From assembly GCA_900313815.1 (NCBI GenBank), contig OMST01000064.1, positions 1 through 52,604 of the forward strand: DNA of 52,604 bases. The letters are read 5' to 3'. Positions 1 to 52,604 of the stretch are shown here, piece after piece. The DNA is from an uncultured Eubacteriales bacterium (GTDB lineage: Bacteria > Bacillota_I > Bacilli_A > RF39 > UBA660). The notes below the pieces were generated by a model. That model was not told the origin of the DNA. It made no database searches and saw only the letters and a program-made list of their open reading frames with translations. Both the position numbers and the translations under genes were made by a program. Position 1 is the stretch's first letter; each line of letters opens with the position of its first letter.

Positions 1-64
1 TCATTATTGTTATTATTGATATGCCTAGTATTATTATAAAATATGCCCAATATGATTCTTTCAT
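1..64 (-). CDS. 5' fragment (gene runs off the left edge) of a second small N-anchored membrane protein, paralog of 177..599
   Basis: Reverse strand has ATG at 62-64, then MKESYWAYFIIILGISIITIM. Nucleotides 38-64 are identical to 573-599, the start of the neighbouring 140-aa gene. Confidence 0.6.
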   Translation of the reverse strand, partial: MKESYWAYFIIILGISIITIM

Positions 65-176
65 ACTTTCACCATTCTACCTTTTTTTATACTATTTATA
101 GTATATCATATTTATTATATTTTTTACAATTAAAAAGAAAGTATTTCTACTTCCTTTTATTAATAGTATTTACTAA

Positions 177-599
177 TTATTCAGCTTTTTCTACTCCATA
201 TATTGTTTCTAATATACCATTTAAAGTAGTATCTAATTTAACATCGAAATTTTCTGATCCCACTTCAGTTACTCCACTACTTGTTCTTATTCTTACTGTT
301 GCTTTTGGCGGATCTTCATATATATCATAGAAACTTAATTCATATGTTTTATTGTTACTTACTGAATCAGCAAATCTTCTTATGAATACTTCGACAAATT
401 TTTGCTCTGACATTATTACTTTTCCTGTTGTTCTATAAGTTCCGTAATCTACTGCATCAATCATAGAAGCTTCTAAGACTTCTCTTCCTAAATAGAAGTC
501 TTCTTCTGTTGTTGTTGTTAGTCTTTGTATTAACAACATAACAAGTACTATTACTATACCTAATATAAGTAAAAAATATGCCCAATATGATTCTTTCAT
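177..599 (-). CDS. small single-pass membrane protein (N-terminal TM anchor, ~110-aa external domain), unknown function
   Basis: 140-codon ORF with a hydrophobic N-terminus (WAYFLLILGIVIVLVMLLI). It lies 13 nt downstream of the 1247-aa gene on the same strand. I recognise no family. Confidence 0.7.
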   Translation of the reverse strand: MKESYWAYFLLILGIVIVLVMLLIQRLTTTTEEDFYLGREVLEASMIDAVDYGTYRTTGKVIMSEQKFVEVFIRRFADSVSNNKTYELSFYDIYEDPPKATVRIRTSSGVTEVGSENFDVKLDTTLNGILETIYGVEKAE

Positions 600-612
600 T
601 TCTTACACCACC

Positions 613-3600
613 TTAATTACTTATTGTTTTAGATCCACTTACTTGAACACCTACTCGTTCGTAAGCAGAATTCTTTAACTCATTTAAGAATGAACTCTTA
701 CAATCACTGAATTGATATAAACCACTATCTTTATTTATAGTTAATTCACATTTAATTAATGTTGCATTTAAGTATCCACCATTATTACGCTCTTGTTCAT
801 TATATTCTTTAATCATCTTAATAGCTTCTGGTGTAAGTACATATCTATAATCTAAATACTTATCATTAGTAAATATTATATCTGCAGAAGCTTTAATATC
901 ATTTATTATATTAATATGTTGTTTTCTTTCTTCACCATATCCTACCCAGTTAGTACCTGGATCTCTAGTAGAAATACCATTTTGTTCAGATATTTCTGCA
1001 TCAGGGAATAAATCATTTAATTCAACATTTCTAAATATAAATCCATAGTTTTTACTATCTGTTTTATCCCAATTAGTACAATTATCTTTTATAACTGGAA
1101 TTCCATCTTTCATTTCAAAACATGAGTTCTTACATTTAGTTAAATCAATGCTTCCGTCTTCATTCTTATAATTACAATCATATAAAACTGTTGTATTATA
1201 AGCATCATATTTACAAGTATAATTATATGTTTTATCACGTTGGTTAGCGCGTAATTTATAACTATAATTAATATTATATGAACCAGTTGGATTATAATTA
1301 CTTACTGGATATGAGTTACTTGGAAGAGGTGTCCATGAAGTATCATTTACATCAACGCTACCATCTTTTACTTTTCCAGTATAAGCCTGAGCTTTATAAT
1401 CTTGTGCTTGATAATAATCACTTTCAGCAATCATTCTAAATGAAGCATAATCGTTAGATGGAACAGTTACGTTCCTATAATTACAACTTCCGCCTGAACA
1501 TATTAAATATTTTAATGTTTCAGTTCTATTGCTTCCACTTATTTCTGTAGGATTATTCTTATCATATTTATAACAATTATTTCCACTACAATAATAAGTT
1601 TTATTCTTATCTGCATCTTGTATTGCTACTGTTTTCTTAGCTATTTTTGGTGTTTTGCCATATTCACTATCTTCATAAGTAACAGTTAATGCAGGGCATT
1701 CATTAGTTCCTTCACATAATGGTCTGCTTAAAGCATATTCTTTTGTAGTACCATATTCTGGCATACTAATACTAGAATATGGATCAACTAAATCATTTTT
1801 ACTATAGAAATTACAGTTTTGTAATTCATATAGCCATTGTGATACTTCTTTTATAGCTGCATTATATGCATTTGTGTTTTTTGATTCATATGTTAATTTA
1901 ACAATATCCATTTTCTTGTTAAATTCTTCTTTCCATGCAGCATATTTAATTTGAGATGTACATTGTCTTTCAACAATAACAACACTTGTTAATTTTTGAT
2001 CACTTACCGTATTCTTTAGTATTCCTTTTGATTTTAAAACATTGCCTAAGTCATAACTAAATTGCATTCCAGAATATACCTTAGTTTTATTTGGCATATA
2101 GAATGTTACATCATCTTTACAATATATATTACATACTCTATCATTGATTTTATATCTAATATTATAGTTATAAGTTTCTTTTTCAGATGGATTACATGCA
2201 TTCATAATACAACTCATCTTAGGTCCTTCAATAGTTGAAACTGTATAATCAGGATCAGACGGATTATTACAATTTGCACTTAAATGTTCTATAGGTGTTA
2301 AATTATTACATTTATCATCTGGAGAACAAGGACATTCAATTCTTGTTGTAGTTTCAATATAATCTTTAGATTCTGTTCCCTCGTTTTGAGTTTCACACTT
2401 TTCTAAATTAAATGCAAATGATATCATCTTTTGATATTTTTGAGGATTTTTAGCAGCTGTATAGAATCTAATCCATCCATTGCTTCTTGACCATCCTTTT
2501 ATTGTTACTCTAATAGTTAAAACAGAACGTATTCTTCCACTTGTTATTATGTCACATAATTTAGTACCAGTTGTTTTAATTTTACATAATCGTTTATTAC
2601 AGAATCCACCAGTAACTACTAAATCAGTTACATCAACTAATTGACCACTAGAATCAGTATAGAAATATTGAACTTTAATTTTTTCACAAGTGCCATTCTT
2701 TATTTCTTCATCAGTACATTCAATTTCTAATGTTTCGAAAGTTTCAGGTAGTTCAATAATAGTTTCACCAGTTGGAATAGCATCATCTATATTAGATGCA
2801 TGATTTGAACCATATTCTGTATGAGTAATAACAGGTACTTCTTTTACAAAACTTATTCCACCTAGATAAGGATGATCAGCATCACTTCCTGCTCTTTCTG
2901 CATTATGGAATAATTCAATTGCTTTATCTATATCACATTGACCAGGTGTTTCACCTTTTCTACACACGATTAAATTTCGTTGATTGCTTAAATCGCTCTT
3001 CCATGAGGTATCATATGTTTTACCTCCAGTAATAGCTTTAGCTGTTACTTCATAGAAATTTTCTTTAGGAATCCAATCTAGTATAGAGTTTTCTGAAGAT
3101 TCTCCTAGCTTAAGTCCATATTGTGTCTTACCATAATGTGCCATCCATAATCTTAATGCAAGTGTTATAGTTGCATTATTATATTTTCCATTTGAAACAT
3201 ATGATGTTGCAGTTCCGGTTACTGTTTCTCCCCCTATTTCAGTTGTATAGGTAGCTCCAGTTGAATCAGCTGGTCTAACAGTTTGGAATAATATTTGTGC
3301 AAGACCACACTCTACACGATTTTGATCATTTTTGTTTTTAAATGGGCTAACACAGCTAGATAAATCAAAACTACTATCTAAAATATATTCAAGTCCAGCA
3401 ACTCCAGGACCAGTTGCACCTGGTTGTAAACAGTAAACTGGATCACCGGAAGATGTAACATTTCCAGTATCCAATTCATAACTATATGAATATACATCGG
3501 CAGATGAAGGCTCACATTTATCAGATATTCTATGAGCTTCTGTTTTATCATAATGCCATGTATAATAACACTCGGTCTTTTCACTGCTTGATCCTTCAGA

Positions 3601-4356
3601 TAATACGTTGGATTCAACAGTAAATAAATTTGCTCTTTCTAAATTAACTCTAAATGGAGATGTTTTAGTAGTGTTAGTAGTATTATTATTACCCGGCTTA
3701 TCAATAGGATCATACACTTTGTTTACAGAAACTTTTATTTGAACGCATACTTTAGCATCTTCTGTTTCTGCGCAAATAGTATCAGTACCCGCTGATTTTG
3801 CTTTAACTGTTGCAGATTTTCCACTACCAGATACAGTAGTGTAGCTTCCCCCACTCCATTTAACACTTGAGCCTTCACTTATAGTTAATATTGTGCTTCC
3901 ATATGATGTATCATATGGTGCAGTATCTGCTGAAGTATGATATTTTTCTGTTATATATATTGTTGTTGCTCCCGTAATACTTGGACAATGCTTTTCTTTA
4001 ATACATTCAGGTTCTTTACAAGCAGCGCTACCTTTACATGAACTCTTAGGATCTTCTATATCACAGCATGCTGGTTTTCTCCATAAATCTATTTCAGGTT
4101 GATTTTTACATGCCTCATCAGCCTCTTCTTCAGTATGATAATGTTCTCCATCAGTTACTGGGATAGTTTCTATTGTTATTGGATAATGGCAAGTATAAAC
4201 TTCACCAACTTTATCTCTATTACCATTCCATTTAATTTTAACAATACCATTTGGATCAGGTATACAAGATATAGTTGTTGTTTCAGCATATACTATGCAT
4301 AAAAAACATATAGAAATAATTACTACATTTAATATTTTAACTAATTTGTCTTTCAT
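613..4356 (-). CDS. giant secreted cysteine-rich surface protein, paralog A (unknown family)
   Basis: Uninterrupted 1247-codon ORF with a signal peptide (…FLCIVYA/ETT) and no C-terminal TM or LPXTG-like signal. It is collinear with 5132..8833: GDPVYCLQPG/GDPAYCLQPG, TITLALRLW/TITYALRLW, CPCSPDDKC/CPCDPNKKC, VCNIYC/ICNIYC, NDYASF, NGGY…C…CKS[ST]FLN. Confidence 0.85.
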   Translation of the reverse strand: MKDKLVKILNVVIISICFLCIVYAETTTISCIPDPNGIVKIKWNGNRDKVGEVYTCHYPITIETIPVTDGEHYHTEEEADEACKNQPEIDLWRKPACCDIEDPKSSCKGSAACKEPECIKEKHCPSITGATTIYITEKYHTSADTAPYDTSYGSTILTISEGSSVKWSGGSYTTVSGSGKSATVKAKSAGTDTICAETEDAKVCVQIKVSVNKVYDPIDKPGNNNTTNTTKTSPFRVNLERANLFTVESNVLSEGSSSEKTECYYTWHYDKTEAHRISDKCEPSSADVYSYSYELDTGNVTSSGDPVYCLQPGATGPGVAGLEYILDSSFDLSSCVSPFKNKNDQNRVECGLAQILFQTVRPADSTGATYTTEIGGETVTGTATSYVSNGKYNNATITLALRLWMAHYGKTQYGLKLGESSENSILDWIPKENFYEVTAKAITGGKTYDTSWKSDLSNQRNLIVCRKGETPGQCDIDKAIELFHNAERAGSDADHPYLGGISFVKEVPVITHTEYGSNHASNIDDAIPTGETIIELPETFETLEIECTDEEIKNGTCEKIKVQYFYTDSSGQLVDVTDLVVTGGFCNKRLCKIKTTGTKLCDIITSGRIRSVLTIRVTIKGWSRSNGWIRFYTAAKNPQKYQKMISFAFNLEKCETQNEGTESKDYIETTTRIECPCSPDDKCNNLTPIEHLSANCNNPSDPDYTVSTIEGPKMSCIMNACNPSEKETYNYNIRYKINDRVCNIYCKDDVTFYMPNKTKVYSGMQFSYDLGNVLKSKGILKNTVSDQKLTSVVIVERQCTSQIKYAAWKEEFNKKMDIVKLTYESKNTNAYNAAIKEVSQWLYELQNCNFYSKNDLVDPYSSISMPEYGTTKEYALSRPLCEGTNECPALTVTYEDSEYGKTPKIAKKTVAIQDADKNKTYYCSGNNCYKYDKNNPTEISGSNRTETLKYLICSGGSCNYRNVTVPSNDYASFRMIAESDYYQAQDYKAQAYTGKVKDGSVDVNDTSWTPLPSNSYPVSNYNPTGSYNINYSYKLRANQRDKTYNYTCKYDAYNTTVLYDCNYKNEDGSIDLTKCKNSCFEMKDGIPVIKDNCTNWDKTDSKNYGFIFRNVELNDLFPDAEISEQNGISTRDPGTNWVGYGEERKQHINIINDIKASADIIFTNDKYLDYRYVLTPEAIKMIKEYNEQERNNGGYLNATLIKCELTINKDSGLYQFSDCKSSFLNELKNSAYERVGVQVSGSKTISN

Positions 4357-5039
4357 AGTTTTCTCATCCTTTTCTTATGACTTAATATTTTATAGCCATA
4401 TATAATTGAAATAATAATTATTGGAGCAACTATAAAGAACCAATATTTGCTGATATAATAACCCACTTTCTCAAAAAAGTTCATATTGTTGATTCTATTT
4501 TTTTCAGCCTTATCTTCCATTGCCTTATCAAATTCTTCTTTTGTTAAATTGGAAGAATCATATACAATTGAACACATTTCATCATCATTGTTTTCACAAG
4601 CTGAATATAAGCTATACTCGTTAAATGAAGGCATAGTAATTTCAGCTGATGAAATCAATGCGTTAGGGCAAGAAGATTTTTCATTTCCATAAATACTTAT
4701 TGTATATGTTTTAGGACTATAATGAATATAAGAACCATAAACATATTGCTCCAAATTTTCATTATATTTTGCTTCTTCTGCTTCATTGGAGAATGAATCT
4801 TTTACCATTACTTTAATTTTCTCTGAATATGGATATATTTTTATTAAATATGCATACTTTTGAGGTATTAAGTACTCCTTTCCATTTTCATCTACAATTG
4901 TTTCATCTTTATCTAGTGAATAACCTAGTTGCATATTACTTACAAATTCATTTAATTCTGTATCAGAACATATAGCTTTTACATTGAAAGTAAATACAAA
5001 CATAAGAAATACTACTATAAAGATTTTAAATGTTTTCAT
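4353..5039 (-). CDS. type-I membrane protein (signal peptide, 4-Cys ectodomain, C-terminal TM plus basic tail), partner of giant A
   Basis: 228 aa with signal peptide MKTFKIFIVVFLMFVFTFNVKA/ICSD and C-terminal FFIVAPIIIISIIYGY followed by KKRMRKL. Its stop overlaps the start of the 1247-aa gene by 4 nt. Paralog of 8830..9519 and 9573..10211. Confidence 0.8.
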   Translation of the reverse strand: MKTFKIFIVVFLMFVFTFNVKAICSDTELNEFVSNMQLGYSLDKDETIVDENGKEYLIPQKYAYLIKIYPYSEKIKVMVKDSFSNEAEEAKYNENLEQYVYGSYIHYSPKTYTISIYGNEKSSCPNALISSAEITMPSFNEYSLYSACENNDDEMCSIVYDSSNLTKEEFDKAMEDKAEKNRINNMNFFEKVGYYISKYWFFIVAPIIIISIIYGYKILSHKKRMRKL

Positions 5040-5071
5040 ATTCCACCTACTCTCTACTATTTATTATAACA
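5040..5071 (-). promoter_or_regulatory. extended -10 promoter (TGTTATAAT) plus conserved short leader TAGTAGAGAGTAGGTG upstream of the 228-aa gene
   Basis: Minus strand reads TGTTATAAT (5063-5071), 3 nt, TAGTAGAGAGTAGGTG (5044-5059), 4 nt, ATG. The same 16-mer occurs at 9524-9539. Confidence 0.5.
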
Positions 5072-5091
5072 CAACAATATTTTTTTTCATA

Positions 5092-5125
5092 GAAAAAGAT
5101 TTGAATTTTTTCTCAAATCTTTTTA
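5092..5125 (-). terminator. hairpin terminator between giant B and the next module
   Basis: 10-bp perfect stem, aaagatttga (5095-5104) with tcaaatcttt (5113-5122), flanked by A/T runs. It lies just downstream of the stop at 5132. Confidence 0.5.
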
Positions 5126-5131
5126 ATAGTA

Positions 5132-8100
5132 TTAACTGTTGTTCCAATCAATCTTTAAACCGGCATTTTTATATTTACTTTGATTTAATTCATCATTTAA
5201 GAATGTACTCTTACATTCAGTAAACATTGGTAATTGATTAGATTCTTCACTTACTAACTTACAATTCTTTAATGTTGGATTAGAATATCCTCCATTGCTT
5301 GATTGATTGTTATTATATTTAACAATTAAATCCACTACAGGTGGAGTAATTGTAATAGTAACTACTCTATGATTTTCTTCTGTATTTGGAGTATATACTT
5401 GAGTACCAATACTTCTCATCTTCTTAATAATGTTTTCACCAAGTTCAGTACCCCAGTTATTTGTATATCCATTATCATTTCTAGTACTAATAATTATTCT
5501 TCCGTCTTTTTTAGTAATAACTGCTCCTGGGAATGGATCTTCATCATCAACATATCTAACAAAGAATCCATTTTGTGCGCTTAATGAATCATTTGTCCAG
5601 TTTACTTCACTTAAATCAGCTATACCATTTTTAACAGTTGGATTATCAGTACTACATTTACTTAAATCAATAGTTCCATCTGCTTTCTTATAATTGCAGT
5701 TATAAAGTGTAGTAGTATTAAATACTTTATATTGACACGTATATTTATAAGTATCTCCAGATGCTGCTTTAATTCCACTAAATGTATATTTTATATCACG
5801 ATTTCCAGATGCTTCATTAATACCAACTGGATATATATTACTTGGTAATTGTGTGTAAGATGTATCTTTAGAATCAGCTTTGCCTTTAACAACTTTTCCA
5901 GTTAAAGCTTGTACTTTATATTCTGTAGATTGATAATAGTCTCTTTCAGTTGTCATTGTAAATGATGCATAATCATTATTAGGCACATTTACAGACTTTC
6001 CACCATAGCTAACAGTTGTGGTTGATGAAGAACCAGTTAATTCATATTCTTGATTTCTAGTATATGTATAACAATTACTACCCCTACAATATTTTGTAGT
6101 ATTTAAATTAGTATTAACTAAACCAGTAGTATTTCTTACATCAAGTGTACTCTTATATGTATCATCAGGATATTCGAAACCAGATAATCTAGGACACTTA
6201 CTATCAGTTGTACATTTAGCCACATCTAACATATAGTCTTTAGAAGAGCCTTTCCCTGATACAGCCGTTTTTGCATTTCTGTAAGTTGCTGGAATATCGG
6301 ATTGACTATATAAATTACAATTATATAAATCATAAACCATTTCGTTAAGTTCTTTATCGCTTACTTTATTGTCAACTGCTTTTTTAAATCCTTCTAGCCA
6401 ATAAGCATAATCTATTTCAGAAGTACATTTTCTCTTATAAGTAATTACAGCTGTTAATTTATTATTTTCTTCTGCTAGATTTCTATTTCTAAATTCATCA
6501 AGTTTTTGTTTTAATTCAGAACCTAAGTCATATCTAAATTGCATACCAGCATAAACACTAGTTCTTCCTGGCATATAAAATTTAGTTTCATCAGTACAAT
6601 AAATATTACAAATTGATTTATTAGCATTATAATCTCTAGTGTATTCATATTTGGATTTATCAAAAGCATAACAAGCATTAAGAATACAATTCATAGTTGG
6701 ATCTGTTACTGAAGATGAAACATAACTATCTCCAGTACATGTATGATTTAAATTTGATTTTGTAGTAATATCTGCTCCAAGACATTTTTTATTAGGATCG
6801 CAAGGACATTGAGGAGTTATTATTACTGTAGAATCAGCTTGTACTGTGGTTCTACCTTGTTCACAATCTTCTAATTTGTTGGCATATACCATCATTGCTT
6901 GATGCTTTTTCTTTTTAGCATCAGTATAGAATCTAATATAGCCAGTATTTCTCTTCCAATTATCTACATAAACTCTAACAGTGACAGGTAATGTTTGATT
7001 ACGTTCATCTACTTCACCCTTATATAATTTGCAAGTTTCTTGAGTAATTTCTGTCTCTACTTCGCATTTTATTCTGCATATTGCTTTTCCTTTACAATAT
7101 GATTCCGATCTTTCTTTCTCACTTCCATTACTTTCTAATGTGTAATAATAACAAGAACCTCCCTTTAATACTTGATTTGTTATATTGGTTCCTTTTTCAG
7201 TAAGTGTATATTCAGCATGAATACCGCAATTAGCAGCTTTAATATCTGAACAAGCGGTTACTTCTGCTGCGATTGATTCAGGTAAATCTATTATTGTCAT
7301 ACCCGTTGTATATGTTGATTGTAAATATGTGGTTTTTGGCATATCAGGATTAACATTAATTATTTGTTTAAAATAGTTTGGATCTTCAGCCTTAACTGCT
7401 TCTCTATACAATGTATAAACATTGGTCATTTTACAATTGCTACTACCTTTGCAACCCAAAATATGATTATTAGTCACCATAGTCTTAGTCCATGTACCAG
7501 CTTCCATCTTTTGAGCAGTTTTTTTATAATAGTTTTCAGAAGCTACAAAAGTATAGTCATTTAATTCGGTTGAATAATTTCCATTATCTTCAATGGCATA
7601 CCATGGGTTGTTTTTAAAATCACTGTGTTGAGCGCTCCAAAGCCTTAAAGCATATGTTATTGTTCCATATGAATACTGATTTGGCTTATATACCTCTTTT
7701 CCACTAGAATCCTTTTGATACATGGCTTGATGTAATATTACGGCTAAACCGCATCTCATATCATATGGCTTTGAACTTTTTCTATGCAATGAATCAGTAC
7801 ATAGTGATATATCAAATGTAGAATCTAGCGAATACTCAATTCCGTCACCAGCTCCGTAAGCTCCCGGCTGTAAACAATACGCAGGATCACCGCTAGTATT
7901 TGTTTTACCTGTTACAGTTACATATTTGGCTGCTTCAGCCTTTATATTACATGTTTTAGCTTGTGCTCCATCTTTTACAACCCATTTAGTAACGGTATAT
8001 GACCATTTATATACTTTGGAACTACCACCTGATCCAGAACCGCTTCCGCCTCCAGCATCTTCAATATTATTTTGACTTCGAAGATCCTTTGCAATAGGAC

Positions 8101-8833
8101 TAGTTACAGCATACCTAATATAGGCTGCTTGATTAAAACGACCTCCTCCAGGTCTTGATGGCTGTGCATAAGATCTTGAAACTGGGGTACTACTTGGTTT
8201 ACTACTTGGTTTAGATACTCCAGTACCATTAGCTTTACTGCTAGATTTACTGCTAGATTTACTGCTAGATTTACTGTTGGAAATGCCATAATAAGTGCTT
8301 GAACTACTTGAAGAAGGTAAATCAGAACTAGTGCACGTTTTAGTAATGCAACAAGGCTTAAGATTCATAGGAGGAATATTGCACATAAATTCATTTATAA
8401 TTGTCTCTTGTACTTCGTCAACTATCTCCTGTTCGGTTTTTTCAGTGACTGAACACGGACCGCATGCGCTTCCCCCTCGGCATTTATCTTTATCGGATCT
8501 ATTGGCACATGGATCTGAACAAGCAGGATCACTACTTCTGGCTGCTTCGCAGGCACTCTTAGCTTCACTTTGCGTATTTTTTATACCGGAAGGGGTTTGA
8601 GTAGTTTTTGTAGTTTCCGTACAACTAGTACTAACATATCCCACGGTTTCAGTATCATTAGTCCATCTGATAATAATGTTTTTACCATTGGATGTTCGGT
8701 CATCTTCTGATGTATCTACGCATTTAACCTCAGACTCAGAAACTTGAACTTCAGAAGAAGCCGCAAAGATGTCTTTTATCCACAATATAGATACAAGTAA
8801 AATTAATAAACATATTAAAATCTTATTTTTCAT
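5132..8833 (-). CDS. giant secreted cysteine-rich surface protein, paralog B (unknown family), with Ser/Lys-rich low-complexity insert
   Basis: Uninterrupted 1233-codon ORF with a signal peptide (…WIKDIFA/ASS) and no C-terminal anchor. Collinear with 613..4356. Carries SSSKSSSKSSSK, KPSSKPSS and GGGSGSGSGG linkers. Confidence 0.85.
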   Translation of the reverse strand: MKNKILICLLILLVSILWIKDIFAASSEVQVSESEVKCVDTSEDDRTSNGKNIIIRWTNDTETVGYVSTSCTETTKTTQTPSGIKNTQSEAKSACEAARSSDPACSDPCANRSDKDKCRGGSACGPCSVTEKTEQEIVDEVQETIINEFMCNIPPMNLKPCCITKTCTSSDLPSSSSSSTYYGISNSKSSSKSSSKSSSKANGTGVSKPSSKPSSTPVSRSYAQPSRPGGGRFNQAAYIRYAVTSPIAKDLRSQNNIEDAGGGSGSGSGGSSKVYKWSYTVTKWVVKDGAQAKTCNIKAEAAKYVTVTGKTNTSGDPAYCLQPGAYGAGDGIEYSLDSTFDISLCTDSLHRKSSKPYDMRCGLAVILHQAMYQKDSSGKEVYKPNQYSYGTITYALRLWSAQHSDFKNNPWYAIEDNGNYSTELNDYTFVASENYYKKTAQKMEAGTWTKTMVTNNHILGCKGSSNCKMTNVYTLYREAVKAEDPNYFKQIINVNPDMPKTTYLQSTYTTGMTIIDLPESIAAEVTACSDIKAANCGIHAEYTLTEKGTNITNQVLKGGSCYYYTLESNGSEKERSESYCKGKAICRIKCEVETEITQETCKLYKGEVDERNQTLPVTVRVYVDNWKRNTGYIRFYTDAKKKKHQAMMVYANKLEDCEQGRTTVQADSTVIITPQCPCDPNKKCLGADITTKSNLNHTCTGDSYVSSSVTDPTMNCILNACYAFDKSKYEYTRDYNANKSICNIYCTDETKFYMPGRTSVYAGMQFRYDLGSELKQKLDEFRNRNLAEENNKLTAVITYKRKCTSEIDYAYWLEGFKKAVDNKVSDKELNEMVYDLYNCNLYSQSDIPATYRNAKTAVSGKGSSKDYMLDVAKCTTDSKCPRLSGFEYPDDTYKSTLDVRNTTGLVNTNLNTTKYCRGSNCYTYTRNQEYELTGSSSTTTVSYGGKSVNVPNNDYASFTMTTERDYYQSTEYKVQALTGKVVKGKADSKDTSYTQLPSNIYPVGINEASGNRDIKYTFSGIKAASGDTYKYTCQYKVFNTTTLYNCNYKKADGTIDLSKCSTDNPTVKNGIADLSEVNWTNDSLSAQNGFFVRYVDDEDPFPGAVITKKDGRIIISTRNDNGYTNNWGTELGENIIKKMRSIGTQVYTPNTEENHRVVTITITPPVVDLIVKYNNNQSSNGGYSNPTLKNCKLVSEESNQLPMFTECKSTFLNDELNQSKYKNAGLKIDWNNS
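8191..8276 (-). repeat. in-frame 12-nt tandem repeats in the Ser/Lys-rich linker of giant B
   Basis: tacttggtttac/tacttggtttag at 8191-8214 and ctagatttactg x3 at 8241-8276, encoding SKPS and SSSK repeats. Confidence 0.8.
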
Positions 8834-9519
8834 TCTTGCTCTGCCTTCCTTTTATAACTGTTAATTCTTATTTTATAGTATATTGAAACAATTATTATTG
8901 GTAATAATACATATATCCAGTATTTTTTAATATATAACAAAGCAATCTGAAGTGAATTCATTTCTTCTTTAGATATACTTTCTTTCATTTCTTCTATTTC
9001 TTCTACAGTCATATCTTCTGTATTGGTATATACTTGACATAACTCAGTATTAGGGTGTTCTTCACAAAATGTAGTTGTACTGTAATTATTAAAAGCGGGT
9101 ACAGTATAATCAAAAGTTCTTAATAATTCTCCATAGCAAGCATTCTCATCATTAGAATAATAATTAATAGTATAGTGTCTATCTTCATAATGATATGAAG
9201 TTCCCATAATATCCGTAAAATATTTATAGCTATATACTACAGGGTACTTTTCTCCAGTATCTTTATCAATAACTTCCATTCTAAGTTTAGGATAATATGG
9301 ATATAACACAAGTACATAGCCATATTCTCTTGGAAGTGTATATGTCACTGTTTCTCCATCATCATTTTTTCCTTGATAGTTTAAATCTTTATCATCCAAA
9401 AATCCTAATAAAACATCATCTGCCATATGTAATATTTCATCATTATCACAGGACGCAAAAATGTTTGTGGTAAACACAAACATTAATAAAATACATAATA
9501 AAATTTTTAATTTTGACAT
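8830..9519 (-). CDS. type-I membrane protein (signal peptide, 4-Cys ectodomain, C-terminal TM plus basic tail), partner of giant B
   Basis: 229 aa with signal peptide …MFVFTTNIFA/SCDND and C-terminal IYVLLPIIIVSIYY followed by a KRKAEQE tail. It overlaps the start of the 1233-aa gene by 4 nt. Shares YPY…K…V and the Cys spacing with the 228-aa protein. Confidence 0.8.
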   Translation of the reverse strand: MSKLKILLCILLMFVFTTNIFASCDNDEILHMADDVLLGFLDDKDLNYQGKNDDGETVTYTLPREYGYVLVLYPYYPKLRMEVIDKDTGEKYPVVYSYKYFTDIMGTSYHYEDRHYTINYYSNDENACYGELLRTFDYTVPAFNNYSTTTFCEEHPNTELCQVYTNTEDMTVEEIEEMKESISKEEMNSLQIALLYIKKYWIYVLLPIIIVSIYYKIRINSYKRKAEQE

Positions 9520-9550
9520 AGGACACCTACTCTCTACTAAAATTATAACA
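9520..9550 (-). promoter_or_regulatory. extended -10 promoter (TGTTATAAT) plus conserved leader TAGTAGAGAGTAGGTG upstream of the 229-aa gene
   Basis: Minus strand reads TGTTATAAT (9542-9550), 2 nt, TAGTAGAGAGTAGGTG (9524-9539), 4 nt, ATG. Confidence 0.5.
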
Positions 9551-9572
9551 TATATTTTAGTATTTGAATAGA

Positions 9573-10211
9573 TTAAATTCCATGTTTAATTTTTCTTAAT
9601 CTTGCTTTAAATAAACTAGAAGTAATTAATGAAATTACAATCACTATTATTACAGGAATTCCCCAATTAAATAATATTTCTTTGAGACTATCTAGAACAG
9701 TTTTTTCTTCCTCTACTTTTTCTTTTTTTTCAATTTTGAATGAAGAATTGTAATTTTCTATTATAGATTTAAATAAAGTTTCATTAGGTTTAAATTGTAA
9801 GAATTTCTCACTACATATATTTAATTTGTCTCTATATTCATCACATCTACTATCATAATAATATGAATTATAATAATCAAATGTTATTGTGATATTTTTC
9901 ATGTAAGATTTGCAATCATCAAGTGGTGTTGAAATAGTAAAACTTGCTTTTTCCCCCTCTTTTATATCACTAATTATTATTTCATTATTAGAATCAGCAT
10001 GATAAGAAGAATTATTATATGATATATATACTCCATCATATACATTATAGAATGTTATAGAATATGTTTTATTGTTCTCATCGTATTGAGTTTCATAAGT
10101 AATATTACCTGCTATTTGGGAATGCTGTTGATATTTTTCATAGTTACAACTAGCATTAATATAAGATATAGATATAAATATTACCAGTAAAGAAAATAAT
10201 AATTTTTTCAT
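9573..10211 (-). CDS. type-I membrane protein, third and more divergent member of the 4-Cys family
   Basis: 212 aa with signal peptide …ISISYINA/SCNYE, four Cys in similar order, and C-terminal IPVIIVIVISLITSSLF followed by KARLRKIKHGI. It overlaps the upstream sortase gene by 4 nt. Confidence 0.75.
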   Translation of the reverse strand: MKKLLFSLLVIFISISYINASCNYEKYQQHSQIAGNITYETQYDENNKTYSITFYNVYDGVYISYNNSSYHADSNNEIIISDIKEGEKASFTISTPLDDCKSYMKNITITFDYYNSYYYDSRCDEYRDKLNICSEKFLQFKPNETLFKSIIENYNSSFKIEKKEKVEEEKTVLDSLKEILFNWGIPVIIVIVISLITSSLFKARLRKIKHGI

Positions 10212-11836
10212 TCTTGTTCCTCCTTAATCATAACAGCATGAATAACCATTCTTCTATTATTACCCCCAGCACATGTAGATAAAGTTAATATTTTATCTCC
10301 ATATTTTAATTCATCATTAGTACTGAATGTACTTCTATCTCTAATCATTTTTACAAATTCATTAAATTCATCTTCATTTTCAAAATTTGTTACTAAATAA
10401 TCAGTTGTATAATCTATTTTATATCCAGCAAATATTTTAAACCTATATGATTCATTTTCCGTATCATAACTAAATATCATATTTTCACTATTACTTCTCC
10501 ATTTAGAACTCAAAATATTTTTTAGAGACCCAAACATTATACCACTGCCGCTTGAATAATGACCATATATAATAGTATTATCATCCCATGTTTTAGAATT
10601 ATTTCTATAATCCATAAATATCCATCCAACGCTTTTAGATTTTTTAAAGAAATCATGCTTTAAATAATATACATTATCATCATGTTGAACAACTGGATAA
10701 GCAACTTCTGTTTCATTTATTGTTAAATAACCTACTGTTTCATTATTAATACTTTTTAAATTAGAAAATACTTTTTCAAATGTATAATTTAATTTCATTT
10801 GTTCTCTTTCAGATAACGTTGGTTCTTCTACCACTTCTTCAACTGGAGCAGGAACAACAGTAGTATCCTCTTCATTATTATCATTATTAGCAAGAGTATT
10901 ACCAATAATATCAGTATTTAATTTATTTACACTTAATTTATCAATATAATCATAAGACTTAATAATTATCAAAGAAACTAAGCTAACATATATACATAAT
11001 GAAGCAATAAGTTTTAAATTATTGAATGTTAGTTGTTTAAATAAATTGTTTTTAAGAAATGAATTAGAATAAACTATTCTAAACTCACACATATATTCTT
11101 TCTTACAAGTCTTATTTAATTCTTTTAACCATGCAAAATTATTTACAATAAAGTTGCCTTTATCATATCCTTGATGTAAAAATACTATTATGTTTCTAGA
11201 TTCATCATTTTTAACTAAATCTATTATTTGAGAAATAATATCTTTTGAAAAAATATATATATTTATAGACTTCAAATTATAATTAATTCTTAAAAATTCT
11301 TTAACATCATCTAATAATCCAGGATATTCTTCTTTAATATCAAGCGTCTTTCTATAATATAATGTTTCATAATCAAAAGAATCCTGTTGTAACATAAACC
11401 TGTCAGATACTTTATTATAATTATATAGATTTATTTGTACTCCCATAGATACAAATTTATCTATCATAAATTTAGGCATGTAATAACAGTCTATTAGTTT
11501 TAATGATTTAATACTTAAAAATAATTTGTAATCTTCTAATCCTATTGTAGAGGGATAATCTAATTTTAAATAATTAATATCAAATCCCCTCATAAAATTG
11601 ACAGCATATTCAAAAGTAACTAATTGTTTAATAATTAACATATCTATTTTAAATGATTGTTTCTTTATTAAATTAGATATTTTAAATACATTTTTCTTAA
11701 AATAATTTAAAGTATAAAAAAGAGAACTATTATTAATAGTATTCTTATTAACAAACTTTTTTTCATCACCTGTTATTTCTCTAAAACTATAAACAATTGA
11801 TGAATTAATAATTGTTAAAACAATATATTTTTTCAT
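10208..11836 (-). CDS. class-B sortase family transpeptidase with a long N-terminal extension
   Basis: The C-terminal ~190 aa carry SrtB hallmarks: AYPVVQHDDNVYYLKHDF, IFMDYRN, TIIYGH (His), ILTLSTC (Cys), NRRMVIHAV (Arg). One TM (LIASLCIYVSLVSLIII) follows a ~270-aa N-terminal region of no family I recognise. Confidence 0.8.
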   Translation of the reverse strand: MKKYIVLTIINSSIVYSFREITGDEKKFVNKNTINNSSLFYTLNYFKKNVFKISNLIKKQSFKIDMLIIKQLVTFEYAVNFMRGFDINYLKLDYPSTIGLEDYKLFLSIKSLKLIDCYYMPKFMIDKFVSMGVQINLYNYNKVSDRFMLQQDSFDYETLYYRKTLDIKEEYPGLLDDVKEFLRINYNLKSINIYIFSKDIISQIIDLVKNDESRNIIVFLHQGYDKGNFIVNNFAWLKELNKTCKKEYMCEFRIVYSNSFLKNNLFKQLTFNNLKLIASLCIYVSLVSLIIIKSYDYIDKLSVNKLNTDIIGNTLANNDNNEEDTTVVPAPVEEVVEEPTLSEREQMKLNYTFEKVFSNLKSINNETVGYLTINETEVAYPVVQHDDNVYYLKHDFFKKSKSVGWIFMDYRNNSKTWDDNTIIYGHYSSGSGIMFGSLKNILSSKWRSNSENMIFSYDTENESYRFKIFAGYKIDYTTDYLVTNFENEDEFNEFVKMIRDRSTFSTNDELKYGDKILTLSTCAGGNNRRMVIHAVMIKEEQE

Positions 11837-11929
11837 GACATAGTCTCCTATAATACTATATATATATTATCACATATTTCATTAAAAACTCAATATTATT
11901 ATAATTAGTGTGTAAATAAAAAGAATGAA

Positions 11930-12454
11930 TTATTCAATTTCATTCTTTTTTATAACCTTCCTTAATTCTTTGTAATCTATTTTTTCAAATTCACTATTAA
12001 TAACTTCTATACCTTTACCATCTTTAACTATGATTATTAATGGTATAGTATTTATTTCTTCTTTTAATTCAGGGAATCTTTTCTTTAATATTTCTAGATA
12101 TTCACCATTTTCCATAAGACCAGTAGCATTAAAATATACTACTATATCTATTAAATTATTTTTTTCTAATTCTTTATATATGTTTTTTTCCATATCATAT
12201 ACTGATCTAGAACCTGTATAGCCTACATAAAGAACTGCATCTCTATATTCAGATAAACTAAATTCCATATCATCTTTTGTTATTTCATTAACTTTTTTGC
12301 TTACAAAATAACTAATATTTAATTTACTTGCTTGATATCTCATATAAAATGATCTTGCGTATAAAGCGGCAATTATAACAAGCACAGAAACTATCAATAC
12401 TATTACATAGTTTTTAAATGGAATTTGTCTTTCTTCACTCTTTTTATTAACCAT
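11930..12454 (-). CDS. N-anchored membrane protein, possibly a thioredoxin-like fold without CxxC
   Basis: ORF 11930..12481, but GGAGG (12459-12463) precedes the internal ATG at 12454 (MVNKKSEE…). One TM. A beta-alpha-beta pattern (VLYVGYTG…IVVYFN…IPLIIIVKDGK) is suggestive only. Confidence 0.55.
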   Translation of the reverse strand: MVNKKSEERQIPFKNYVIVLIVSVLVIIAALYARSFYMRYQASKLNISYFVSKKVNEITKDDMEFSLSEYRDAVLYVGYTGSRSVYDMEKNIYKELEKNNLIDIVVYFNATGLMENGEYLEILKKRFPELKEEINTIPLIIIVKDGKGIEVINSEFEKIDYKELRKVIKKNEIE

Positions 12455-12489
12455 ATAGCCTCCACAAGTATATTTTATCATATTATTAA

Positions 12490-13371
12490 TTATTTATCTA
12501 GATTTTTTAAATATATACCTATATTACGATCTAATACTTTTTTACCTCTCCATAGAACTGCACTAGATTTATATTTATCATTAAATTCTTCTTCACTCAT
12601 ATTTAAGAATTCATCGATATCAATACCATTATAATTAGAATACTCAATATTTTTATTATATGGGCATACACTCATACATTTATCGCATCCATAAATACAA
12701 TTATTAAAATTATCGGTATTAATATTATCTAATTTACTTTTTTGAGTTAAATAACTTAAACATTTTTGAGAATTTAATATACCTTTATTATTTAGTGCTC
12801 CACTAGGACAATTTTTAATACATAAATTACAATTTTCACAGCTTTCTCTTATTATATTATCACTTTCTATAACTGCATCTGTTAATATAATTCCTATATT
12901 AAAATATGAGCCATATTCAGGATTTATTAATAAATTATTTTTTCCAAAGAAACCTAATCCACAATTATATGCTAAAGCTTTTTCATCTAAAGGATTATTA
13001 TCTACAAATATTTCATATTTAAATCCTTCTTTTTTTAAATATCTACCCACATTTTTTAATTTGTTTTTAAGTACTAAATGATAATCTTTACCTACTGCAA
13101 CTGAGCTAAAGTATACTTTGTTTTTATCGCTATAGTTTACTTTTTTGTTAGGTAATAATGCTGCTATAACAGTATTATATATTTTATATCTTTCAGAAGT
13201 TAAATCCTTATCTTTAATATTACCTACTTGGAAAGAACATTTATATCCTAATTCTTTTTGCAAATCATATTTACTATAATCTATAATTATATTATGTGTA
13301 TTACAAAAGCCAACTTTATGTATGCCTACTTCATTTAATATTTCTATTATTTTGTTTTTCATGTTATTCAT
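12490..13371 (-). CDS. queG: epoxyqueuosine reductase-like 4Fe-4S protein
   Basis: GLGFFGKNNLLINPEYGSYF motif plus two ferredoxin-type clusters (CENCNLCIKNCP, CIYGCDKCMSVCPYN). Shorter than the Bacillus QueG. Confidence 0.65.
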   Translation of the reverse strand: MNNMKNKIIEILNEVGIHKVGFCNTHNIIIDYSKYDLQKELGYKCSFQVGNIKDKDLTSERYKIYNTVIAALLPNKKVNYSDKNKVYFSSVAVGKDYHLVLKNKLKNVGRYLKKEGFKYEIFVDNNPLDEKALAYNCGLGFFGKNNLLINPEYGSYFNIGIILTDAVIESDNIIRESCENCNLCIKNCPSGALNNKGILNSQKCLSYLTQKSKLDNINTDNFNNCIYGCDKCMSVCPYNKNIEYSNYNGIDIDEFLNMSEEEFNDKYKSSAVLWRGKKVLDRNIGIYLKNLDK

Positions 13372-13511
13372 CTATATTCTTTTTCTTTTCTTTTAGTCTA
13401 TCAAAGTCAGGATTATTTTTAAACAATTCCTTTGTTTTACTTATTTTTTTAAATGCATTCACATAGGATTTTAAAGTATCATTATTATTTTTTAAATTAT
13501 TAATTTTATTT

Positions 13512-16085
13512 TTAATATCCTTCATATTGATTTCCCTCCAATGAAATAACTACCAAATTATTATTTCTAGCTGTTTGTAATATAGTTTCATTTAAATCTT
13601 TAGCTAATATAAAATCAGGAATCATCTTATTATCTTTTTTTCTATCTTTATTAAATTTAATAATAGTCTCATCACCAAATGATGATAATCTATATGTACT
13701 GTCTTCAACCAATTCATTATAGCCATAGCAGTTACTATTAATACCAGAAATATACTTTAAATCATAATGAATACCATCATTACTATATGATGTTAATAAT
13801 CTAAAATCTTGATTATGAAATTTATATATAGTTACCCCACTTAATTCAGTTTTTTCAACTGCACTAGAATTACTATTATATAAATTTTCTATATCATTAA
13901 GGTTAACTATTTGTTTATTAATTATCCTTGTTCTATGTTCTTTTAATTTATTAAATATATTAATAATAGATACTATATTTATATCCATTTTTTCACTTAA
14001 TACATTATCTAAGAAAGCTATTAAAAGTTCAGGATCAGTAATACTAAACATTAATTTAATCATGGCTATTACTTGTATTTCTTCATTAGAAAATACATTT
14101 AATTCTTCAATAACATCTATATCACATATATCACAATAATTCTTTATGGTAGTTAGTTCTAACCATAAAGTATCACCTTTTTCATTATAAGGTTTATTGA
14201 ATAAGTAATTACACATTAAATTCTTTCTTATAATGTCATCTGTATTATTATTCCAATCACTCATTAATTGTTTTAATAATGCTATATCATATGAAGATAA
14301 TTCTTCTTTCTTTTTAATATTTAAATAATTACCATTAGATACTAATAGTCTTATTAAATTATTTTCTTCACTATCATTTAAATCTTTATCTTGAATATCA
14401 CTTAATATATCTTTATAATATGTAAAATTCTCAATTGCTGTTAACAATGTTTCTTTACCATCTTTATAAATAGAGCTTAATATTTCATAATAATGTTTAA
14501 ATAATTTACGATTTTCATCATCTTTAACTATATATAATAATGTAGACATATTCATATAATTATATTTGGATATATCTATTAATAATTCTTTGCTCAAAAA
14601 TGATAATCTACTATCAAGAATCTCTAATGACATAATATCATACAATTCACTATCTAAAGTTATTTCACTATTATACGCATTCTTTAATAAATCATTTAAT
14701 AGTTTTTTAGATGCACTAGCAGTATTATAACTTTCTTTTCCTTTATATAGAAGCATCATGCCAACAAATACACTAAGTTTTTCAGTGCTATTTTTAAGAA
14801 TAATTTTTTTATTAAATAACAATTTAAAGATATCTAATATTGAATTATAATCTGTTGTCCAATCATATCTTTGTATATTAGATATATATTCATTATATAT
14901 CTTATTTATAATTTTATAATATTTAGTATAAATATCTTCGCCAAAGTATTCTTTAAATAAATTTAAACATCTAGAGTTAGCATCTAATATAATACTTTCT
15001 TTTTCTTCTTTTTCTAAACTTTCATTATATAGTGGTACTATATATGCTAAAGAATAATTAACATCTATATCTATTAATCTTATAATATCTGAAATAGATA
15101 ATCTTTGAATTATTCTTATTAATCTTTTAGTGGTTTGATAACTTATATTATTACTCTTTTTATCAAATCTATATAGTTTTCCTTTAGCATTTAATAAGCA
15201 TTTATCAATAAATATATCTATAATTTCATTTATATCTTTTTTAACAACATTTTCAAGTACACTATATATTACTTCAGTATTCTTAAACGATGAGATATTA
15301 ACATATTTAATTAAACTAATATCATATTTTAATAATTCTGTTAATAAGTCTTCATCAATATAATTTATCATATAAGGACTAGAGATTATAAACTCTCTTT
15401 GCACATCTATGGGAACATTTTTTATTAAATTAATATCTCCTGATATTTTTTCTAATTGATTTTTTATATATTTATTTCTAGCTTCTCCACTAATATAATT
15501 AATAAATTCATCTTGATCAGAATAATTATTTTGAATTTCTTGAGATGCATATTGTATGAAAGCAGGATTTACTTTCAATATAAATTCCCATTGTCTATCT
15601 GTAAACTTATCACTTATACTAGAAATTATTTCTTCTGTTTTCTTCATATCATGTTTAGACAAGATATTTATTACATTATATAAATCATCCATAAATAATT
15701 TAGGAATGTCTTCTATTTGATTAAAATACATACATAGGTATTCTTCATATTCTTCATTATCTAAATCGATAGTTTTAGTATTCATAAAGAATTTATTATC
15801 TTTTAACCAATTACTTACTAATGATTTTTTAGCTTCGCTTGATCCATATTTAAACATAGATAAGTTACTATTAATCATACTCATCTGAAATTCTAAAGGT
15901 AACATATTGATTAAAGAGGTATAGTTAAAAAATAAATGACTTAAAACTATTTCATTACTATGTAAATCTTCATTGTCTAAAAAAGCTTGTTTTACTTCAG
16001 TTTCATTCTTATCTTTTAAACTTTTAATAAATACATTTCCTTTTTTCTGATTGGCTCTATTTTTTAAATCATCTATGAATGACAT
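13512..16085 (-). CDS. large cytoplasmic helical-repeat protein, unknown function
   Basis: 857-codon ORF with no signal peptide or TM. Recurrent …P..I.Y(A/V/I)… segments resemble DUF4116-like repeats (weak). Confidence 0.7.
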   Translation of the reverse strand: MSFIDDLKNRANQKKGNVFIKSLKDKNETEVKQAFLDNEDLHSNEIVLSHLFFNYTSLINMLPLEFQMSMINSNLSMFKYGSSEAKKSLVSNWLKDNKFFMNTKTIDLDNEEYEEYLCMYFNQIEDIPKLFMDDLYNVINILSKHDMKKTEEIISSISDKFTDRQWEFILKVNPAFIQYASQEIQNNYSDQDEFINYISGEARNKYIKNQLEKISGDINLIKNVPIDVQREFIISSPYMINYIDEDLLTELLKYDISLIKYVNISSFKNTEVIYSVLENVVKKDINEIIDIFIDKCLLNAKGKLYRFDKKSNNISYQTTKRLIRIIQRLSISDIIRLIDIDVNYSLAYIVPLYNESLEKEEKESIILDANSRCLNLFKEYFGEDIYTKYYKIINKIYNEYISNIQRYDWTTDYNSILDIFKLLFNKKIILKNSTEKLSVFVGMMLLYKGKESYNTASASKKLLNDLLKNAYNSEITLDSELYDIMSLEILDSRLSFLSKELLIDISKYNYMNMSTLLYIVKDDENRKLFKHYYEILSSIYKDGKETLLTAIENFTYYKDILSDIQDKDLNDSEENNLIRLLVSNGNYLNIKKKEELSSYDIALLKQLMSDWNNNTDDIIRKNLMCNYLFNKPYNEKGDTLWLELTTIKNYCDICDIDVIEELNVFSNEEIQVIAMIKLMFSITDPELLIAFLDNVLSEKMDINIVSIINIFNKLKEHRTRIINKQIVNLNDIENLYNSNSSAVEKTELSGVTIYKFHNQDFRLLTSYSNDGIHYDLKYISGINSNCYGYNELVEDSTYRLSSFGDETIIKFNKDRKKDNKMIPDFILAKDLNETILQTARNNNLVVISLEGNQYEGY

Positions 16086-16118
16086 ATAAACACCTCTCTA
16101 CTATAAAAGATTATAACA
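16086..16118 (-). promoter_or_regulatory. extended -10 promoter (TGTTATAAT) plus TAGTAGAGAGGTG leader upstream of the 857-aa gene
   Basis: Minus strand reads TGTTATAAT (16110-16118), 6 nt, TAGTAGAGAGGTG (16091-16103), 5 nt, ATG. This is a near copy of the leaders at 5044-5059 and 9524-9539. Confidence 0.45.
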
Positions 16119-16159
16119 TATTTTATAATAGATTAGTATATTAAAAAAGAAGTAATTTT

Positions 16160-16591
16160 TTACTTCTCTTTACTAAAAACCAATTTGATTGATGAGTCCA
16201 TTAAATATGATGGCTCTACATACCAAGAAAGTAATTGATATTTTTCCAATTCTGCTTCTTTTTCGCTACATAATTTATGCATTTCGCGCTCTGTCTGATC
16301 ATCAATTTCACATTCTTCACCATATTGTCTTGAAAAATATATATAATCTAGTTGTTCTTCTAATGCAGTATAATCATAATATAATTCCATTAATCTATAG
16401 TATTCTTTTTCATCTATTAAACCTAATTCTAACATTCTTACTATTTTGTTAATTACTAATAAATCATCATCATAATAATTAATTTTTCCAATACTAATAC
16501 TTGCATTTCCGTCTCTTGTATTTAAATATGGTTTTGCCTCTATTGCATATTTAACAATTTCATCAAGTATTCTTTTCTTTTCTTTATCCAT
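16160..16591 (-). CDS. hypothetical acidic cytoplasmic protein
   Basis: 143-codon ORF between pcrA and the 857-aa gene on the same strand. No motif recognised. Confidence 0.6.
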   Translation of the reverse strand: MDKEKKRILDEIVKYAIEAKPYLNTRDGNASISIGKINYYDDDLLVINKIVRMLELGLIDEKEYYRLMELYYDYTALEEQLDYIYFSRQYGEECEIDDQTEREMHKLCSEKEAELEKYQLLSWYVEPSYLMDSSIKLVFSKEK

Positions 16592-16629
16592 AACTATCCC
16601 CCATTAATGGCTATTATTATAACACAATA

Positions 16630-18723
16630 TTAATTATTGTCAATTTTAGATAAATATTTATGATTAATAGCAATAGTTTTTACGCCTATACCATATTTAA
16701 ATGCTATAGTAGCTAAATCCCCATTAACTCTTGTAACTACTCCTTCACCAAAAATAGTATGTTTAACATTATCTCCTTGTTTGATTTCAACTGATTCATC
16801 TGTATTATACATTTCATTTAGATTAACTTTTCTTTCTATTTTTTTAGAACTTGTTTTATTTATTTCATTTAATACACTAGGATCAATTTCTTTAATAAAT
16901 CTACTTTCCATAGAAGAAGTAGTAGAACCATATAATGTTCTTCTTAAACATCCAAGTAAATATAGCTTTATTTTAGCTCTAGTAATTCCTACATAACAAA
17001 GTCTTCTTTCTTCTTCTAGTTCACTTAAGCTTTCAAAACTTCTCATATGAGGGAATATTCCTTCTTCCATGCCCACTATAAATACTACTTTAAATTCTAG
17101 TCCTTTAGCAGAATGTAATGTCATTAAATTAACACTATCTTTATCTTCCTTATATTGACCAGCATCGCTAACTAAAAGAATATTTTCTAAAAATGTTTCT
17201 AAATCATATATACCATTATCTTCAAAATTTAATGCTATACTTTTAAATTCATTTAAACTCTCTATTCTAGATTCACCTTCTAAAGAACTATCTTTTTCAT
17301 ATTCTTCTCTTATACCAGTCTTTACCAAAACATCTTCTATGAAATCACTTAATCCCAAATTCTTAACATCTTCTTGCAACTCTAATATTAAGTTTTTAAA
17401 AGCTAGTTCTTTCCCTTCTTCTATAGCATCAAACATACTAACATTATTCATTAATGCTTTTTGTCTAATGCCATCTATTGTTTTAGTGCCTATACCTCTT
17501 TTAGGAGTATTAATAACTCTTTCTAAACTTACTGAATCATTTTTGTTATATACTAAATTCAAATAAGCTATTAAATCTTTTATTTCTTTTCTAGCATAGA
17601 AATAATAACTACCAATAATATTATATGGAATATTTTCTCTAACAAAATTTTCTTCTAAAATTCTACTTTGAGCATTAGTTCTGTAAAGAACTGCAAAATC
17701 ACTATAATTGTATCCAAGACTTACTAAATCTTTTATTTTATTAATTACAAATTCTGTTTCTTTGATTTCATCTTCTACTCTTATATAGTCAACTTTTTCT
17801 CCATCACCAACATCTGTCCACAGATTTAATGCTTTTCCTTCAGTATTATTTTTAATAACAGAATTTGCTGCTTTTAAAATATTATTAGTGCTTCTATAGT
17901 TTTCTTCCAATAATATAACAGTTGCATTTTCATAATCTCTTTCGAAATTTAATATATTTTTATAGTCAGCATTTCTCCATGAATAAATAGATTGTGAAGC
18001 ATCCCCTACTACAAAGATATTATTATACCTTTTAGATAATAACTTGCATAATTCATATTGAATACCATTAGTATCTTGATATTCATCTACTAATATATAT
18101 TTAAATCTTTCCTGATATTTAGATAAAACATCTTTATTTTTCTTGAACAATTCAACTGGTTTTAATAATAAATCATCAAAGTCAACAGAATTATTTTCTT
18201 TTAAAATTTTTAAATATTTTTCATATACAAATGATATTACTTTATCATCTTCTCTTAAAAACAATTTAGAAAATTCAGTTGGAGTTATGCCATCGTTTTT
18301 AGCAGAACTTATTCTGTTCATTATATATTTAATATCATAACTTTGAATATCATATCCATTATCTTTTAATATTCTTTTTATTAATGCTTTAACATCATCT
18401 GTATCTAAAATAGTAATATTAGATGTATATCCAATATCTTTATAGTTTTCTCTTAATACTCTAAGTCCAAAAGAATGGAAAGTTCCAATAAAAATGGAAT
18501 CTGCTACAGAACCCATTTCGTTTTCTATTCTACTCCTCATTTCTTTAGCAGCTTTATTAGTAAATGTTATAGCTAATATATTATAAGGACTTACTCCATC
18601 ATCAATTAATCTAATTATTCTTTGAGTTAATACACGTGTTTTACCAGAACCTGCTCCTGCCAAAACAAGACATGGACCATCTCCATGGTTAACTGCTTCT
18701 TTTTGTTTATCATTTAATGTCAT
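16630..18723 (-). CDS. pcrA: ATP-dependent DNA helicase PcrA (UvrD/Rep superfamily 1)
   Basis: SF1 motifs: AGAGSGKTRVLT (I), VDEYQDTN (II), VGDASQSIYSWRNA (III), EENYRST (IV), TLHSAKGLEF (V), RRLCYVGITRAK (VI). Confidence 0.95.
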   Translation of the reverse strand: MTLNDKQKEAVNHGDGPCLVLAGAGSGKTRVLTQRIIRLIDDGVSPYNILAITFTNKAAKEMRSRIENEMGSVADSIFIGTFHSFGLRVLRENYKDIGYTSNITILDTDDVKALIKRILKDNGYDIQSYDIKYIMNRISSAKNDGITPTEFSKLFLREDDKVISFVYEKYLKILKENNSVDFDDLLLKPVELFKKNKDVLSKYQERFKYILVDEYQDTNGIQYELCKLLSKRYNNIFVVGDASQSIYSWRNADYKNILNFERDYENATVILLEENYRSTNNILKAANSVIKNNTEGKALNLWTDVGDGEKVDYIRVEDEIKETEFVINKIKDLVSLGYNYSDFAVLYRTNAQSRILEENFVRENIPYNIIGSYYFYARKEIKDLIAYLNLVYNKNDSVSLERVINTPKRGIGTKTIDGIRQKALMNNVSMFDAIEEGKELAFKNLILELQEDVKNLGLSDFIEDVLVKTGIREEYEKDSSLEGESRIESLNEFKSIALNFEDNGIYDLETFLENILLVSDAGQYKEDKDSVNLMTLHSAKGLEFKVVFIVGMEEGIFPHMRSFESLSELEEERRLCYVGITRAKIKLYLLGCLRRTLYGSTTSSMESRFIKEIDPSVLNEINKTSSKKIERKVNLNEMYNTDESVEIKQGDNVKHTIFGEGVVTRVNGDLATIAFKYGIGVKTIAINHKYLSKIDNN

Positions 18724-18798
18724 AAAAACTACCTCTTAATTAATTATAACAAATAAATTATTCTTTTTATAGCAAACAAAAATAGAAAGATTAACTTT

Positions 18799-19320
18799 CT
18801 ATAATTTTCTAATTCTTTTTCCTTTAAATAAATCTTTATCAAATAATAAAATTGATATATTTGATATACATACTATTCCATCTGTTAATGCTCCTGCATA
18901 TGATTTAACAGCAAAATCATATATTACCCAAATTGTATATGAAATTATTGCACCAATTACAACTACTTTTTTATGTTTAGTTAATGTAAATCCATCTATA
19001 GTACTTGAGAATATTGGTAATAATTCTATTATTCCCGAGAATGTCGCTATACCATAAATAATATATATAGGAACTGATCCTAAGAATATATAATCATCAG
19101 CATCAGTTTTATAATATAATGAATCTCTAAGCACTTCAAACATGCATATAAATAAACCACTATATGCGCCTAAAAGGAAATAATGTAGACACCATAATAC
19201 TGTAGATAATATTTGAAATACTAATATTTTATTAGTATTTTTTCTATAATAACTAAATACTATAAGTAACCAAGCTATTATTCCTATAAGTTGAATTGTC
19301 CAGAACCATAAATCATCCAT
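18799..19320 (-). CDS. small polytopic membrane protein (YgjV-like?)
   Basis: 173 aa with about five hydrophobic helices. The resemblance to the YgjV inner-membrane family is from memory only. Confidence 0.4.
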   Translation of the reverse strand: MDDLWFWTIQLIGIIAWLLIVFSYYRKNTNKILVFQILSTVLWCLHYFLLGAYSGLFICMFEVLRDSLYYKTDADDYIFLGSVPIYIIYGIATFSGIIELLPIFSSTIDGFTLTKHKKVVVIGAIISYTIWVIYDFAVKSYAGALTDGIVCISNISILLFDKDLFKGKRIRKL

Positions 19321-19337
19321 ACAATTGAATTATAGCA

Positions 19338-19373
19338 TAAAAAAAGAAGAAATTTTTTAATATTTCTTCTTCT
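19338..19373 (-). terminator. rho-independent terminator after aguA
   Basis: agaagaaat (19345-19353) pairs with atttcttct (19362-19370). A U-run follows on the minus strand (A-run 19338-19345). Confidence 0.7.
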
Positions 19374-19378
19374 TTACA

Positions 19379-20482
19379 CTATTTTCTTGCAGGAACTTGT
19401 TGTGTAATACAATGTATATTACCACCACCAAGTAAGATTTCTCTTGCATAAATAGGTTCTATTTTTCTATCTGGATATAATGCTTGTAGTGTTTCAATAG
19501 CTTTTTTATCCATTGGATCATTAAATACTGGAAGAGCAATAAATCCATTACCGGTTAAATAATTTACGTATGAGGCTGCCATTCTATCTCCTGTATTACG
19601 AGGTAGAGTTCCTTCAACATAATCTATTCCACCACTTTCCTCTTTAGTAATATATTGAGGAGATGGACAATATAATTTATGTATTTCTAATTTACGTCCT
19701 CTAGCATCTTTTACACTACTTAAATAAGCATAATCTTCTCTACTTATCTTGTATTGAGGGTCTTTTTCATCATCACTCCATGCAAGTACAACTACTCCAG
19801 GTTTTACAAATGCACATATATTATCAACATGTCCATTAGTATCAACATCATTATATAATCCTTTTGGTATCCATAATACTTTTTCAACATTTAAGTAATC
19901 TCTTAATATTTTTTCAATTTGTTTTTTACTTAAATTAGGATTTCTTCCAGGGCTTAATAATGTTTCTTCTGTTACCATACAAGTTCCTTCTCCATCAACA
20001 TGGAAAGAACCACCTTCACAGACAAAGTCTCTTATTTGATAATAATCAACACCTTCAAGTTCACTCATTTTTTGACCAATACATTCATCAAAATCCCATG
20101 GAAAATAAATTCCATCATAAAATCCTCCATATGCATTGAATCCCCAATCAATTCCTCTCAATTCGCCTTTTTTATTAACTACAAATGTAGCACCAGTGTC
20201 TCTAGCCCAAGAATCATTGTTAGAAAGTTCTATAACTCTAACATTATCCGGTAACATATTTCTAGCATTGGCATATTGATCACGATTAACTAACATTGTC
20301 ATTGGCTCATACTTAGCAATAGTACTAGCAACTTTTACAAAGACTTCTTGAGCAGGTTTGGCACCATTTCTCCAATTATCAGTTCTTTGTGGCCAAAGCA
20401 TATATACACCAGATTGTTTTTCAAATTCACCAGGCATTCTGAATCCATCAGCTTTTGGAGTTGAATCTTTTATTCTTTTCAT
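19379..20482 (-). CDS. aguA: agmatine deiminase
   Basis: [16 protein letters not shown]…[16 protein letters not shown] at the N-terminus and the C-terminal [11 protein letters not shown] catalytic-Cys motif. Confidence 0.9.
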
Positions 20483-20532
20483 TTTTCCTCCTATTGATTA
20501 TAAGGAATCCATTTAGGATTCCTTAATTATTT

Positions 20533-21936
20533 TTATTTTTTCTTAATTCTTGCAACAAATATTTCTTCTAGTATAAATGATATTACTACACCTATTAATA
20601 GTGGAATATTATCCATAAGATATTCTAGTGTAAAATCACCGAATAGTGTGAATAGAACTCCAGCAATTAAAATTACAAATGGAACAATTGCAGCTATTTT
20701 AATCATAACTTTTCCACCTGGAACTTTATAAGGTCTTTCAGCATTTGGATCTGTCTTTCTAAGTTTTAAGAATGCTAAGAACATTGGAATATAACCAACT
20801 AATAATGTAATCCAGCTTAAGCAGAAGAATAAGCTAAATGATGCACTAAAGTCTTCACTAATTGCACTAGCAATGATTCCACCAATACAAATAATTGATG
20901 CTACTACACCATTAATTACAGCTGCTCTTGCAGGAACTCCTTCTTCATTAACACGACTAAATCCTTTTGGTAAACTTCCGTCATCAGCAGCATATTTAGC
21001 TACTTCATTAACTCCGAATGACCAAGATGCAATATTAGCAATAAATGTATAAATAAACATAAATCCACAAATAATTACTAATGTGTTCATTAATCCAGCA
21101 CCAATTCCAGCACTAGTAAATAATGAAGTTAACACTTCAACTACATTTTCAGGATCCATTTCAGCAACAACTTCTGGATCTAGCGCAATATTAAATCCTG
21201 TAGCTGGTAAGATATAGAATATAGCCATTAATAATCCACCAAAAATTAATGCTTTTGGTATTTGTTTCTTAGGATCATCCATATCGTCTACCCAAGTTCC
21301 TACTACTTCAAATCCCATAAAGTTAAATAAAATAATAGAAATAAATGGTAAACCTGTATCAATATTCAATGATAAATCAGGTAATAAATCTTTAAAGCTT
21401 GTAATTGGATTAGCACTATTACCAGTCTTCATAACAGTATAAACTCCTAAAAGACCAATTCCTAATAATAGGAATACTTTAAATGCAGTACCAATATTTA
21501 CAACGCCTTTACTTTCACCTATTCTCTTAGTACTTAAGAATGTTACTAGCCAAACATATCCAAGTTGAATTAATAACAATGCCCAAATACTAAGTTCAAG
21601 ATTAAACATTCCTGCTACTATATCTGTTACAGCAACAGCAAGTGATGAAATCCATAATGGGAAGTTAACCCAATAGTTCCATGCAACACGTCCAGCCCAT
21701 TTAGGACCAAATGCTCTTTTTACCCACTCGTACATACCACCTTCACTTGGATAAGTTGTACCAAGTTCAGCAGTAATCATTCCGTAAGGTAAACAAAAGC
21801 CAATTAATAATAAGATCCACCAAAAGTATTGAGTGTTTCCAATAGCTGCTGTAGGCATAACTGACTCACAAACTAATGTTAAACAAACAGTACCTAAAAT
21901 GGCATCAAACAATCTAAATTTTTTCTTCTTTTCCAT
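20533..21936 (-). CDS. aguD: APC-family amino acid/polyamine permease, probable agmatine:putrescine antiporter
   Basis: 467 aa with ~12 TM, located between ptcA and aguA as in lactic-acid-bacterial agu clusters. Confidence 0.7.
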   Translation of the reverse strand: MEKKKKFRLFDAILGTVCLTLVCESVMPTAAIGNTQYFWWILLLIGFCLPYGMITAELGTTYPSEGGMYEWVKRAFGPKWAGRVAWNYWVNFPLWISSLAVAVTDIVAGMFNLELSIWALLLIQLGYVWLVTFLSTKRIGESKGVVNIGTAFKVFLLLGIGLLGVYTVMKTGNSANPITSFKDLLPDLSLNIDTGLPFISIILFNFMGFEVVGTWVDDMDDPKKQIPKALIFGGLLMAIFYILPATGFNIALDPEVVAEMDPENVVEVLTSLFTSAGIGAGLMNTLVIICGFMFIYTFIANIASWSFGVNEVAKYAADDGSLPKGFSRVNEEGVPARAAVINGVVASIICIGGIIASAISEDFSASFSLFFCLSWITLLVGYIPMFLAFLKLRKTDPNAERPYKVPGGKVMIKIAAIVPFVILIAGVLFTLFGDFTLEYLMDNIPLLIGVVISFILEEIFVARIKKK

Positions 21937-21944
21937 TTTTTCTC

Positions 21945-22916
21945 CTACCTATTTTCTATAATTTTTAATGTTTCTTCTTCTTTACCCATAAAATATACAA
22001 GTAATGCTCTCATAGCAGTTAATCTATTTTCTGCTTCATCAAACACAATAGAATACTCAGAATCCATTACTTCATCTGTAACTTCTTCTCCTCTTGTTGC
22101 TGGAAGGCAGTGCATAAACTTAACTGTTGGACTGGCTTTTTTAATTTTAGCCATATCTACTTGATATTTTGGATAGAATATTTTCATTCTTTCTTCTTCT
22201 GGTAATTCAGATTCATATAATCCATACCATACATCTGTATAGATAAAGTCAGCATCTTTTAATGCTTCATCTTCATCTTCAGTAATTAAGAATGTTCCCC
22301 CAGATTTTTCACAATTCTTTTTGCATATTTCTTGAAAATGTTCATTTAATTGGAATCCCTTAGGTCCATATTGAACAAAGTGACCTCCTAAATGTGTAGT
22401 TAGCATTGCTAAACTAGCACATACTTGAGTTGCGTCTCCAAAAAACACTATTTTTAAATCTTCGAATTTTTTATCGGCTGGTTTATGTTCATAAATAGTA
22501 ATTAAATCTCCTAATTCTTGAGTTGGATGATTATAATCACTCATTCCATTAATAACTGGAACACCAGCATGTTCTGCTAGAGTAACTATTGATTTATGTT
22601 CTATAACACGTGCCATTAAGATATCAGTTAATCTTCCTAATACTTTAGCAGTATCATATAAACTCTCATGCGCACCCAATTGAATTTGTCCAGGAGCTAA
22701 ATATTGAGCATGTCCACCTAACTGAGTCATTGCTGTTTCAAATGAAACTCTTGTTCTTGTAGACTTTTGTTCAAAAACCATACCTAATGTTTTATGATGA
22801 AGTACATCTAAGTATTTACCAGACTTAATATACTTTTTAATCTTAATACCTAAATTCTTCATTCTTAATATCTCTTCTTTAGAAAAATCTTGAGTATCAA
22901 CAAAATTGCCCTTCAC
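21945..22916 (-). CDS. ptcA: putrescine carbamoyltransferase
   Basis: [39 protein letters not shown]. From memory, it closely resembles Enterococcus PtcA along its length. ORF opens at 22940, but GGAGG 7 nt upstream favours the GTG at 22916. Confidence 0.85.
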
Positions 22917-22994
22917 ACATTCACCTCCTTCCAAAAACATATCATTTATACTATGCTCTATTATAATTATAACTTTTTATTCTTTATTTGTAAA

Positions 22995-23993
22995 TTATTT
23001 TATTTGAGCCCAAACTTTATCATATTTAGAAATATTAAATCCTATATTTTTAACATAAGAACCATGCTCTAATATATAATTTAATTCTTCATAACTTAAA
23101 TTCATATTATTTATTGTTGTATTTATATATGGATATTCTTCAATTATTTTTTGTTGAACATCATCTCTTAATAAATAATCTATAAATCTATAAGCATTAA
23201 GTTTATTTTTGGCACCTTTTACTATTGCATAATTATCTAAACTAATAGCAAATCCATCACTTGGATATATTATTTCTATATTATCATTATAACTTTTAGC
23301 AATAGTTGCTTCTGCATTCCATATAACACCAATATCAACTTCATTAGTAATTAATAATGTTTTAGGGCTATCACTATCAAATGCTTTAACATTTGGATTA
23401 ATATTTAATAACCAATTCTTTGCTTTATTTAAAGCGTCTTCATTAGTTTCATTCATTTTATATCCATTAGCTTGTAAAGCCATTCCTATAACTATTCTTT
23501 GATCATCTAATAAAACTATATTATTTTTATATTTTGGGTTTAATAAATCATTATACTTAACTATATTATCTTTAATATGTTCTCTATTAACGCATAAAAC
23601 ACTAGTTGCTGCTAAAAAAGGAAGAGAATATTCATTGAACATATCAAATTCTTGATTTAAGAATAATGGATTTATATTATTAATGTTATATATCCTAAAT
23701 GTATCTATTTTATCTAACATATTTTTACTAATCATTAGTTCTATCATATAATCACTAGGAAATATTAAATCATAAGTACCCTCTTTAGAAGAAGATATTT
23801 TGGCAAGTAATTCTTCATTAGATGAATATGTCCCATAATTAACTTTAATACCTGTTTCATTTTGAAAATCAGTTATTACTTGATATGGAATATATGATGA
23901 CCAATTAAGTACATTAACTTCATTTTTAATACTATTATTAGTACAACCACTAAGAAATATAAATATTATTAAAACTATTATTATCTTTTTCAT
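22995..23993 (-). CDS. potD: spermidine/putrescine ABC transporter substrate-binding lipoprotein
   Basis: Lipobox FLSGC. PotD-like length. Last gene of a potA-B-C-D ordered operon. Confidence 0.8.
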   Translation of the reverse strand: MKKIIIVLIIFIFLSGCTNNSIKNEVNVLNWSSYIPYQVITDFQNETGIKVNYGTYSSNEELLAKISSSKEGTYDLIFPSDYMIELMISKNMLDKIDTFRIYNINNINPLFLNQEFDMFNEYSLPFLAATSVLCVNREHIKDNIVKYNDLLNPKYKNNIVLLDDQRIVIGMALQANGYKMNETNEDALNKAKNWLLNINPNVKAFDSDSPKTLLITNEVDIGVIWNAEATIAKSYNDNIEIIYPSDGFAISLDNYAIVKGAKNKLNAYRFIDYLLRDDVQQKIIEEYPYINTTINNMNLSYEELNYILEHGSYVKNIGFNISKYDKVWAQIK

Positions 23994-24775
23994 AATGCCT
24001 CTTTTCTTATCTTTCTACTTTGAATAATAGTAATTGATATTAATATAGTAAATGTAACTAACAACATAATAGTAGTAAGTGCATTAACATCAGGCGTTAT
24101 ACCAGTCTTAATAACAGAATAAATATATAATGGTAATGTTAAGCTTCCTGGTCCAGAAGTAAAATAACTAATAACAACATCATCTAAAGATAGTGTAAAT
24201 GCTAAAGTTGCTCCACTAACAATGCCAGGCATAATAGTTGGTAATATTATTTTAGTAAATGTTTTGAATGGACTAGCCCCTAAATCTTTAGCAGCCTCTT
24301 CTAACACCTTGGTTTGGCTTGTTAAATTAGATCTAATACTAACAATTACAAATGGTATTGAAAATGCTATATGAGATAAAATAATTGTAACTAAACTTAA
24401 TTGTAATTTCATTAATGTATATATAGATAATAATGATATACCTAAAACTATTTCAGGAATTACTATTGGTATATATATTAGTCCATTAATTAATTTTTTA
24501 AACGGAAATTCATATTTATATAGTCCATATGCAGATATAGTGCCAAGTATTGTAGAGGTTACTGTACTAATAACAGCCACTAATAAAGTATTAGAAAAAG
24601 CTTCTATTAAATCACTATTATGTAATATTTCTTTATACCAATCAAATGTCCAATTTTCAAAAATAATATTCATTTGAGAACTGTTAAAAGAATAAATAAT
24701 TAATACTATGATTGGTAAATATAAAAATAGAAAGACTAATATAACAAATAAATTGTTTAAAAACTTATTTTTCAT
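23990..24775 (-). CDS. potC: spermidine/putrescine ABC transporter permease
   Basis: 6-TM binding-protein-dependent permease with the EAA loop (EEAAKDLGASPFKTF). Confidence 0.8.
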   Translation of the reverse strand: MKNKFLNNLFVILVFLFLYLPIIVLIIYSFNSSQMNIIFENWTFDWYKEILHNSDLIEAFSNTLLVAVISTVTSTILGTISAYGLYKYEFPFKKLINGLIYIPIVIPEIVLGISLLSIYTLMKLQLSLVTIILSHIAFSIPFVIVSIRSNLTSQTKVLEEAAKDLGASPFKTFTKIILPTIMPGIVSGATLAFTLSLDDVVISYFTSGPGSLTLPLYIYSVIKTGITPDVNALTTIMLLVTFTILISITIIQSRKIRKEAL

Positions 24776-25632
24776 TAGAAACCTCCTAAATCATCAAGCT
24801 TACCACCAAGTTTTCTATATAACTTAACGAGTAAGAATGTAATTATTATTAGGAATATCGCTATAGCAGATCCAAAAGGCCAATTTCTAGCGGTTAAGAA
24901 TTGATTCTTAATAAGGTTTCCTATTATCATTATTTTTCCACCACCAAGGATATCAGTTATAAAGAAGAATCCTATTGCTGGAATAAACACCATTAATGAT
25001 CCATTAAATACACCTGATATAGTTTGAGGTAATATTATTTTAAAAAATATTTGTAATTTACTAGCTCCTAAATCTTTAGCAGCATCTATTATATTATTAT
25101 CTATTTCAAATACTGATGAACATATTGGAAGCAACATAAAAGGAAGTAAAGTATAAACCATACCTACTATTATTCCAAACCTATTATACATTAATGACAT
25201 TGGAGTCTTAATAATGCCCATTCCTATTAAGCCACTATTAATTATTCCACTTTTTCTAAGCAAAATAATCCATCCATATGTTCTTATTAATGAATTAGTT
25301 AAGAATGGTAACATAATTAATTTTGTTATTAAATTCTTTATATGAATATTTCTTTTTCTTAATATAATTGCAAAAGGATAAGAGATTAATATACAAATAA
25401 AAGTAGTTATCAATGCTATTGAAACAGACTTAAAAAATATATTTAAATATGTTGAATCAAATATATTTAAATAATTAGACAATGTAAATTCATATACAAT
25501 TCCACCATAAGAATCACTCTTGCAAAAACTTAAAAACAAAACATATACAAGAGGTAATAATATTAGTAAAAGTGTATAAACAATTACTGGTAACAAAAAT
25601 AATAATTTAAATGCTTTATTATTCTCTTTCAT
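24775..25632 (-). CDS. potB: spermidine/putrescine ABC transporter permease
   Basis: Permease with the EAA loop (IDAAKDLGASKLQIF). Overlaps potC. Confidence 0.8.
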   Translation of the reverse strand: MKENNKAFKLLFLLPVIVYTLLLILLPLVYVLFLSFCKSDSYGGIVYEFTLSNYLNIFDSTYLNIFFKSVSIALITTFICILISYPFAIILRKRNIHIKNLITKLIMLPFLTNSLIRTYGWIILLRKSGIINSGLIGMGIIKTPMSLMYNRFGIIVGMVYTLLPFMLLPICSSVFEIDNNIIDAAKDLGASKLQIFFKIILPQTISGVFNGSLMVFIPAIGFFFITDILGGGKIMIIGNLIKNQFLTARNWPFGSAIAIFLIIITFLLVKLYRKLGGKLDDLGGF

Positions 25633-25634
25633 TC

Positions 25635-26702
25635 TTATTTCTTTAATACCTCTATATCTTCTTTATCAAATGTTATATATACATCTTGACCATCTTTAAA
25701 ATCATTAATATCACTAATAGTAGATTTTAATGTATATTGATCATCTATATTAATATATAATTTAGTATTATATCCACTATAAGTAGAATCTATTATTTTT
25801 CCATGTATAGAATTTTTAACTTCTTTTATTTGTGGAAATACATCTTCGGGTCTAATAATTATTTTAACTAAGTCATTTTTATTAAATGATTTATTGGTTT
25901 TAATACTTATTTCTTTATTATTCATAAAAGATAATGTTAATATGTTATCTTTAATATTAACAACTTCAGCATCTAATATATTAGCTTCACCTATAAAATC
26001 TGCTACAAATACAGATTTAGGATGAGAATATACTTCTTGAGGAGTGCCTAATTGTTCTATTACACCTTGATTCATAATAGCAATTCTATCACTCATACTT
26101 AATGCTTCATCTTGAGCATGAGTTACATATATAAATGTTATCCCCAGTTCTTTTTGTATTCTTTTAAGTTCAACTTGCATATTCTTTTTAAGTTTTAAAT
26201 CAAGAGAACATAATGATTCATCTAATAATAATACTTTAGGATTCATAACAACCCCACGAGCTATAGCAACTCTTTGTTGTTGACCACCAGATAGTTCATG
26301 TGGATATCTATTTTCAAAACCTTTTAATTTAACTAAATCTATTACTTTTTTAACTCTTTGTTCTATTTCAGGTTTTGGTACCTTTTTCATTTGTAAACCA
26401 AAACTAATATTTTCAAAAACAGTCATTTTAGGAAATAAAGCAAAATTCTGAAAAATTGTATTTACTTCTCTTTTAGTAGCATCAACATTAGTAACATCTT
26501 TATTAGCAATAAACACCTTTCCAGTAGTAGCATCTTCTAGTCCAGATATTATCTTTAATACTGTTGTTTTTCCACATCCAGAAGCACCCAATAAAGTAAT
26601 AAACTCACCTTCATAAATATCCAGTGAAAAGTCCTTAATAACTGTTGTATCATCAAACTTTTTAGTAACATTTGATAATTTTACAATAACATTCTTTTCC
26701 AT
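25635..26702 (-). CDS. potA: spermidine/putrescine ABC transporter ATP-binding protein
   Basis: Walker A GASGCGKTT, signature LSGGQQQRVAIAR, Walker B LLLDE, C-terminal TOBE-like extension. Confidence 0.85.
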   Translation of the reverse strand: MEKNVIVKLSNVTKKFDDTTVIKDFSLDIYEGEFITLLGASGCGKTTVLKIISGLEDATTGKVFIANKDVTNVDATKREVNTIFQNFALFPKMTVFENISFGLQMKKVPKPEIEQRVKKVIDLVKLKGFENRYPHELSGGQQQRVAIARGVVMNPKVLLLDESLCSLDLKLKKNMQVELKRIQKELGITFIYVTHAQDEALSMSDRIAIMNQGVIEQLGTPQEVYSHPKSVFVADFIGEANILDAEVVNIKDNILTLSFMNNKEISIKTNKSFNKNDLVKIIIRPEDVFPQIKEVKNSIHGKIIDSTYSGYNTKLYINIDDQYTLKSTISDINDFKDGQDVYITFDKEDIEVLKK

Positions 26703-26799
26703 ATTACCTCTATTCTAATATCATTATACAAATATTATTTAACAATTACAATAAAATCACCTTTAAATATTTAATGAATATAATATTATGAGGTGAAAT

Positions 26800-27771
26800 A
26801 TGAAAAGAATAATTTGTATTATTATTGCTTTATTAATTGTTTGTACATTTTTTATAGTTTTTAGAAAAGATAATGAAAATAAAAAAATTACAGTGGCAGA
26901 AGTTACTCATTCAGTTTTTTATACGCCATGGTATGTAGCATTGGAAAATGGTTATTTTAAATCATCTGGTTTAGATATAGAAGTAATATTGACTCCAGGT
27001 GCTGATAAAGTAGCATCTTCAGTATTATCAGGAGATGCTCAAATTGGTTTTTCAGGTCCAGAAGCAACTGTATATGTCTATAATAATTCTACTGAGAAAC
27101 TTATTTCTTTTGCATCTTTAACTAAAAGAGATGGTCAATTTATAGTTGGGCCTTGTAAATTAAAAGATAAATTTAAAATGACAAATTTGATTAATAAAAC
27201 CGTTTTAGCAGGAAGAAGTGGTGGTATGCCATTACTAATGTTTAAATATGCATTAAAAGAGTCTAATATAGATGAAAAATTAGTTAATATTGATACATCA
27301 GTAGATTTTTCATCGCTAAGTGGAGCATTTATAGGTAAGCAAGGAGAATTTGTTAATTTATTTGAACCTACTGCTAATAAAATAGAAAAAGAAAAATATG
27401 GATGCGTATTATCGTCACTTGGAAAAATATCTGGTGTTGTTCCATACACAACTTTCTATGCTAAAGAAAAATTCATAAGTGAAAATGCTGATATAATTAA
27501 AAAGTTTAATCAAGCATTAAATAAAGGAATTAGATTTGTAAAAGAAAATGACGAGATAACTATAGCTAATTCAATAAAAAATCAATTTAATGATCTAGAA
27601 TTTGATGATTTAGTTACTGTTATAAAAAGATATAAAGATGCTGATTCATGGTATAACAGCACATATATTAATATAGATGATTATAATAGATTATTAGATA
27701 TCATGATGTATGGTAAAGTAATTGATGAGAAAGTAGATATTAATTTATTAGTTACAAATGAATACAACTAG
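26800..27771 (+). CDS. NMT1/THI5-like ABC substrate-binding protein (NitT/TauT family, SsuA/ThiY-like)
   Basis: 323 aa with an N-terminal anchor. First gene of a binding protein-ATPase-permease operon. Substrate unknown. Confidence 0.6.
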   Translation: MKRIICIIIALLIVCTFFIVFRKDNENKKITVAEVTHSVFYTPWYVALENGYFKSSGLDIEVILTPGADKVASSVLSGDAQIGFSGPEATVYVYNNSTEKLISFASLTKRDGQFIVGPCKLKDKFKMTNLINKTVLAGRSGGMPLLMFKYALKESNIDEKLVNIDTSVDFSSLSGAFIGKQGEFVNLFEPTANKIEKEKYGCVLSSLGKISGVVPYTTFYAKEKFISENADIIKKFNQALNKGIRFVKENDEITIANSIKNQFNDLEFDDLVTVIKRYKDADSWYNSTYINIDDYNRLLDIMMYGKVIDEKVDINLLVTNEYN

Positions 27772-28183
27772 TATTTTAAATGTAATCAATTTATCTAAAA
27801 CTTATCATAATGTTCCTGGAGAAACGATTGCTATAAAAGATATTAGTTTTAATATTAATAAAGAAGAATTTGTAGGCATAGTTGGGCCTTCTGGATGTGG
27901 CAAAAGCTCTATACTAAATATTATTAGTTCATTAGATAAAGATTATAAGGGAAAACTAGAGATTAATAAAAATATTAAGATAGCTTATATGTTTCAAGAA
28001 GATACTTTATTTCCATGGCTAACTATCTTAGATAACGTATTAATAGGTTTAAAGATTAAAAAAGAATTAACAAAAGATAACAAGATGTATGCTATAGAAT
28101 TATTAAAAAAATATGGTTTATATGATTTTATTAACAAATATCCAAGTGAACTTTCGGGTGGTATGAAACAAAGAGTTGCTTGA
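27758..28183 (+). pseudogene. 5' part of an interrupted NitT/TauT-family ABC ATPase gene
   Basis: Walker A GPSGCGKS, Q-loop, signature LSGGMKQRVA, then an immediate TGA at 28181-28183. There is no Walker B or H-loop. The missing half is at 35040..35381. Confidence 0.9.
28169..28181. repeat. attL core (13-bp direct repeat caaagagttgctt)
   Basis: Identical 13-mer at 35040-35052. It lies exactly where the ABC ATPase reading frame breaks. Confidence 0.85.
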
Positions 28184-28195
28184 ATTCTTTAAAGA

Positions 28196-28219
28196 CACAA
28201 AAAAAGCACTAAGTGCTTT
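28196..28219 (-). terminator. rho-independent terminator after the 797-aa gene
   Basis: agcac (28205-28209), loop taa, gtgct (28213-28217), flanked by A and T runs. Confidence 0.65.
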
Positions 28220-30613
28220 TTATTCTAAATGGGTTGTTTGATATGTAGTTCCACTTATAGTCTCTGTACCATCTACTCTTGTACTATTATCTTCTATTTC
28301 TGTAATTGTTCCGTTAATAGAAGCAGTTACACCTCTGATGGTTCCGTCATAGAACTTAAATATATTTGTATTATTAAGACCATATACCGCTCCAGTTATT
28401 GATGGAGAAGATGCATCAATATTACCATCCTTTACTCCCACTATTAATGTGGAAGTATTATTTACGCCATTTTGTCCGGTAGATTTAATTGTTCCACCTG
28501 TTATAGTCATAGTAGCTTCATTTAATACGGCTGGGAAAGATGCGGAAGGTGATGTGATTGTTCCCCCACTAATAGTTGTTATACCTTTATGATTTTGAAC
28601 ACTAGCTCTAGTTGGAGTAGCACCATTTCCACATGTTAAATATGGATTACCAGTTATAGTTAATGTACCACCATCATTATAAATGGCTTGTCTCTTTGTA
28701 GCAATTACTTCTCCTCCTGAGATTACCATAGTTGCATTATTTTCATTATTAATTAAACCTTGGTCTACCCCAGCGGCTGCCCAAATCTTTCCACCAGTAA
28801 TTGTTAGGTTTCCATAATTACGAATTACTTGGTATATATTTGATTTAATGTCGCCTCCCGAAATAATAAGACGTCCAGATCTTTCATTTTGAATAACTCT
28901 ATTTTGGTCATTAGCTCCATTACGTAATAGTATTCCATTTTTAATTTCAAGAGTACCTGAATTATCAAATAAATTACCAGAAGTACTACTAATAGAATAA
29001 TTTCCTATATCTAACTCTATGTTCTTACCAGATGCTACCACTATATTTTCATCAACTATATTATCTAATATTGTGATAGTGACTTTTACATTATCAGTGG
29101 CAACAGCATCAACTGCATCTTGAAGGAGTTCATATTTTGTGCCATTTATATCAGCAACATAATGATGATAAACTTCCCAGTGTGCAAATATTTCATCATC
29201 AGTATTAAATACAGTGCTTGCAGTTATTTCTGTTCCATTTTCTGGATCTGTGAACCATCCAATACAGTTAAACCCTATTCTTGTTGGAGTTGGCAATGTA
29301 CCTATAGTATTTCCTGGAGATATTTCTCTATATGGTTCATCAACACTTCCGCCATTGGCATTAAATGTAATGGTAATCTTTTGGCCTAATGAAATCTTTT
29401 TATATGTGCCGTCCCTAGCATGAAGTATTTCAGTACCAGTTTCAATATCATCAATTAAAGTTTCATCATTTACTGCATCAATTTTTCCTTCAATAATACC
29501 GTCATAAAATAAAAAATTAGATGTTGTATTTACTCCATAGGTATCACCTTTAATTAATGGAGAACTATTACTAGCATTTCCATCTTTAATGCCAATAGTT
29601 AATGTTCCTAGGTTATCTATTGCATGATAGCCAGTTGATAAAACCGTTCCTCCGGTAATATTAATAGTACCAGTTGCTAAGTTTTGAAGTGGCGCTCTTT
29701 CAGTAGTTACTGCACTCAAATATGCACTTCCACTAATATTTACTGTTCCCGCATTATATATAGCTTGTCTAGTACCTGTTGCAACTATTTTTCCTCCAGT
29801 AATATTAAGAGTTGCATTATTGTTAATAGCACCTTGAGTAGTATCAGAAGTGATAATACCATTATAAATATTCAGTACTCCATCATTGGTTATTACAGGA
29901 TTCTTTCCACTATTACTTAAAGTAAAGTTTTGAAGATTAAGTTTAACATTTTGATGTGCTACTATAGTTATTATTTCACTAGTATTATCAAGTAACATTA
30001 CTGTTGTTTGAGTATCATTCTTAGGCACAGCTTGAACAGCTGCTTTTAAAGTTGTATATCTAGTATTTCCAATTTTAGCAATATAATTTACTCTTTCAAA
30101 TATAAAATTCATACTTAATGCATAATTAGTATTACTACTATCATATTCACCAGATTTATAACCTATGGTTATTAATATTTCATCAGTTGCACCATAATTA
30201 CACTCATCATTTGTATTACAAAGAGGATCTCCCAAATTATAATTAGACATACTATACTCTAATTTGCTATCAAGCCCAGTGATATTAGATATTTTCATTT
30301 CTGTAGCGGAAAAAACAGTAGCATCTACTTTATATGTTACTGTTGAATCAGCACTTGGAAGATTAATAGAACTAAATATACTACTAACATTATATTCTTC
30401 GTTACTACTAGTCCCACCACTAGAAGTGCTATCTAATAACATTCCAGTAATTGTAGCATTTCCTCTAGGTTTTACACTAACCAATAGATTTTCTATACTA
30501 GTGTTAATAGTTGAATTGGCATACGCCAAAGAAAGTAATAATGAGCTAATTATTACAAAAGCTATTATTACTTTAATATACCTTTCAATATTATTTTGTA
30601 CTATCTTTTTCAT
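28220..30613 (-). CDS. large exported surface protein: TasA-like N-terminal module, duplicated beta-helix-like ITGG repeats, one Listeria-Bacteroides repeat
   Basis: N-terminal anchor/signal ending …SLAYANSTINTS resembles the 213-aa protein's signal. Two homologous ~230-300-aa blocks are rich in (I/L)(T/S)GG(K/T)I turns. Central ITFNANGGSV…GFNCIGWFTDPENGTEI matches the Flg_new/List_Bact repeat. Confidence 0.8.
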   Translation of the reverse strand: MKKIVQNNIERYIKVIIAFVIISSLLLSLAYANSTINTSIENLLVSVKPRGNATITGMLLDSTSSGGTSSNEEYNVSSIFSSINLPSADSTVTYKVDATVFSATEMKISNITGLDSKLEYSMSNYNLGDPLCNTNDECNYGATDEILITIGYKSGEYDSSNTNYALSMNFIFERVNYIAKIGNTRYTTLKAAVQAVPKNDTQTTVMLLDNTSEIITIVAHQNVKLNLQNFTLSNSGKNPVITNDGVLNIYNGIITSDTTQGAINNNATLNITGGKIVATGTRQAIYNAGTVNISGSAYLSAVTTERAPLQNLATGTINITGGTVLSTGYHAIDNLGTLTIGIKDGNASNSSPLIKGDTYGVNTTSNFLFYDGIIEGKIDAVNDETLIDDIETGTEILHARDGTYKKISLGQKITITFNANGGSVDEPYREISPGNTIGTLPTPTRIGFNCIGWFTDPENGTEITASTVFNTDDEIFAHWEVYHHYVADINGTKYELLQDAVDAVATDNVKVTITILDNIVDENIVVASGKNIELDIGNYSISSTSGNLFDNSGTLEIKNGILLRNGANDQNRVIQNERSGRLIISGGDIKSNIYQVIRNYGNLTITGGKIWAAAGVDQGLINNENNATMVISGGEVIATKRQAIYNDGGTLTITGNPYLTCGNGATPTRASVQNHKGITTISGGTITSPSASFPAVLNEATMTITGGTIKSTGQNGVNNTSTLIVGVKDGNIDASSPSITGAVYGLNNTNIFKFYDGTIRGVTASINGTITEIEDNSTRVDGTETISGTTYQTTHLE

Positions 30614-31775
30614 TTAATGTCTCACCATTAAAATCAGATGCTTTAATTACATATACATATATATTAATATCATTTATTACAAAGAATTCGCATTTTTGAT
30701 GAGGAGTTATAATATAATAATTTATAGGTTGGCTAACATTATCTCTAACATCAATTAATTCTTCAAACTTTTCCACTTCAATAACATTATATCCACTAAT
30801 ATCCGGTTTATTTTTAATATTAATTATTAATCTATCATATCCTCTTAATAATCTATTTACATATCTATCATATTTACTTTTACCGGTATTTGTTAAAGAT
30901 AATTTTTGTGCTAATAATATAATTGACACTATTACTAAAGTAAATAATATTCCACTAATAATTGCATATTGCTTATTTTTAACTATAATAGCTGAATTAC
31001 TAATTAATTGTTTTTCAATGTTAACATTTTTATTATCAAAACTTATGTTAATTTCTTGTTCAGATAATGGAATAATTAAAGTTGCTTTATTATTATTTAA
31101 AAGGCTATATGTATTTTCCTTTTTACTCCTTTCATTAACATAAAGAGTAACTTCTAGTCTACTAGATGTATTTACTGCATAATGGGACTTAAAATCATTA
31201 GCAAGTTGATTATAATAATCGTAATCAATTACTATATCTTTTTTATTTATCGAATAACCAAATGTATTATCTATATCTTCACTAATCTCTTCTGTTAAAT
31301 CATATTCTTTTTCAAAAAATACATTTGAATTACTTTGACTAGCAATTATTAATTTTGCTTTTACTACATATGAAACATATAAATTGCTTTCTTTATCAGC
31401 ATTAAATTTATATTCATAATTAATATGTATTTTATCTATTAAACTTGCTACATATGCCATACCTTTTCCAAGGTAATCTTCTTCATAAAAACTATTATCT
31501 TTTAAATATATCTTATAATCTATATCACTATTTTCAGTATAATTAATATATTGTCTTTTTGTTATAGAAAACGACATAATTGAAAAATATACAAGAGCAT
31601 ATATAAGAACAGCAATTAACATAATATTTAGAATTACTCTCATACTAAAACTATAATAAAACTTATTTTTAGTTGGCTTATCAAAAACATTTTCAGTAGT
31701 TACTTTTTTTTCTTCATCACTTTTTGTAGCACTTGTTTTCTTAACCGCTTTAGTTGTTTCTTTTTTCTTTTCCAT
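30591..31775 (-). CDS. two-TM membrane protein with a large external domain (DUF5305-like accessory protein?)
   Basis: 394 aa: Lys-rich N-terminus, TM (ILNIMLIAVLIYALVYFSIM), ~220-aa loop, second TM (AIISGILFTLVIVSIILLA), C-terminal domain. Family assignment is from memory only. Confidence 0.6.
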   Translation of the reverse strand: MEKKKETTKAVKKTSATKSDEEKKVTTENVFDKPTKNKFYYSFSMRVILNIMLIAVLIYALVYFSIMSFSITKRQYINYTENSDIDYKIYLKDNSFYEEDYLGKGMAYVASLIDKIHINYEYKFNADKESNLYVSYVVKAKLIIASQSNSNVFFEKEYDLTEEISEDIDNTFGYSINKKDIVIDYDYYNQLANDFKSHYAVNTSSRLEVTLYVNERSKKENTYSLLNNNKATLIIPLSEQEINISFDNKNVNIEKQLISNSAIIVKNKQYAIISGILFTLVIVSIILLAQKLSLTNTGKSKYDRYVNRLLRGYDRLIINIKNKPDISGYNVIEVEKFEELIDVRDNVSQPINYYIITPHQKCEFFVINDINIYVYVIKASDFNGETLNEKDSTK

Positions 31776-31784
31776 AAGTCCTCC

Positions 31785-32909
31785 TTATTTTTCATTAAAC
31801 CATACTGTTGGATATCCTATATAACGTATTCTTTGTTTAACGTTTCCAACAATCATGTCTTCTTTTATAACAAAGTCATCCATATTATTATTAGCATCCC
31901 CTTTTGTATATAATAAATATGAATCACCAAAGCTAACTTTTTTAGCTATTCTGTGTATTATAATTACACCTTCTTTTCTATATGCGATAATATCCCCTAC
32001 TTCTAAATTATTAAAAGAATATTTTTTATCTACAATAACAACGTCACCTTTGTTTATATTTGGACTCATACTACCAGTAGCAACTGCGATAGTATAAAAT
32101 CTAAAATATCCACTATAAAAATAAACTAATGTAAACACTAATATGGCCGGTACTATTGCGTGTTTAAGCTTAATAGCATGATAGTTACTTGATATTTTAT
32201 CATTCTTTTTAGCTTCATAAAATCTTAATATTTTAAATGCAAATAAAATTGGTACTATTAAATATATAATAGACATAACATATTCATTTATATTTGGCAC
32301 TATAGGCAAAATATATAAATATAATGAGAAAATTAAATCAAAAATTATTAGTGGCTTATATCCAATTCTTTTTGATATATATGAATAAGAAATGTTCTTT
32401 GATACAGCAGGTAAAAATGCAAGAGCAATAAACTTAAGAACATCATATTGCGAATTAAATAATGTGAAATAAAATGCATTTGAAATGTCTAATATAATAA
32501 ATAATATAATAACTATTATAGTGCAAAGCATATTATTGTCTGCTTTAGAAATCATATTATATCTAAGTATTTCTCTTAAAATACAATATAATATAATTGG
32601 AATTAGAATACCAGTTATATAAGGCATAGTTAAATAATTAGACGTCCAAGCTAATCCTACTACTAACCCTAATAAATAATATACTATAAAATATGTTAAT
32701 GAAAATAATAGTATTTCAAACAAAATATCTCGATAATATAATCTTCTATTTCTTTCCATTACAAATATTTGATTAAATACAACTAGAACTATTAATAAAA
32801 ATATAACTATCTTATATCCAGAAAATATATTTACGACAAAAGCATTAAATAAACTAAGGATAATTAATAATAGTGAAAAAATTAATAATCTTATATACCC
32901 CTTTTTCAT
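31785..32909 (-). CDS. SipW/ER-type (S26B) signal peptidase I fused to an N-terminal polytopic membrane domain
   Basis: C-terminal ATGSMSPNINKGDVV (Ser), IIIHRIAKK (His), TKGDANNNMDD, preceded by ~270 aa with about eight hydrophobic helices. GGAGG 6 nt upstream supports the ATG at 32909 rather than 32936. Confidence 0.8.
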   Translation of the reverse strand: MKKGYIRLLIFSLLLIILSLFNAFVVNIFSGYKIVIFLLIVLVVFNQIFVMERNRRLYYRDILFEILLFSLTYFIVYYLLGLVVGLAWTSNYLTMPYITGILIPIILYCILREILRYNMISKADNNMLCTIIVIILFIILDISNAFYFTLFNSQYDVLKFIALAFLPAVSKNISYSYISKRIGYKPLIIFDLIFSLYLYILPIVPNINEYVMSIIYLIVPILFAFKILRFYEAKKNDKISSNYHAIKLKHAIVPAILVFTLVYFYSGYFRFYTIAVATGSMSPNINKGDVVIVDKKYSFNNLEVGDIIAYRKEGVIIIHRIAKKVSFGDSYLLYTKGDANNNMDDFVIKEDMIVGNVKQRIRYIGYPTVWFNEK

Positions 32910-32978
32910 TCTATACCTCCATAAATATATAATCAAATATAGTTTAAGGCTTAAAATAGCCTTAAACTATAATATTGA

Positions 32979-33620
32979 TTAATCTGCAGAACCATAAGTC
33001 AATACTATATTAGGTAATGCTACAGTAAAGTTTCCATCAGCAACTGCACTTCCAGCGTCATAAGAAATAACTACTACAATCTCTTCAGCAGTATTTTTAG
33101 CTAATGTATGTGAAGAAATGGTTGCAACTGATGTTGTAGTTACAGCTTCATTGCCTACTTTAACGCTTAATGATATTCCATTACAAGCGCTATCAACAAG
33201 TGATTGAGTTGTTCCTGTTGCAGCAGTACATGTCTTATTTCCAGAGAAAATAATACTGTTTAAATAAGCAAGATACTCTCCAGCATTATATGCATAAAAA
33301 GTATATGTTGCTGATTGCCCTGGAGCTGTAAATGTTGCTTTCAAATTTGAGATTACAGGATCATTAGCGTTATCTATAGTAGCATTTGTTGCTGAAAATC
33401 CATTAACTACTGCACTCAATGTTGGTGTAATAGGATCAGTAGCAACTGCAGAAGAACTAGACGAAAAGTCAACATTAAATGTTGATGTATCAGGATGAAC
33501 CTCTGCTTGAGATGTAATAGTTAAAGTATTTGAGAATGCAGCATAACCAATTGTAACTCCAATAGCTCCTAATATTAAAGCAACTAAAGCAATAATCTTA
33601 TAAGTTTTACCGTCGTTCAT
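32979..33620 (-). CDS. TasA/BsaA-like exported protein with a SipW-type signal peptide
   Basis: N-terminal KIIALVALILGAIGVTIGYAAFSNTLTITSQ matches the G-x-(Y/W)-A-x-F-(S/D) cognate signal of SipW substrates. Ser/Thr/Ala-rich beta-type body. Adjacent to the SipW-like gene. Confidence 0.7.
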   Translation of the reverse strand: MNDGKTYKIIALVALILGAIGVTIGYAAFSNTLTITSQAEVHPDTSTFNVDFSSSSSAVATDPITPTLSAVVNGFSATNATIDNANDPVISNLKATFTAPGQSATYTFYAYNAGEYLAYLNSIIFSGNKTCTAATGTTQSLVDSACNGISLSVKVGNEAVTTTSVATISSHTLAKNTAEEIVVVISYDAGSAVADGNFTVALPNIVLTYGSAD

Positions 33621-33855
33621 TTTGTCACCTCCTACAAAAAGAATTGAATAAAATATCCTAGCTAGTGTATTTTATCAATATACATTATATCATTTTTTAT
33701 TAGTCATGTATATAAAATAATTCTATATATTTTTTTTACTAATATAATATTTTAAGGAGATAATATGGAATATATTTTAATACATAATAGGTTAAATAAT
33801 AAAAATATAAAACAGGTTATTAATACAAAAATATATAACATTATTAAACTAAACA

Positions 33856-35055
33856 ATGAACAAGATATTTAAAGTTGGAATATATTTAAGATTATCTAAC
33901 GAAGACAAAGATAAAAAGAATATTGATAGTGAATCAATAAAAAATCAAAGAAATATGTTAATAGATTATATAAATAAAAATGATAATTATATTCTTTATG
34001 ATGAATATTGTGATGAAGATCTTTCAGGAGCAGGAACGTATAGGCCTGAATTTGAACGTTTAATAAATGACTGTCGAAATAAGAAAATAGATATAGTACT
34101 TTGCAAAAGCCAATCTAGATTTTCAAGAGATATGGAAATAATAGAAAAATATATAAACAATAAATTTATAGAATGGAATGTTAGATTCATAAGTATTGCT
34201 GATAATGCTGATACAGATAACTATGGTAACAAAAAAGCAAGACAAATAAATGCTCTTGTTAACGAATGGTATTTAGAAGATATTTCAAATAATATAAGAA
34301 CTGCATTCAATTCTAAAATGAAGCAAGGTGAATTTATATCACCATTTGCTCCATTTGGTTATAAAGTATCAAAACAAAACAATAATAAGCTCGTTATAGA
34401 TAAAACTGCATCTATAATTGTTGAAGAAATATATAAATTATATTTAGATGGTTATGGTTTTACTTCTATTGCAAATATCTTAAATAATAAAAGAGTCCCT
34501 TCCCCTTCGCTATATAAGCATATGAATGGTATTAAGCTACATATAGTAACCAATAAAAAAATTGAAGATATAAAATGGAATAATAATGCTATTAAAAATA
34601 TATTAACAAACGAAATATATATAGGAAATCTAATTCAAGGAAAGAGAACTACTGTTAGTTATAAAAATCATAAGATTATTAAAAAAGATAAAAGTTTATG
34701 GATAAAAAAAGAAAATACTCAAGAACCTATAATAGATGGATATACTTTTAATAAAGTGCAAAAGCTAATTAAAAGAAGAACAAGAACTATTAAATCAACA
34801 AATAAAACACATATATTATCTGGAATTGTCTTTTGTAATAATAATCATTTAATGACAATTAAAAACTCTGGAAAACATTTATATTTAGTTTGTAAAAAAT
34901 GTAAAACCTCTATAAGGTATGATTATTTAGAGCAAGAAATACTAAATAAATTAAATAATAAATATACTACATTAACAAGATCAATAATAGATGATCTAGT
35001 CTTAAAAATAATAATTAATAAAGATGTACTTATAACATTCAAAGAGTTGCTTTAA
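33856..35055 (+). CDS. large serine recombinase (integrase of the island)
   Basis: Resolvase-type N-terminus VGIYLRLSNEDKD (Ser nucleophile), a recombinase domain, and a C-terminal Cys pairs region (C…CKKC). Its last five codons plus stop (35041-35055) overlap the attR core and end 3 bp beyond it. Confidence 0.9.
   Translation: MNKIFKVGIYLRLSNEDKDKKNIDSESIKNQRNMLIDYINKNDNYILYDEYCDEDLSGAGTYRPEFERLINDCRNKKIDIVLCKSQSRFSRDMEIIEKYINNKFIEWNVRFISIADNADTDNYGNKKARQINALVNEWYLEDISNNIRTAFNSKMKQGEFISPFAPFGYKVSKQNNNKLVIDKTASIIVEEIYKLYLDGYGFTSIANILNNKRVPSPSLYKHMNGIKLHIVTNKKIEDIKWNNNAIKNILTNEIYIGNLIQGKRTTVSYKNHKIIKKDKSLWIKKENTQEPIIDGYTFNKVQKLIKRRTRTIKSTNKTHILSGIVFCNNNHLMTIKNSGKHLYLVCKKCKTSIRYDYLEQEILNKLNNKYTTLTRSIIDDLVLKIIINKDVLITFKELL
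35040..35052. repeat. attR core (13-bp direct repeat caaagagttgctt)
   Basis: Identical to 28169-28181. Confidence 0.85.
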
Positions 35056-35381
35056 TCAGAACACTTGCTATAAAACCAGATATATTATTATTAGATGAAC
35101 CATTTTCAGCATTAGATTATCAAACCAGATTAAAAGTATCAGATGATGTCTATAAAATAATTAAAGAAGAGAAAAAATCTGTCATAATAGTTACTCACGA
35201 TATATCTGAAGCTGTATCGATGTGTGATAAAATTATTGTCCTATCAAATAGACCATCAACAATTAAGAATATATATAATATTCATCTAGATAATAAATCA
35301 ACTCCGTTGAAGAATAGAGAATCTTCTAATTTTTCAGATTATTATAAAAATATATGGAAGGATATAGAACATAATGTCTAA
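35040..35381 (+). pseudogene. 3' part of the interrupted ABC ATPase gene
   Basis: Reading from 35040 gives QRVALIRTLAIKPDILLLDEPFSALD (Walker B, D-loop) …VTHDISEA (H-loop). The stop at 35379-35381 overlaps the permease ATG at 35374. There is no start codon of its own. Confidence 0.9.
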
Positions 35382-36150
35382 AGAACAATTAATTTTCTTA
35401 AGAAAAAATAAAATATATAAAGTATCTATTTTATTAACTCAAATATTATTATTTCTAATATTTATATTCTTATGGCAATATCTATCTGATAATAATACTA
35501 TTAATTCTTTTATTATGAGTAATCCATTTAAAATAATTAATACTTTAAAACAATTATATATTAATAATAATCTATTTAATCATATATTTATCACATTAAA
35601 AGAATGTATTATATCTTTTATATTAACTAATATTATTTCTTTCATAGTAGCAATTATAATGTTAGATAATAAATTCATAGCTAAAGTTTTAGAACCATAT
35701 TTAATAGCATTAAATTCACTTCCTAAAGTAGCATTGGGTCCTATAATAATTATATGGATTGGAGCAAATCAAAAAGGAATTATTACAATGGCACTATTAA
35801 TATCATTAATTGTTAGTATACAAAACTTATATAATGCATTTGTATCAACAGATAAATTAAAAATTAAATTGTTAAAAACCTTTAATGCTTCTAAAATAGA
35901 TATATTATTGAATGTAATAATACCATATAATAAAGATAACATTTATAATACATTAAAAATAAACTTATCAATGTGTCTTATTGGTGTTATCATGGGAGAA
36001 TTTTTAACATCTAAAGCTGGTATTGGATATTTAATACTTTATGGTTCTCAAGTATTTAATTTGAGCATAGTTATGAGTGGAATATTTATATTAACTATTA
36101 TTTCTATATTTTTATATTTAATAATTAATATAATAAAAAAAGTCTTTTAG
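35374..36150 (+). CDS. NitT/TauT-family ABC transporter permease (SsuC/ThiX-like)
   Basis: 258 aa, 6-TM binding-protein-dependent permease. Translationally coupled to the 3' ATPase fragment. Confidence 0.75.
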   Translation: MSKEQLIFLRKNKIYKVSILLTQILLFLIFIFLWQYLSDNNTINSFIMSNPFKIINTLKQLYINNNLFNHIFITLKECIISFILTNIISFIVAIIMLDNKFIAKVLEPYLIALNSLPKVALGPIIIIWIGANQKGIITMALLISLIVSIQNLYNAFVSTDKLKIKLLKTFNASKIDILLNVIIPYNKDNIYNTLKINLSMCLIGVIMGEFLTSKAGIGYLILYGSQVFNLSIVMSGIFILTIISIFLYLIINIIKKVF

Positions 36151-36157
36151 ACTTTTT
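36136..36157. terminator. bidirectional hairpin terminator between convergent genes
   Basis: aaaaagtc / gacttttt stem around a tttta loop. Confidence 0.6.
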
Positions 36158-36756
36158 TATATGTTTCCATGTTCATTTTGTATTTCTGACATTCTTTTTC
36201 TCATAGATAATACTTTACCAAATTTATAAACATCATAAATAATAATTATTAATACTGGAACAGCTAGTAATCCTAACCAAGCAAGTTTAGAAGATAATAC
36301 TGATTGCATATTTCCTACTTTAGGAACTACTAATATAACTTTACCAATAATATTAGGTTGCACTACTGTTTCGGTAATATCATTTTCAGAATTACCTTTT
36401 ACATCTATAGTATTATCATCATTTACTTTTATAACTCTATTAGTCAATATACTAAATCCATCAAATATATTTAATGAATAATAAGTAATAATATCATCTT
36501 TTTTTAAATTTTTAACACTTGTTTTTAATGTTAATACAACATCATATGCTTTTATTTGAGGTTCCATTGTTTCATTGGTTACAGTATATAAGCCTACTAA
36601 TGGTGCATTATTCTTTTTATCTGATAATGCAGCATTTATATATAAGAAAACCAAACCAAAAATAATAATAATTAAGAAAACAATTATTATCCACAAGATA
36701 CTCTTAGATATAGTTCTAAGAAGTTTTTTTCTTTTTATTGTTTTATCTTCTTCCAT
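36157..36756 (-). CDS. SipW-like (S26B) signal-peptidase homolog with substituted catalytic positions
   Basis: N- and C-terminal TMs. It aligns to the island peptidase: NETMEPQIKAYDVV vs TGSMSPNINKGDVV, TNRVIKV vs IHRIAKK, KGNSENDITE vs KGDANNNMDD. Confidence 0.6.
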   Translation of the reverse strand: MEEDKTIKRKKLLRTISKSILWIIIVFLIIIIFGLVFLYINAALSDKKNNAPLVGLYTVTNETMEPQIKAYDVVLTLKTSVKNLKKDDIITYYSLNIFDGFSILTNRVIKVNDDNTIDVKGNSENDITETVVQPNIIGKVILVVPKVGNMQSVLSSKLAWLGLLAVPVLIIIIYDVYKFGKVLSMRKRMSEIQNEHGNI

Positions 36757-36784
36757 ATAAACACCCTATTACATTTTAATCTTA

Positions 36785-36820
36785 TCAAAAAAGTAAGGCT
36801 TTATTCAATAACCTTACTTT
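36785..36820 (-). terminator. rho-independent terminator after metG
   Basis: aagtaagg (36791-36798) pairs with ccttactt (36812-36819). A U-run follows on the minus strand. Confidence 0.7.
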
Positions 36821-36838
36821 TAATTAACATTTATTTTA

Positions 36839-38371
36839 CTATTTATTATCTATTCTATTAAATAATATTTCTGCTTCATTAAGAGTAATATTAGTTTCTA
36901 AATTGCCAAATGATAATGTATCAAAACCAGTATTCTTTGTATTAAGCATTTTAAATATCTTTTCAGTTGTTTCAGGAATAAATGGTCTTAGCAATATAGC
37001 TGATATTCTTATACTTTCAAGTAAATTGTATAATACTGTTTTTAATCTATCAGATTGATTCTCATCTTTAGCAAGTGTCCAAGGACAAGTTTCATCTATA
37101 TATTTATTACTTCTTCTTAATAATTCAAATATTTCATCTAGTGCTTCACTAATTTTATATTCATCCATTTTCTTATCAACATTAGATAATAAATTATTAG
37201 CATACTCTATTAAACTATCATCTATTTTTTCGTTTACTTTTGGATTAGTAACTTCACTATTAAAATATTTCTTACTCATTGCTAGTGTCCTATTGACTAG
37301 ATTACCTAAAATATTAGCTAAATCTGAATTATATCTTTCTTCTAATAATTCATATGTAATATTTCCATCATTAGCATATGGTATTTCATGTAATACATAG
37401 TATCTAACCGCGTCTACACCATATTTATTAGCAAGTTCATCTGCATATATAGCATTACCTTTACTCTTACCTATTTTATCATTATTAGATAATAACCAAG
37501 GATGTCCAAATATTTGATGAGGTAATTCTAAATCTAAACTCCATAAGAATGCTGGCCAATAAATACTATGAAATCTAACAATATCTTTACCAATTAAATG
37601 TAAATCTGCTGGCCAATATTTTTTAAACTCATCACTTGGATTTTCAGTGTCATATCCTATATTTGTAATATAATTTGTAAGAGCATCTAACCATACATAA
37701 ACAACATGTTTATCATTAAATGGTACTGGTATACCCCATGTAAATGATGTTCTAGAGACACATAAATCTTGAAGACCCGGTTTAATAAAATTATTAAGCA
37801 TTTCATTACGACGTGATTCAGGTTTTAAGAAGGTATCATTTGTTTCAAATAATTCTTCTAATCTTTTTTGATATTTAGATAATTTAAAGAAATAAGCTTC
37901 TTCCTTCTTTAAAGTCACGTCTCGACCACAGTCAGGACATTTTCCTTCTACAAGTTGAGACTCAGTCCAGAATGCTTCACAATCAGTACAGTATAATCCG
38001 CTATATTCCCCTAAATATATATCTCCTTTATCATACATTTTCTGAAATATTTTTTGTACTTCTTTTTCATGAATAGGATCAGTTGTTCTTACAAATTTAT
38101 CATAACTAATATTCATCAAATTCCAAATATCTTTTATTTCACCAGCAATGCCATCAACAAAATCTTTAGGTGTTTTACCAACATTTTTAGCTTTTATTTC
38201 AATTTTTTCTCCGTGTTCATCAGTACCAGTTTGAAAATATACATCATATCCTTTTAATCTTTTATATCTAGCAATAGAATCAGCTAAAATAATCTCATAT
38301 ATATTTCCTATATGAGGTTTTCCAGATGTATATGCTATAGCTGTACTAATATAATATTTTTCCTTTTCCAT
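36839..38371 (-). CDS. metG: methionine--tRNA ligase (short form without C-terminal tRNA-binding domain)
   Basis: HIGH-type KPHIGNIYE, KMSKS-type KIGKSKGN, Zn knuckles CTDC…CPDC. Confidence 0.95.
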   Translation of the reverse strand: MEKEKYYISTAIAYTSGKPHIGNIYEIILADSIARYKRLKGYDVYFQTGTDEHGEKIEIKAKNVGKTPKDFVDGIAGEIKDIWNLMNISYDKFVRTTDPIHEKEVQKIFQKMYDKGDIYLGEYSGLYCTDCEAFWTESQLVEGKCPDCGRDVTLKKEEAYFFKLSKYQKRLEELFETNDTFLKPESRRNEMLNNFIKPGLQDLCVSRTSFTWGIPVPFNDKHVVYVWLDALTNYITNIGYDTENPSDEFKKYWPADLHLIGKDIVRFHSIYWPAFLWSLDLELPHQIFGHPWLLSNNDKIGKSKGNAIYADELANKYGVDAVRYYVLHEIPYANDGNITYELLEERYNSDLANILGNLVNRTLAMSKKYFNSEVTNPKVNEKIDDSLIEYANNLLSNVDKKMDEYKISEALDEIFELLRRSNKYIDETCPWTLAKDENQSDRLKTVLYNLLESIRISAILLRPFIPETTEKIFKMLNTKNTGFDTLSFGNLETNITLNEAEILFNRIDNK

Positions 38372-38382
38372 AAGTCCTCCTT

Positions 38383-38578
38383 ATAAAATAAAAAGCCATA
38401 AATTAAGGACGAAATAATTCCGCGGTACCACCTTAATTCATGACTTATCATGCTCTTAAATCTTAACGCGATAAACGATTTAACTCCAGAACCATTTTCA
38501 AGATTTATTTTATTAGTTTACACCTACCACTAACTCTCTTTAAAAATTAAAATCTATCTCTTTCCTTCTTCGTTAATT
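38383..38578 (-). promoter_or_regulatory. T-box riboswitch leader of metG (putative AUG specifier)
   Basis: Minus strand contains the T-box sequence GGTGGTACCGCGG (38420-38432), which overlaps a terminator stem AATTAAGG…CCTTAATT followed by a U-run. Upstream are AGAGA-type stem-I elements and GAAAAUGG (AUG at 38493-38495). Confidence 0.8.
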
Positions 38579-38620
38579 ACTTAATGATTTTAGCACAAAT
38601 TACTTTAAATAGCAATATAA

Positions 38621-41053
38621 TTATAAATCAGTTCTACTTAGTATTTGAGCAGGTCTTTTCCTCATTGTTTTTCTAACTGGTAATAAGCCCACCAATAAAT
38701 TAAATATATAAATAAACACTATTGTCACAAGTACTGTATTAGTATTAACCATAAATTTGTCACTAATTGTTTCTATAAATGATAATTGATATAAACTATA
38801 TGACATTAATGCTACTCCAAGTAGAGATGCTATAGTAGTTATTGCAATTATTTCACCACTAAACATCTTATAAATATCTATTTTTTTCATTCCAATTGCT
38901 CTATAAATTCCCACTTCCTTAATTCTAGATAAGAATGAAGATCTAACCATTAAATATATTTCTATTAATGAAACAATTAAAACAATAATAACAAATATTA
39001 AACTGCTCTTAAAGTCATCTTTTCTTTTAACAATATATTTATTTCTACTATACTCATAAGAGTCTTTAATATTTAATCCTTCTTCTTTATATTTATTTAA
39101 TGCCACTTCTTTGTCTTTAGGATAGAATATTAAATTAGAACTTTTTGTAATTAATTCATATTTAACAGTATTATTACTTGTTAAGTATAAGTTAATATTA
39201 TTATCAGTAGTATAATAACCAACTACTTTTAGTTTTATATCATTAACTTTATAATCCAATTGTTTATTTAACTTATATACATCTTTATAATCATAATTTA
39301 TAATAACTTCATAATCAGAATCCGGCCAGTTACCCTTTTTTAAACTTATTTTATCTTTATATAAATTATAATCATATATTTTATTTTGATTTTCTTGTGT
39401 ATTTTCAAAGAAATCATCATTGTCTGTATCTTTATTATTTATAATTAAATTAGTAAATTCACTTTCATAGGTATATATACTTGGACTAGTTTTATCTACT
39501 ACACCAACGATTACATACCCTTCTAAGTTACCAACATAAAACTTCCTATTAAATAAATCTTCAGGTTTTGTAATACCAATATATTTACCTTGAGATTCTT
39601 TTCTATAATTAGTAAATACTTTCTTATCAATTACAATTTCTTTGTTATTAGAAGGCATTCTACCAGATATAATATCCTTTTCACTAATCATATTAATACT
39701 AGATAAAGAACCTTTTATATTATCTACTGTTCCACTTACTTGATAATAATCATCATATTTAACATTAAATTGTATTTTTGAATTTCCCACTAAAACATAA
39801 TTTATGTTTTCATCTTTTTCATATTTTAGAAAATCATCAACTTTTATTTTCTTTGAATTTACTATTAAATAATTTTGATTAGTATCTACAAATTTATTAT
39901 CATCTATATTATTAATTCCAAATAAAGAAGATATTGAATATGTGATAAACATCGCAGACGCAAAGAAACCCAATAATAATATTTTCTTAATAATAGTATA
40001 ATCCCTAACTTTTCTAAAGCCATTTATTATCAACGAAAATGGATTTAATATAGAAGAATATTTCTTTTTATAATTTTTATTTATTATTTCATCAAAATCA
40101 AATTTATACTCTTCATATACAGATTTAGATAATTTCTTATAATGATCGTTAACAAGTTCAATACTTGATGTAGAATCAACTATTTCTATTTTTTGATTAT
40201 TTAAACTTTCTATATAAATATTTCCATTTTGAACTACTATGTTTATATTTAAATCTTTATTATTATCAGAATAATAATTAATATGTATATCATCTTTTCC
40301 ATATTCAGTTTTATTTTTAAAATCTTGAAGATATATTTTATTATCCATTCTGTAATCTAAATCATTATTATGATCATTCTTTTCATCACTAATTATTTTC
40401 CCATCTTCTATTCTAATTATTCTAGTTGCATAAAAATCAGCAAGTTCAGTTTCATGAGTTACTAAAATAACTAATCTATCTTTAGAAATGGCTTTTATTA
40501 TGTTCATAACTTCAATAGTATTTTTACTATCTAAATTGCCTGTTGGTTCATCAGCTATAATTATGCTTGGATCTTTAACTATAGCTCTTGCTATGCCTAC
40601 TCTTTGTCTTTCTCCACCAGATAACATACCAGCATATCTATTTCTATATCTGTACATCCCAACTTTCTCTAAAACATAATTTACTCTCTTTTTAATTTCT
40701 TTTTTATTTTTAATACCACATATCTTTAAGACTAATGCAACATTATCAAAAACACTTATATCATCTATTAAAAGATAATCTTGAAAAATATACCCTATTT
40801 CAATATTTCTTATTTTATCTACATAAGACATTCTTTTCTTAGCTATCTTTTTACCGTTAATATATATCTTTCCGCTATTAATTTTATCAAGTCCACCTAT
40901 AGCATTTAATAAAGTTGTTTTACCACATCCAGATGGACCTAAAAGCGCCACTAAACCTTTATCATCTAGTTCAACAGAAGTGTCATTAATAACATGTATT
41001 TGATTTCTTTTATGTCTATTAAAATATTTATTAACATGTTCTAACTTTATCAT
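38621..41053 (-). CDS. fused ABC ATPase plus FtsX/MacB-type permease
   Basis: N-terminal Walker A GPSGCGKTT, LSGGERQRVGIAR, IADEPTG. Then a TM, a ~300-aa external domain and a C-terminal 3-TM FtsX-like block. Confidence 0.85.
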   Translation of the reverse strand: MIKLEHVNKYFNRHKRNQIHVINDTSVELDDKGLVALLGPSGCGKTTLLNAIGGLDKINSGKIYINGKKIAKKRMSYVDKIRNIEIGYIFQDYLLIDDISVFDNVALVLKICGIKNKKEIKKRVNYVLEKVGMYRYRNRYAGMLSGGERQRVGIARAIVKDPSIIIADEPTGNLDSKNTIEVMNIIKAISKDRLVILVTHETELADFYATRIIRIEDGKIISDEKNDHNNDLDYRMDNKIYLQDFKNKTEYGKDDIHINYYSDNNKDLNINIVVQNGNIYIESLNNQKIEIVDSTSSIELVNDHYKKLSKSVYEEYKFDFDEIINKNYKKKYSSILNPFSLIINGFRKVRDYTIIKKILLLGFFASAMFITYSISSLFGINNIDDNKFVDTNQNYLIVNSKKIKVDDFLKYEKDENINYVLVGNSKIQFNVKYDDYYQVSGTVDNIKGSLSSINMISEKDIISGRMPSNNKEIVIDKKVFTNYRKESQGKYIGITKPEDLFNRKFYVGNLEGYVIVGVVDKTSPSIYTYESEFTNLIINNKDTDNDDFFENTQENQNKIYDYNLYKDKISLKKGNWPDSDYEVIINYDYKDVYKLNKQLDYKVNDIKLKVVGYYTTDNNINLYLTSNNTVKYELITKSSNLIFYPKDKEVALNKYKEEGLNIKDSYEYSRNKYIVKRKDDFKSSLIFVIIVLIVSLIEIYLMVRSSFLSRIKEVGIYRAIGMKKIDIYKMFSGEIIAITTIASLLGVALMSYSLYQLSFIETISDKFMVNTNTVLVTIVFIYIFNLLVGLLPVRKTMRKRPAQILSRTDL

Positions 41054-41055
41054 TA

Positions 41056-43251
41056 TTACACCTCTTCTCTATATGCGTTCATAGCACTATTTTTAAATAT
41101 CTTTCTAGAATATCTAGAAGCTATTAAAAGTGTCATAATCATTAAAACAACATACATAATTGCATAATGAGATAATTTACAATAAGAAGATAATTCATAT
41201 ATAAGTGGTGATTTTATTATCTTATAGTTAATTAATACTATAAATGCTATAAAGATAATATAAGAAATATGTGACATAATTAATAATTCTATATTTAATA
41301 AATCATTAGTTGTTTTAGATGAAGCACCAAGTATTCTAATTGTAGAATAATAAATATTTCTAGATTTTAATATTAATCTTATTATAAAGTATGCTATAAA
41401 GAATAATACAAATATTAATACAGATATCACAACTACTTTAACTATTTTCATTATTCTTACAAATGTTTCGCCTTCACCAAATATCACATCAGGAAGATAT
41501 AATGTTTTTATGTCTAAAGCTTCTAATTCACTTATAGTATCTCTAGCTTCTTTAGGATTTTTAACAAATACACTGCTTTGATAATATCCTTTATTAAATA
41601 AATCATTATAATCATTATCATTTATAAATATCGCACCATTATAAGTATCATAGTTATATCCAGTTAGTCTATTAAATGTTTTTTTAGAATATGTATCGGA
41701 AACAGTAAAATATTTATCATATTCATAATAAATAGTCTTTACATGTAGTTTAAATTCTTTATCCTTACATCTGCTTTTGGGACATACATATGACCAATCA
41801 GGAATTACTACTCTACCAGAAGGTACTTTAGAACTAGGTATTATTTCATTATTTATCCCATATAAATATGATTCACCGCTAATACTATAGAATTTAAAGT
41901 TTAATGATGTATTTTGCTTATTAACATAATTACCTATATCATTTTGTATTTTATCACTTATATAAACTTTATAATCATAATCATCTATTATTACAATACC
42001 ACTAATAATTATTTCATAATCTTGTTTAGTTGTATAATTATGTAGATCATCAATAATTGCTTTACTACCAACAATATTACTTTTCCTATCATATTCATAT
42101 GGAGCCATTGTGATAACTATTTCATTATCATTTGTAGGTAATTCTCCATAATCAACTTTTTTAAGTTCCTTAGAATTATAAACATTTCCATAAAAATAAT
42201 AATTATCAAGTGATACACTAATATATTGATCTACTAACAAATCATTTTTAACTATACTATCAACATTACTTAATTTATTTATTTTTTCATAATCTTCATC
42301 AGTAAATGCAGTTTTATCATTCTTCTTTATAATTATTCTTTTATCGCTTGTATTATTAAAGAAATAACTATAACCAAAAATATCACTATCATAATCTGCT
42401 TCTGAGAAAGCGGCATATGCAAAGAATAATGCAAATACTACAAATAAATATACAAACGTTATTAATAAGAATTTAATAGGTATATTAAATGTATTTCTAA
42501 TTCCTAATAACAGTTTATTAAAAGGTCTTATATTAGAATATTGTCTTTTTGCTATTTCTATGTCTTTATTATATTCTTTTATTTTTTTATCCTCTAATAC
42601 TCTTCCATCATGCATAGTTATTTTTCTAGTAACATATTCTTCTATTTGATCATAATTATGAGTTACCACTATTACTAGTTTGTCTTGAGATACTTCATGT
42701 AGTAATTTAAGAACACTTTCAGATGATTTTTTATCCAAATTGCCTGTTGGTTCATCAGCTAAAATAATTGGAGTATCGCTAGCCAAAGCTCTAGCAATTG
42801 CAACTCTTTGTTTTTGACCACCAGATAATTTAGATACCTTTTTATTTTTATATCTAAAAAGATCAACTTTTTTTAATATATCAATTACTTTATCTTTGGC
42901 TTCTTTTTTCTTCATGCCATTTAATAAAAGAATTAATTCTACATTTTGATAAACAGTATAACTATTAACTAAATTAAAATTTTGAAATATATTTCCTATA
43001 TATTTCTTACGATATATTTCATAATCTTTTTCGGTATAATGACTAGTTTCATTTCCAAAGATATACATTTCTCCTTCTTCATATGAATCTAATCCAGAAA
43101 TAACATTTAATAATGTAGATTTGCCACTTCCACTTTCTCCTGTTATAGCAACAAATTCACCTACATTAAATTTAAGAGATACTTTAGTAAATCCAGAAGA
43201 TACCATACCTTTGTTATAATAAAATTTTGAAACGTTCTTTAGCTCTAGCAT
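41056..43251 (-). CDS. fused ABC ATPase plus FtsX/MacB-type permease (paralog)
   Basis: GESGSGKST, LSGGQKQRVAIAR, LADEPTG, and the same architecture as 38621..41053. Confidence 0.85.
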   Translation of the reverse strand: MLELKNVSKFYYNKGMVSSGFTKVSLKFNVGEFVAITGESGSGKSTLLNVISGLDSYEEGEMYIFGNETSHYTEKDYEIYRKKYIGNIFQNFNLVNSYTVYQNVELILLLNGMKKKEAKDKVIDILKKVDLFRYKNKKVSKLSGGQKQRVAIARALASDTPIILADEPTGNLDKKSSESVLKLLHEVSQDKLVIVVTHNYDQIEEYVTRKITMHDGRVLEDKKIKEYNKDIEIAKRQYSNIRPFNKLLLGIRNTFNIPIKFLLITFVYLFVVFALFFAYAAFSEADYDSDIFGYSYFFNNTSDKRIIIKKNDKTAFTDEDYEKINKLSNVDSIVKNDLLVDQYISVSLDNYYFYGNVYNSKELKKVDYGELPTNDNEIVITMAPYEYDRKSNIVGSKAIIDDLHNYTTKQDYEIIISGIVIIDDYDYKVYISDKIQNDIGNYVNKQNTSLNFKFYSISGESYLYGINNEIIPSSKVPSGRVVIPDWSYVCPKSRCKDKEFKLHVKTIYYEYDKYFTVSDTYSKKTFNRLTGYNYDTYNGAIFINDNDYNDLFNKGYYQSSVFVKNPKEARDTISELEALDIKTLYLPDVIFGEGETFVRIMKIVKVVVISVLIFVLFFIAYFIIRLILKSRNIYYSTIRILGASSKTTNDLLNIELLIMSHISYIIFIAFIVLINYKIIKSPLIYELSSYCKLSHYAIMYVVLMIMTLLIASRYSRKIFKNSAMNAYREEV

Positions 43252-43284
43252 ATCACACCTCCCTCATATATCATATAAATTATA

Positions 43285-43965
43285 TCAAATTTTTAATGAT
43301 TTTAAATAGTCTTTTCTATTATTATCTATTCTATAACTTTCAATAGATTTTTGTATTGATTTATTATGTATCCATTTATTCTTTATTTTCTTATTTTCAA
43401 ATATATCTATAGTAGAATCATATTGCTTTACTAATGCAAAACTATAATACCAAGCTATAGCCATGTTAACATAATAACTATCATATTTTATTGAACTAAC
43501 TAACTTATTATTCTTTTTTATATACTTAGAATCATTTAAATAGAATTTTAATAAAGACACAACTGCATATCTTATGGTATATTCTTTATTACTTTTAATC
43601 CATTTTTCAATATATGAATATACGTAATCTAAATTGTTTTTAAATACTTTAGGATTTATAGTATCACATACTGCCCAATTATCTATATATGGTAAAAACA
43701 ATTCTAATTCCTCTAATACACTATTAATATCTTTATTTAACGATATTAAAAAACCATGTAATATATTTTCTTCATGATATTTATGAGGTAAATCACTTAT
43801 AAAAGTATTTCTAAGTTTAGAATCTTTATTTATCTCTTTAGCATATTTGCTTATGATAGGTAATCTTACTCCTATAATATTATTTACTCCAGGAATACTT
43901 TTTGATGTAAAATCTTTATACTTTAAATCTTGATTTTTAAATAAATAATTAACTATATCTTTCAT
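43285..43965 (-). CDS. DNA alkylation repair protein (AlkD-like HEAT-repeat family)
   Basis: 226 aa, helical repeats, NWAVCDT motif. Family recognised from memory. Confidence 0.5.
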   Translation of the reverse strand: MKDIVNYLFKNQDLKYKDFTSKSIPGVNNIIGVRLPIISKYAKEINKDSKLRNTFISDLPHKYHEENILHGFLISLNKDINSVLEELELFLPYIDNWAVCDTINPKVFKNNLDYVYSYIEKWIKSNKEYTIRYAVVSLLKFYLNDSKYIKKNNKLVSSIKYDSYYVNMAIAWYYSFALVKQYDSTIDIFENKKIKNKWIHNKSIQKSIESYRIDNNRKDYLKSLKI

Positions 43966-44097
43966 AATTTAATTATAACAAATTAATCAATAAAAAAGAA
44001 TGTTTATAAACTAATAACACTCTTTTATAAGTAATAAATAACTAGTTTGTAAAAACATTATTTTATTGATATAATAATTAAGAAAGAAGTTGATATT

Positions 44098-44658
44098 ATG
44101 AATTTTAAAATGATTAAATGGGATAGCAATATTAATAATTTAGTTTTTTTAGCTTTGGGAATTTTATTGTTAATATTTCCAGAATTATCTATGAATACAG
44201 CTAGTTACTTAATAGCAAGCGTACTTCTAATATCGGGAGTAAATTATTTGTTTAGAATGTATAAGAACAAAGATTCTATTACTAATGGAGATATCCTATA
44301 TTTAATAATCAGCATTGGCGCAATAGTACTTAGTATATCAATATTTGTAAGTCCATTATGGATTATAAATCTTATTAATATATTATTGGGTGTAATATTA
44401 ATAATTAGTTCAATTATAAATTTAAAAAATTTAATATCTTTTAAAAAGAATAGAACTAAATCATGGTATGTATATCTAGTAATTATATTATTAATTTTAA
44501 TAGCAGGTATAATAATCGTTATAAAACCTATTAGTCTTGCTAAAATAATTGTTCAAATAGCTGGTGTTGCTTTAATAATTAATTCATTATCAACATATTT
44601 CTTATCTAGAAAAATTAATAAATTTTTACTTATAGAAAATAAAAACAGTGATAATTAA
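44098..44658 (+). CDS. small polytopic membrane protein (HdeD/DUF308-like?)
   Basis: 186 aa with about six TM helices in paired repeats. Confidence 0.4.
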   Translation: MNFKMIKWDSNINNLVFLALGILLLIFPELSMNTASYLIASVLLISGVNYLFRMYKNKDSITNGDILYLIISIGAIVLSISIFVSPLWIINLINILLGVILIISSIINLKNLISFKKNRTKSWYVYLVIILLILIAGIIIVIKPISLAKIIVQIAGVALIINSLSTYFLSRKINKFLLIENKNSDN

Positions 44659-44667
44659 TTCACTGTT

Positions 44668-45294
44668 TTATTTTGTACCATAAACTCTATCTCCAGCATC
44701 TCCTAGTCCTGGTAAAATATATCCAACTTCATTTAATTCTCTATCTACACTGGCAGTATATATTTTAACATCTGGATGTGCTTCTTGTAGTTTTTTAATT
44801 CCTATTGGAGAAGATATTACACATAAGAATTTTATTTTCTTAACACCATCTTTTTTTAATCTATTTATTGTAGCTATAGCACTGCCTCCAGTGGCTAGCA
44901 TTGGATCAAGTACTAATACTTCTCTTTTTTTAATATTCTCTGGCATTTTATAATAATACTCTACAGGCTCTAGTGTTTCTTCATTTCTATATAAACCAAT
45001 GTGCCCTATTTTAGCATTAGGCATTACTTTAATAATGCCATCTACCATACTCATACCAGCTCTTAGAATCGGAACAAATGCATAATTATCTTCATTCAAA
45101 CATTTAGTTTTATATTTTTCTAATGGAGTTTCTATAATAGTATTTTCTAATTTAGCATCTTTTAAAGCTTCATAACATAATAGTATAGCTATTTCTCCAA
45201 CTAGTTCCCTAAATTTTTTAGTACCAGTGTTTTTATCTCTTAATATTGATAATTTATGAGTTATTAATGGATGTTTTAATACTACTTCTTTCAT
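44668..45294 (-). CDS. upp: uracil phosphoribosyltransferase
   Basis: [20 protein letters not shown] loop [13 protein letters not shown]-terminal [12 protein letters not shown]. Confidence 0.95.
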
Positions 45295-46574
45295 TTTCTT
45301 TCCTCTGGAATAACTAGATTTAAGATTATACCTATAATTGCTGCTAAAGACATACCAGAAATAGATACAGATATATTTTTAGTTATTATTGATATAGCTG
45401 CTCCACCTAATCCTAGAACTAACATTGTAGACGCTACTATAATATTTTTTGTATTACTAAAATCTACTTGATTTTGAATTAATATTTTTAAACCATTTAC
45501 TGAGATAAATCCATATAGTAATATTGCTACTCCACCAAGTACTGGTGTTGGTATTGATGAAATTACTGCTGTTAGATTTCCTAAGAATCCAAATATTATT
45601 GCTATAATAGCTGCTAAACCTGTTACCCATACAGAAGCAACTTTAGTCATACCAACTACTGATGTATTTTCTCCATATGTTGTATTAGCAGGTCCTCCAA
45701 TTAAACCGGCTGCTAATGTTGCAACTCCATCTCCCATTAATGTTCTATCCAATCCTGGATCTTCAATTAAATCTTTATCTATTATAGAACCAAGTACTTT
45801 ATGATCTCCTATATGTTCTGATATTGTAACTAATGCTATTGGAACTATTGTTAATAATGCTCCAAAATTTAATTTATAATGAATGAATGGTATATAGAAA
45901 CTTGGCATATTTAAAAATTTAGAACTAGCTATACCACTATAATCTACTATACCCAATATCATAGATGCTATATATCCAGCAACTATACCTATTAAGAATG
46001 GAATAACTTTTAAGAATCCTTTCCCTCTTACTGATACAAGTGCTGTTGTTAAAAATGCTATTAATGCAACAACTACATTTTTCCAAGGTATACTTTCCAA
46101 ATTAAGACCAATTTCTTCTACAGCAGTTGGTGCTAAAGAAAGACCTATAATCATAATCATTGGTCCAACTATAATAGGGGGTAACAATTTGTTAAGCCAT
46201 TTCTTTCCCGCAAATTTGATTATTAGTGCTACTAATACATAAACTAGACCTACTGCCATAATTGCAGTAAATACACTGGCTTTCCCGCTTTTAGCAAATG
46301 CTACAGCCATTGGTGTAATAAAAGCAAATGAACTACCTAAATACACTGGACTTTTTCCTTTAGTGCATAAGATATAAATAAGTGTACCAATGCCAGATGA
46401 TACAAGAGCAACTGGAATTGATAATACTTCACTTCCCGCAGCATTATTAACTAGTATAGGTACTAATATGGTTGCACCGAACATAGCAAATACATGTTGC
46501 ATTGATAATAATATCCATTTTAAAATGGGTGGTTTGTCATTGACATCAAGTAACATTTTACTGTTTTTCTTCAT
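45291..46574 (-). CDS. pyrP: uracil permease (NCS2 family)
   Basis: 427 aa polytopic protein with NCS2-type motifs (…[12 protein letters not shown]…). Overlaps upp by 4 nt. Confidence 0.85.
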
Positions 46575-46605
46575 AAATTCCTCCTTCTAAAAACAATAAT
46601 TTGAG

Positions 46606-46636
46606 CAAAAAAAAATCTCATCAATAAATGATGAGA
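46606..46636 (-). terminator. strong intrinsic terminator 32 nt upstream of the pyrP start (leader attenuator or terminator of the upstream gene)
   Basis: 8-bp stem, tctcatca (46616-46623) with tgatgaga (46629-46636). Nine U follow on the minus strand (A-run 46607-46615). Confidence 0.75.
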
Positions 46637-46768
46637 CTAAATAACAATAAAATTAACAGCAGAGCTATCAACAAAATTAAATGATAAGTTTTCAACCATT
46701 AATTCATTCATTCTTTTTTTCCTCTTTTACAAGAGTAACATACATTTATATAAAATGCAAGAATTTTT

Positions 46769-47635
46769 TTATAATCTTTTAGCTAAAGCTTTTTTCTTCT
46801 CTGTCCAAGGTATAAATATATCTAAATCTATATCATCAAATTGTTTAAAGTATTCTATATCTTGATCATTCATTTCATAGATTTCTCCATTACGAGAAGA
46901 ATCCGTTGATAATGTTGCACTATTAGGTTTTAATAGCAAATGTAATTTACCATCTCTATACCAATAATCACGATTAGAATCATAAGCTAAATAATTTACT
47001 TTTCTACATTTATTACTTTCAATTTTAAATCCTTTTATAAATTCTGATACTTCTTTTGGATGAGATTCAAACATTCTTATAAATTTTATTAAATCTTCCA
47101 TAGTATAATTGCTAGGCATAACAAATTCTATTAATTCATTATCTCCTGTACCTGATTTTAATGATTCAGAAGAATACTCTTTAAGATGAGCTCTTCCTAG
47201 TGTATGCTGCACTGCAGAATACATAACATCAAATCTGCCATCATTTATAAATGATTCTCCAAAATAATTTCTACAATTATGTAAATGATAAATATAATCC
47301 CCATTCTTAGTGTGAACTATATCACCTATTACTCTAGCAAATATTTTATCATTATGAATAACAGAAAAAGTTTTAAATTCTCTATTATTATCCACATAAT
47401 CTATATGAAGTCTATTGCTGCCATATTGGTATATTTTTAATGATTTGTCATCTTCTTCTAAAAGCATTGTAGGCTCATAAGGTGGTTTAGAAAACTGAGC
47501 TTTTTCTAAATCAAAATCATCAAAATTAACTCCAACTACATTTAACATATCTTTTAATTCTTTTTGTACTATATCACTTGCAAAATCCCCATTATATTCT
47601 TTTAACATTTTGCATATTACTTCTATCTTGTTCAT
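46769..47635 (-). CDS. hypothetical cytoplasmic protein
   Basis: 288-codon ORF, divergent from the effector-like operon. No motif recognised. Confidence 0.65.
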   Translation of the reverse strand: MNKIEVICKMLKEYNGDFASDIVQKELKDMLNVVGVNFDDFDLEKAQFSKPPYEPTMLLEEDDKSLKIYQYGSNRLHIDYVDNNREFKTFSVIHNDKIFARVIGDIVHTKNGDYIYHLHNCRNYFGESFINDGRFDVMYSAVQHTLGRAHLKEYSSESLKSGTGDNELIEFVMPSNYTMEDLIKFIRMFESHPKEVSEFIKGFKIESNKCRKVNYLAYDSNRDYWYRDGKLHLLLKPNSATLSTDSSRNGEIYEMNDQDIEYFKQFDDIDLDIFIPWTEKKKALAKRL

Positions 47636-47777
47636 CTTTATACTCCCTATTTTTTAATTATAACCCAATTATATAAATAATTCAAATCAATTATATAGTT
47701 TTAAATGGAATTTTAGATATTCATATGCTATACTTAATATAGTATGGAAAATAATGATATATATGAGGTGAACTAAT

Positions 47778-48062
47778 ATGAGGTATACTGAAGTTAAAGC
47801 TGATGCCGAAGAAATATATTCAGTAATTAATAATAGTGTTATTACTGTTACCCCAATTGATTATAGTAGCGAATGGCTAACCACGACTTGTGTTGATTCA
47901 ATATATGCTGAAATTAATAGTTGTGTTGATGATTTTAATTCACTAGTTGAAAGTATTAAGAGTTATGCCACAGGATTAGAAAATATATCTAGTGTTAATC
48001 CTCCAGATATAGATAATTCAGTTGATAATAAATATACAAAAATAAATAGAGAACTCAAATAA
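47778..48062 (+). CDS. small helical protein (WXG100/Lap-like size class), unknown
   Basis: 94 aa, GAGG RBS, first of three consecutive ~100-aa ORFs. Confidence 0.6.
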   Translation: MRYTEVKADAEEIYSVINNSVITVTPIDYSSEWLTTTCVDSIYAEINSCVDDFNSLVESIKSYATGLENISSVNPPDIDNSVDNKYTKINRELK

Positions 48063-48096
48063 TTATTATTTTAGGTAAAAACTATAAGAGGTAAAA

Positions 48097-48426
48097 ATGA
48101 AAAGAGTTATAAAATATAATTACATGGCTGATAATATAGCATTTATCAATAATATGTTATTGGAACTAAATACTGCAAAAAATAGATTAATAAATAATAT
48201 TAACTTAATTGAAGAATATTATCAGGGTGAAGATGGCAAAAAAATAATGAATACATATTTAAACAAAGTAACTTTAATAGACAAATATATTCATAACATT
48301 GATAGATATTTGAGTTATTTTAAATGGCTTATTGGAGAATATAGATATAATCAACAGATCACTAATAATAAAATGTTAGCAGAATTTAAGAGTGATATTT
48401 CAAACATTACAAATTTTGGAGAATAA
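48097..48426 (+). CDS. small helical protein, unknown
   Basis: 109 aa, AGAGG RBS, heptad-like N/I/L-rich sequence. Confidence 0.6.
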   Translation: MKRVIKYNYMADNIAFINNMLLELNTAKNRLINNINLIEEYYQGEDGKKIMNTYLNKVTLIDKYIHNIDRYLSYFKWLIGEYRYNQQITNNKMLAEFKSDISNITNFGE

Positions 48427-48451
48427 GTTTTATAGGAGGTAAATTATTAAT

Positions 48452-48763
48452 ATGGCAAAAAAAAATTCAGATAATAAAGTATACATTGAAACAACTTTAC
48501 TTATGAATTTAATAAAAGAATTAGAAAACAATAATGAAGAAATAGTTTCAAAAATAAAAGACATTAATAACAAATTTATAGACTTAGATATGGCAAAATG
48601 GAATTCTCCTGAAAGAAAAAAATATGATGATATTTTTATTCCTTATATAAAAGCAAAAGAACAAAGTATAAATGATAATTTAAGTAACTGCATTAAAAAT
48701 TTAAATACTGCAAGAAATAATTATGTTCAATTAGAAAACACAAATAACAATTTTAAAGACTAA
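48452..48763 (+). CDS. small helical protein, unknown
   Basis: 103 aa, AGGAGG RBS. Confidence 0.6.
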   Translation: MAKKNSDNKVYIETTLLMNLIKELENNNEEIVSKIKDINNKFIDLDMAKWNSPERKKYDDIFIPYIKAKEQSINDNLSNCIKNLNTARNNYVQLENTNNNFKD

Positions 48764-48780
48764 ATTATGGAGATAAAAAA

Positions 48781-49317
48781 ATGAAAGAAAAAGCAATTAA
48801 TAAAACTATATCAGCAAATGAAATAAGTGTTGAAGAAGATATTAAAAATCAAATAGAGCATGATAATAAGAAACTTGCTTACAATTATTATTTAATAAAA
48901 GAAAAAAAAGAATTATATGATATAGATTTTGTAGACTTTTATAGAAATGGGAAAATAATAATTAGAAATCATATATACAAAACATCTGATTTGTTTTTAG
49001 AATTTGGATTATCAAATAATGAAGAATCATTATTTTTAGTATATTATGCTTTTCCCCAAAAAGACGTATTAACACAAAAAGAAAAAAGAAACTTTAAACG
49101 AACAAATGTAATAGAATTTAGATCATCTACTGTATTCTACAAAATTTATAATGAATATAAAAATAATATAAAAGATAATACTTTAATTATAAATGATGAT
49201 AATATAGCAAAGATAGATAGAATTGCACATTCATCTGATGGAACTAAACATACAGAAACGCCAGAAACAGCATATGGCAGAGTTAAGCCAAGATTTATAA
49301 CACAAGGAGATTTATAA
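48781..49317 (+). CDS. hypothetical protein
   Basis: 178 aa. Its stop lies 2 nt before the ATG of the 497-aa gene. Confidence 0.6.
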   Translation: MKEKAINKTISANEISVEEDIKNQIEHDNKKLAYNYYLIKEKKELYDIDFVDFYRNGKIIIRNHIYKTSDLFLEFGLSNNEESLFLVYYAFPQKDVLTQKEKRNFKRTNVIEFRSSTVFYKIYNEYKNNIKDNTLIINDDNIAKIDRIAHSSDGTKHTETPETAYGRVKPRFITQGDL

Positions 49318-49319
49318 TA

Positions 49320-52604: not shown

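Follow-up and report, generated by a model that had tools for sequence, protein, structure and literature searches.

In an uncultured gut bacterium, the ABC ATPase gene of a nutrient transporter is interrupted by a 6.9-kb island encoding a serine recombinase, which raises the question of whether the island is a switch that rebuilds the gene under host control or a mobile element that happens to use it as an attachment site. We addressed this question in the window (the whole stretch of DNA analysed, 52,604 nucleotides), for which an initial annotation had proposed either a recent insertion or a reversible genetic switch like the intervening elements known from sporulation.

Precise interruption of an importer ATPase gene

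The interrupted importer comprises an NMT1-like binding protein and a NitT/TauT-type ATPase and is of a nutrient rather than a developmental type (Table 1). As initially annotated, its binding-protein and permease genes are intact and its ATPase reading frame stops at ...LSGGMKQRVA-TGA, with the TGA contributed by the island's left end, while the 13-mer CAAAGAGTTGCTT has exactly two plus-strand copies, one at each junction (28169-28181 and 35040-35052). When up to one mismatch is allowed, CAAAGAGTTGCTT has three matches against 0.06 expected by chance, of which the third is the signature motif of a neighbouring PotA-type ATPase (26264-26276, minus strand); at the junctions themselves, similarity reaches 17 nt with one mismatch. 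Removal of one 13-mer copy and 6871 bp yields an in-frame ABC ATPase with Walker A, signature, Walker B and H-loop in order and a stop overlapping the permease start, though this protein has 250 aa and not the ca. 254 given earlier, and it is 100% identical to the uninterrupted protein P0001. The island as we delimit it, from crossover to crossover, is equivalent to 28182-35052 in the convention of the initial annotation.

Judging from its reading frames, the ATPase of the occupied allele is almost certainly non-functional because the N-terminal fragment stops one codon past the junction and the earliest in-frame start of the C-terminal fragment is codon 198, in agreement with the view that the transporter is inactive while the island is present. 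All ATPase halves are intact reading frames, and both are under purifying selection (dN/dS of 0.08-0.27).

Table 1. Features of the importer locus and its island, in window coordinates.
Feature	Position	Strand	Evidence or remarks
Substrate-binding protein gene, NMT1/THI5-like, intact	26800..27771	+	Pfam NMT1 7e-17; 99-100% identical in empty-site loci
ABC ATPase 5' fragment, 141 aa (Walker A, Q-loop, signature LSGGMKQRVA)	27758..28183	+	Equals P0001 residues 1-141
attL	28144..28207	+	Host half-site (B arm), 13-nt identity 28169-28181, then element P' arm TGCTTGAATTCTTTAAAGACAC
Integrative island	28177..35047	.	6871 bp crossover to crossover; precisely absent from L001-L003, identical ends in L004-L007
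Hairpin of an intrinsic terminator, left island end	28201..28221	-	Lies after the 797-aa gene
Cargo gene 4, 797-aa secreted or surface protein, Listeria-Bacteroides (Flg_new) repeat	28220..30613	-	Pfam PF09479 2e-11
Cargo gene 3, 394-aa membrane protein, DUF5305	30591..31775	-	Pfam PF17231 6e-9
Cargo gene 2, polytopic membrane domain fused to SipW/archaeal-type signal peptidase I	31785..32936	-	NCBIfam TIGR02228 8e-22, SipW 4.5e-16
Cargo gene 1 (p213), 213 aa	32979..33620	-	N-terminal hydrophobic helix ending ...GYAAFSNT and beta-sandwich body
Conserved palindromic box ATAAAATATCCTAGCTAGTGTATTTTATCA	33648..33677	.	Divergent p213/recombinase intergenic region
Large serine recombinase without coiled-coil, 399 aa	33856..35055	+	Pfam Resolvase 1e-21, Recombinase 1.5e-21
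attR	35008..35078	+	Element P arm, 13-nt identity 35040-35052 with GT at 35046-35047, then host B' arm TGCTTTAATCAGAACAC
ATPase 3' fragment, 109 codons (LIRTLA..., Walker B ILLLDEP, H-loop VTHD)	35052..35381	+	Matches P0001 residues 142-250 at 100% identity
Permease gene of the same importer, intact	35374..36150	+	Pfam BPD_transp_1 5e-16

Empty and occupied alleles

The uninterrupted ATPase gene is found on three contigs (L001-L003) whose flanks are 99.4-99.5% identical to the window's and which carry the empty site ...ggtggtatgaaaCAAAGAGTTGCTTtaatcagaacac... with breakpoints on the repeat. Together with the exact splice, this empty site bears out the proposed clean split of the gene, and in all other copies examined the island likewise ends on the repeat. 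The occupied configuration recurs in at least four further independent assemblies (L004-L007), and the truncated 141-aa ATPase product was found on 12 contigs versus about three with the empty allele, making the occupied form the commoner one in assemblies; these further assemblies and contigs rule out an assembly artefact. The insertion is real, precisely bounded and polymorphic within the species.

The two empty haplotypes have three SNPs in common within ca. 500 nt of the junction. Such sharing fits one old gain or loss rather than frequent switching, and the polymorphism would be accounted for by one old event that homologous recombination then spread. Near the junction, empty alleles are only ca. 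0.3% different from occupied ones, so the split between them took place inside the species, long after the origin of the subfamily of elements described below.

Attachment sites and crossover

Mismatches between attL and attR in two related loci (L011 and L051) narrow the crossover to AG or GT, and the dyad symmetry of reconstructed attP sites about GT (CAAAGA-GT-TGCTT) points to the latter, at 28175-28176 in attL. This symmetry amounts to 22/30 in L050 and L052 and 19/30 in L051; in short-form elements, the left attP arm is degenerate and the symmetry falls to just 15/30 (window) or 10/30 (L011). An ACAC motif lies ca. 5 bp farther out in attP than in attB, with AAAGACAC at attP arm positions 15-22 versus (A/C)CAC at positions 14-17 of attB. 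The P arm of the window's attR is 3' coding sequence of the recombinase, and AAGTACAT stands where the family has AAAGACAC. In attR, substitutions right of GT leave the ATPase sequence unchanged, and those to its left fall on the element's side of the crossover, where the change in L008 is silent in the recombinase frame.

The palindromic box ATAAAATATCCTAGCTAGTGTATTTTATCA is kept in L008, L011 and L012 amid sequence that is not conserved, and it is a possible operator. The terminator hairpin at the island's left end would also come after the recombinase reading frame in a circular form.

A large serine recombinase lacking the coiled-coil

The large serine recombinase (LSR) initially annotated at the island's right end is indeed present, yet it has only 399 aa and lacks the typical coiled-coil. 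Its catalytic domain (Pfam Resolvase, 1.1e-21, residues 9-159), in which R12, S14, R88 and R91 do not vary among 72 relatives, is followed by a PF07508 Recombinase domain (1.5e-21, residues 188-308) and a zinc ribbon; the latter has a weak Pfam match (Zn_ribbon_recom, E = 0.0025, below cut-off), is confidently modelled by AF2 as a beta-ribbon (residues 320-399, pLDDT 83-90) and has a C-x3-H...C-x2-C zinc site conserved in all short forms. The best Foldseek matches of the AF2 model are 535-aa integrase-att complexes (E = 4e-20), and the PDB integrases that it matches have 486-596 aa, versus 381-399 aa for the short forms. Alignment to relatives of 514-544 aa leaves an internal gap of ca. 135 aa, beyond which the C-terminal strand is retained, and the model has only a 9-residue loop (366-374) in place of the coiled-coil. 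DUF4368 (PF14287) is absent from the window's recombinase and all short forms and present in most relatives at 63-72% identity. The short recombinase is an intact reading frame in at least nine clusters (73-88% identity) under purifying selection (dN/dS of 0.09-0.15), and its short forms make up one clade in the tree, sister to a coiled-coil-less form of 412 aa and beside the long forms.

The last five recombinase codons, TTC AAA GAG TTG CTT (FKELL), are the att core, so that the reading frame crosses the right-hand repeat and its stop, TAA at 35053-35055, is host DNA. The predicted product has 399 aa ending on FKELL when integrated and 418 aa ending on ...EFFKDTKKALSAFYSKWVV when circular. 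Such an arrangement invites the speculation that the clade represents a natural, functional coiled-coil-less LSR of 381-399 aa that dispenses with a directionality factor (RDF): as its own gene spans attP, integration and excision would swap its C-terminal tail and stop, and the element would sense its integration state and set direction through two isoforms instead of coiled-coil and RDF. We consider this unlikely.

Cargo and element family

Besides the recombinase, the island's five genes include four surface or secretion genes, and we saw no relaxase, oriT or phage genes among them, with the proviso that sequence cannot exclude an oriT; on this view of its sequence, the island shows neither the own relaxase and/or oriT of an IME nor the gene content of a phage-like element. 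No relatives of its recombinase were found in IMG/VR. The product of p213, which has at least 420 homologue clusters (AF2 pLDDT of 89), resembles donor-strand filament subunits, TasA among them, only weakly in structure and is a candidate SipW-processed fibre subunit. For cargo gene 2, gene callers place the start ca. nine codons later (374 aa). The cargo is a copy of a host-type four-gene operon (SipW-peptidase fusion, putative fibre subunit, DUF5305 protein and large repeat protein) that is ordinarily chromosomal in related bacteria: the operon is chromosomal and recombinase-free in L081-L085, and cargo gene 4 also occurs in chromosomal operon copies. Cargo and host histories are incongruent (L008-L012 cargo at 82-91% versus 47-65% for host genes), and the recombinase tree is roughly congruent. 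This could reflect horizontal movement of the short form, though the signal is ambiguous, with cargo exchange with chromosomal copies as an alternative.

For uncultured Bacilli, gut metagenomes and MAGs yielded ca. 45 loci at which a related recombinase is inserted at this very codon of the ATPase orthologue, and only one of them (L137) differs in its right flank; LSRs of the DUF4368 type are usually multi-targeting (PMC10083194), and this family does not show such low specificity. Its elements span 2.3-7.9 kb between mapped junctions (a cruder estimate for L096 gives ca. 9.5 kb) and encode long recombinases of 514-544 aa or, apart from the short clade, one further coiled-coil-less form (412 aa, L112). 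Dozens of related elements with different, unrelated cargo at one site display the behaviour of a site-specific mobile-element family, in which the window's element belongs to a derived subclade. Its five-gene configuration occupies the same codon in at least five diverged lineages (recombinase 76-88% identical), and subfamily recombinases have diverged to 73-88% identity across host lineages with the site kept, so that "recent insertion" does not quite describe it.

Comparison with known systems

The closest characterised structure and sequence matches of the recombinase are that of a C. difficile conjugative transposon (3g13) and TnpX (2mhc). Tn4451/Tn4453 and Tn5397, moved by TnpX and TndX, fall into the same broad recombinase clade, and the island's long relatives carry DUF4368. 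Like the island, Tn4451 and Tn5397 are small cargo elements with short direct repeats and a 2-bp crossover, and they need no RDF (PMC2475636, PMC5704250). Unlike it, they combine low target specificity with mobilisation or conjugation genes, whereas nearly all of the ca. 45 loci of the island's family keep strictly to one site and no transfer genes were seen, and the window's recombinase has lost DUF4368 and the coiled-coil. Site-specific serine-recombinase elements of Firmicutes, such as the rumA-targeting IMEs, and the gene-targeting LSR clusters of Durrant et al. 2022 likewise use a single serine recombinase to insert into, and disrupt, conserved coding sequence, and diverse recombinases and cargo share one attB in gene-targeting clusters as in the island's family (PMC5704250; PMC10083194); unlike IMEs, the island has no identified relaxase or oriT. 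The ABC ATPase signature-motif region is not mentioned as a target in the literature consulted, and "ABC" is absent from the text of PMC10083194.

Elements of the staphylococcal cassette chromosome type (SCC, CcrAB/CcrC) resemble the island as strain-polymorphic cargo cassettes without transfer genes that are moved solely by one or more LSRs and insert at one conserved chromosomal gene, but their insertion, at the 3' end of rlmH, spares this gene and their Ccr proteins are full-length. Among NCBIfam models, the island's recombinase matches XisF and CcrB best, both far below cut-offs (Ccr score of 92.6 versus a cut-off of 900 bits). The 399-aa protein is reminiscent of the LI (A118-like) integrase with its coiled-coil deleted, a three-domain LSR minus only this part and the sole experimental model for it, which has lost directionality and performs low-efficiency intramolecular LxR and PxB recombination (PMC5499577, PMC10754689). 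That protein is, however, a laboratory construct from a distantly related phage integrase, whereas the island's is natural and evolutionarily maintained, with putative activity.

Switch, relic or mobile element

Like skin (SpoIVCA/sigK), SPbeta (SprA/spsM), gin (GirC/gerE) and the cyanobacterial fdxN element (XisF), the island is an LSR element that splits a coding gene whose frame exact excision would restore. It might be a regulated intervening element whose controlled excision in some cell type or condition rebuilds the ATPase and turns the importer on. All occupied lineages indeed keep both ATPase halves intact and under purifying selection, the subfamily stayed in its site across diverged hosts, and the occupied allele is the commoner one, all of which would fit a host-adopted function; gin, not phage-like either, provides a precedent for a non-phage intervening element (PMC5595907), and GerA-type germination genes in a related host suggest that the group may sporulate. 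Yet the halves would be just as intact if the insertions were young compared with the pace of pseudogene decay or if excision happened occasionally, and a site common to many elements with unrelated cargo is more like the attB of mobile elements than like a switch adopted by the host. In the known intervening elements, the split gene is required only by a terminally differentiated mother cell or heterocyst, and excision is developmentally controlled and uses a directionality factor. Here, the target is an importer without developmental link, the window contains no sporulation genes, and neither a conserved directionality-factor candidate nor any conserved small reading frame was found in the element, where a 35-aa reading frame upstream of the recombinase is lineage-specific. 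Excision products were not detected either, neither as attP junctions of an excised circle in JGI metagenomes or IMG/VR nor as the predicted excised-form proteins (418, 412 and 406 aa) in a 15-billion-protein collection. With the shared SNPs of the empty haplotypes also fitting one old event, the skin-like switch suggested by the initial annotation is improbable.

The same missing circle, these SNPs and the degenerate attP left arm of short-form elements would also be expected of an immobilised relic, in which a recombinase without coiled-coil is dead, the island is fixed and vertical, and the empty allele is either ancestral and never occupied or the result of one ancient loss, shuffled by homologous recombination. 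The phiC31 integrase is inactive without its coiled-coil (PMC10754689), and island genes have diverged about as much as host genes. A dead gene should decay, however, whereas the reading frame, catalytic residues and zinc site of the short recombinase are maintained under selection and the split ATPase halves are undecayed in all lineages. Separation of the alleles within the species, long after the subfamily's origin, and the incongruent cargo phylogeny also speak against a relic, which we regard as hardly probable.

We instead favour the view that the island is a site-specific integrative element, which is well supported, and very probably a small, non-conjugative and non-phage one of a family widespread in uncultured gut Bacilli, with the window's copy in a derived short-recombinase subclade. 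Serine-recombinase elements typically insert within and disrupt dispensable genes (PMC5704250; PMC10083194). The family's recombinase belongs to the TnpX/TndX-like, DUF4368-bearing clade of LSRs and would recognise an attB of ca. 45 bp on the conserved coding sequence of the ABC signature region (...LSGGM(K/R)QRVA|LIRTLA...) in one NitT/TauT-type importer ATPase. Strand exchange at the GT of CAAAGA-GT-TGCTT would cut the gene after codon 141 and inactivate it, and the reverse reaction would restore it exactly. In the derived subclade, the recombinase has lost its coiled-coil/DUF4368 segment (399 aa versus ca. 530 aa), its gene has come to abut the att core, with a coding attP left arm and the core as its last five codons, and the cargo is a copy of the four-gene operon.

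We infer that the short recombinase is still active. TnpX and TndX require no accessory factor (PMC2475636; PMC5704250), and the LI integrase without coiled-coil retains low-level, mainly intramolecular RDF-independent LxR and PxB recombination (PMC5499577; PMC10754689). By analogy with the latter and the naturally bidirectional TnpX/TndX, the short recombinase may act without RDF and at low efficiency, favouring intramolecular excision over intermolecular integration. In that case, the element would be mostly inherited vertically, now and then precisely lost, and only rarely transferred.

A recombinase island splits an importer gene and is polymorphic within one species

As claimed in the initial annotation, the ATPase gene of an ABC transporter, a NitT/TauT-type importer, is cleanly split in the window by a serine-recombinase island, with the same 13-mer at both junctions. 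Deletion of one repeat copy together with 6871 bp gives an ABC ATPase (Pfam ABC_tran, 5e-31) that is in frame and has a stop codon overlapping the permease start, though with a length of 250 aa instead of the ca. 254 aa first given. Three contigs (L001 to L003) with the gene order of the window encode P0001, an uninterrupted 250-aa ATPase to which the spliced protein is 100% identical. These contigs provide the empty site that had been proposed as a check: their flanks are 99.4% to 99.5% identical to window DNA on both sides, and the alignments break exactly on the repeat with a 17-nt overlap containing one mismatch. The occupied allele recurs in four more independent assemblies (L004 to L007; 99.6% to 99.9% identity), and contig counts were 12 for the truncated 141-aa ATPase product vs 2 to 3 for the intact protein. 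Samples that yielded occupied contigs include ERZ28613588, ERR2027897, ERZ1029112, and ERZ12289772. Near-identical empty and occupied contigs with exact breakpoints thus establish a genuine insertion with sharply defined ends, whose presence is polymorphic within a single species. The window is chromosomal, judging from metG with its T-box leader 1.5 kb away, and the G+C content of the island (26.6%) does not differ from that of the remaining window (25.9%).

A search for the 13-mer with one mismatch allowed gave three matches vs 0.06 expected by chance, and the third, in the adjoining PotA-type ATPase gene, is a potential secondary attachment site that is unoccupied in the window. The segment of metabolic and pot genes upstream of the transporter is absent from same-species contig L003 and from the L086 short-form lineage and is a second presence/absence polymorphism, adjoining the island.

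Features of the window and of related loci
Feature	Location	Strand	Description
Two ORF pairs	window 613-11836	-	two ~1240-aa ORFs without Pfam match, each followed by a ~228-aa ORF
Variable segment	window 20640-26751		~6 kb upstream of transporter; agmatine deiminase, amino-acid permease, and OTCase genes, potABCD-like operon
13-mer, one mismatch	window 26264-26276	-	CAAAGAGTTGCTA; signature motif of PotA-type ATPase
ATPase N-terminal ORF	window 27758-28183		ends ...LSGGMKQRVA, then TGA
13-mer (att core)	window 28169-28181 and 35040-35052		CAAAGAGTTGCTT; no other exact copy in window
Predicted attB junction			...ATGAAACAAAGAGTTGCTTTAATCAGAACAC...
Predicted attP junction			...ATAACATTCAAAGAGTTGCTTGAATTCTTTAAAGACAC...
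797-aa protein		-	Listeria-Bacteroides repeat
DUF5305 membrane protein		-	
SipW fusion		-	polytopic membrane domain and SipW/archaeal-type signal peptidase I (TIGR02228, 8e-22)
Hairpin	window 32938-32971		14-bp stem; between p213 and SipW-fusion genes
p213		-	213 aa; N-terminal hydrophobic helix ending ...GYAAFSNT
Palindromic box	window 33648-33677		ATAAAATATCCTAGCTAGTGTATTTTATCA; between divergent p213 and recombinase genes
35-aa ORF	window 33765-33872		overlaps recombinase start
Serine recombinase		+	399 aa; Resolvase 1e-21, Recombinase 1.5e-21, weak zinc ribbon
Stand-alone SipW-type signal peptidase gene	window 36157-36756	-	199 aa; directly after permease
Split ATPase gene	L045 1472-4817		Erysipelotrichaceae MAG
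Rearranged locus	L051 7279-16641		Bacilli MAG
GerA/GerAC genes	L081 3356-4836		Bacilli MAG with chromosomal cargo operon
Truncated C-terminal half	L104 12569-12650; L106 8366-8450		stops after ...LLLDEPF
Deviating right flank	L137 12580		…CAAAGAGT / TGGTTTAGTCATATT…

An element family sharing a single target

Interruption at this site recurs well beyond the window, and sequence comparison places the island in a site-specific mobile-element family of about 45 elements. Short-form relatives of the window recombinase (P0129 to P0136; 381 to 399 aa, 73% to 88% identity) are, where DNA is available, part of the same five-gene element, inserted at the identical codon of the ATPase ortholog (L008 to L013, L086 to L091, and L156). 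A genome scan with the ATPase revealed four Bacilli MAGs (L049 to L052) in which this codon is occupied by a 537- to 543-aa relative of the recombinase (66% to 69% identity; 543 aa in L050) with entirely different cargo. A scan of metagenomes with the recombinase yielded 70 loci. In at least 31 of them, the recombinase is immediately upstream of an ATPase C-terminal half starting at the junction residue; five further loci share the attR (right junction) sequence, and most of the rest end at a contig edge. Between mapped junctions, the elements measure 2.3 kb (L112) to 7.9 kb, with ca. 9.5 kb for L096 by a cruder estimate. Among the metagenome-scan loci, only L137 differs in its right flank: this long form has the usual attP-type left arm, and the non-ATPase DNA to its right may represent an alternative integration site.

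Integration within genes is known behavior of serine-recombinase elements and matches this family (PMC5704250; PMC10083194). Large serine recombinases (LSRs) of the DUF4368 type are mostly "multi-targeting", whereas the family described here uses a single site and is unusual in this one respect (PMC10083194). A phage origin was rejected, since we found no recombinase relatives in viral contigs and no phage genes; Pfam and NCBIfam searches of the island genes likewise detected no replication, relaxase, or defense genes.

Three further arrangements concern the same transporter. The orthologous ATPase gene of L045 is split elsewhere, at about residue 194 just past the H-loop, by a ca. 3-kb insert whose opposite-strand serine recombinase is unrelated (28% identity), so that this gene seems to be a repeated target. 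Loci L104 and L106 have the same attR followed by a prematurely ending C-terminal half, suggesting that the gene has been disrupted again a few codons farther on. At L051, the recombinase, attR, and ATPase C-terminal half are in their usual place, and the binding-protein gene, ATPase N-terminal half, and attL (left junction) occur in inverted orientation 5 kb downstream of the permease gene, reflecting a MAG misassembly or else an inversion that has one of its ends within the element.

A recombinase subclade without the coiled-coil

One subclade of these recombinases has lost the coiled-coil, which current LSR models place at the center of synapsis and of the control of directionality. When aligned with 71 relatives, the short recombinase lacks ca. 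135 aa internally, equivalent to a heptad-rich segment of the long forms that carries DUF4368, and the final strand is kept (IIDDLVLKIIINKDVLITF, compare long-form IIDEFIDKIYIGK...IKIKW). A PDB sequence search with the long form matched the catalytic domains alone and the coiled-coil was unmappable by sequence; it was assessed by AF2 and Foldseek instead. In the AF2 model of the short recombinase (pLDDT 77), the zinc-ribbon domain (residues 320 to 399) is confident and residues 366 to 374 form just a loop, and Foldseek aligns the entire protein to 535-aa integrase-att complexes (E = 4e-20). The short forms constitute a single clade in a neighbor-joining tree, with the 412-aa L112 recombinase, also without coiled-coil, as sister and both beside long forms. 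The subclade is under strong purifying selection (recombinase dN/dS of 0.09 to 0.15 between short-form lineages) with conserved catalytic residues and C-x3-H...C-x2-C zinc site. The last five codons of the window recombinase (TTC AAA GAG TTG CTT) are the att core and its stop codon is host DNA. In the circle, the ORF is predicted to run on for 16 to 25 codons, giving a window protein of 418 aa.

Attachment sites and crossover

For five lineages, we rebuilt attP (the joined circle) from the left side of attR and the right side of attL, and attB (the empty site) from the left side of attL and the right side of attR. Long-form attP sites show strong dyad symmetry about the GT at 13-mer positions 7 to 8 (22/30 in L050 and L052, 19/30 in L051) with AAAGACAC at arm positions 15 to 22, and attB carries (A/C)CAC at positions 14 to 17, ca. 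5 bp nearer the center, an offset characteristic of LSR-DNA structures, in which the zinc-ribbon domain is placed differently on attP and attB. In the short forms, the left arm of attP is contained in the recombinase gene's coding sequence and is degenerate (AAGTACAT; symmetry 15/30 in the window and 10/30 in L011).

Beside this symmetry, crossover at GT is independently supported by the junction sequences. The attL and attR of L011 mismatch at 13-mer positions 5 and 9 and those of L051 agree at 1, 4 to 8, 10, and 13 only, so the shared dinucleotide can only be AG (6 to 7) or GT (7 to 8). Substitutions in attR to the right of GT are silent in the ATPase (GTT>GTA, GCT>GCC) and those to the left belong to the element; the A>G of L008 is silent in the recombinase and in the ATPase frame would turn a conserved Arg into Gly. 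A crossover in the last four repeat bases (GCTT), considered from the L011 mismatches, is overruled by the dyad symmetry and the L051 junctions.

A captured operon for a putative fiber

The island encodes the recombinase on the plus strand and a four-gene operon on the minus strand. The first operon gene product, p213, has at least 420 homologue clusters and no Pfam or NCBIfam match. Its AF2 model is confident (pLDDT 89), and the Foldseek neighbors, all sub-threshold, are donor-strand filament subunits (archaeal bundling pilus 7ueg, Sulfolobus filament 7pnb, and TasA fiber 8aur). p213 might be "TasA-like", and a SipW-processed fiber is a reasonable guess for the cargo product. The same operon occurs at ordinary chromosomal positions in recombinase-free neighborhoods (L081 to L085), which identifies the island cargo as a captured copy, a case of a host-type SipW/fiber operon taken up by a mobile cassette. 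Among these loci, the Bacilli MAG L081 also encodes germination-receptor proteins, and at least some members of this uncultured group are thus probably spore formers.

The hairpin downstream of p213 may be an attenuator through which this putative major subunit would be expressed in excess. The palindromic box is kept in three other short-form lineages, unlike the flanking intergenic DNA, and may be an operator; a promoter scan gave 61 matches vs 70 expected in this AT-rich DNA. The host's stand-alone SipW-type gene is found in empty and occupied alleles alike. Elsewhere in the window, the two long ORF pairs, together with a 212-aa ORF and a sortase-domain protein of 542 aa encoded downstream, may form a gene cluster for surface proteins or a pilus.

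Activity and inheritance of the element

The initial annotation had considered a reversible, "skin-like" switch. This reading is not supported: the split gene belongs to a nutrient importer, neither regulation nor a cofactor is evident, and the sharing of a single attB by elements that differ in cargo points to an attachment site of mobile elements rather than a switch. A search for circular junctions, using a degenerate attP pattern covering both right-arm length classes, had no match in JGI metagenomes or IMG/VR, and exact look-up of five predicted excised-form recombinases found none in a collection of 15 billion proteins.

For the mobile element, we infer that the most likely behavior is occasional, unassisted, and precise excision by the minimized recombinase, with integration being rarer and inheritance mostly vertical. 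In all occupied lineages, each half of the ATPase gene is an intact ORF (dN/dS of 0.08 to 0.27). Near the junction, empty and occupied alleles differ by only ca. 0.3%, which places the gain or loss within the species and much later than the origin of the subclade. The two empty haplotypes are 16 differences apart yet have three SNPs in common within ca. 500 nt of the junction, suggesting one event spread by homologous recombination. Between L008 and L012, cargo genes are the most similar pair (82% to 91%) and host genes the most divergent (47% to 65%); the cargo is incongruent with the host and the recombinase not clearly so, and with dS of 0.5 to 2.2, near saturation, dating is unreliable.

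Removal of the coiled-coil leaves phiC31 integrase dead (PMC10754689). LI integrase treated likewise is no longer directional and, without any added factor, catalyzes LxR and PxB recombination at a low level, with intramolecular reactions working better than intermolecular ones (PMC5499577; PMC10754689); it is the closest experimental model for the short recombinase. In the wider clade, the characterized enzymes TnpX and TndX naturally recombine in both directions and need no cofactor (PMC2475636; PMC5704250). The element contains no conserved candidate for a directionality factor; the 35-aa ORF at the recombinase start was rejected, being part of a window-specific insertion and missing in L008, L011, and L012.

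As far as this genome is concerned, the finding is mostly unremarkable, a dispensable importer knocked out by a site-specific serine-recombinase island whose carriage varies by strain, and annotators should conceptually merge both ATPase fragments and flag the island. The main interest lies in a natural coiled-coil-less LSR clade with a well-defined att series. About 45 related recombinases of roughly 380 to 545 aa with a common attB on the coding sequence of the ABC signature motif are a large natural set, and sequence comparison suffices to infer the attP and attB half-sites and the crossover dinucleotide, making this a ready series for the study and engineering of LSR site recognition. If active, the coiled-coil-less clade would show to what extent LSRs can be minimized and offer an unusually compact integrase.

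Follow-up and report, generated by a model that had tools for sequence, protein, structure and literature searches.

The cargo of a serine-recombinase island in the window, the 52,604-nt contig analysed here, is on balance probably an operon that encodes a TasA-superfamily surface fibre built by donor-strand complementation; its organisation is closest to that of AbpX-type loci. Four co-oriented minus-strand ORFs, in agreement with the preliminary description, encode a 213-aa protein, a signal peptidase, a DUF5305 protein and a 797-aa protein (Table 1), and the evidence supports a self-contained module around a dedicated SipW/archaeal-type signal peptidase with two cognate-looking substrates.

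Table 1. Features of the island and its flanks in the window
Feature	Coordinates	Strand	Basis
Split ABC ATPase gene, N-terminal 141 codons	27758..28183	+	ORF, HMM matches
Left 13-bp direct repeat CAAAGAGTTGCTT, island boundary	28169..28181	.	Read from sequence
Intrinsic-terminator-like hairpin and T-run, operon end	28201..28221	-	Sequence read
797-aa adhesin-like protein gene	28220..30613	-	ORF, Flg_new match, repeat blocks, AF2
DUF5305 two-TM protein gene, 394 aa	30591..31775	-	PF17231, TM segments
Dedicated signal peptidase I gene	31785..32909 (ORF listed to TTG 32936, 383 aa)	-	TIGR02228, Peptidase_S26/S24, hydropathy
14-bp-stem hairpin between subunit and peptidase genes	32938..32971	-	Hairpin scan
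213-aa putative major fibre subunit gene	32979..33620	-	ORF
Promoter-like site TATACA-17-TG-TATAAT upstream of 213-aa gene	33684..33712	-	Consensus scan
Large serine recombinase gene	33856..35055	+	Pfam Resolvase and Recombinase; last codons inside right-hand repeat
Right 13-bp direct repeat CAAAGAGTTGCTT, island boundary	35040..35052	.	Read from sequence
Split ABC ATPase gene, C-terminal 109 codons	35052..35381	+	Joined-reading comparison

The same four genes occur together in at least 10 further gut Bacilli contigs (L001-L005, L007-L010 and L016), with a matching arrangement in L017, which is limited by its contig end. The linkage persists in either of two gene orders and in five or more genomic contexts, and exceeds chance given the co-occurrence in 10 other contigs in two orders. 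The DUF5305 gene adjoins the peptidase gene in every related locus, and in the window the last 23 nt of the DUF5305 gene are also the first of the 797-aa gene. A scan of 15 loci for ORFs of at least 70 aa combining the signal motif with a hydrophobic stretch recovered only members of the 213-aa and 797-aa families and one false positive. The host belongs to an uncultured low-GC Bacilli lineage of the ruminant gut.

That the module is mobile cargo, as originally proposed, is borne out by two other loci. The recombinase gene is divergent from the cargo operon, and the island splits an ABC ATPase gene whose rejoined product of 250 aa is 78% identical to that of the uninterrupted gene in L019, where the flanking synteny is the same. 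In L010, the same module lies on a different, unrelated serine-recombinase island that splits an ftsW/rodA-like gene.

The peptidase, previously described as SipW-type, belongs to the archaeal/SipW (Ser-His) class of signal peptidase I: it scored 77.8 bits against TIGR02228 (archaeal-type signal peptidase I; cut-off 51.85) and 59 bits against the SipW model, under the equivalog cut-off of 190, and also matched Peptidase_S26/S24. Its three catalytic motifs are GSMSP with Ser289, IHR with His328 and GDAN..DD with Asp347 (residues numbered on the 383-aa ORF). Most or all of 10 orthologues retain them: the His and GD motifs show no variation, and a single orthologue has SDSMFP at the Ser motif. 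Hydropathy indicates about nine TM helices in the N-terminal part. The true start is probably ATG 32909, giving 374 aa as in the orthologues, all 10 of which start at MKKGY, rather than TTG 32936; the preliminary description mentioned neither the TM helices nor this start. The two-TM protein, described there as an accessory protein, matches DUF5305 (PF17231, 36.1 bits; cut-off 29); its TM segments, 48-66 and 271-289, flank an extracytoplasmic part, and its C-terminal domain is cytoplasmic. It is a putative SPase I accessory subunit, a role proposed for DUF5305 elsewhere (PMC11821415; bioRxiv 10.64898/2026.01.04.697558); the latter study, on AbpX, also describes a ten-TM SPase I class.

The 213-aa protein opens with a signal of 27 residues, whose h-region spans 9-27 and whose cleavage is predicted at GYA↓AFS (the arrow marking the cut); a conserved amphipathic N-strand (28-43) leads into an acidic body, a beta-sandwich at 45-211, with a single conserved Cys pair, C131/C146. 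The pI of the mature protein is 4.15. Its family (407 matches; 1054 representative clusters) has no Pfam or NCBIfam model match among the window protein and 62 diverse relatives scanned, and its long-form members carry varied C-terminal domains, e.g. DUF285, Lcl_C and DUF6273. The AF2 model (pLDDT 88.5; body >93) leaves residues 23-44 unstructured. Its highest-probability Foldseek matches are donor-strand filament subunits (7ueg ABP pilus, 0.96; 7pnb thread, 0.95; 8aur TasA fibre, 0.85), and FimG/FimA/Pap pilins are also among the matches; all fall short of conventional significance (E >=0.013, TM-score <=0.41). The likeness of the modelled fold to donor-strand pilins is suggestive only. In profile comparisons with hhalign, the family aligned weakly with AbpX over its full length (E 5e-4 over 160 columns, at a probability of only 32%), pairing a PG..tF...N.G hairpin and one conserved Cys, and with TasA over 24 columns only (E 0.068), around a local PG(D/Q)..F..N.G motif; AbpX versus TasA gave E 8.5e-5.

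In the 797-aa protein, a signal (predicted cleavage AYA↓NST) and a disordered conserved N-strand are followed by a beta-sandwich N-domain at about 53-174, repeat block 1 (176-412), a Flg_new/Listeria-Bacteroides repeat (414-471) and repeat block 2 (476-797). The two ITGG-turn blocks and the single Listeria-Bacteroides repeat noted at the outset are real: the blocks are homologous (BLASTP E 7e-35), with L.I.GG turns at ~21-26-residue spacing (period ~22), and the Flg_new match scored 44 bits. The protein has no LPXTG and no C-terminal TM, and no cell anchor is evident. The AF2 model of residues 1-182 (pLDDT 84) matches only generic Ig-like sandwiches and, weakly, the archaeal type IV filament 8q30; the N-domain has no significant similarity to AbpX or TasA. 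The family (357 matches) is far more divergent than the 213-aa family: on what is apparently one contig (the 173,694-bp longest contig for both), identity to the window copies is 73% for the 213-aa protein and 44% for the 797-aa protein, and in L009 and L010 the passenger of the large protein is wholly replaced.

The two substrate families share the motif h-region-[LIV][ST][LIV]G[YF][AS]↓[AS]FS.TL.I...A.V.P. The GYAAFSNT signal, initially labelled SipW-type, is nearly invariant in the 213-aa family (G 98%, Y/F 99%, A 94%, A 95%, F 91%, S 89%) but does not match the SipW-cognate-signal model, TIGR04088. The impression that the 797-aa N-terminus resembles the same signal was right, the window copy SLAYANST being a degenerate form of the 797-family consensus L[ST][IV]G[YF][SA][SA]FS. 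The -3/-1 small residues are G and A in the 213-aa family and G/A and S/A in the 797-aa family. Along the N-strand, L, I, A, V and P at +6, +8, +12, +14 and +16 are each 91-96% conserved, and in neither AF2 monomer model does the strand contact the rest of its own protein. The N-termini ...VTIGYA↓AFSNTLTITSQAEV in the window and ...IGLTYA↓QWSETLSLSATIS in AbpX are comparable, W2-I12 of AbpX being the donor strand by cryo-EM (bioRxiv 10.64898/2026.01.04.697558); the aromatic at +2 is conserved in the 213-aa family (F 91%), whose +4 position is N or S and is acidic in AbpX. Compared as profiles in hhalign, the two families matched at a probability of 96% and E 1e-9 when the signal was included, and at E 1.7e-3 when the comparison began at the mature end. 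Beyond that end, the suggestion that the N-terminal ~150 residues of the large protein look like the 213-aa body was not borne out at the sequence level (BLASTP E 2.7; profile-profile, bodies alone, E 0.13). Structure prediction yielded beta-sandwiches behind a disordered conserved N-strand for both, matching the same generic sandwich structures; a common fold is plausible from these models.

In two independent ruminant gut metatranscriptomes, real contigs cover only the 213-aa gene of the locus; the subunit gene is preferentially transcribed, as judged from a few low-depth assembled contigs. The hairpin following this gene may be an attenuating terminator that holds the subunit transcript in excess, a reading of the sequence that agrees with the RNA contigs; the intergenic gap is not kept in every orthologous locus. 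The promoter-like site is proposed from its position only, because the whole scan found no more sites than shuffles.

We infer the following mechanism. Sec would export the 213-aa protein, which the multi-TM Ser-His peptidase and its DUF5305 partner would cut after GYA27, exposing the amphipathic N-terminal strand A-F-S-N-T-L-T-I-T-S-Q-A-E-V-H-P. By entering the neighbouring subunit's beta-sandwich, this strand would link subunits head to tail into a polymer without the help of a chaperone. The 797-aa protein, in which the same signal class and N-strand precede a beta-sandwich domain and then a solenoid/Flg_new passenger that varies, would be cut by the same peptidase and may be incorporated via its N-terminal module, as an adhesin that tips or decorates the fibre, a role likened to that of TapA, with its donor-strand-like N-terminus, and of the tip proteins of AbpX/Tafi loci.

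We favour the fibre because the locus grammar (TIGR02228 ~9-TM SPase I, DUF5305, small subunit, large protein with a subunit-like N-terminus) is the AbpX-like/Tafi arrangement; because the N-strand is nearly invariant yet unstructured in both monomer models and resembles the donor-strand N-termini of AbpX and TasA; and because of the AbpX profile match and the donor-strand subunits topping the Foldseek probabilities. Further reasons are that both families share signal and N-strand, that the four genes stay linked, that conservation of the subunit contrasts with divergence or passenger exchange in the large protein, and that the RNA contigs cover only the subunit gene, with a hairpin after it. 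Against the fibre count the lack of any conventionally significant structural or profile match, the negative TasA, BsaA and SipW-signal HMMs, the missing acidic residue at +4, the 797-aa N-domain unlike AbpX or TasA, the lack of an evident cell anchor and the few low-depth contigs behind the RNA support.

An export-and-processing module without a fibre, in which the peptidase and DUF5305 protein mature surface or secreted proteins with a common non-standard signal (an abundant small beta-sandwich protein and a large adhesin) that stay monomeric or form a loose coat, is a less probable though serious reading: peptidase class, shared motif, linkage and high transcription fit it equally well, and the pilin likeness of the structures is not significant. 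It leaves unexplained, however, why a 16-residue post-cleavage segment is nearly invariant without contacting its own domain in either model, why this segment resembles the proven AbpX donor strand, and why unrelated passengers sit on one N-terminal module. It is unlikely that both signals remain uncleaved as membrane tethers with a conserved juxtamembrane motif, the peptidase being a regulated sheddase or serving other substrates. AF2 does draw a long helix through the h-region, continuous over residues 6-37 in the 797-aa protein, there is no cell-wall anchor motif, and BsaA oligomers are reported to be membrane-anchored; but both families obey the -3/-1 small-residue rule, the always adjacent peptidase keeps all catalytic motifs, and the homologous position is the cleavage site in AbpX and TasA.

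The label 'TasA/BsaA-like' given to the 213-aa protein found no HMM support. True membership in TasA/camelysin or BsaA, with a locus orthologous to tapA-sipW-tasA or sipW-bsaA, is suggested by the adjoining SipW-type peptidase, the PG(D/Q)..F..N.G alignment to TasA and the presence of 8aur among the fold matches. It is nevertheless highly improbable, and effectively refuted at the family level: the 213-aa protein and its 62 relatives had no match to PF12389 and NF046066 (TasA/camelysin), TIGR04088, TIGR04089 or TIGR04090 (BsaA), and neither substrate matches the TasA, BsaA or SipW-cognate-signal models, whereas the TasA control scored 513.8, 38 and 129 bits on the relevant HMMs. The short TasA alignment, the peptidase score of 59 versus 190 bits and its ~9 TM helices, unlike SipW, point the same way. 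Hardly any probability attaches to a type IV pilin-like or sortase-assembled Gram-positive pilus, which we reject on sequence grounds. An N-terminal hydrophobic helix precedes a beta domain, and the 797-aa N-domain weakly matches 8q30, but no G↓F(T/M)L.E prepilin motif lies ahead of the hydrophobic stretch, the conserved motif sits where an SPase I site would be expected, at the h-region's C-terminal end, and prepilin peptidase, assembly ATPase, sortase and LPXTG were not found in the module.

Among known systems, the haloarchaeal Tat-fimbriae (tafi, with TafA/C/E; PMC11821415) pair the TafD signal peptidase with the DUF5305 protein TafG, encode several proteins, including a large one, with a common subunit-like N-terminal region, and have a proposed donor-strand assembly in tip-adapter-core-anchor order; they differ in Tat-dependent export, archaeal hosts, a four-TM peptidase and other subunit families. 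The B. subtilis tapA-sipW-tasA locus likewise encodes a dedicated ER/archaeal-type signal peptidase with its substrates, TasA has an aromatic-A↓A-F cleavage context (TWA↓AFND) and a mature N-terminus that is the donor strand (28-38), and TapA is a second substrate with a donor-strand-like N-terminus that nucleates the fibre; however, SipW spans the membrane twice and lacks a DUF5305 partner, and TapA is small, not a solenoid/Flg_new adhesin. C. perfringens sipW-bsaA-bsaB-bsaC (PMC11580942) combines SipW, TasA-like subunits and the large adhesin-like BsaC (vWA) in one operon; BsaA has a 27-residue signal and no LPXTG, its residues 28-38 are modelled as disordered in the monomer and as inserted in multimers, and its polymers are membrane-associated. 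The 213-aa family, by contrast, has no TIGR04090 match, and BsaC, whose signal is not that of the subunit, needs type IV pilus genes for secretion (PMC11580942). The two-domain adhesins FimH/PapG are alike in working logic only, a pilin-like plug module fused to a variable binding domain; they are Gram-negative, use chaperone and usher, and have the pilin domain at the C-terminus rather than the N-terminus, and we claim no evolutionary relationship of the module to chaperone-usher adhesins.

The better comparator for the locus is the AbpX-type loci of the TasA superfamily, with their multi-TM SPase I and DUF5305 (Pyrodictium abyssi AbpX and archaeal and Bacillota homologues; bioRxiv 10.64898/2026.01.04.697558). 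Shared features are a dedicated many-TM TIGR02228 SPase I; a two-TM DUF5305 accessory whose extracellular part is a beta-sandwich and which also has a cytoplasmic domain; an acidic-pI subunit of ~160-190 mature residues; an N-strand with an aromatic at +2 (YA↓QWSETLSLS in AbpX, YA↓AFSNTLTIT in the window); and a large protein, encoded alongside, whose N-terminus is subunit-like. The differences are that the 213-aa family is not confidently recovered as an AbpX homologue (probability 32%), that SLH or LPXTG anchors, sortases and c-di-GMP regulators are absent from the neighbourhood of the window locus, and that the module resides in gut Bacilli on serine-recombinase islands. The acidic +4 residue of AbpX serves calcium-mediated complementation (bioRxiv 10.64898/2026.01.04.697558); with N or S at this position and an acidic content of about 7.5% versus about 15%, calcium-dependent complementation is therefore unlikely here. 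The module, which carries no such annotation, is most likely related at a distance to the TasA/AbpX biofilm-fibre systems.

The four genes that the preliminary description had reported as co-oriented are confirmed as minus-strand open reading frames encoding a 213-aa putative fibre subunit, a signal peptidase, a DUF5305 protein and a 797-aa adhesin-like protein. Their association exceeds chance: they are adjacent in 10 further contigs that extend far enough (L001-L005, L007-L010 and L016), and L017 shows the same arrangement up to the limit set by the contig end. In most contigs, the gene order is subunit-peptidase-DUF5305-large protein, and in L004 and L005, it is large protein-subunit-peptidase-DUF5305. 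The genomic contexts vary, and include RNase R/cdaA, thymidylate kinase/amidase, the neighborhood of scpAB, and recombinase islands. In contig L011 (411-1984), the peptidase gene is preceded by a tandem pair of subunit genes (236 and 216 aa), and the subunit-like genes of L013-L015 stand alone, no peptidase lying within 10 kb, so that genomes may hold several substrates for one peptidase.

Features of the fibre module and its island, with positions in the window
Feature	Position	Strand	Remark
Split ABC ATPase gene, parts	27758-28183 and 35052-35381		
13-bp direct repeat CAAAGAGTTGCTT	28169-28181 and 35040-35052		Bounds the 6.9-kb island; read from the sequence
797-aa gene	28220-30613	-	ORF
Terminator-like hairpin	3' of the 797-aa gene		
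DUF5305 gene, 394 aa	30591-31775	-	ORF
Peptidase gene, 383 aa as listed	31785-32936	-	ORF
Hairpin with 14-bp stem	32938-32971		Between the 213-aa and peptidase genes
213-aa gene	32979-33620	-	ORF
Metatranscriptome contigs, one run	32988-33190 and 33335-33632		
Metatranscriptome contig, other run	33308-33458		
Large serine recombinase	33856-35055		Divergent from the cargo operon; Resolvase and Recombinase domains (Pfam)

With TIGR02228, the NCBIfam model of archaeal-type signal peptidase I, the peptidase scored 77.8 bits (cut-off 51.85), and it reached only 59 bits with the SipW equivalog NF046067 (cut-off 190); about nine TM helices, absent from the preliminary description, are predicted from hydropathy N-terminal to the catalytic domain, rather than the two of SipW. 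The catalytic motifs, Ser (GSMSP), His (IHR) and Asp (GDAN..DD), are those of the Ser-His enzymes of the ER, archaeal and SipW type. All 10 orthologues retain the His and GD motifs unchanged, and the Ser motif reads SDSMFP in one of them. Thus, the label of a SipW-type peptidase stands for the catalytic type and fails for orthology: the enzyme is a dedicated Ser-His peptidase that works like SipW without being a SipW orthologue. The first codon of the listed reading frame is a TTG, nine codons ahead of the ATG at 32909 that opens the sequence MKKGY.... Since all ten orthologues begin with MKKGY, translation probably starts at this ATG, for a protein of 374 aa. The polytopic N-terminal domain (residues 1-260) is conserved in the 10 orthologues. 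A dedicated TIGR02228 peptidase with about ten TM helices is a trait of AbpX-type loci, named after the fibre subunit of Pyrodictium abyssi. The polytopic domain contains conserved motifs of its own, E(K/R)xxxR(Y/H), NY, ExxRY, LPxxS and PNPNEYxxS, which suggest a function beyond anchoring; its sole Pfam match was DUF7027, below threshold. The accessory protein, correctly described as having two TM helices (48-66 and 271-289 by hydropathy), belongs to DUF5305 (PF17231, 36.1 bits; Pfam cut-off 29), and its gene adjoins that of the peptidase in all complete related loci, another trait of AbpX-type loci.

The 213-aa protein has no sequence match in Pfam, NCBIfam or the PDB. Its homologues number 407 in a 90% clustered database and 1054 representative clusters at E < 1e-3 in a search without word index; the named ones are all hypothetical proteins of uncultured 'Bacilli', 'Erysipelotrichaceae', 'Tenericutes' and 'Mycoplasma sp.' MAGs, from goat, rumen, chicken and human gut. 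Many members (P0246-P0348) are 300-650 aa long and consist of an N-terminal subunit module followed by varied C-terminal domains, DUF285 being clear in one of them (P0255, 85 bits) and the Lcl_C-like and DUF6273-like matches being weak.

The protein had been described as TasA/BsaA-like, and this family label did not survive the model searches. It matched neither PF12389 (Peptidase_M73) in Pfam nor NF046066 (TasA) in NCBIfam at E up to 0.1, and 63 diverse members of the family (the window protein and 62 relatives) gave no NCBIfam match to TasA, BsaA or SipW-signal models at E up to 1. Neither window substrate, none of the 62 relatives and none of five relatives of the 797-aa protein matched TIGR04088, TIGR04089, TIGR04090, NF046066 or PF12389. 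TIGR04088, the model of the SipW-dependent-type signal, is only 34 positions long, and was suspected of lacking power when the 797-aa homologue P0222, which carries a camelysin-like IYAYFTD in place of GYSAFS, was also negative; this explanation was rejected, as the Bacillus subtilis TasA control scored 513.8 bits with NF046066, 129 bits with Peptidase_M73 and 38 bits with TIGR04088 (the control sequence was validated by the NF046066 match itself). With the models negative and the control positive, the 213-aa protein is, by its sequence, outside the TasA, camelysin and BsaA families. AbpX, a structurally proven member of the TasA superfamily (taken here as TasA, AbpX, AbpA, threads, Tafi and CanA), is likewise negative on TIGR04088; a negative result therefore excludes the class as modelled and not the superfamily.

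The end of the hydrophobic region of the signal and the residues that follow it are almost invariant among 185 members of the 213-aa family (+1 follows directly on the predicted cut, marked ↓): G at -3 (98%), Y/F at -2 (99%), A at -1 (94%), A at +1 (95%), F at +2 (91%), S at +3 (89%), S (44%) or N (40%) at +4, L at +6 (96%), I at +8 (96%), A at +12 (93%), V at +14 (96%) and P at +16 (91%). The consensus of 118 members of the 797-aa family is L-[ST]-[IV]-G/A-[YFW]-[SA] ↓ [SA]-F-S-x-T-x-x-I-E-x-I-x-A-x-V-R-P, and the window protein, with SLAYA↓NSTINTSIENLLVSVKP, has a degenerate copy that lacks one residue. Direct BLASTP between the two window proteins gave nothing meaningful (E 2.7). Profile-profile comparison of the families gave a probability of 96% and E 1e-9 with the signal included, E 1.7e-3 from the mature N-terminus, and E 0.13 for the bodies alone. 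The common signal and N-strand are thus solid as a sequence relationship, in line with the preliminary description; homology of the bodies, which it had suggested for the first residues of the 797-aa protein, is not established by sequence. A scan of 15 loci, covering all ORFs that encode 70 aa or more, found the motif after a hydrophobic stretch only in these two families and in one false positive. Both -3 and -1 are occupied by small residues, which is compatible with cleavage by SPase I, inferred to occur between A27 and A28 in the 213-aa protein and between A32 and N33 in the 797-aa protein. The stretch after the predicted site is an amphipathic strand with an aromatic residue at +2 (GYA↓A-F-S-N-T-L-T-I), as in the TasA superfamily.

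Structure prediction gave beta-sandwiches for both substrates. The AF2 model of the 213-aa protein (79-sequence alignment, mean pLDDT 88.5) has a signal helix at 4-21, an unstructured segment at 23-44 and a confident sandwich at 45-211; the 797-aa protein, modelled over residues 1-182 (44 sequences, pLDDT 84), has a helix at 6-37, then a disordered segment at 38-48 and a sandwich at 53-174. In these models, then, both are sandwiches behind a conserved, unstructured N-strand, the one indirect sign of polymerisation by donor-strand complementation. The best E-value of the 213-aa model in a Foldseek search of the PDB was 0.013. The highest-probability matches are donor-strand filament subunits, all at E of at least 0.026: the Pyrobaculum bundling pilus (7ueg; probability 0.96, TM 0.41), the Sulfolobus thread (7pnb; 0.95, TM 0.41) and the TasA fibre (8aur; 0.85, TM 0.31-0.33), with FimG, FimA and Pap pilins also among the high-probability matches. 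Only generic Ig-like sandwiches matched the 797-aa N-domain (ear domains of adaptin and GGA), and several of these are shared with the 213-aa list. PDB sequence searches with the 213-aa protein, the 797-aa protein and a 63-sequence profile of the 213-aa family found nothing meaningful.

The module shares its locus grammar with branches of the TasA superfamily, namely AbpX-type loci and the Tat-fimbriae (Tafi). The signal peptidase of haloarchaeal Tat-fimbriae has DUF5305 (TafG) as its partner, as it does in related archaeal clusters (PMC11821415), and AbpX-type loci of archaea and Bacillota combine a ten-TM dedicated TIGR02228 SPase I, DUF5305, minor subunits and a tip protein (bioRxiv 10.64898/2026.01.04.697558). 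The AbpX precursor reads ...AIGLTYA↓QWSETLSLSATIS, with W2-I12 as the donor strand in the cryo-EM structure (bioRxiv 10.64898/2026.01.04.697558); the window protein reads ...GVTIGYA↓AFSNTLTITSQAEV at the corresponding stretch, and both have an aromatic residue at +2 (YA↓QWSETLSLS in AbpX). The donor strand of TasA is also its mature N-terminus (28-38), and the N-terminus of TapA is similar (PMC9674648). In models of Clostridium perfringens BsaA, residues 28-38 are disordered when the protein is a monomer and inserted when it is a multimer (PMC11580942). An hhalign comparison of the 213-aa family with AbpX gave E 5e-4 and a probability of 32% over 160 columns, against a thin profile of 5 sequences (the homologue search yielded just 5 close relatives of AbpX), and paired a PG..tF...N.G hairpin and one conserved Cys. 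For comparison, AbpX and TasA align at E 8.5e-5, and the 213-aa family and TasA at E 0.068, through the PG..F..N.G hairpin only. The 797-aa N-domain has no significant similarity to the AbpX profile. Unlike AbpX-type subunits, which have an acidic residue at mature +4 and about 15% Asp/Glu, the 213-aa family has S or N at +4, and the mature window protein has 14 D+E in 186 residues (7.5%; pI 4.15), which makes calcium-dependent complementation unlikely. A further difference from AbpX loci is that the neighborhood of the window module lacks anchors, sortases and c-di-GMP genes.

Beyond its N-domain, the 797-aa protein contains two repeat blocks (176-412 and 476-797) homologous to each other (E 7e-35), separated by one Listeria-Bacteroides (Flg_new) repeat (414-471, Pfam). 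This agrees with the described composition; the beta-helix fold proposed for the blocks fits their L.I.GG turns at a period of about 21-26 residues and their T/I/N/G-rich composition, consistent with a solenoid or beta-helix, and had no counterpart in Pfam, where the blocks gave zero matches even at E up to 10. In some homologues (P0222, P0130 and P0216), the N-terminal sandwich is absent and the signal leads directly into an Flg_new repeat. Three lines of evidence point to an adhesin role: on what seems to be a single contig (173,694 bp is the longest contig listed for both proteins), the large protein is only 44% identical to the window copy and the subunit 73%; the passenger of the large protein is replaced entirely in L009 and L010; and many members of the 213-aa family carry C-terminal DUF285, Lcl_C-like or DUF6273-like extensions. 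In a sheep-gut and a bovine metatranscriptome, the 213-aa gene is the only part of the 10-kb region with real contigs; this low-depth, contig-based pattern agrees with a major structural subunit produced in surplus.

The proposal that the module is mobile cargo is supported. The last five codons of the recombinase (FKELL) are encoded within the right-hand repeat, and joining 27758-28180 to 35052-35381 restores a 250-aa ABC ATPase with 78% identity to the unsplit gene of the related contig L019 (3001-3756), which carries CAAAGAGTAGCATTAAT at the site corresponding to the insertion. L019 also shares the flanking synteny (binding protein, ATPase, permease, 199-aa ORF and 508-aa ORF), which together with the uninterrupted gene shows that the insertion is real. 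The split lies between the signature motif (LSGGMKQRVA) and Walker B, so the transporter ATPase is broken unless the island excises. The island occupies the same ABC site in L016 and L017 (a strain about 88% identical), and it is present at this site in four independent ruminant DNA metagenomes (X1-X4), whose contigs, compared with positions 26500-36500 of the window, span both junctions. No reported contig joint in these metagenomes links the two island boundaries, although assembled contigs would miss a rare excised form; other listed joints were rejected as excision junctions, having flanks of only about 20 nt and being read as spurious matches in AT-rich sequence. The island thus looks stably resident in the window's species. 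In L010 (8940-17260), the module resides on a different island, with a 523-aa serine recombinase downstream of the cargo and co-oriented with it, inserted in an ftsW/rodA-like gene that is split between VPVTG and VSLPFISYGG (C-terminal remnant at about 17166-17260). The two recombinase islands are unrelated, and each splits a host gene.

We lean towards a mechanism in which Sec would export both substrates and the multi-TM Ser-His peptidase, together with the DUF5305 protein, would cut the signal from each. The freed amphipathic N-strand of the 213-aa subunit would complete the sandwich of the next subunit, producing a polymer without a chaperone, and the 797-aa protein would join the same fibre through its own N-terminal strand and sandwich module, displaying its variable solenoid/Flg_new binding region. 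The shared signal could equally serve a dedicated export and maturation system for surface proteins that do not polymerise, a reading that we consider less likely. If the signals stayed uncleaved as anchors, the peptidase would act as a sheddase; neither an LPXTG motif nor a C-terminal TM helix was found in the 797-aa protein, and BsaA polymers of C. perfringens are membrane-associated without LPXTG (PMC11580942). Set against the cleavage-compatible residues at the predicted site, this reading is improbable. True membership of the 213-aa protein in the TasA/BsaA family is very improbable after the negative family models, and a type IV or sortase pilus, both ruled out on motif grounds, is hardly credible.

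Donor-strand assembly remains our preferred account of what is best described as a putative AbpX/TasA-like, peptidase-dependent fibre module, with an unannotated subunit family and a modular adhesin, carried on serine-recombinase islands in uncultured gut Bacilli. The preliminary description was largely right in its observations and right in kind in its interpretation, apart from the family label. Tentatively, the 213-aa family, with more than 1,000 unannotated clusters at 50% identity, may represent a new chaperone-free, donor-strand pilus branch, widespread in uncultured low-GC gut Bacilli, in which the subunit module of about 180 residues would be a universal handle for swapped solenoid/Flg_new, DUF285, Lcl_C-like and other binding domains, and the four-gene cassette would move on gene-splitting serine-recombinase islands.

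We know of no surface appendage described in this large group of uncultured gut Bacilli. If the proposal is right, fibres of the TasA/AbpX donor-strand type would extend to uncultured Bacilli of the ruminant, chicken and human gut, more than a thousand clusters of hypothetical proteins would gain a name and a testable function, and adhesins might be attached to fibres by a common N-terminal module and a peptidase alone. To our knowledge, the pair of multi-TM peptidase and DUF5305 protein is functionally uncharacterised so far; a compact bacterial module of four genes, with two clear substrates, offers a practical way to test its function. The presence of the module on two unrelated recombinase islands shows that surface structures of the colonisation type can be moved as a unit.
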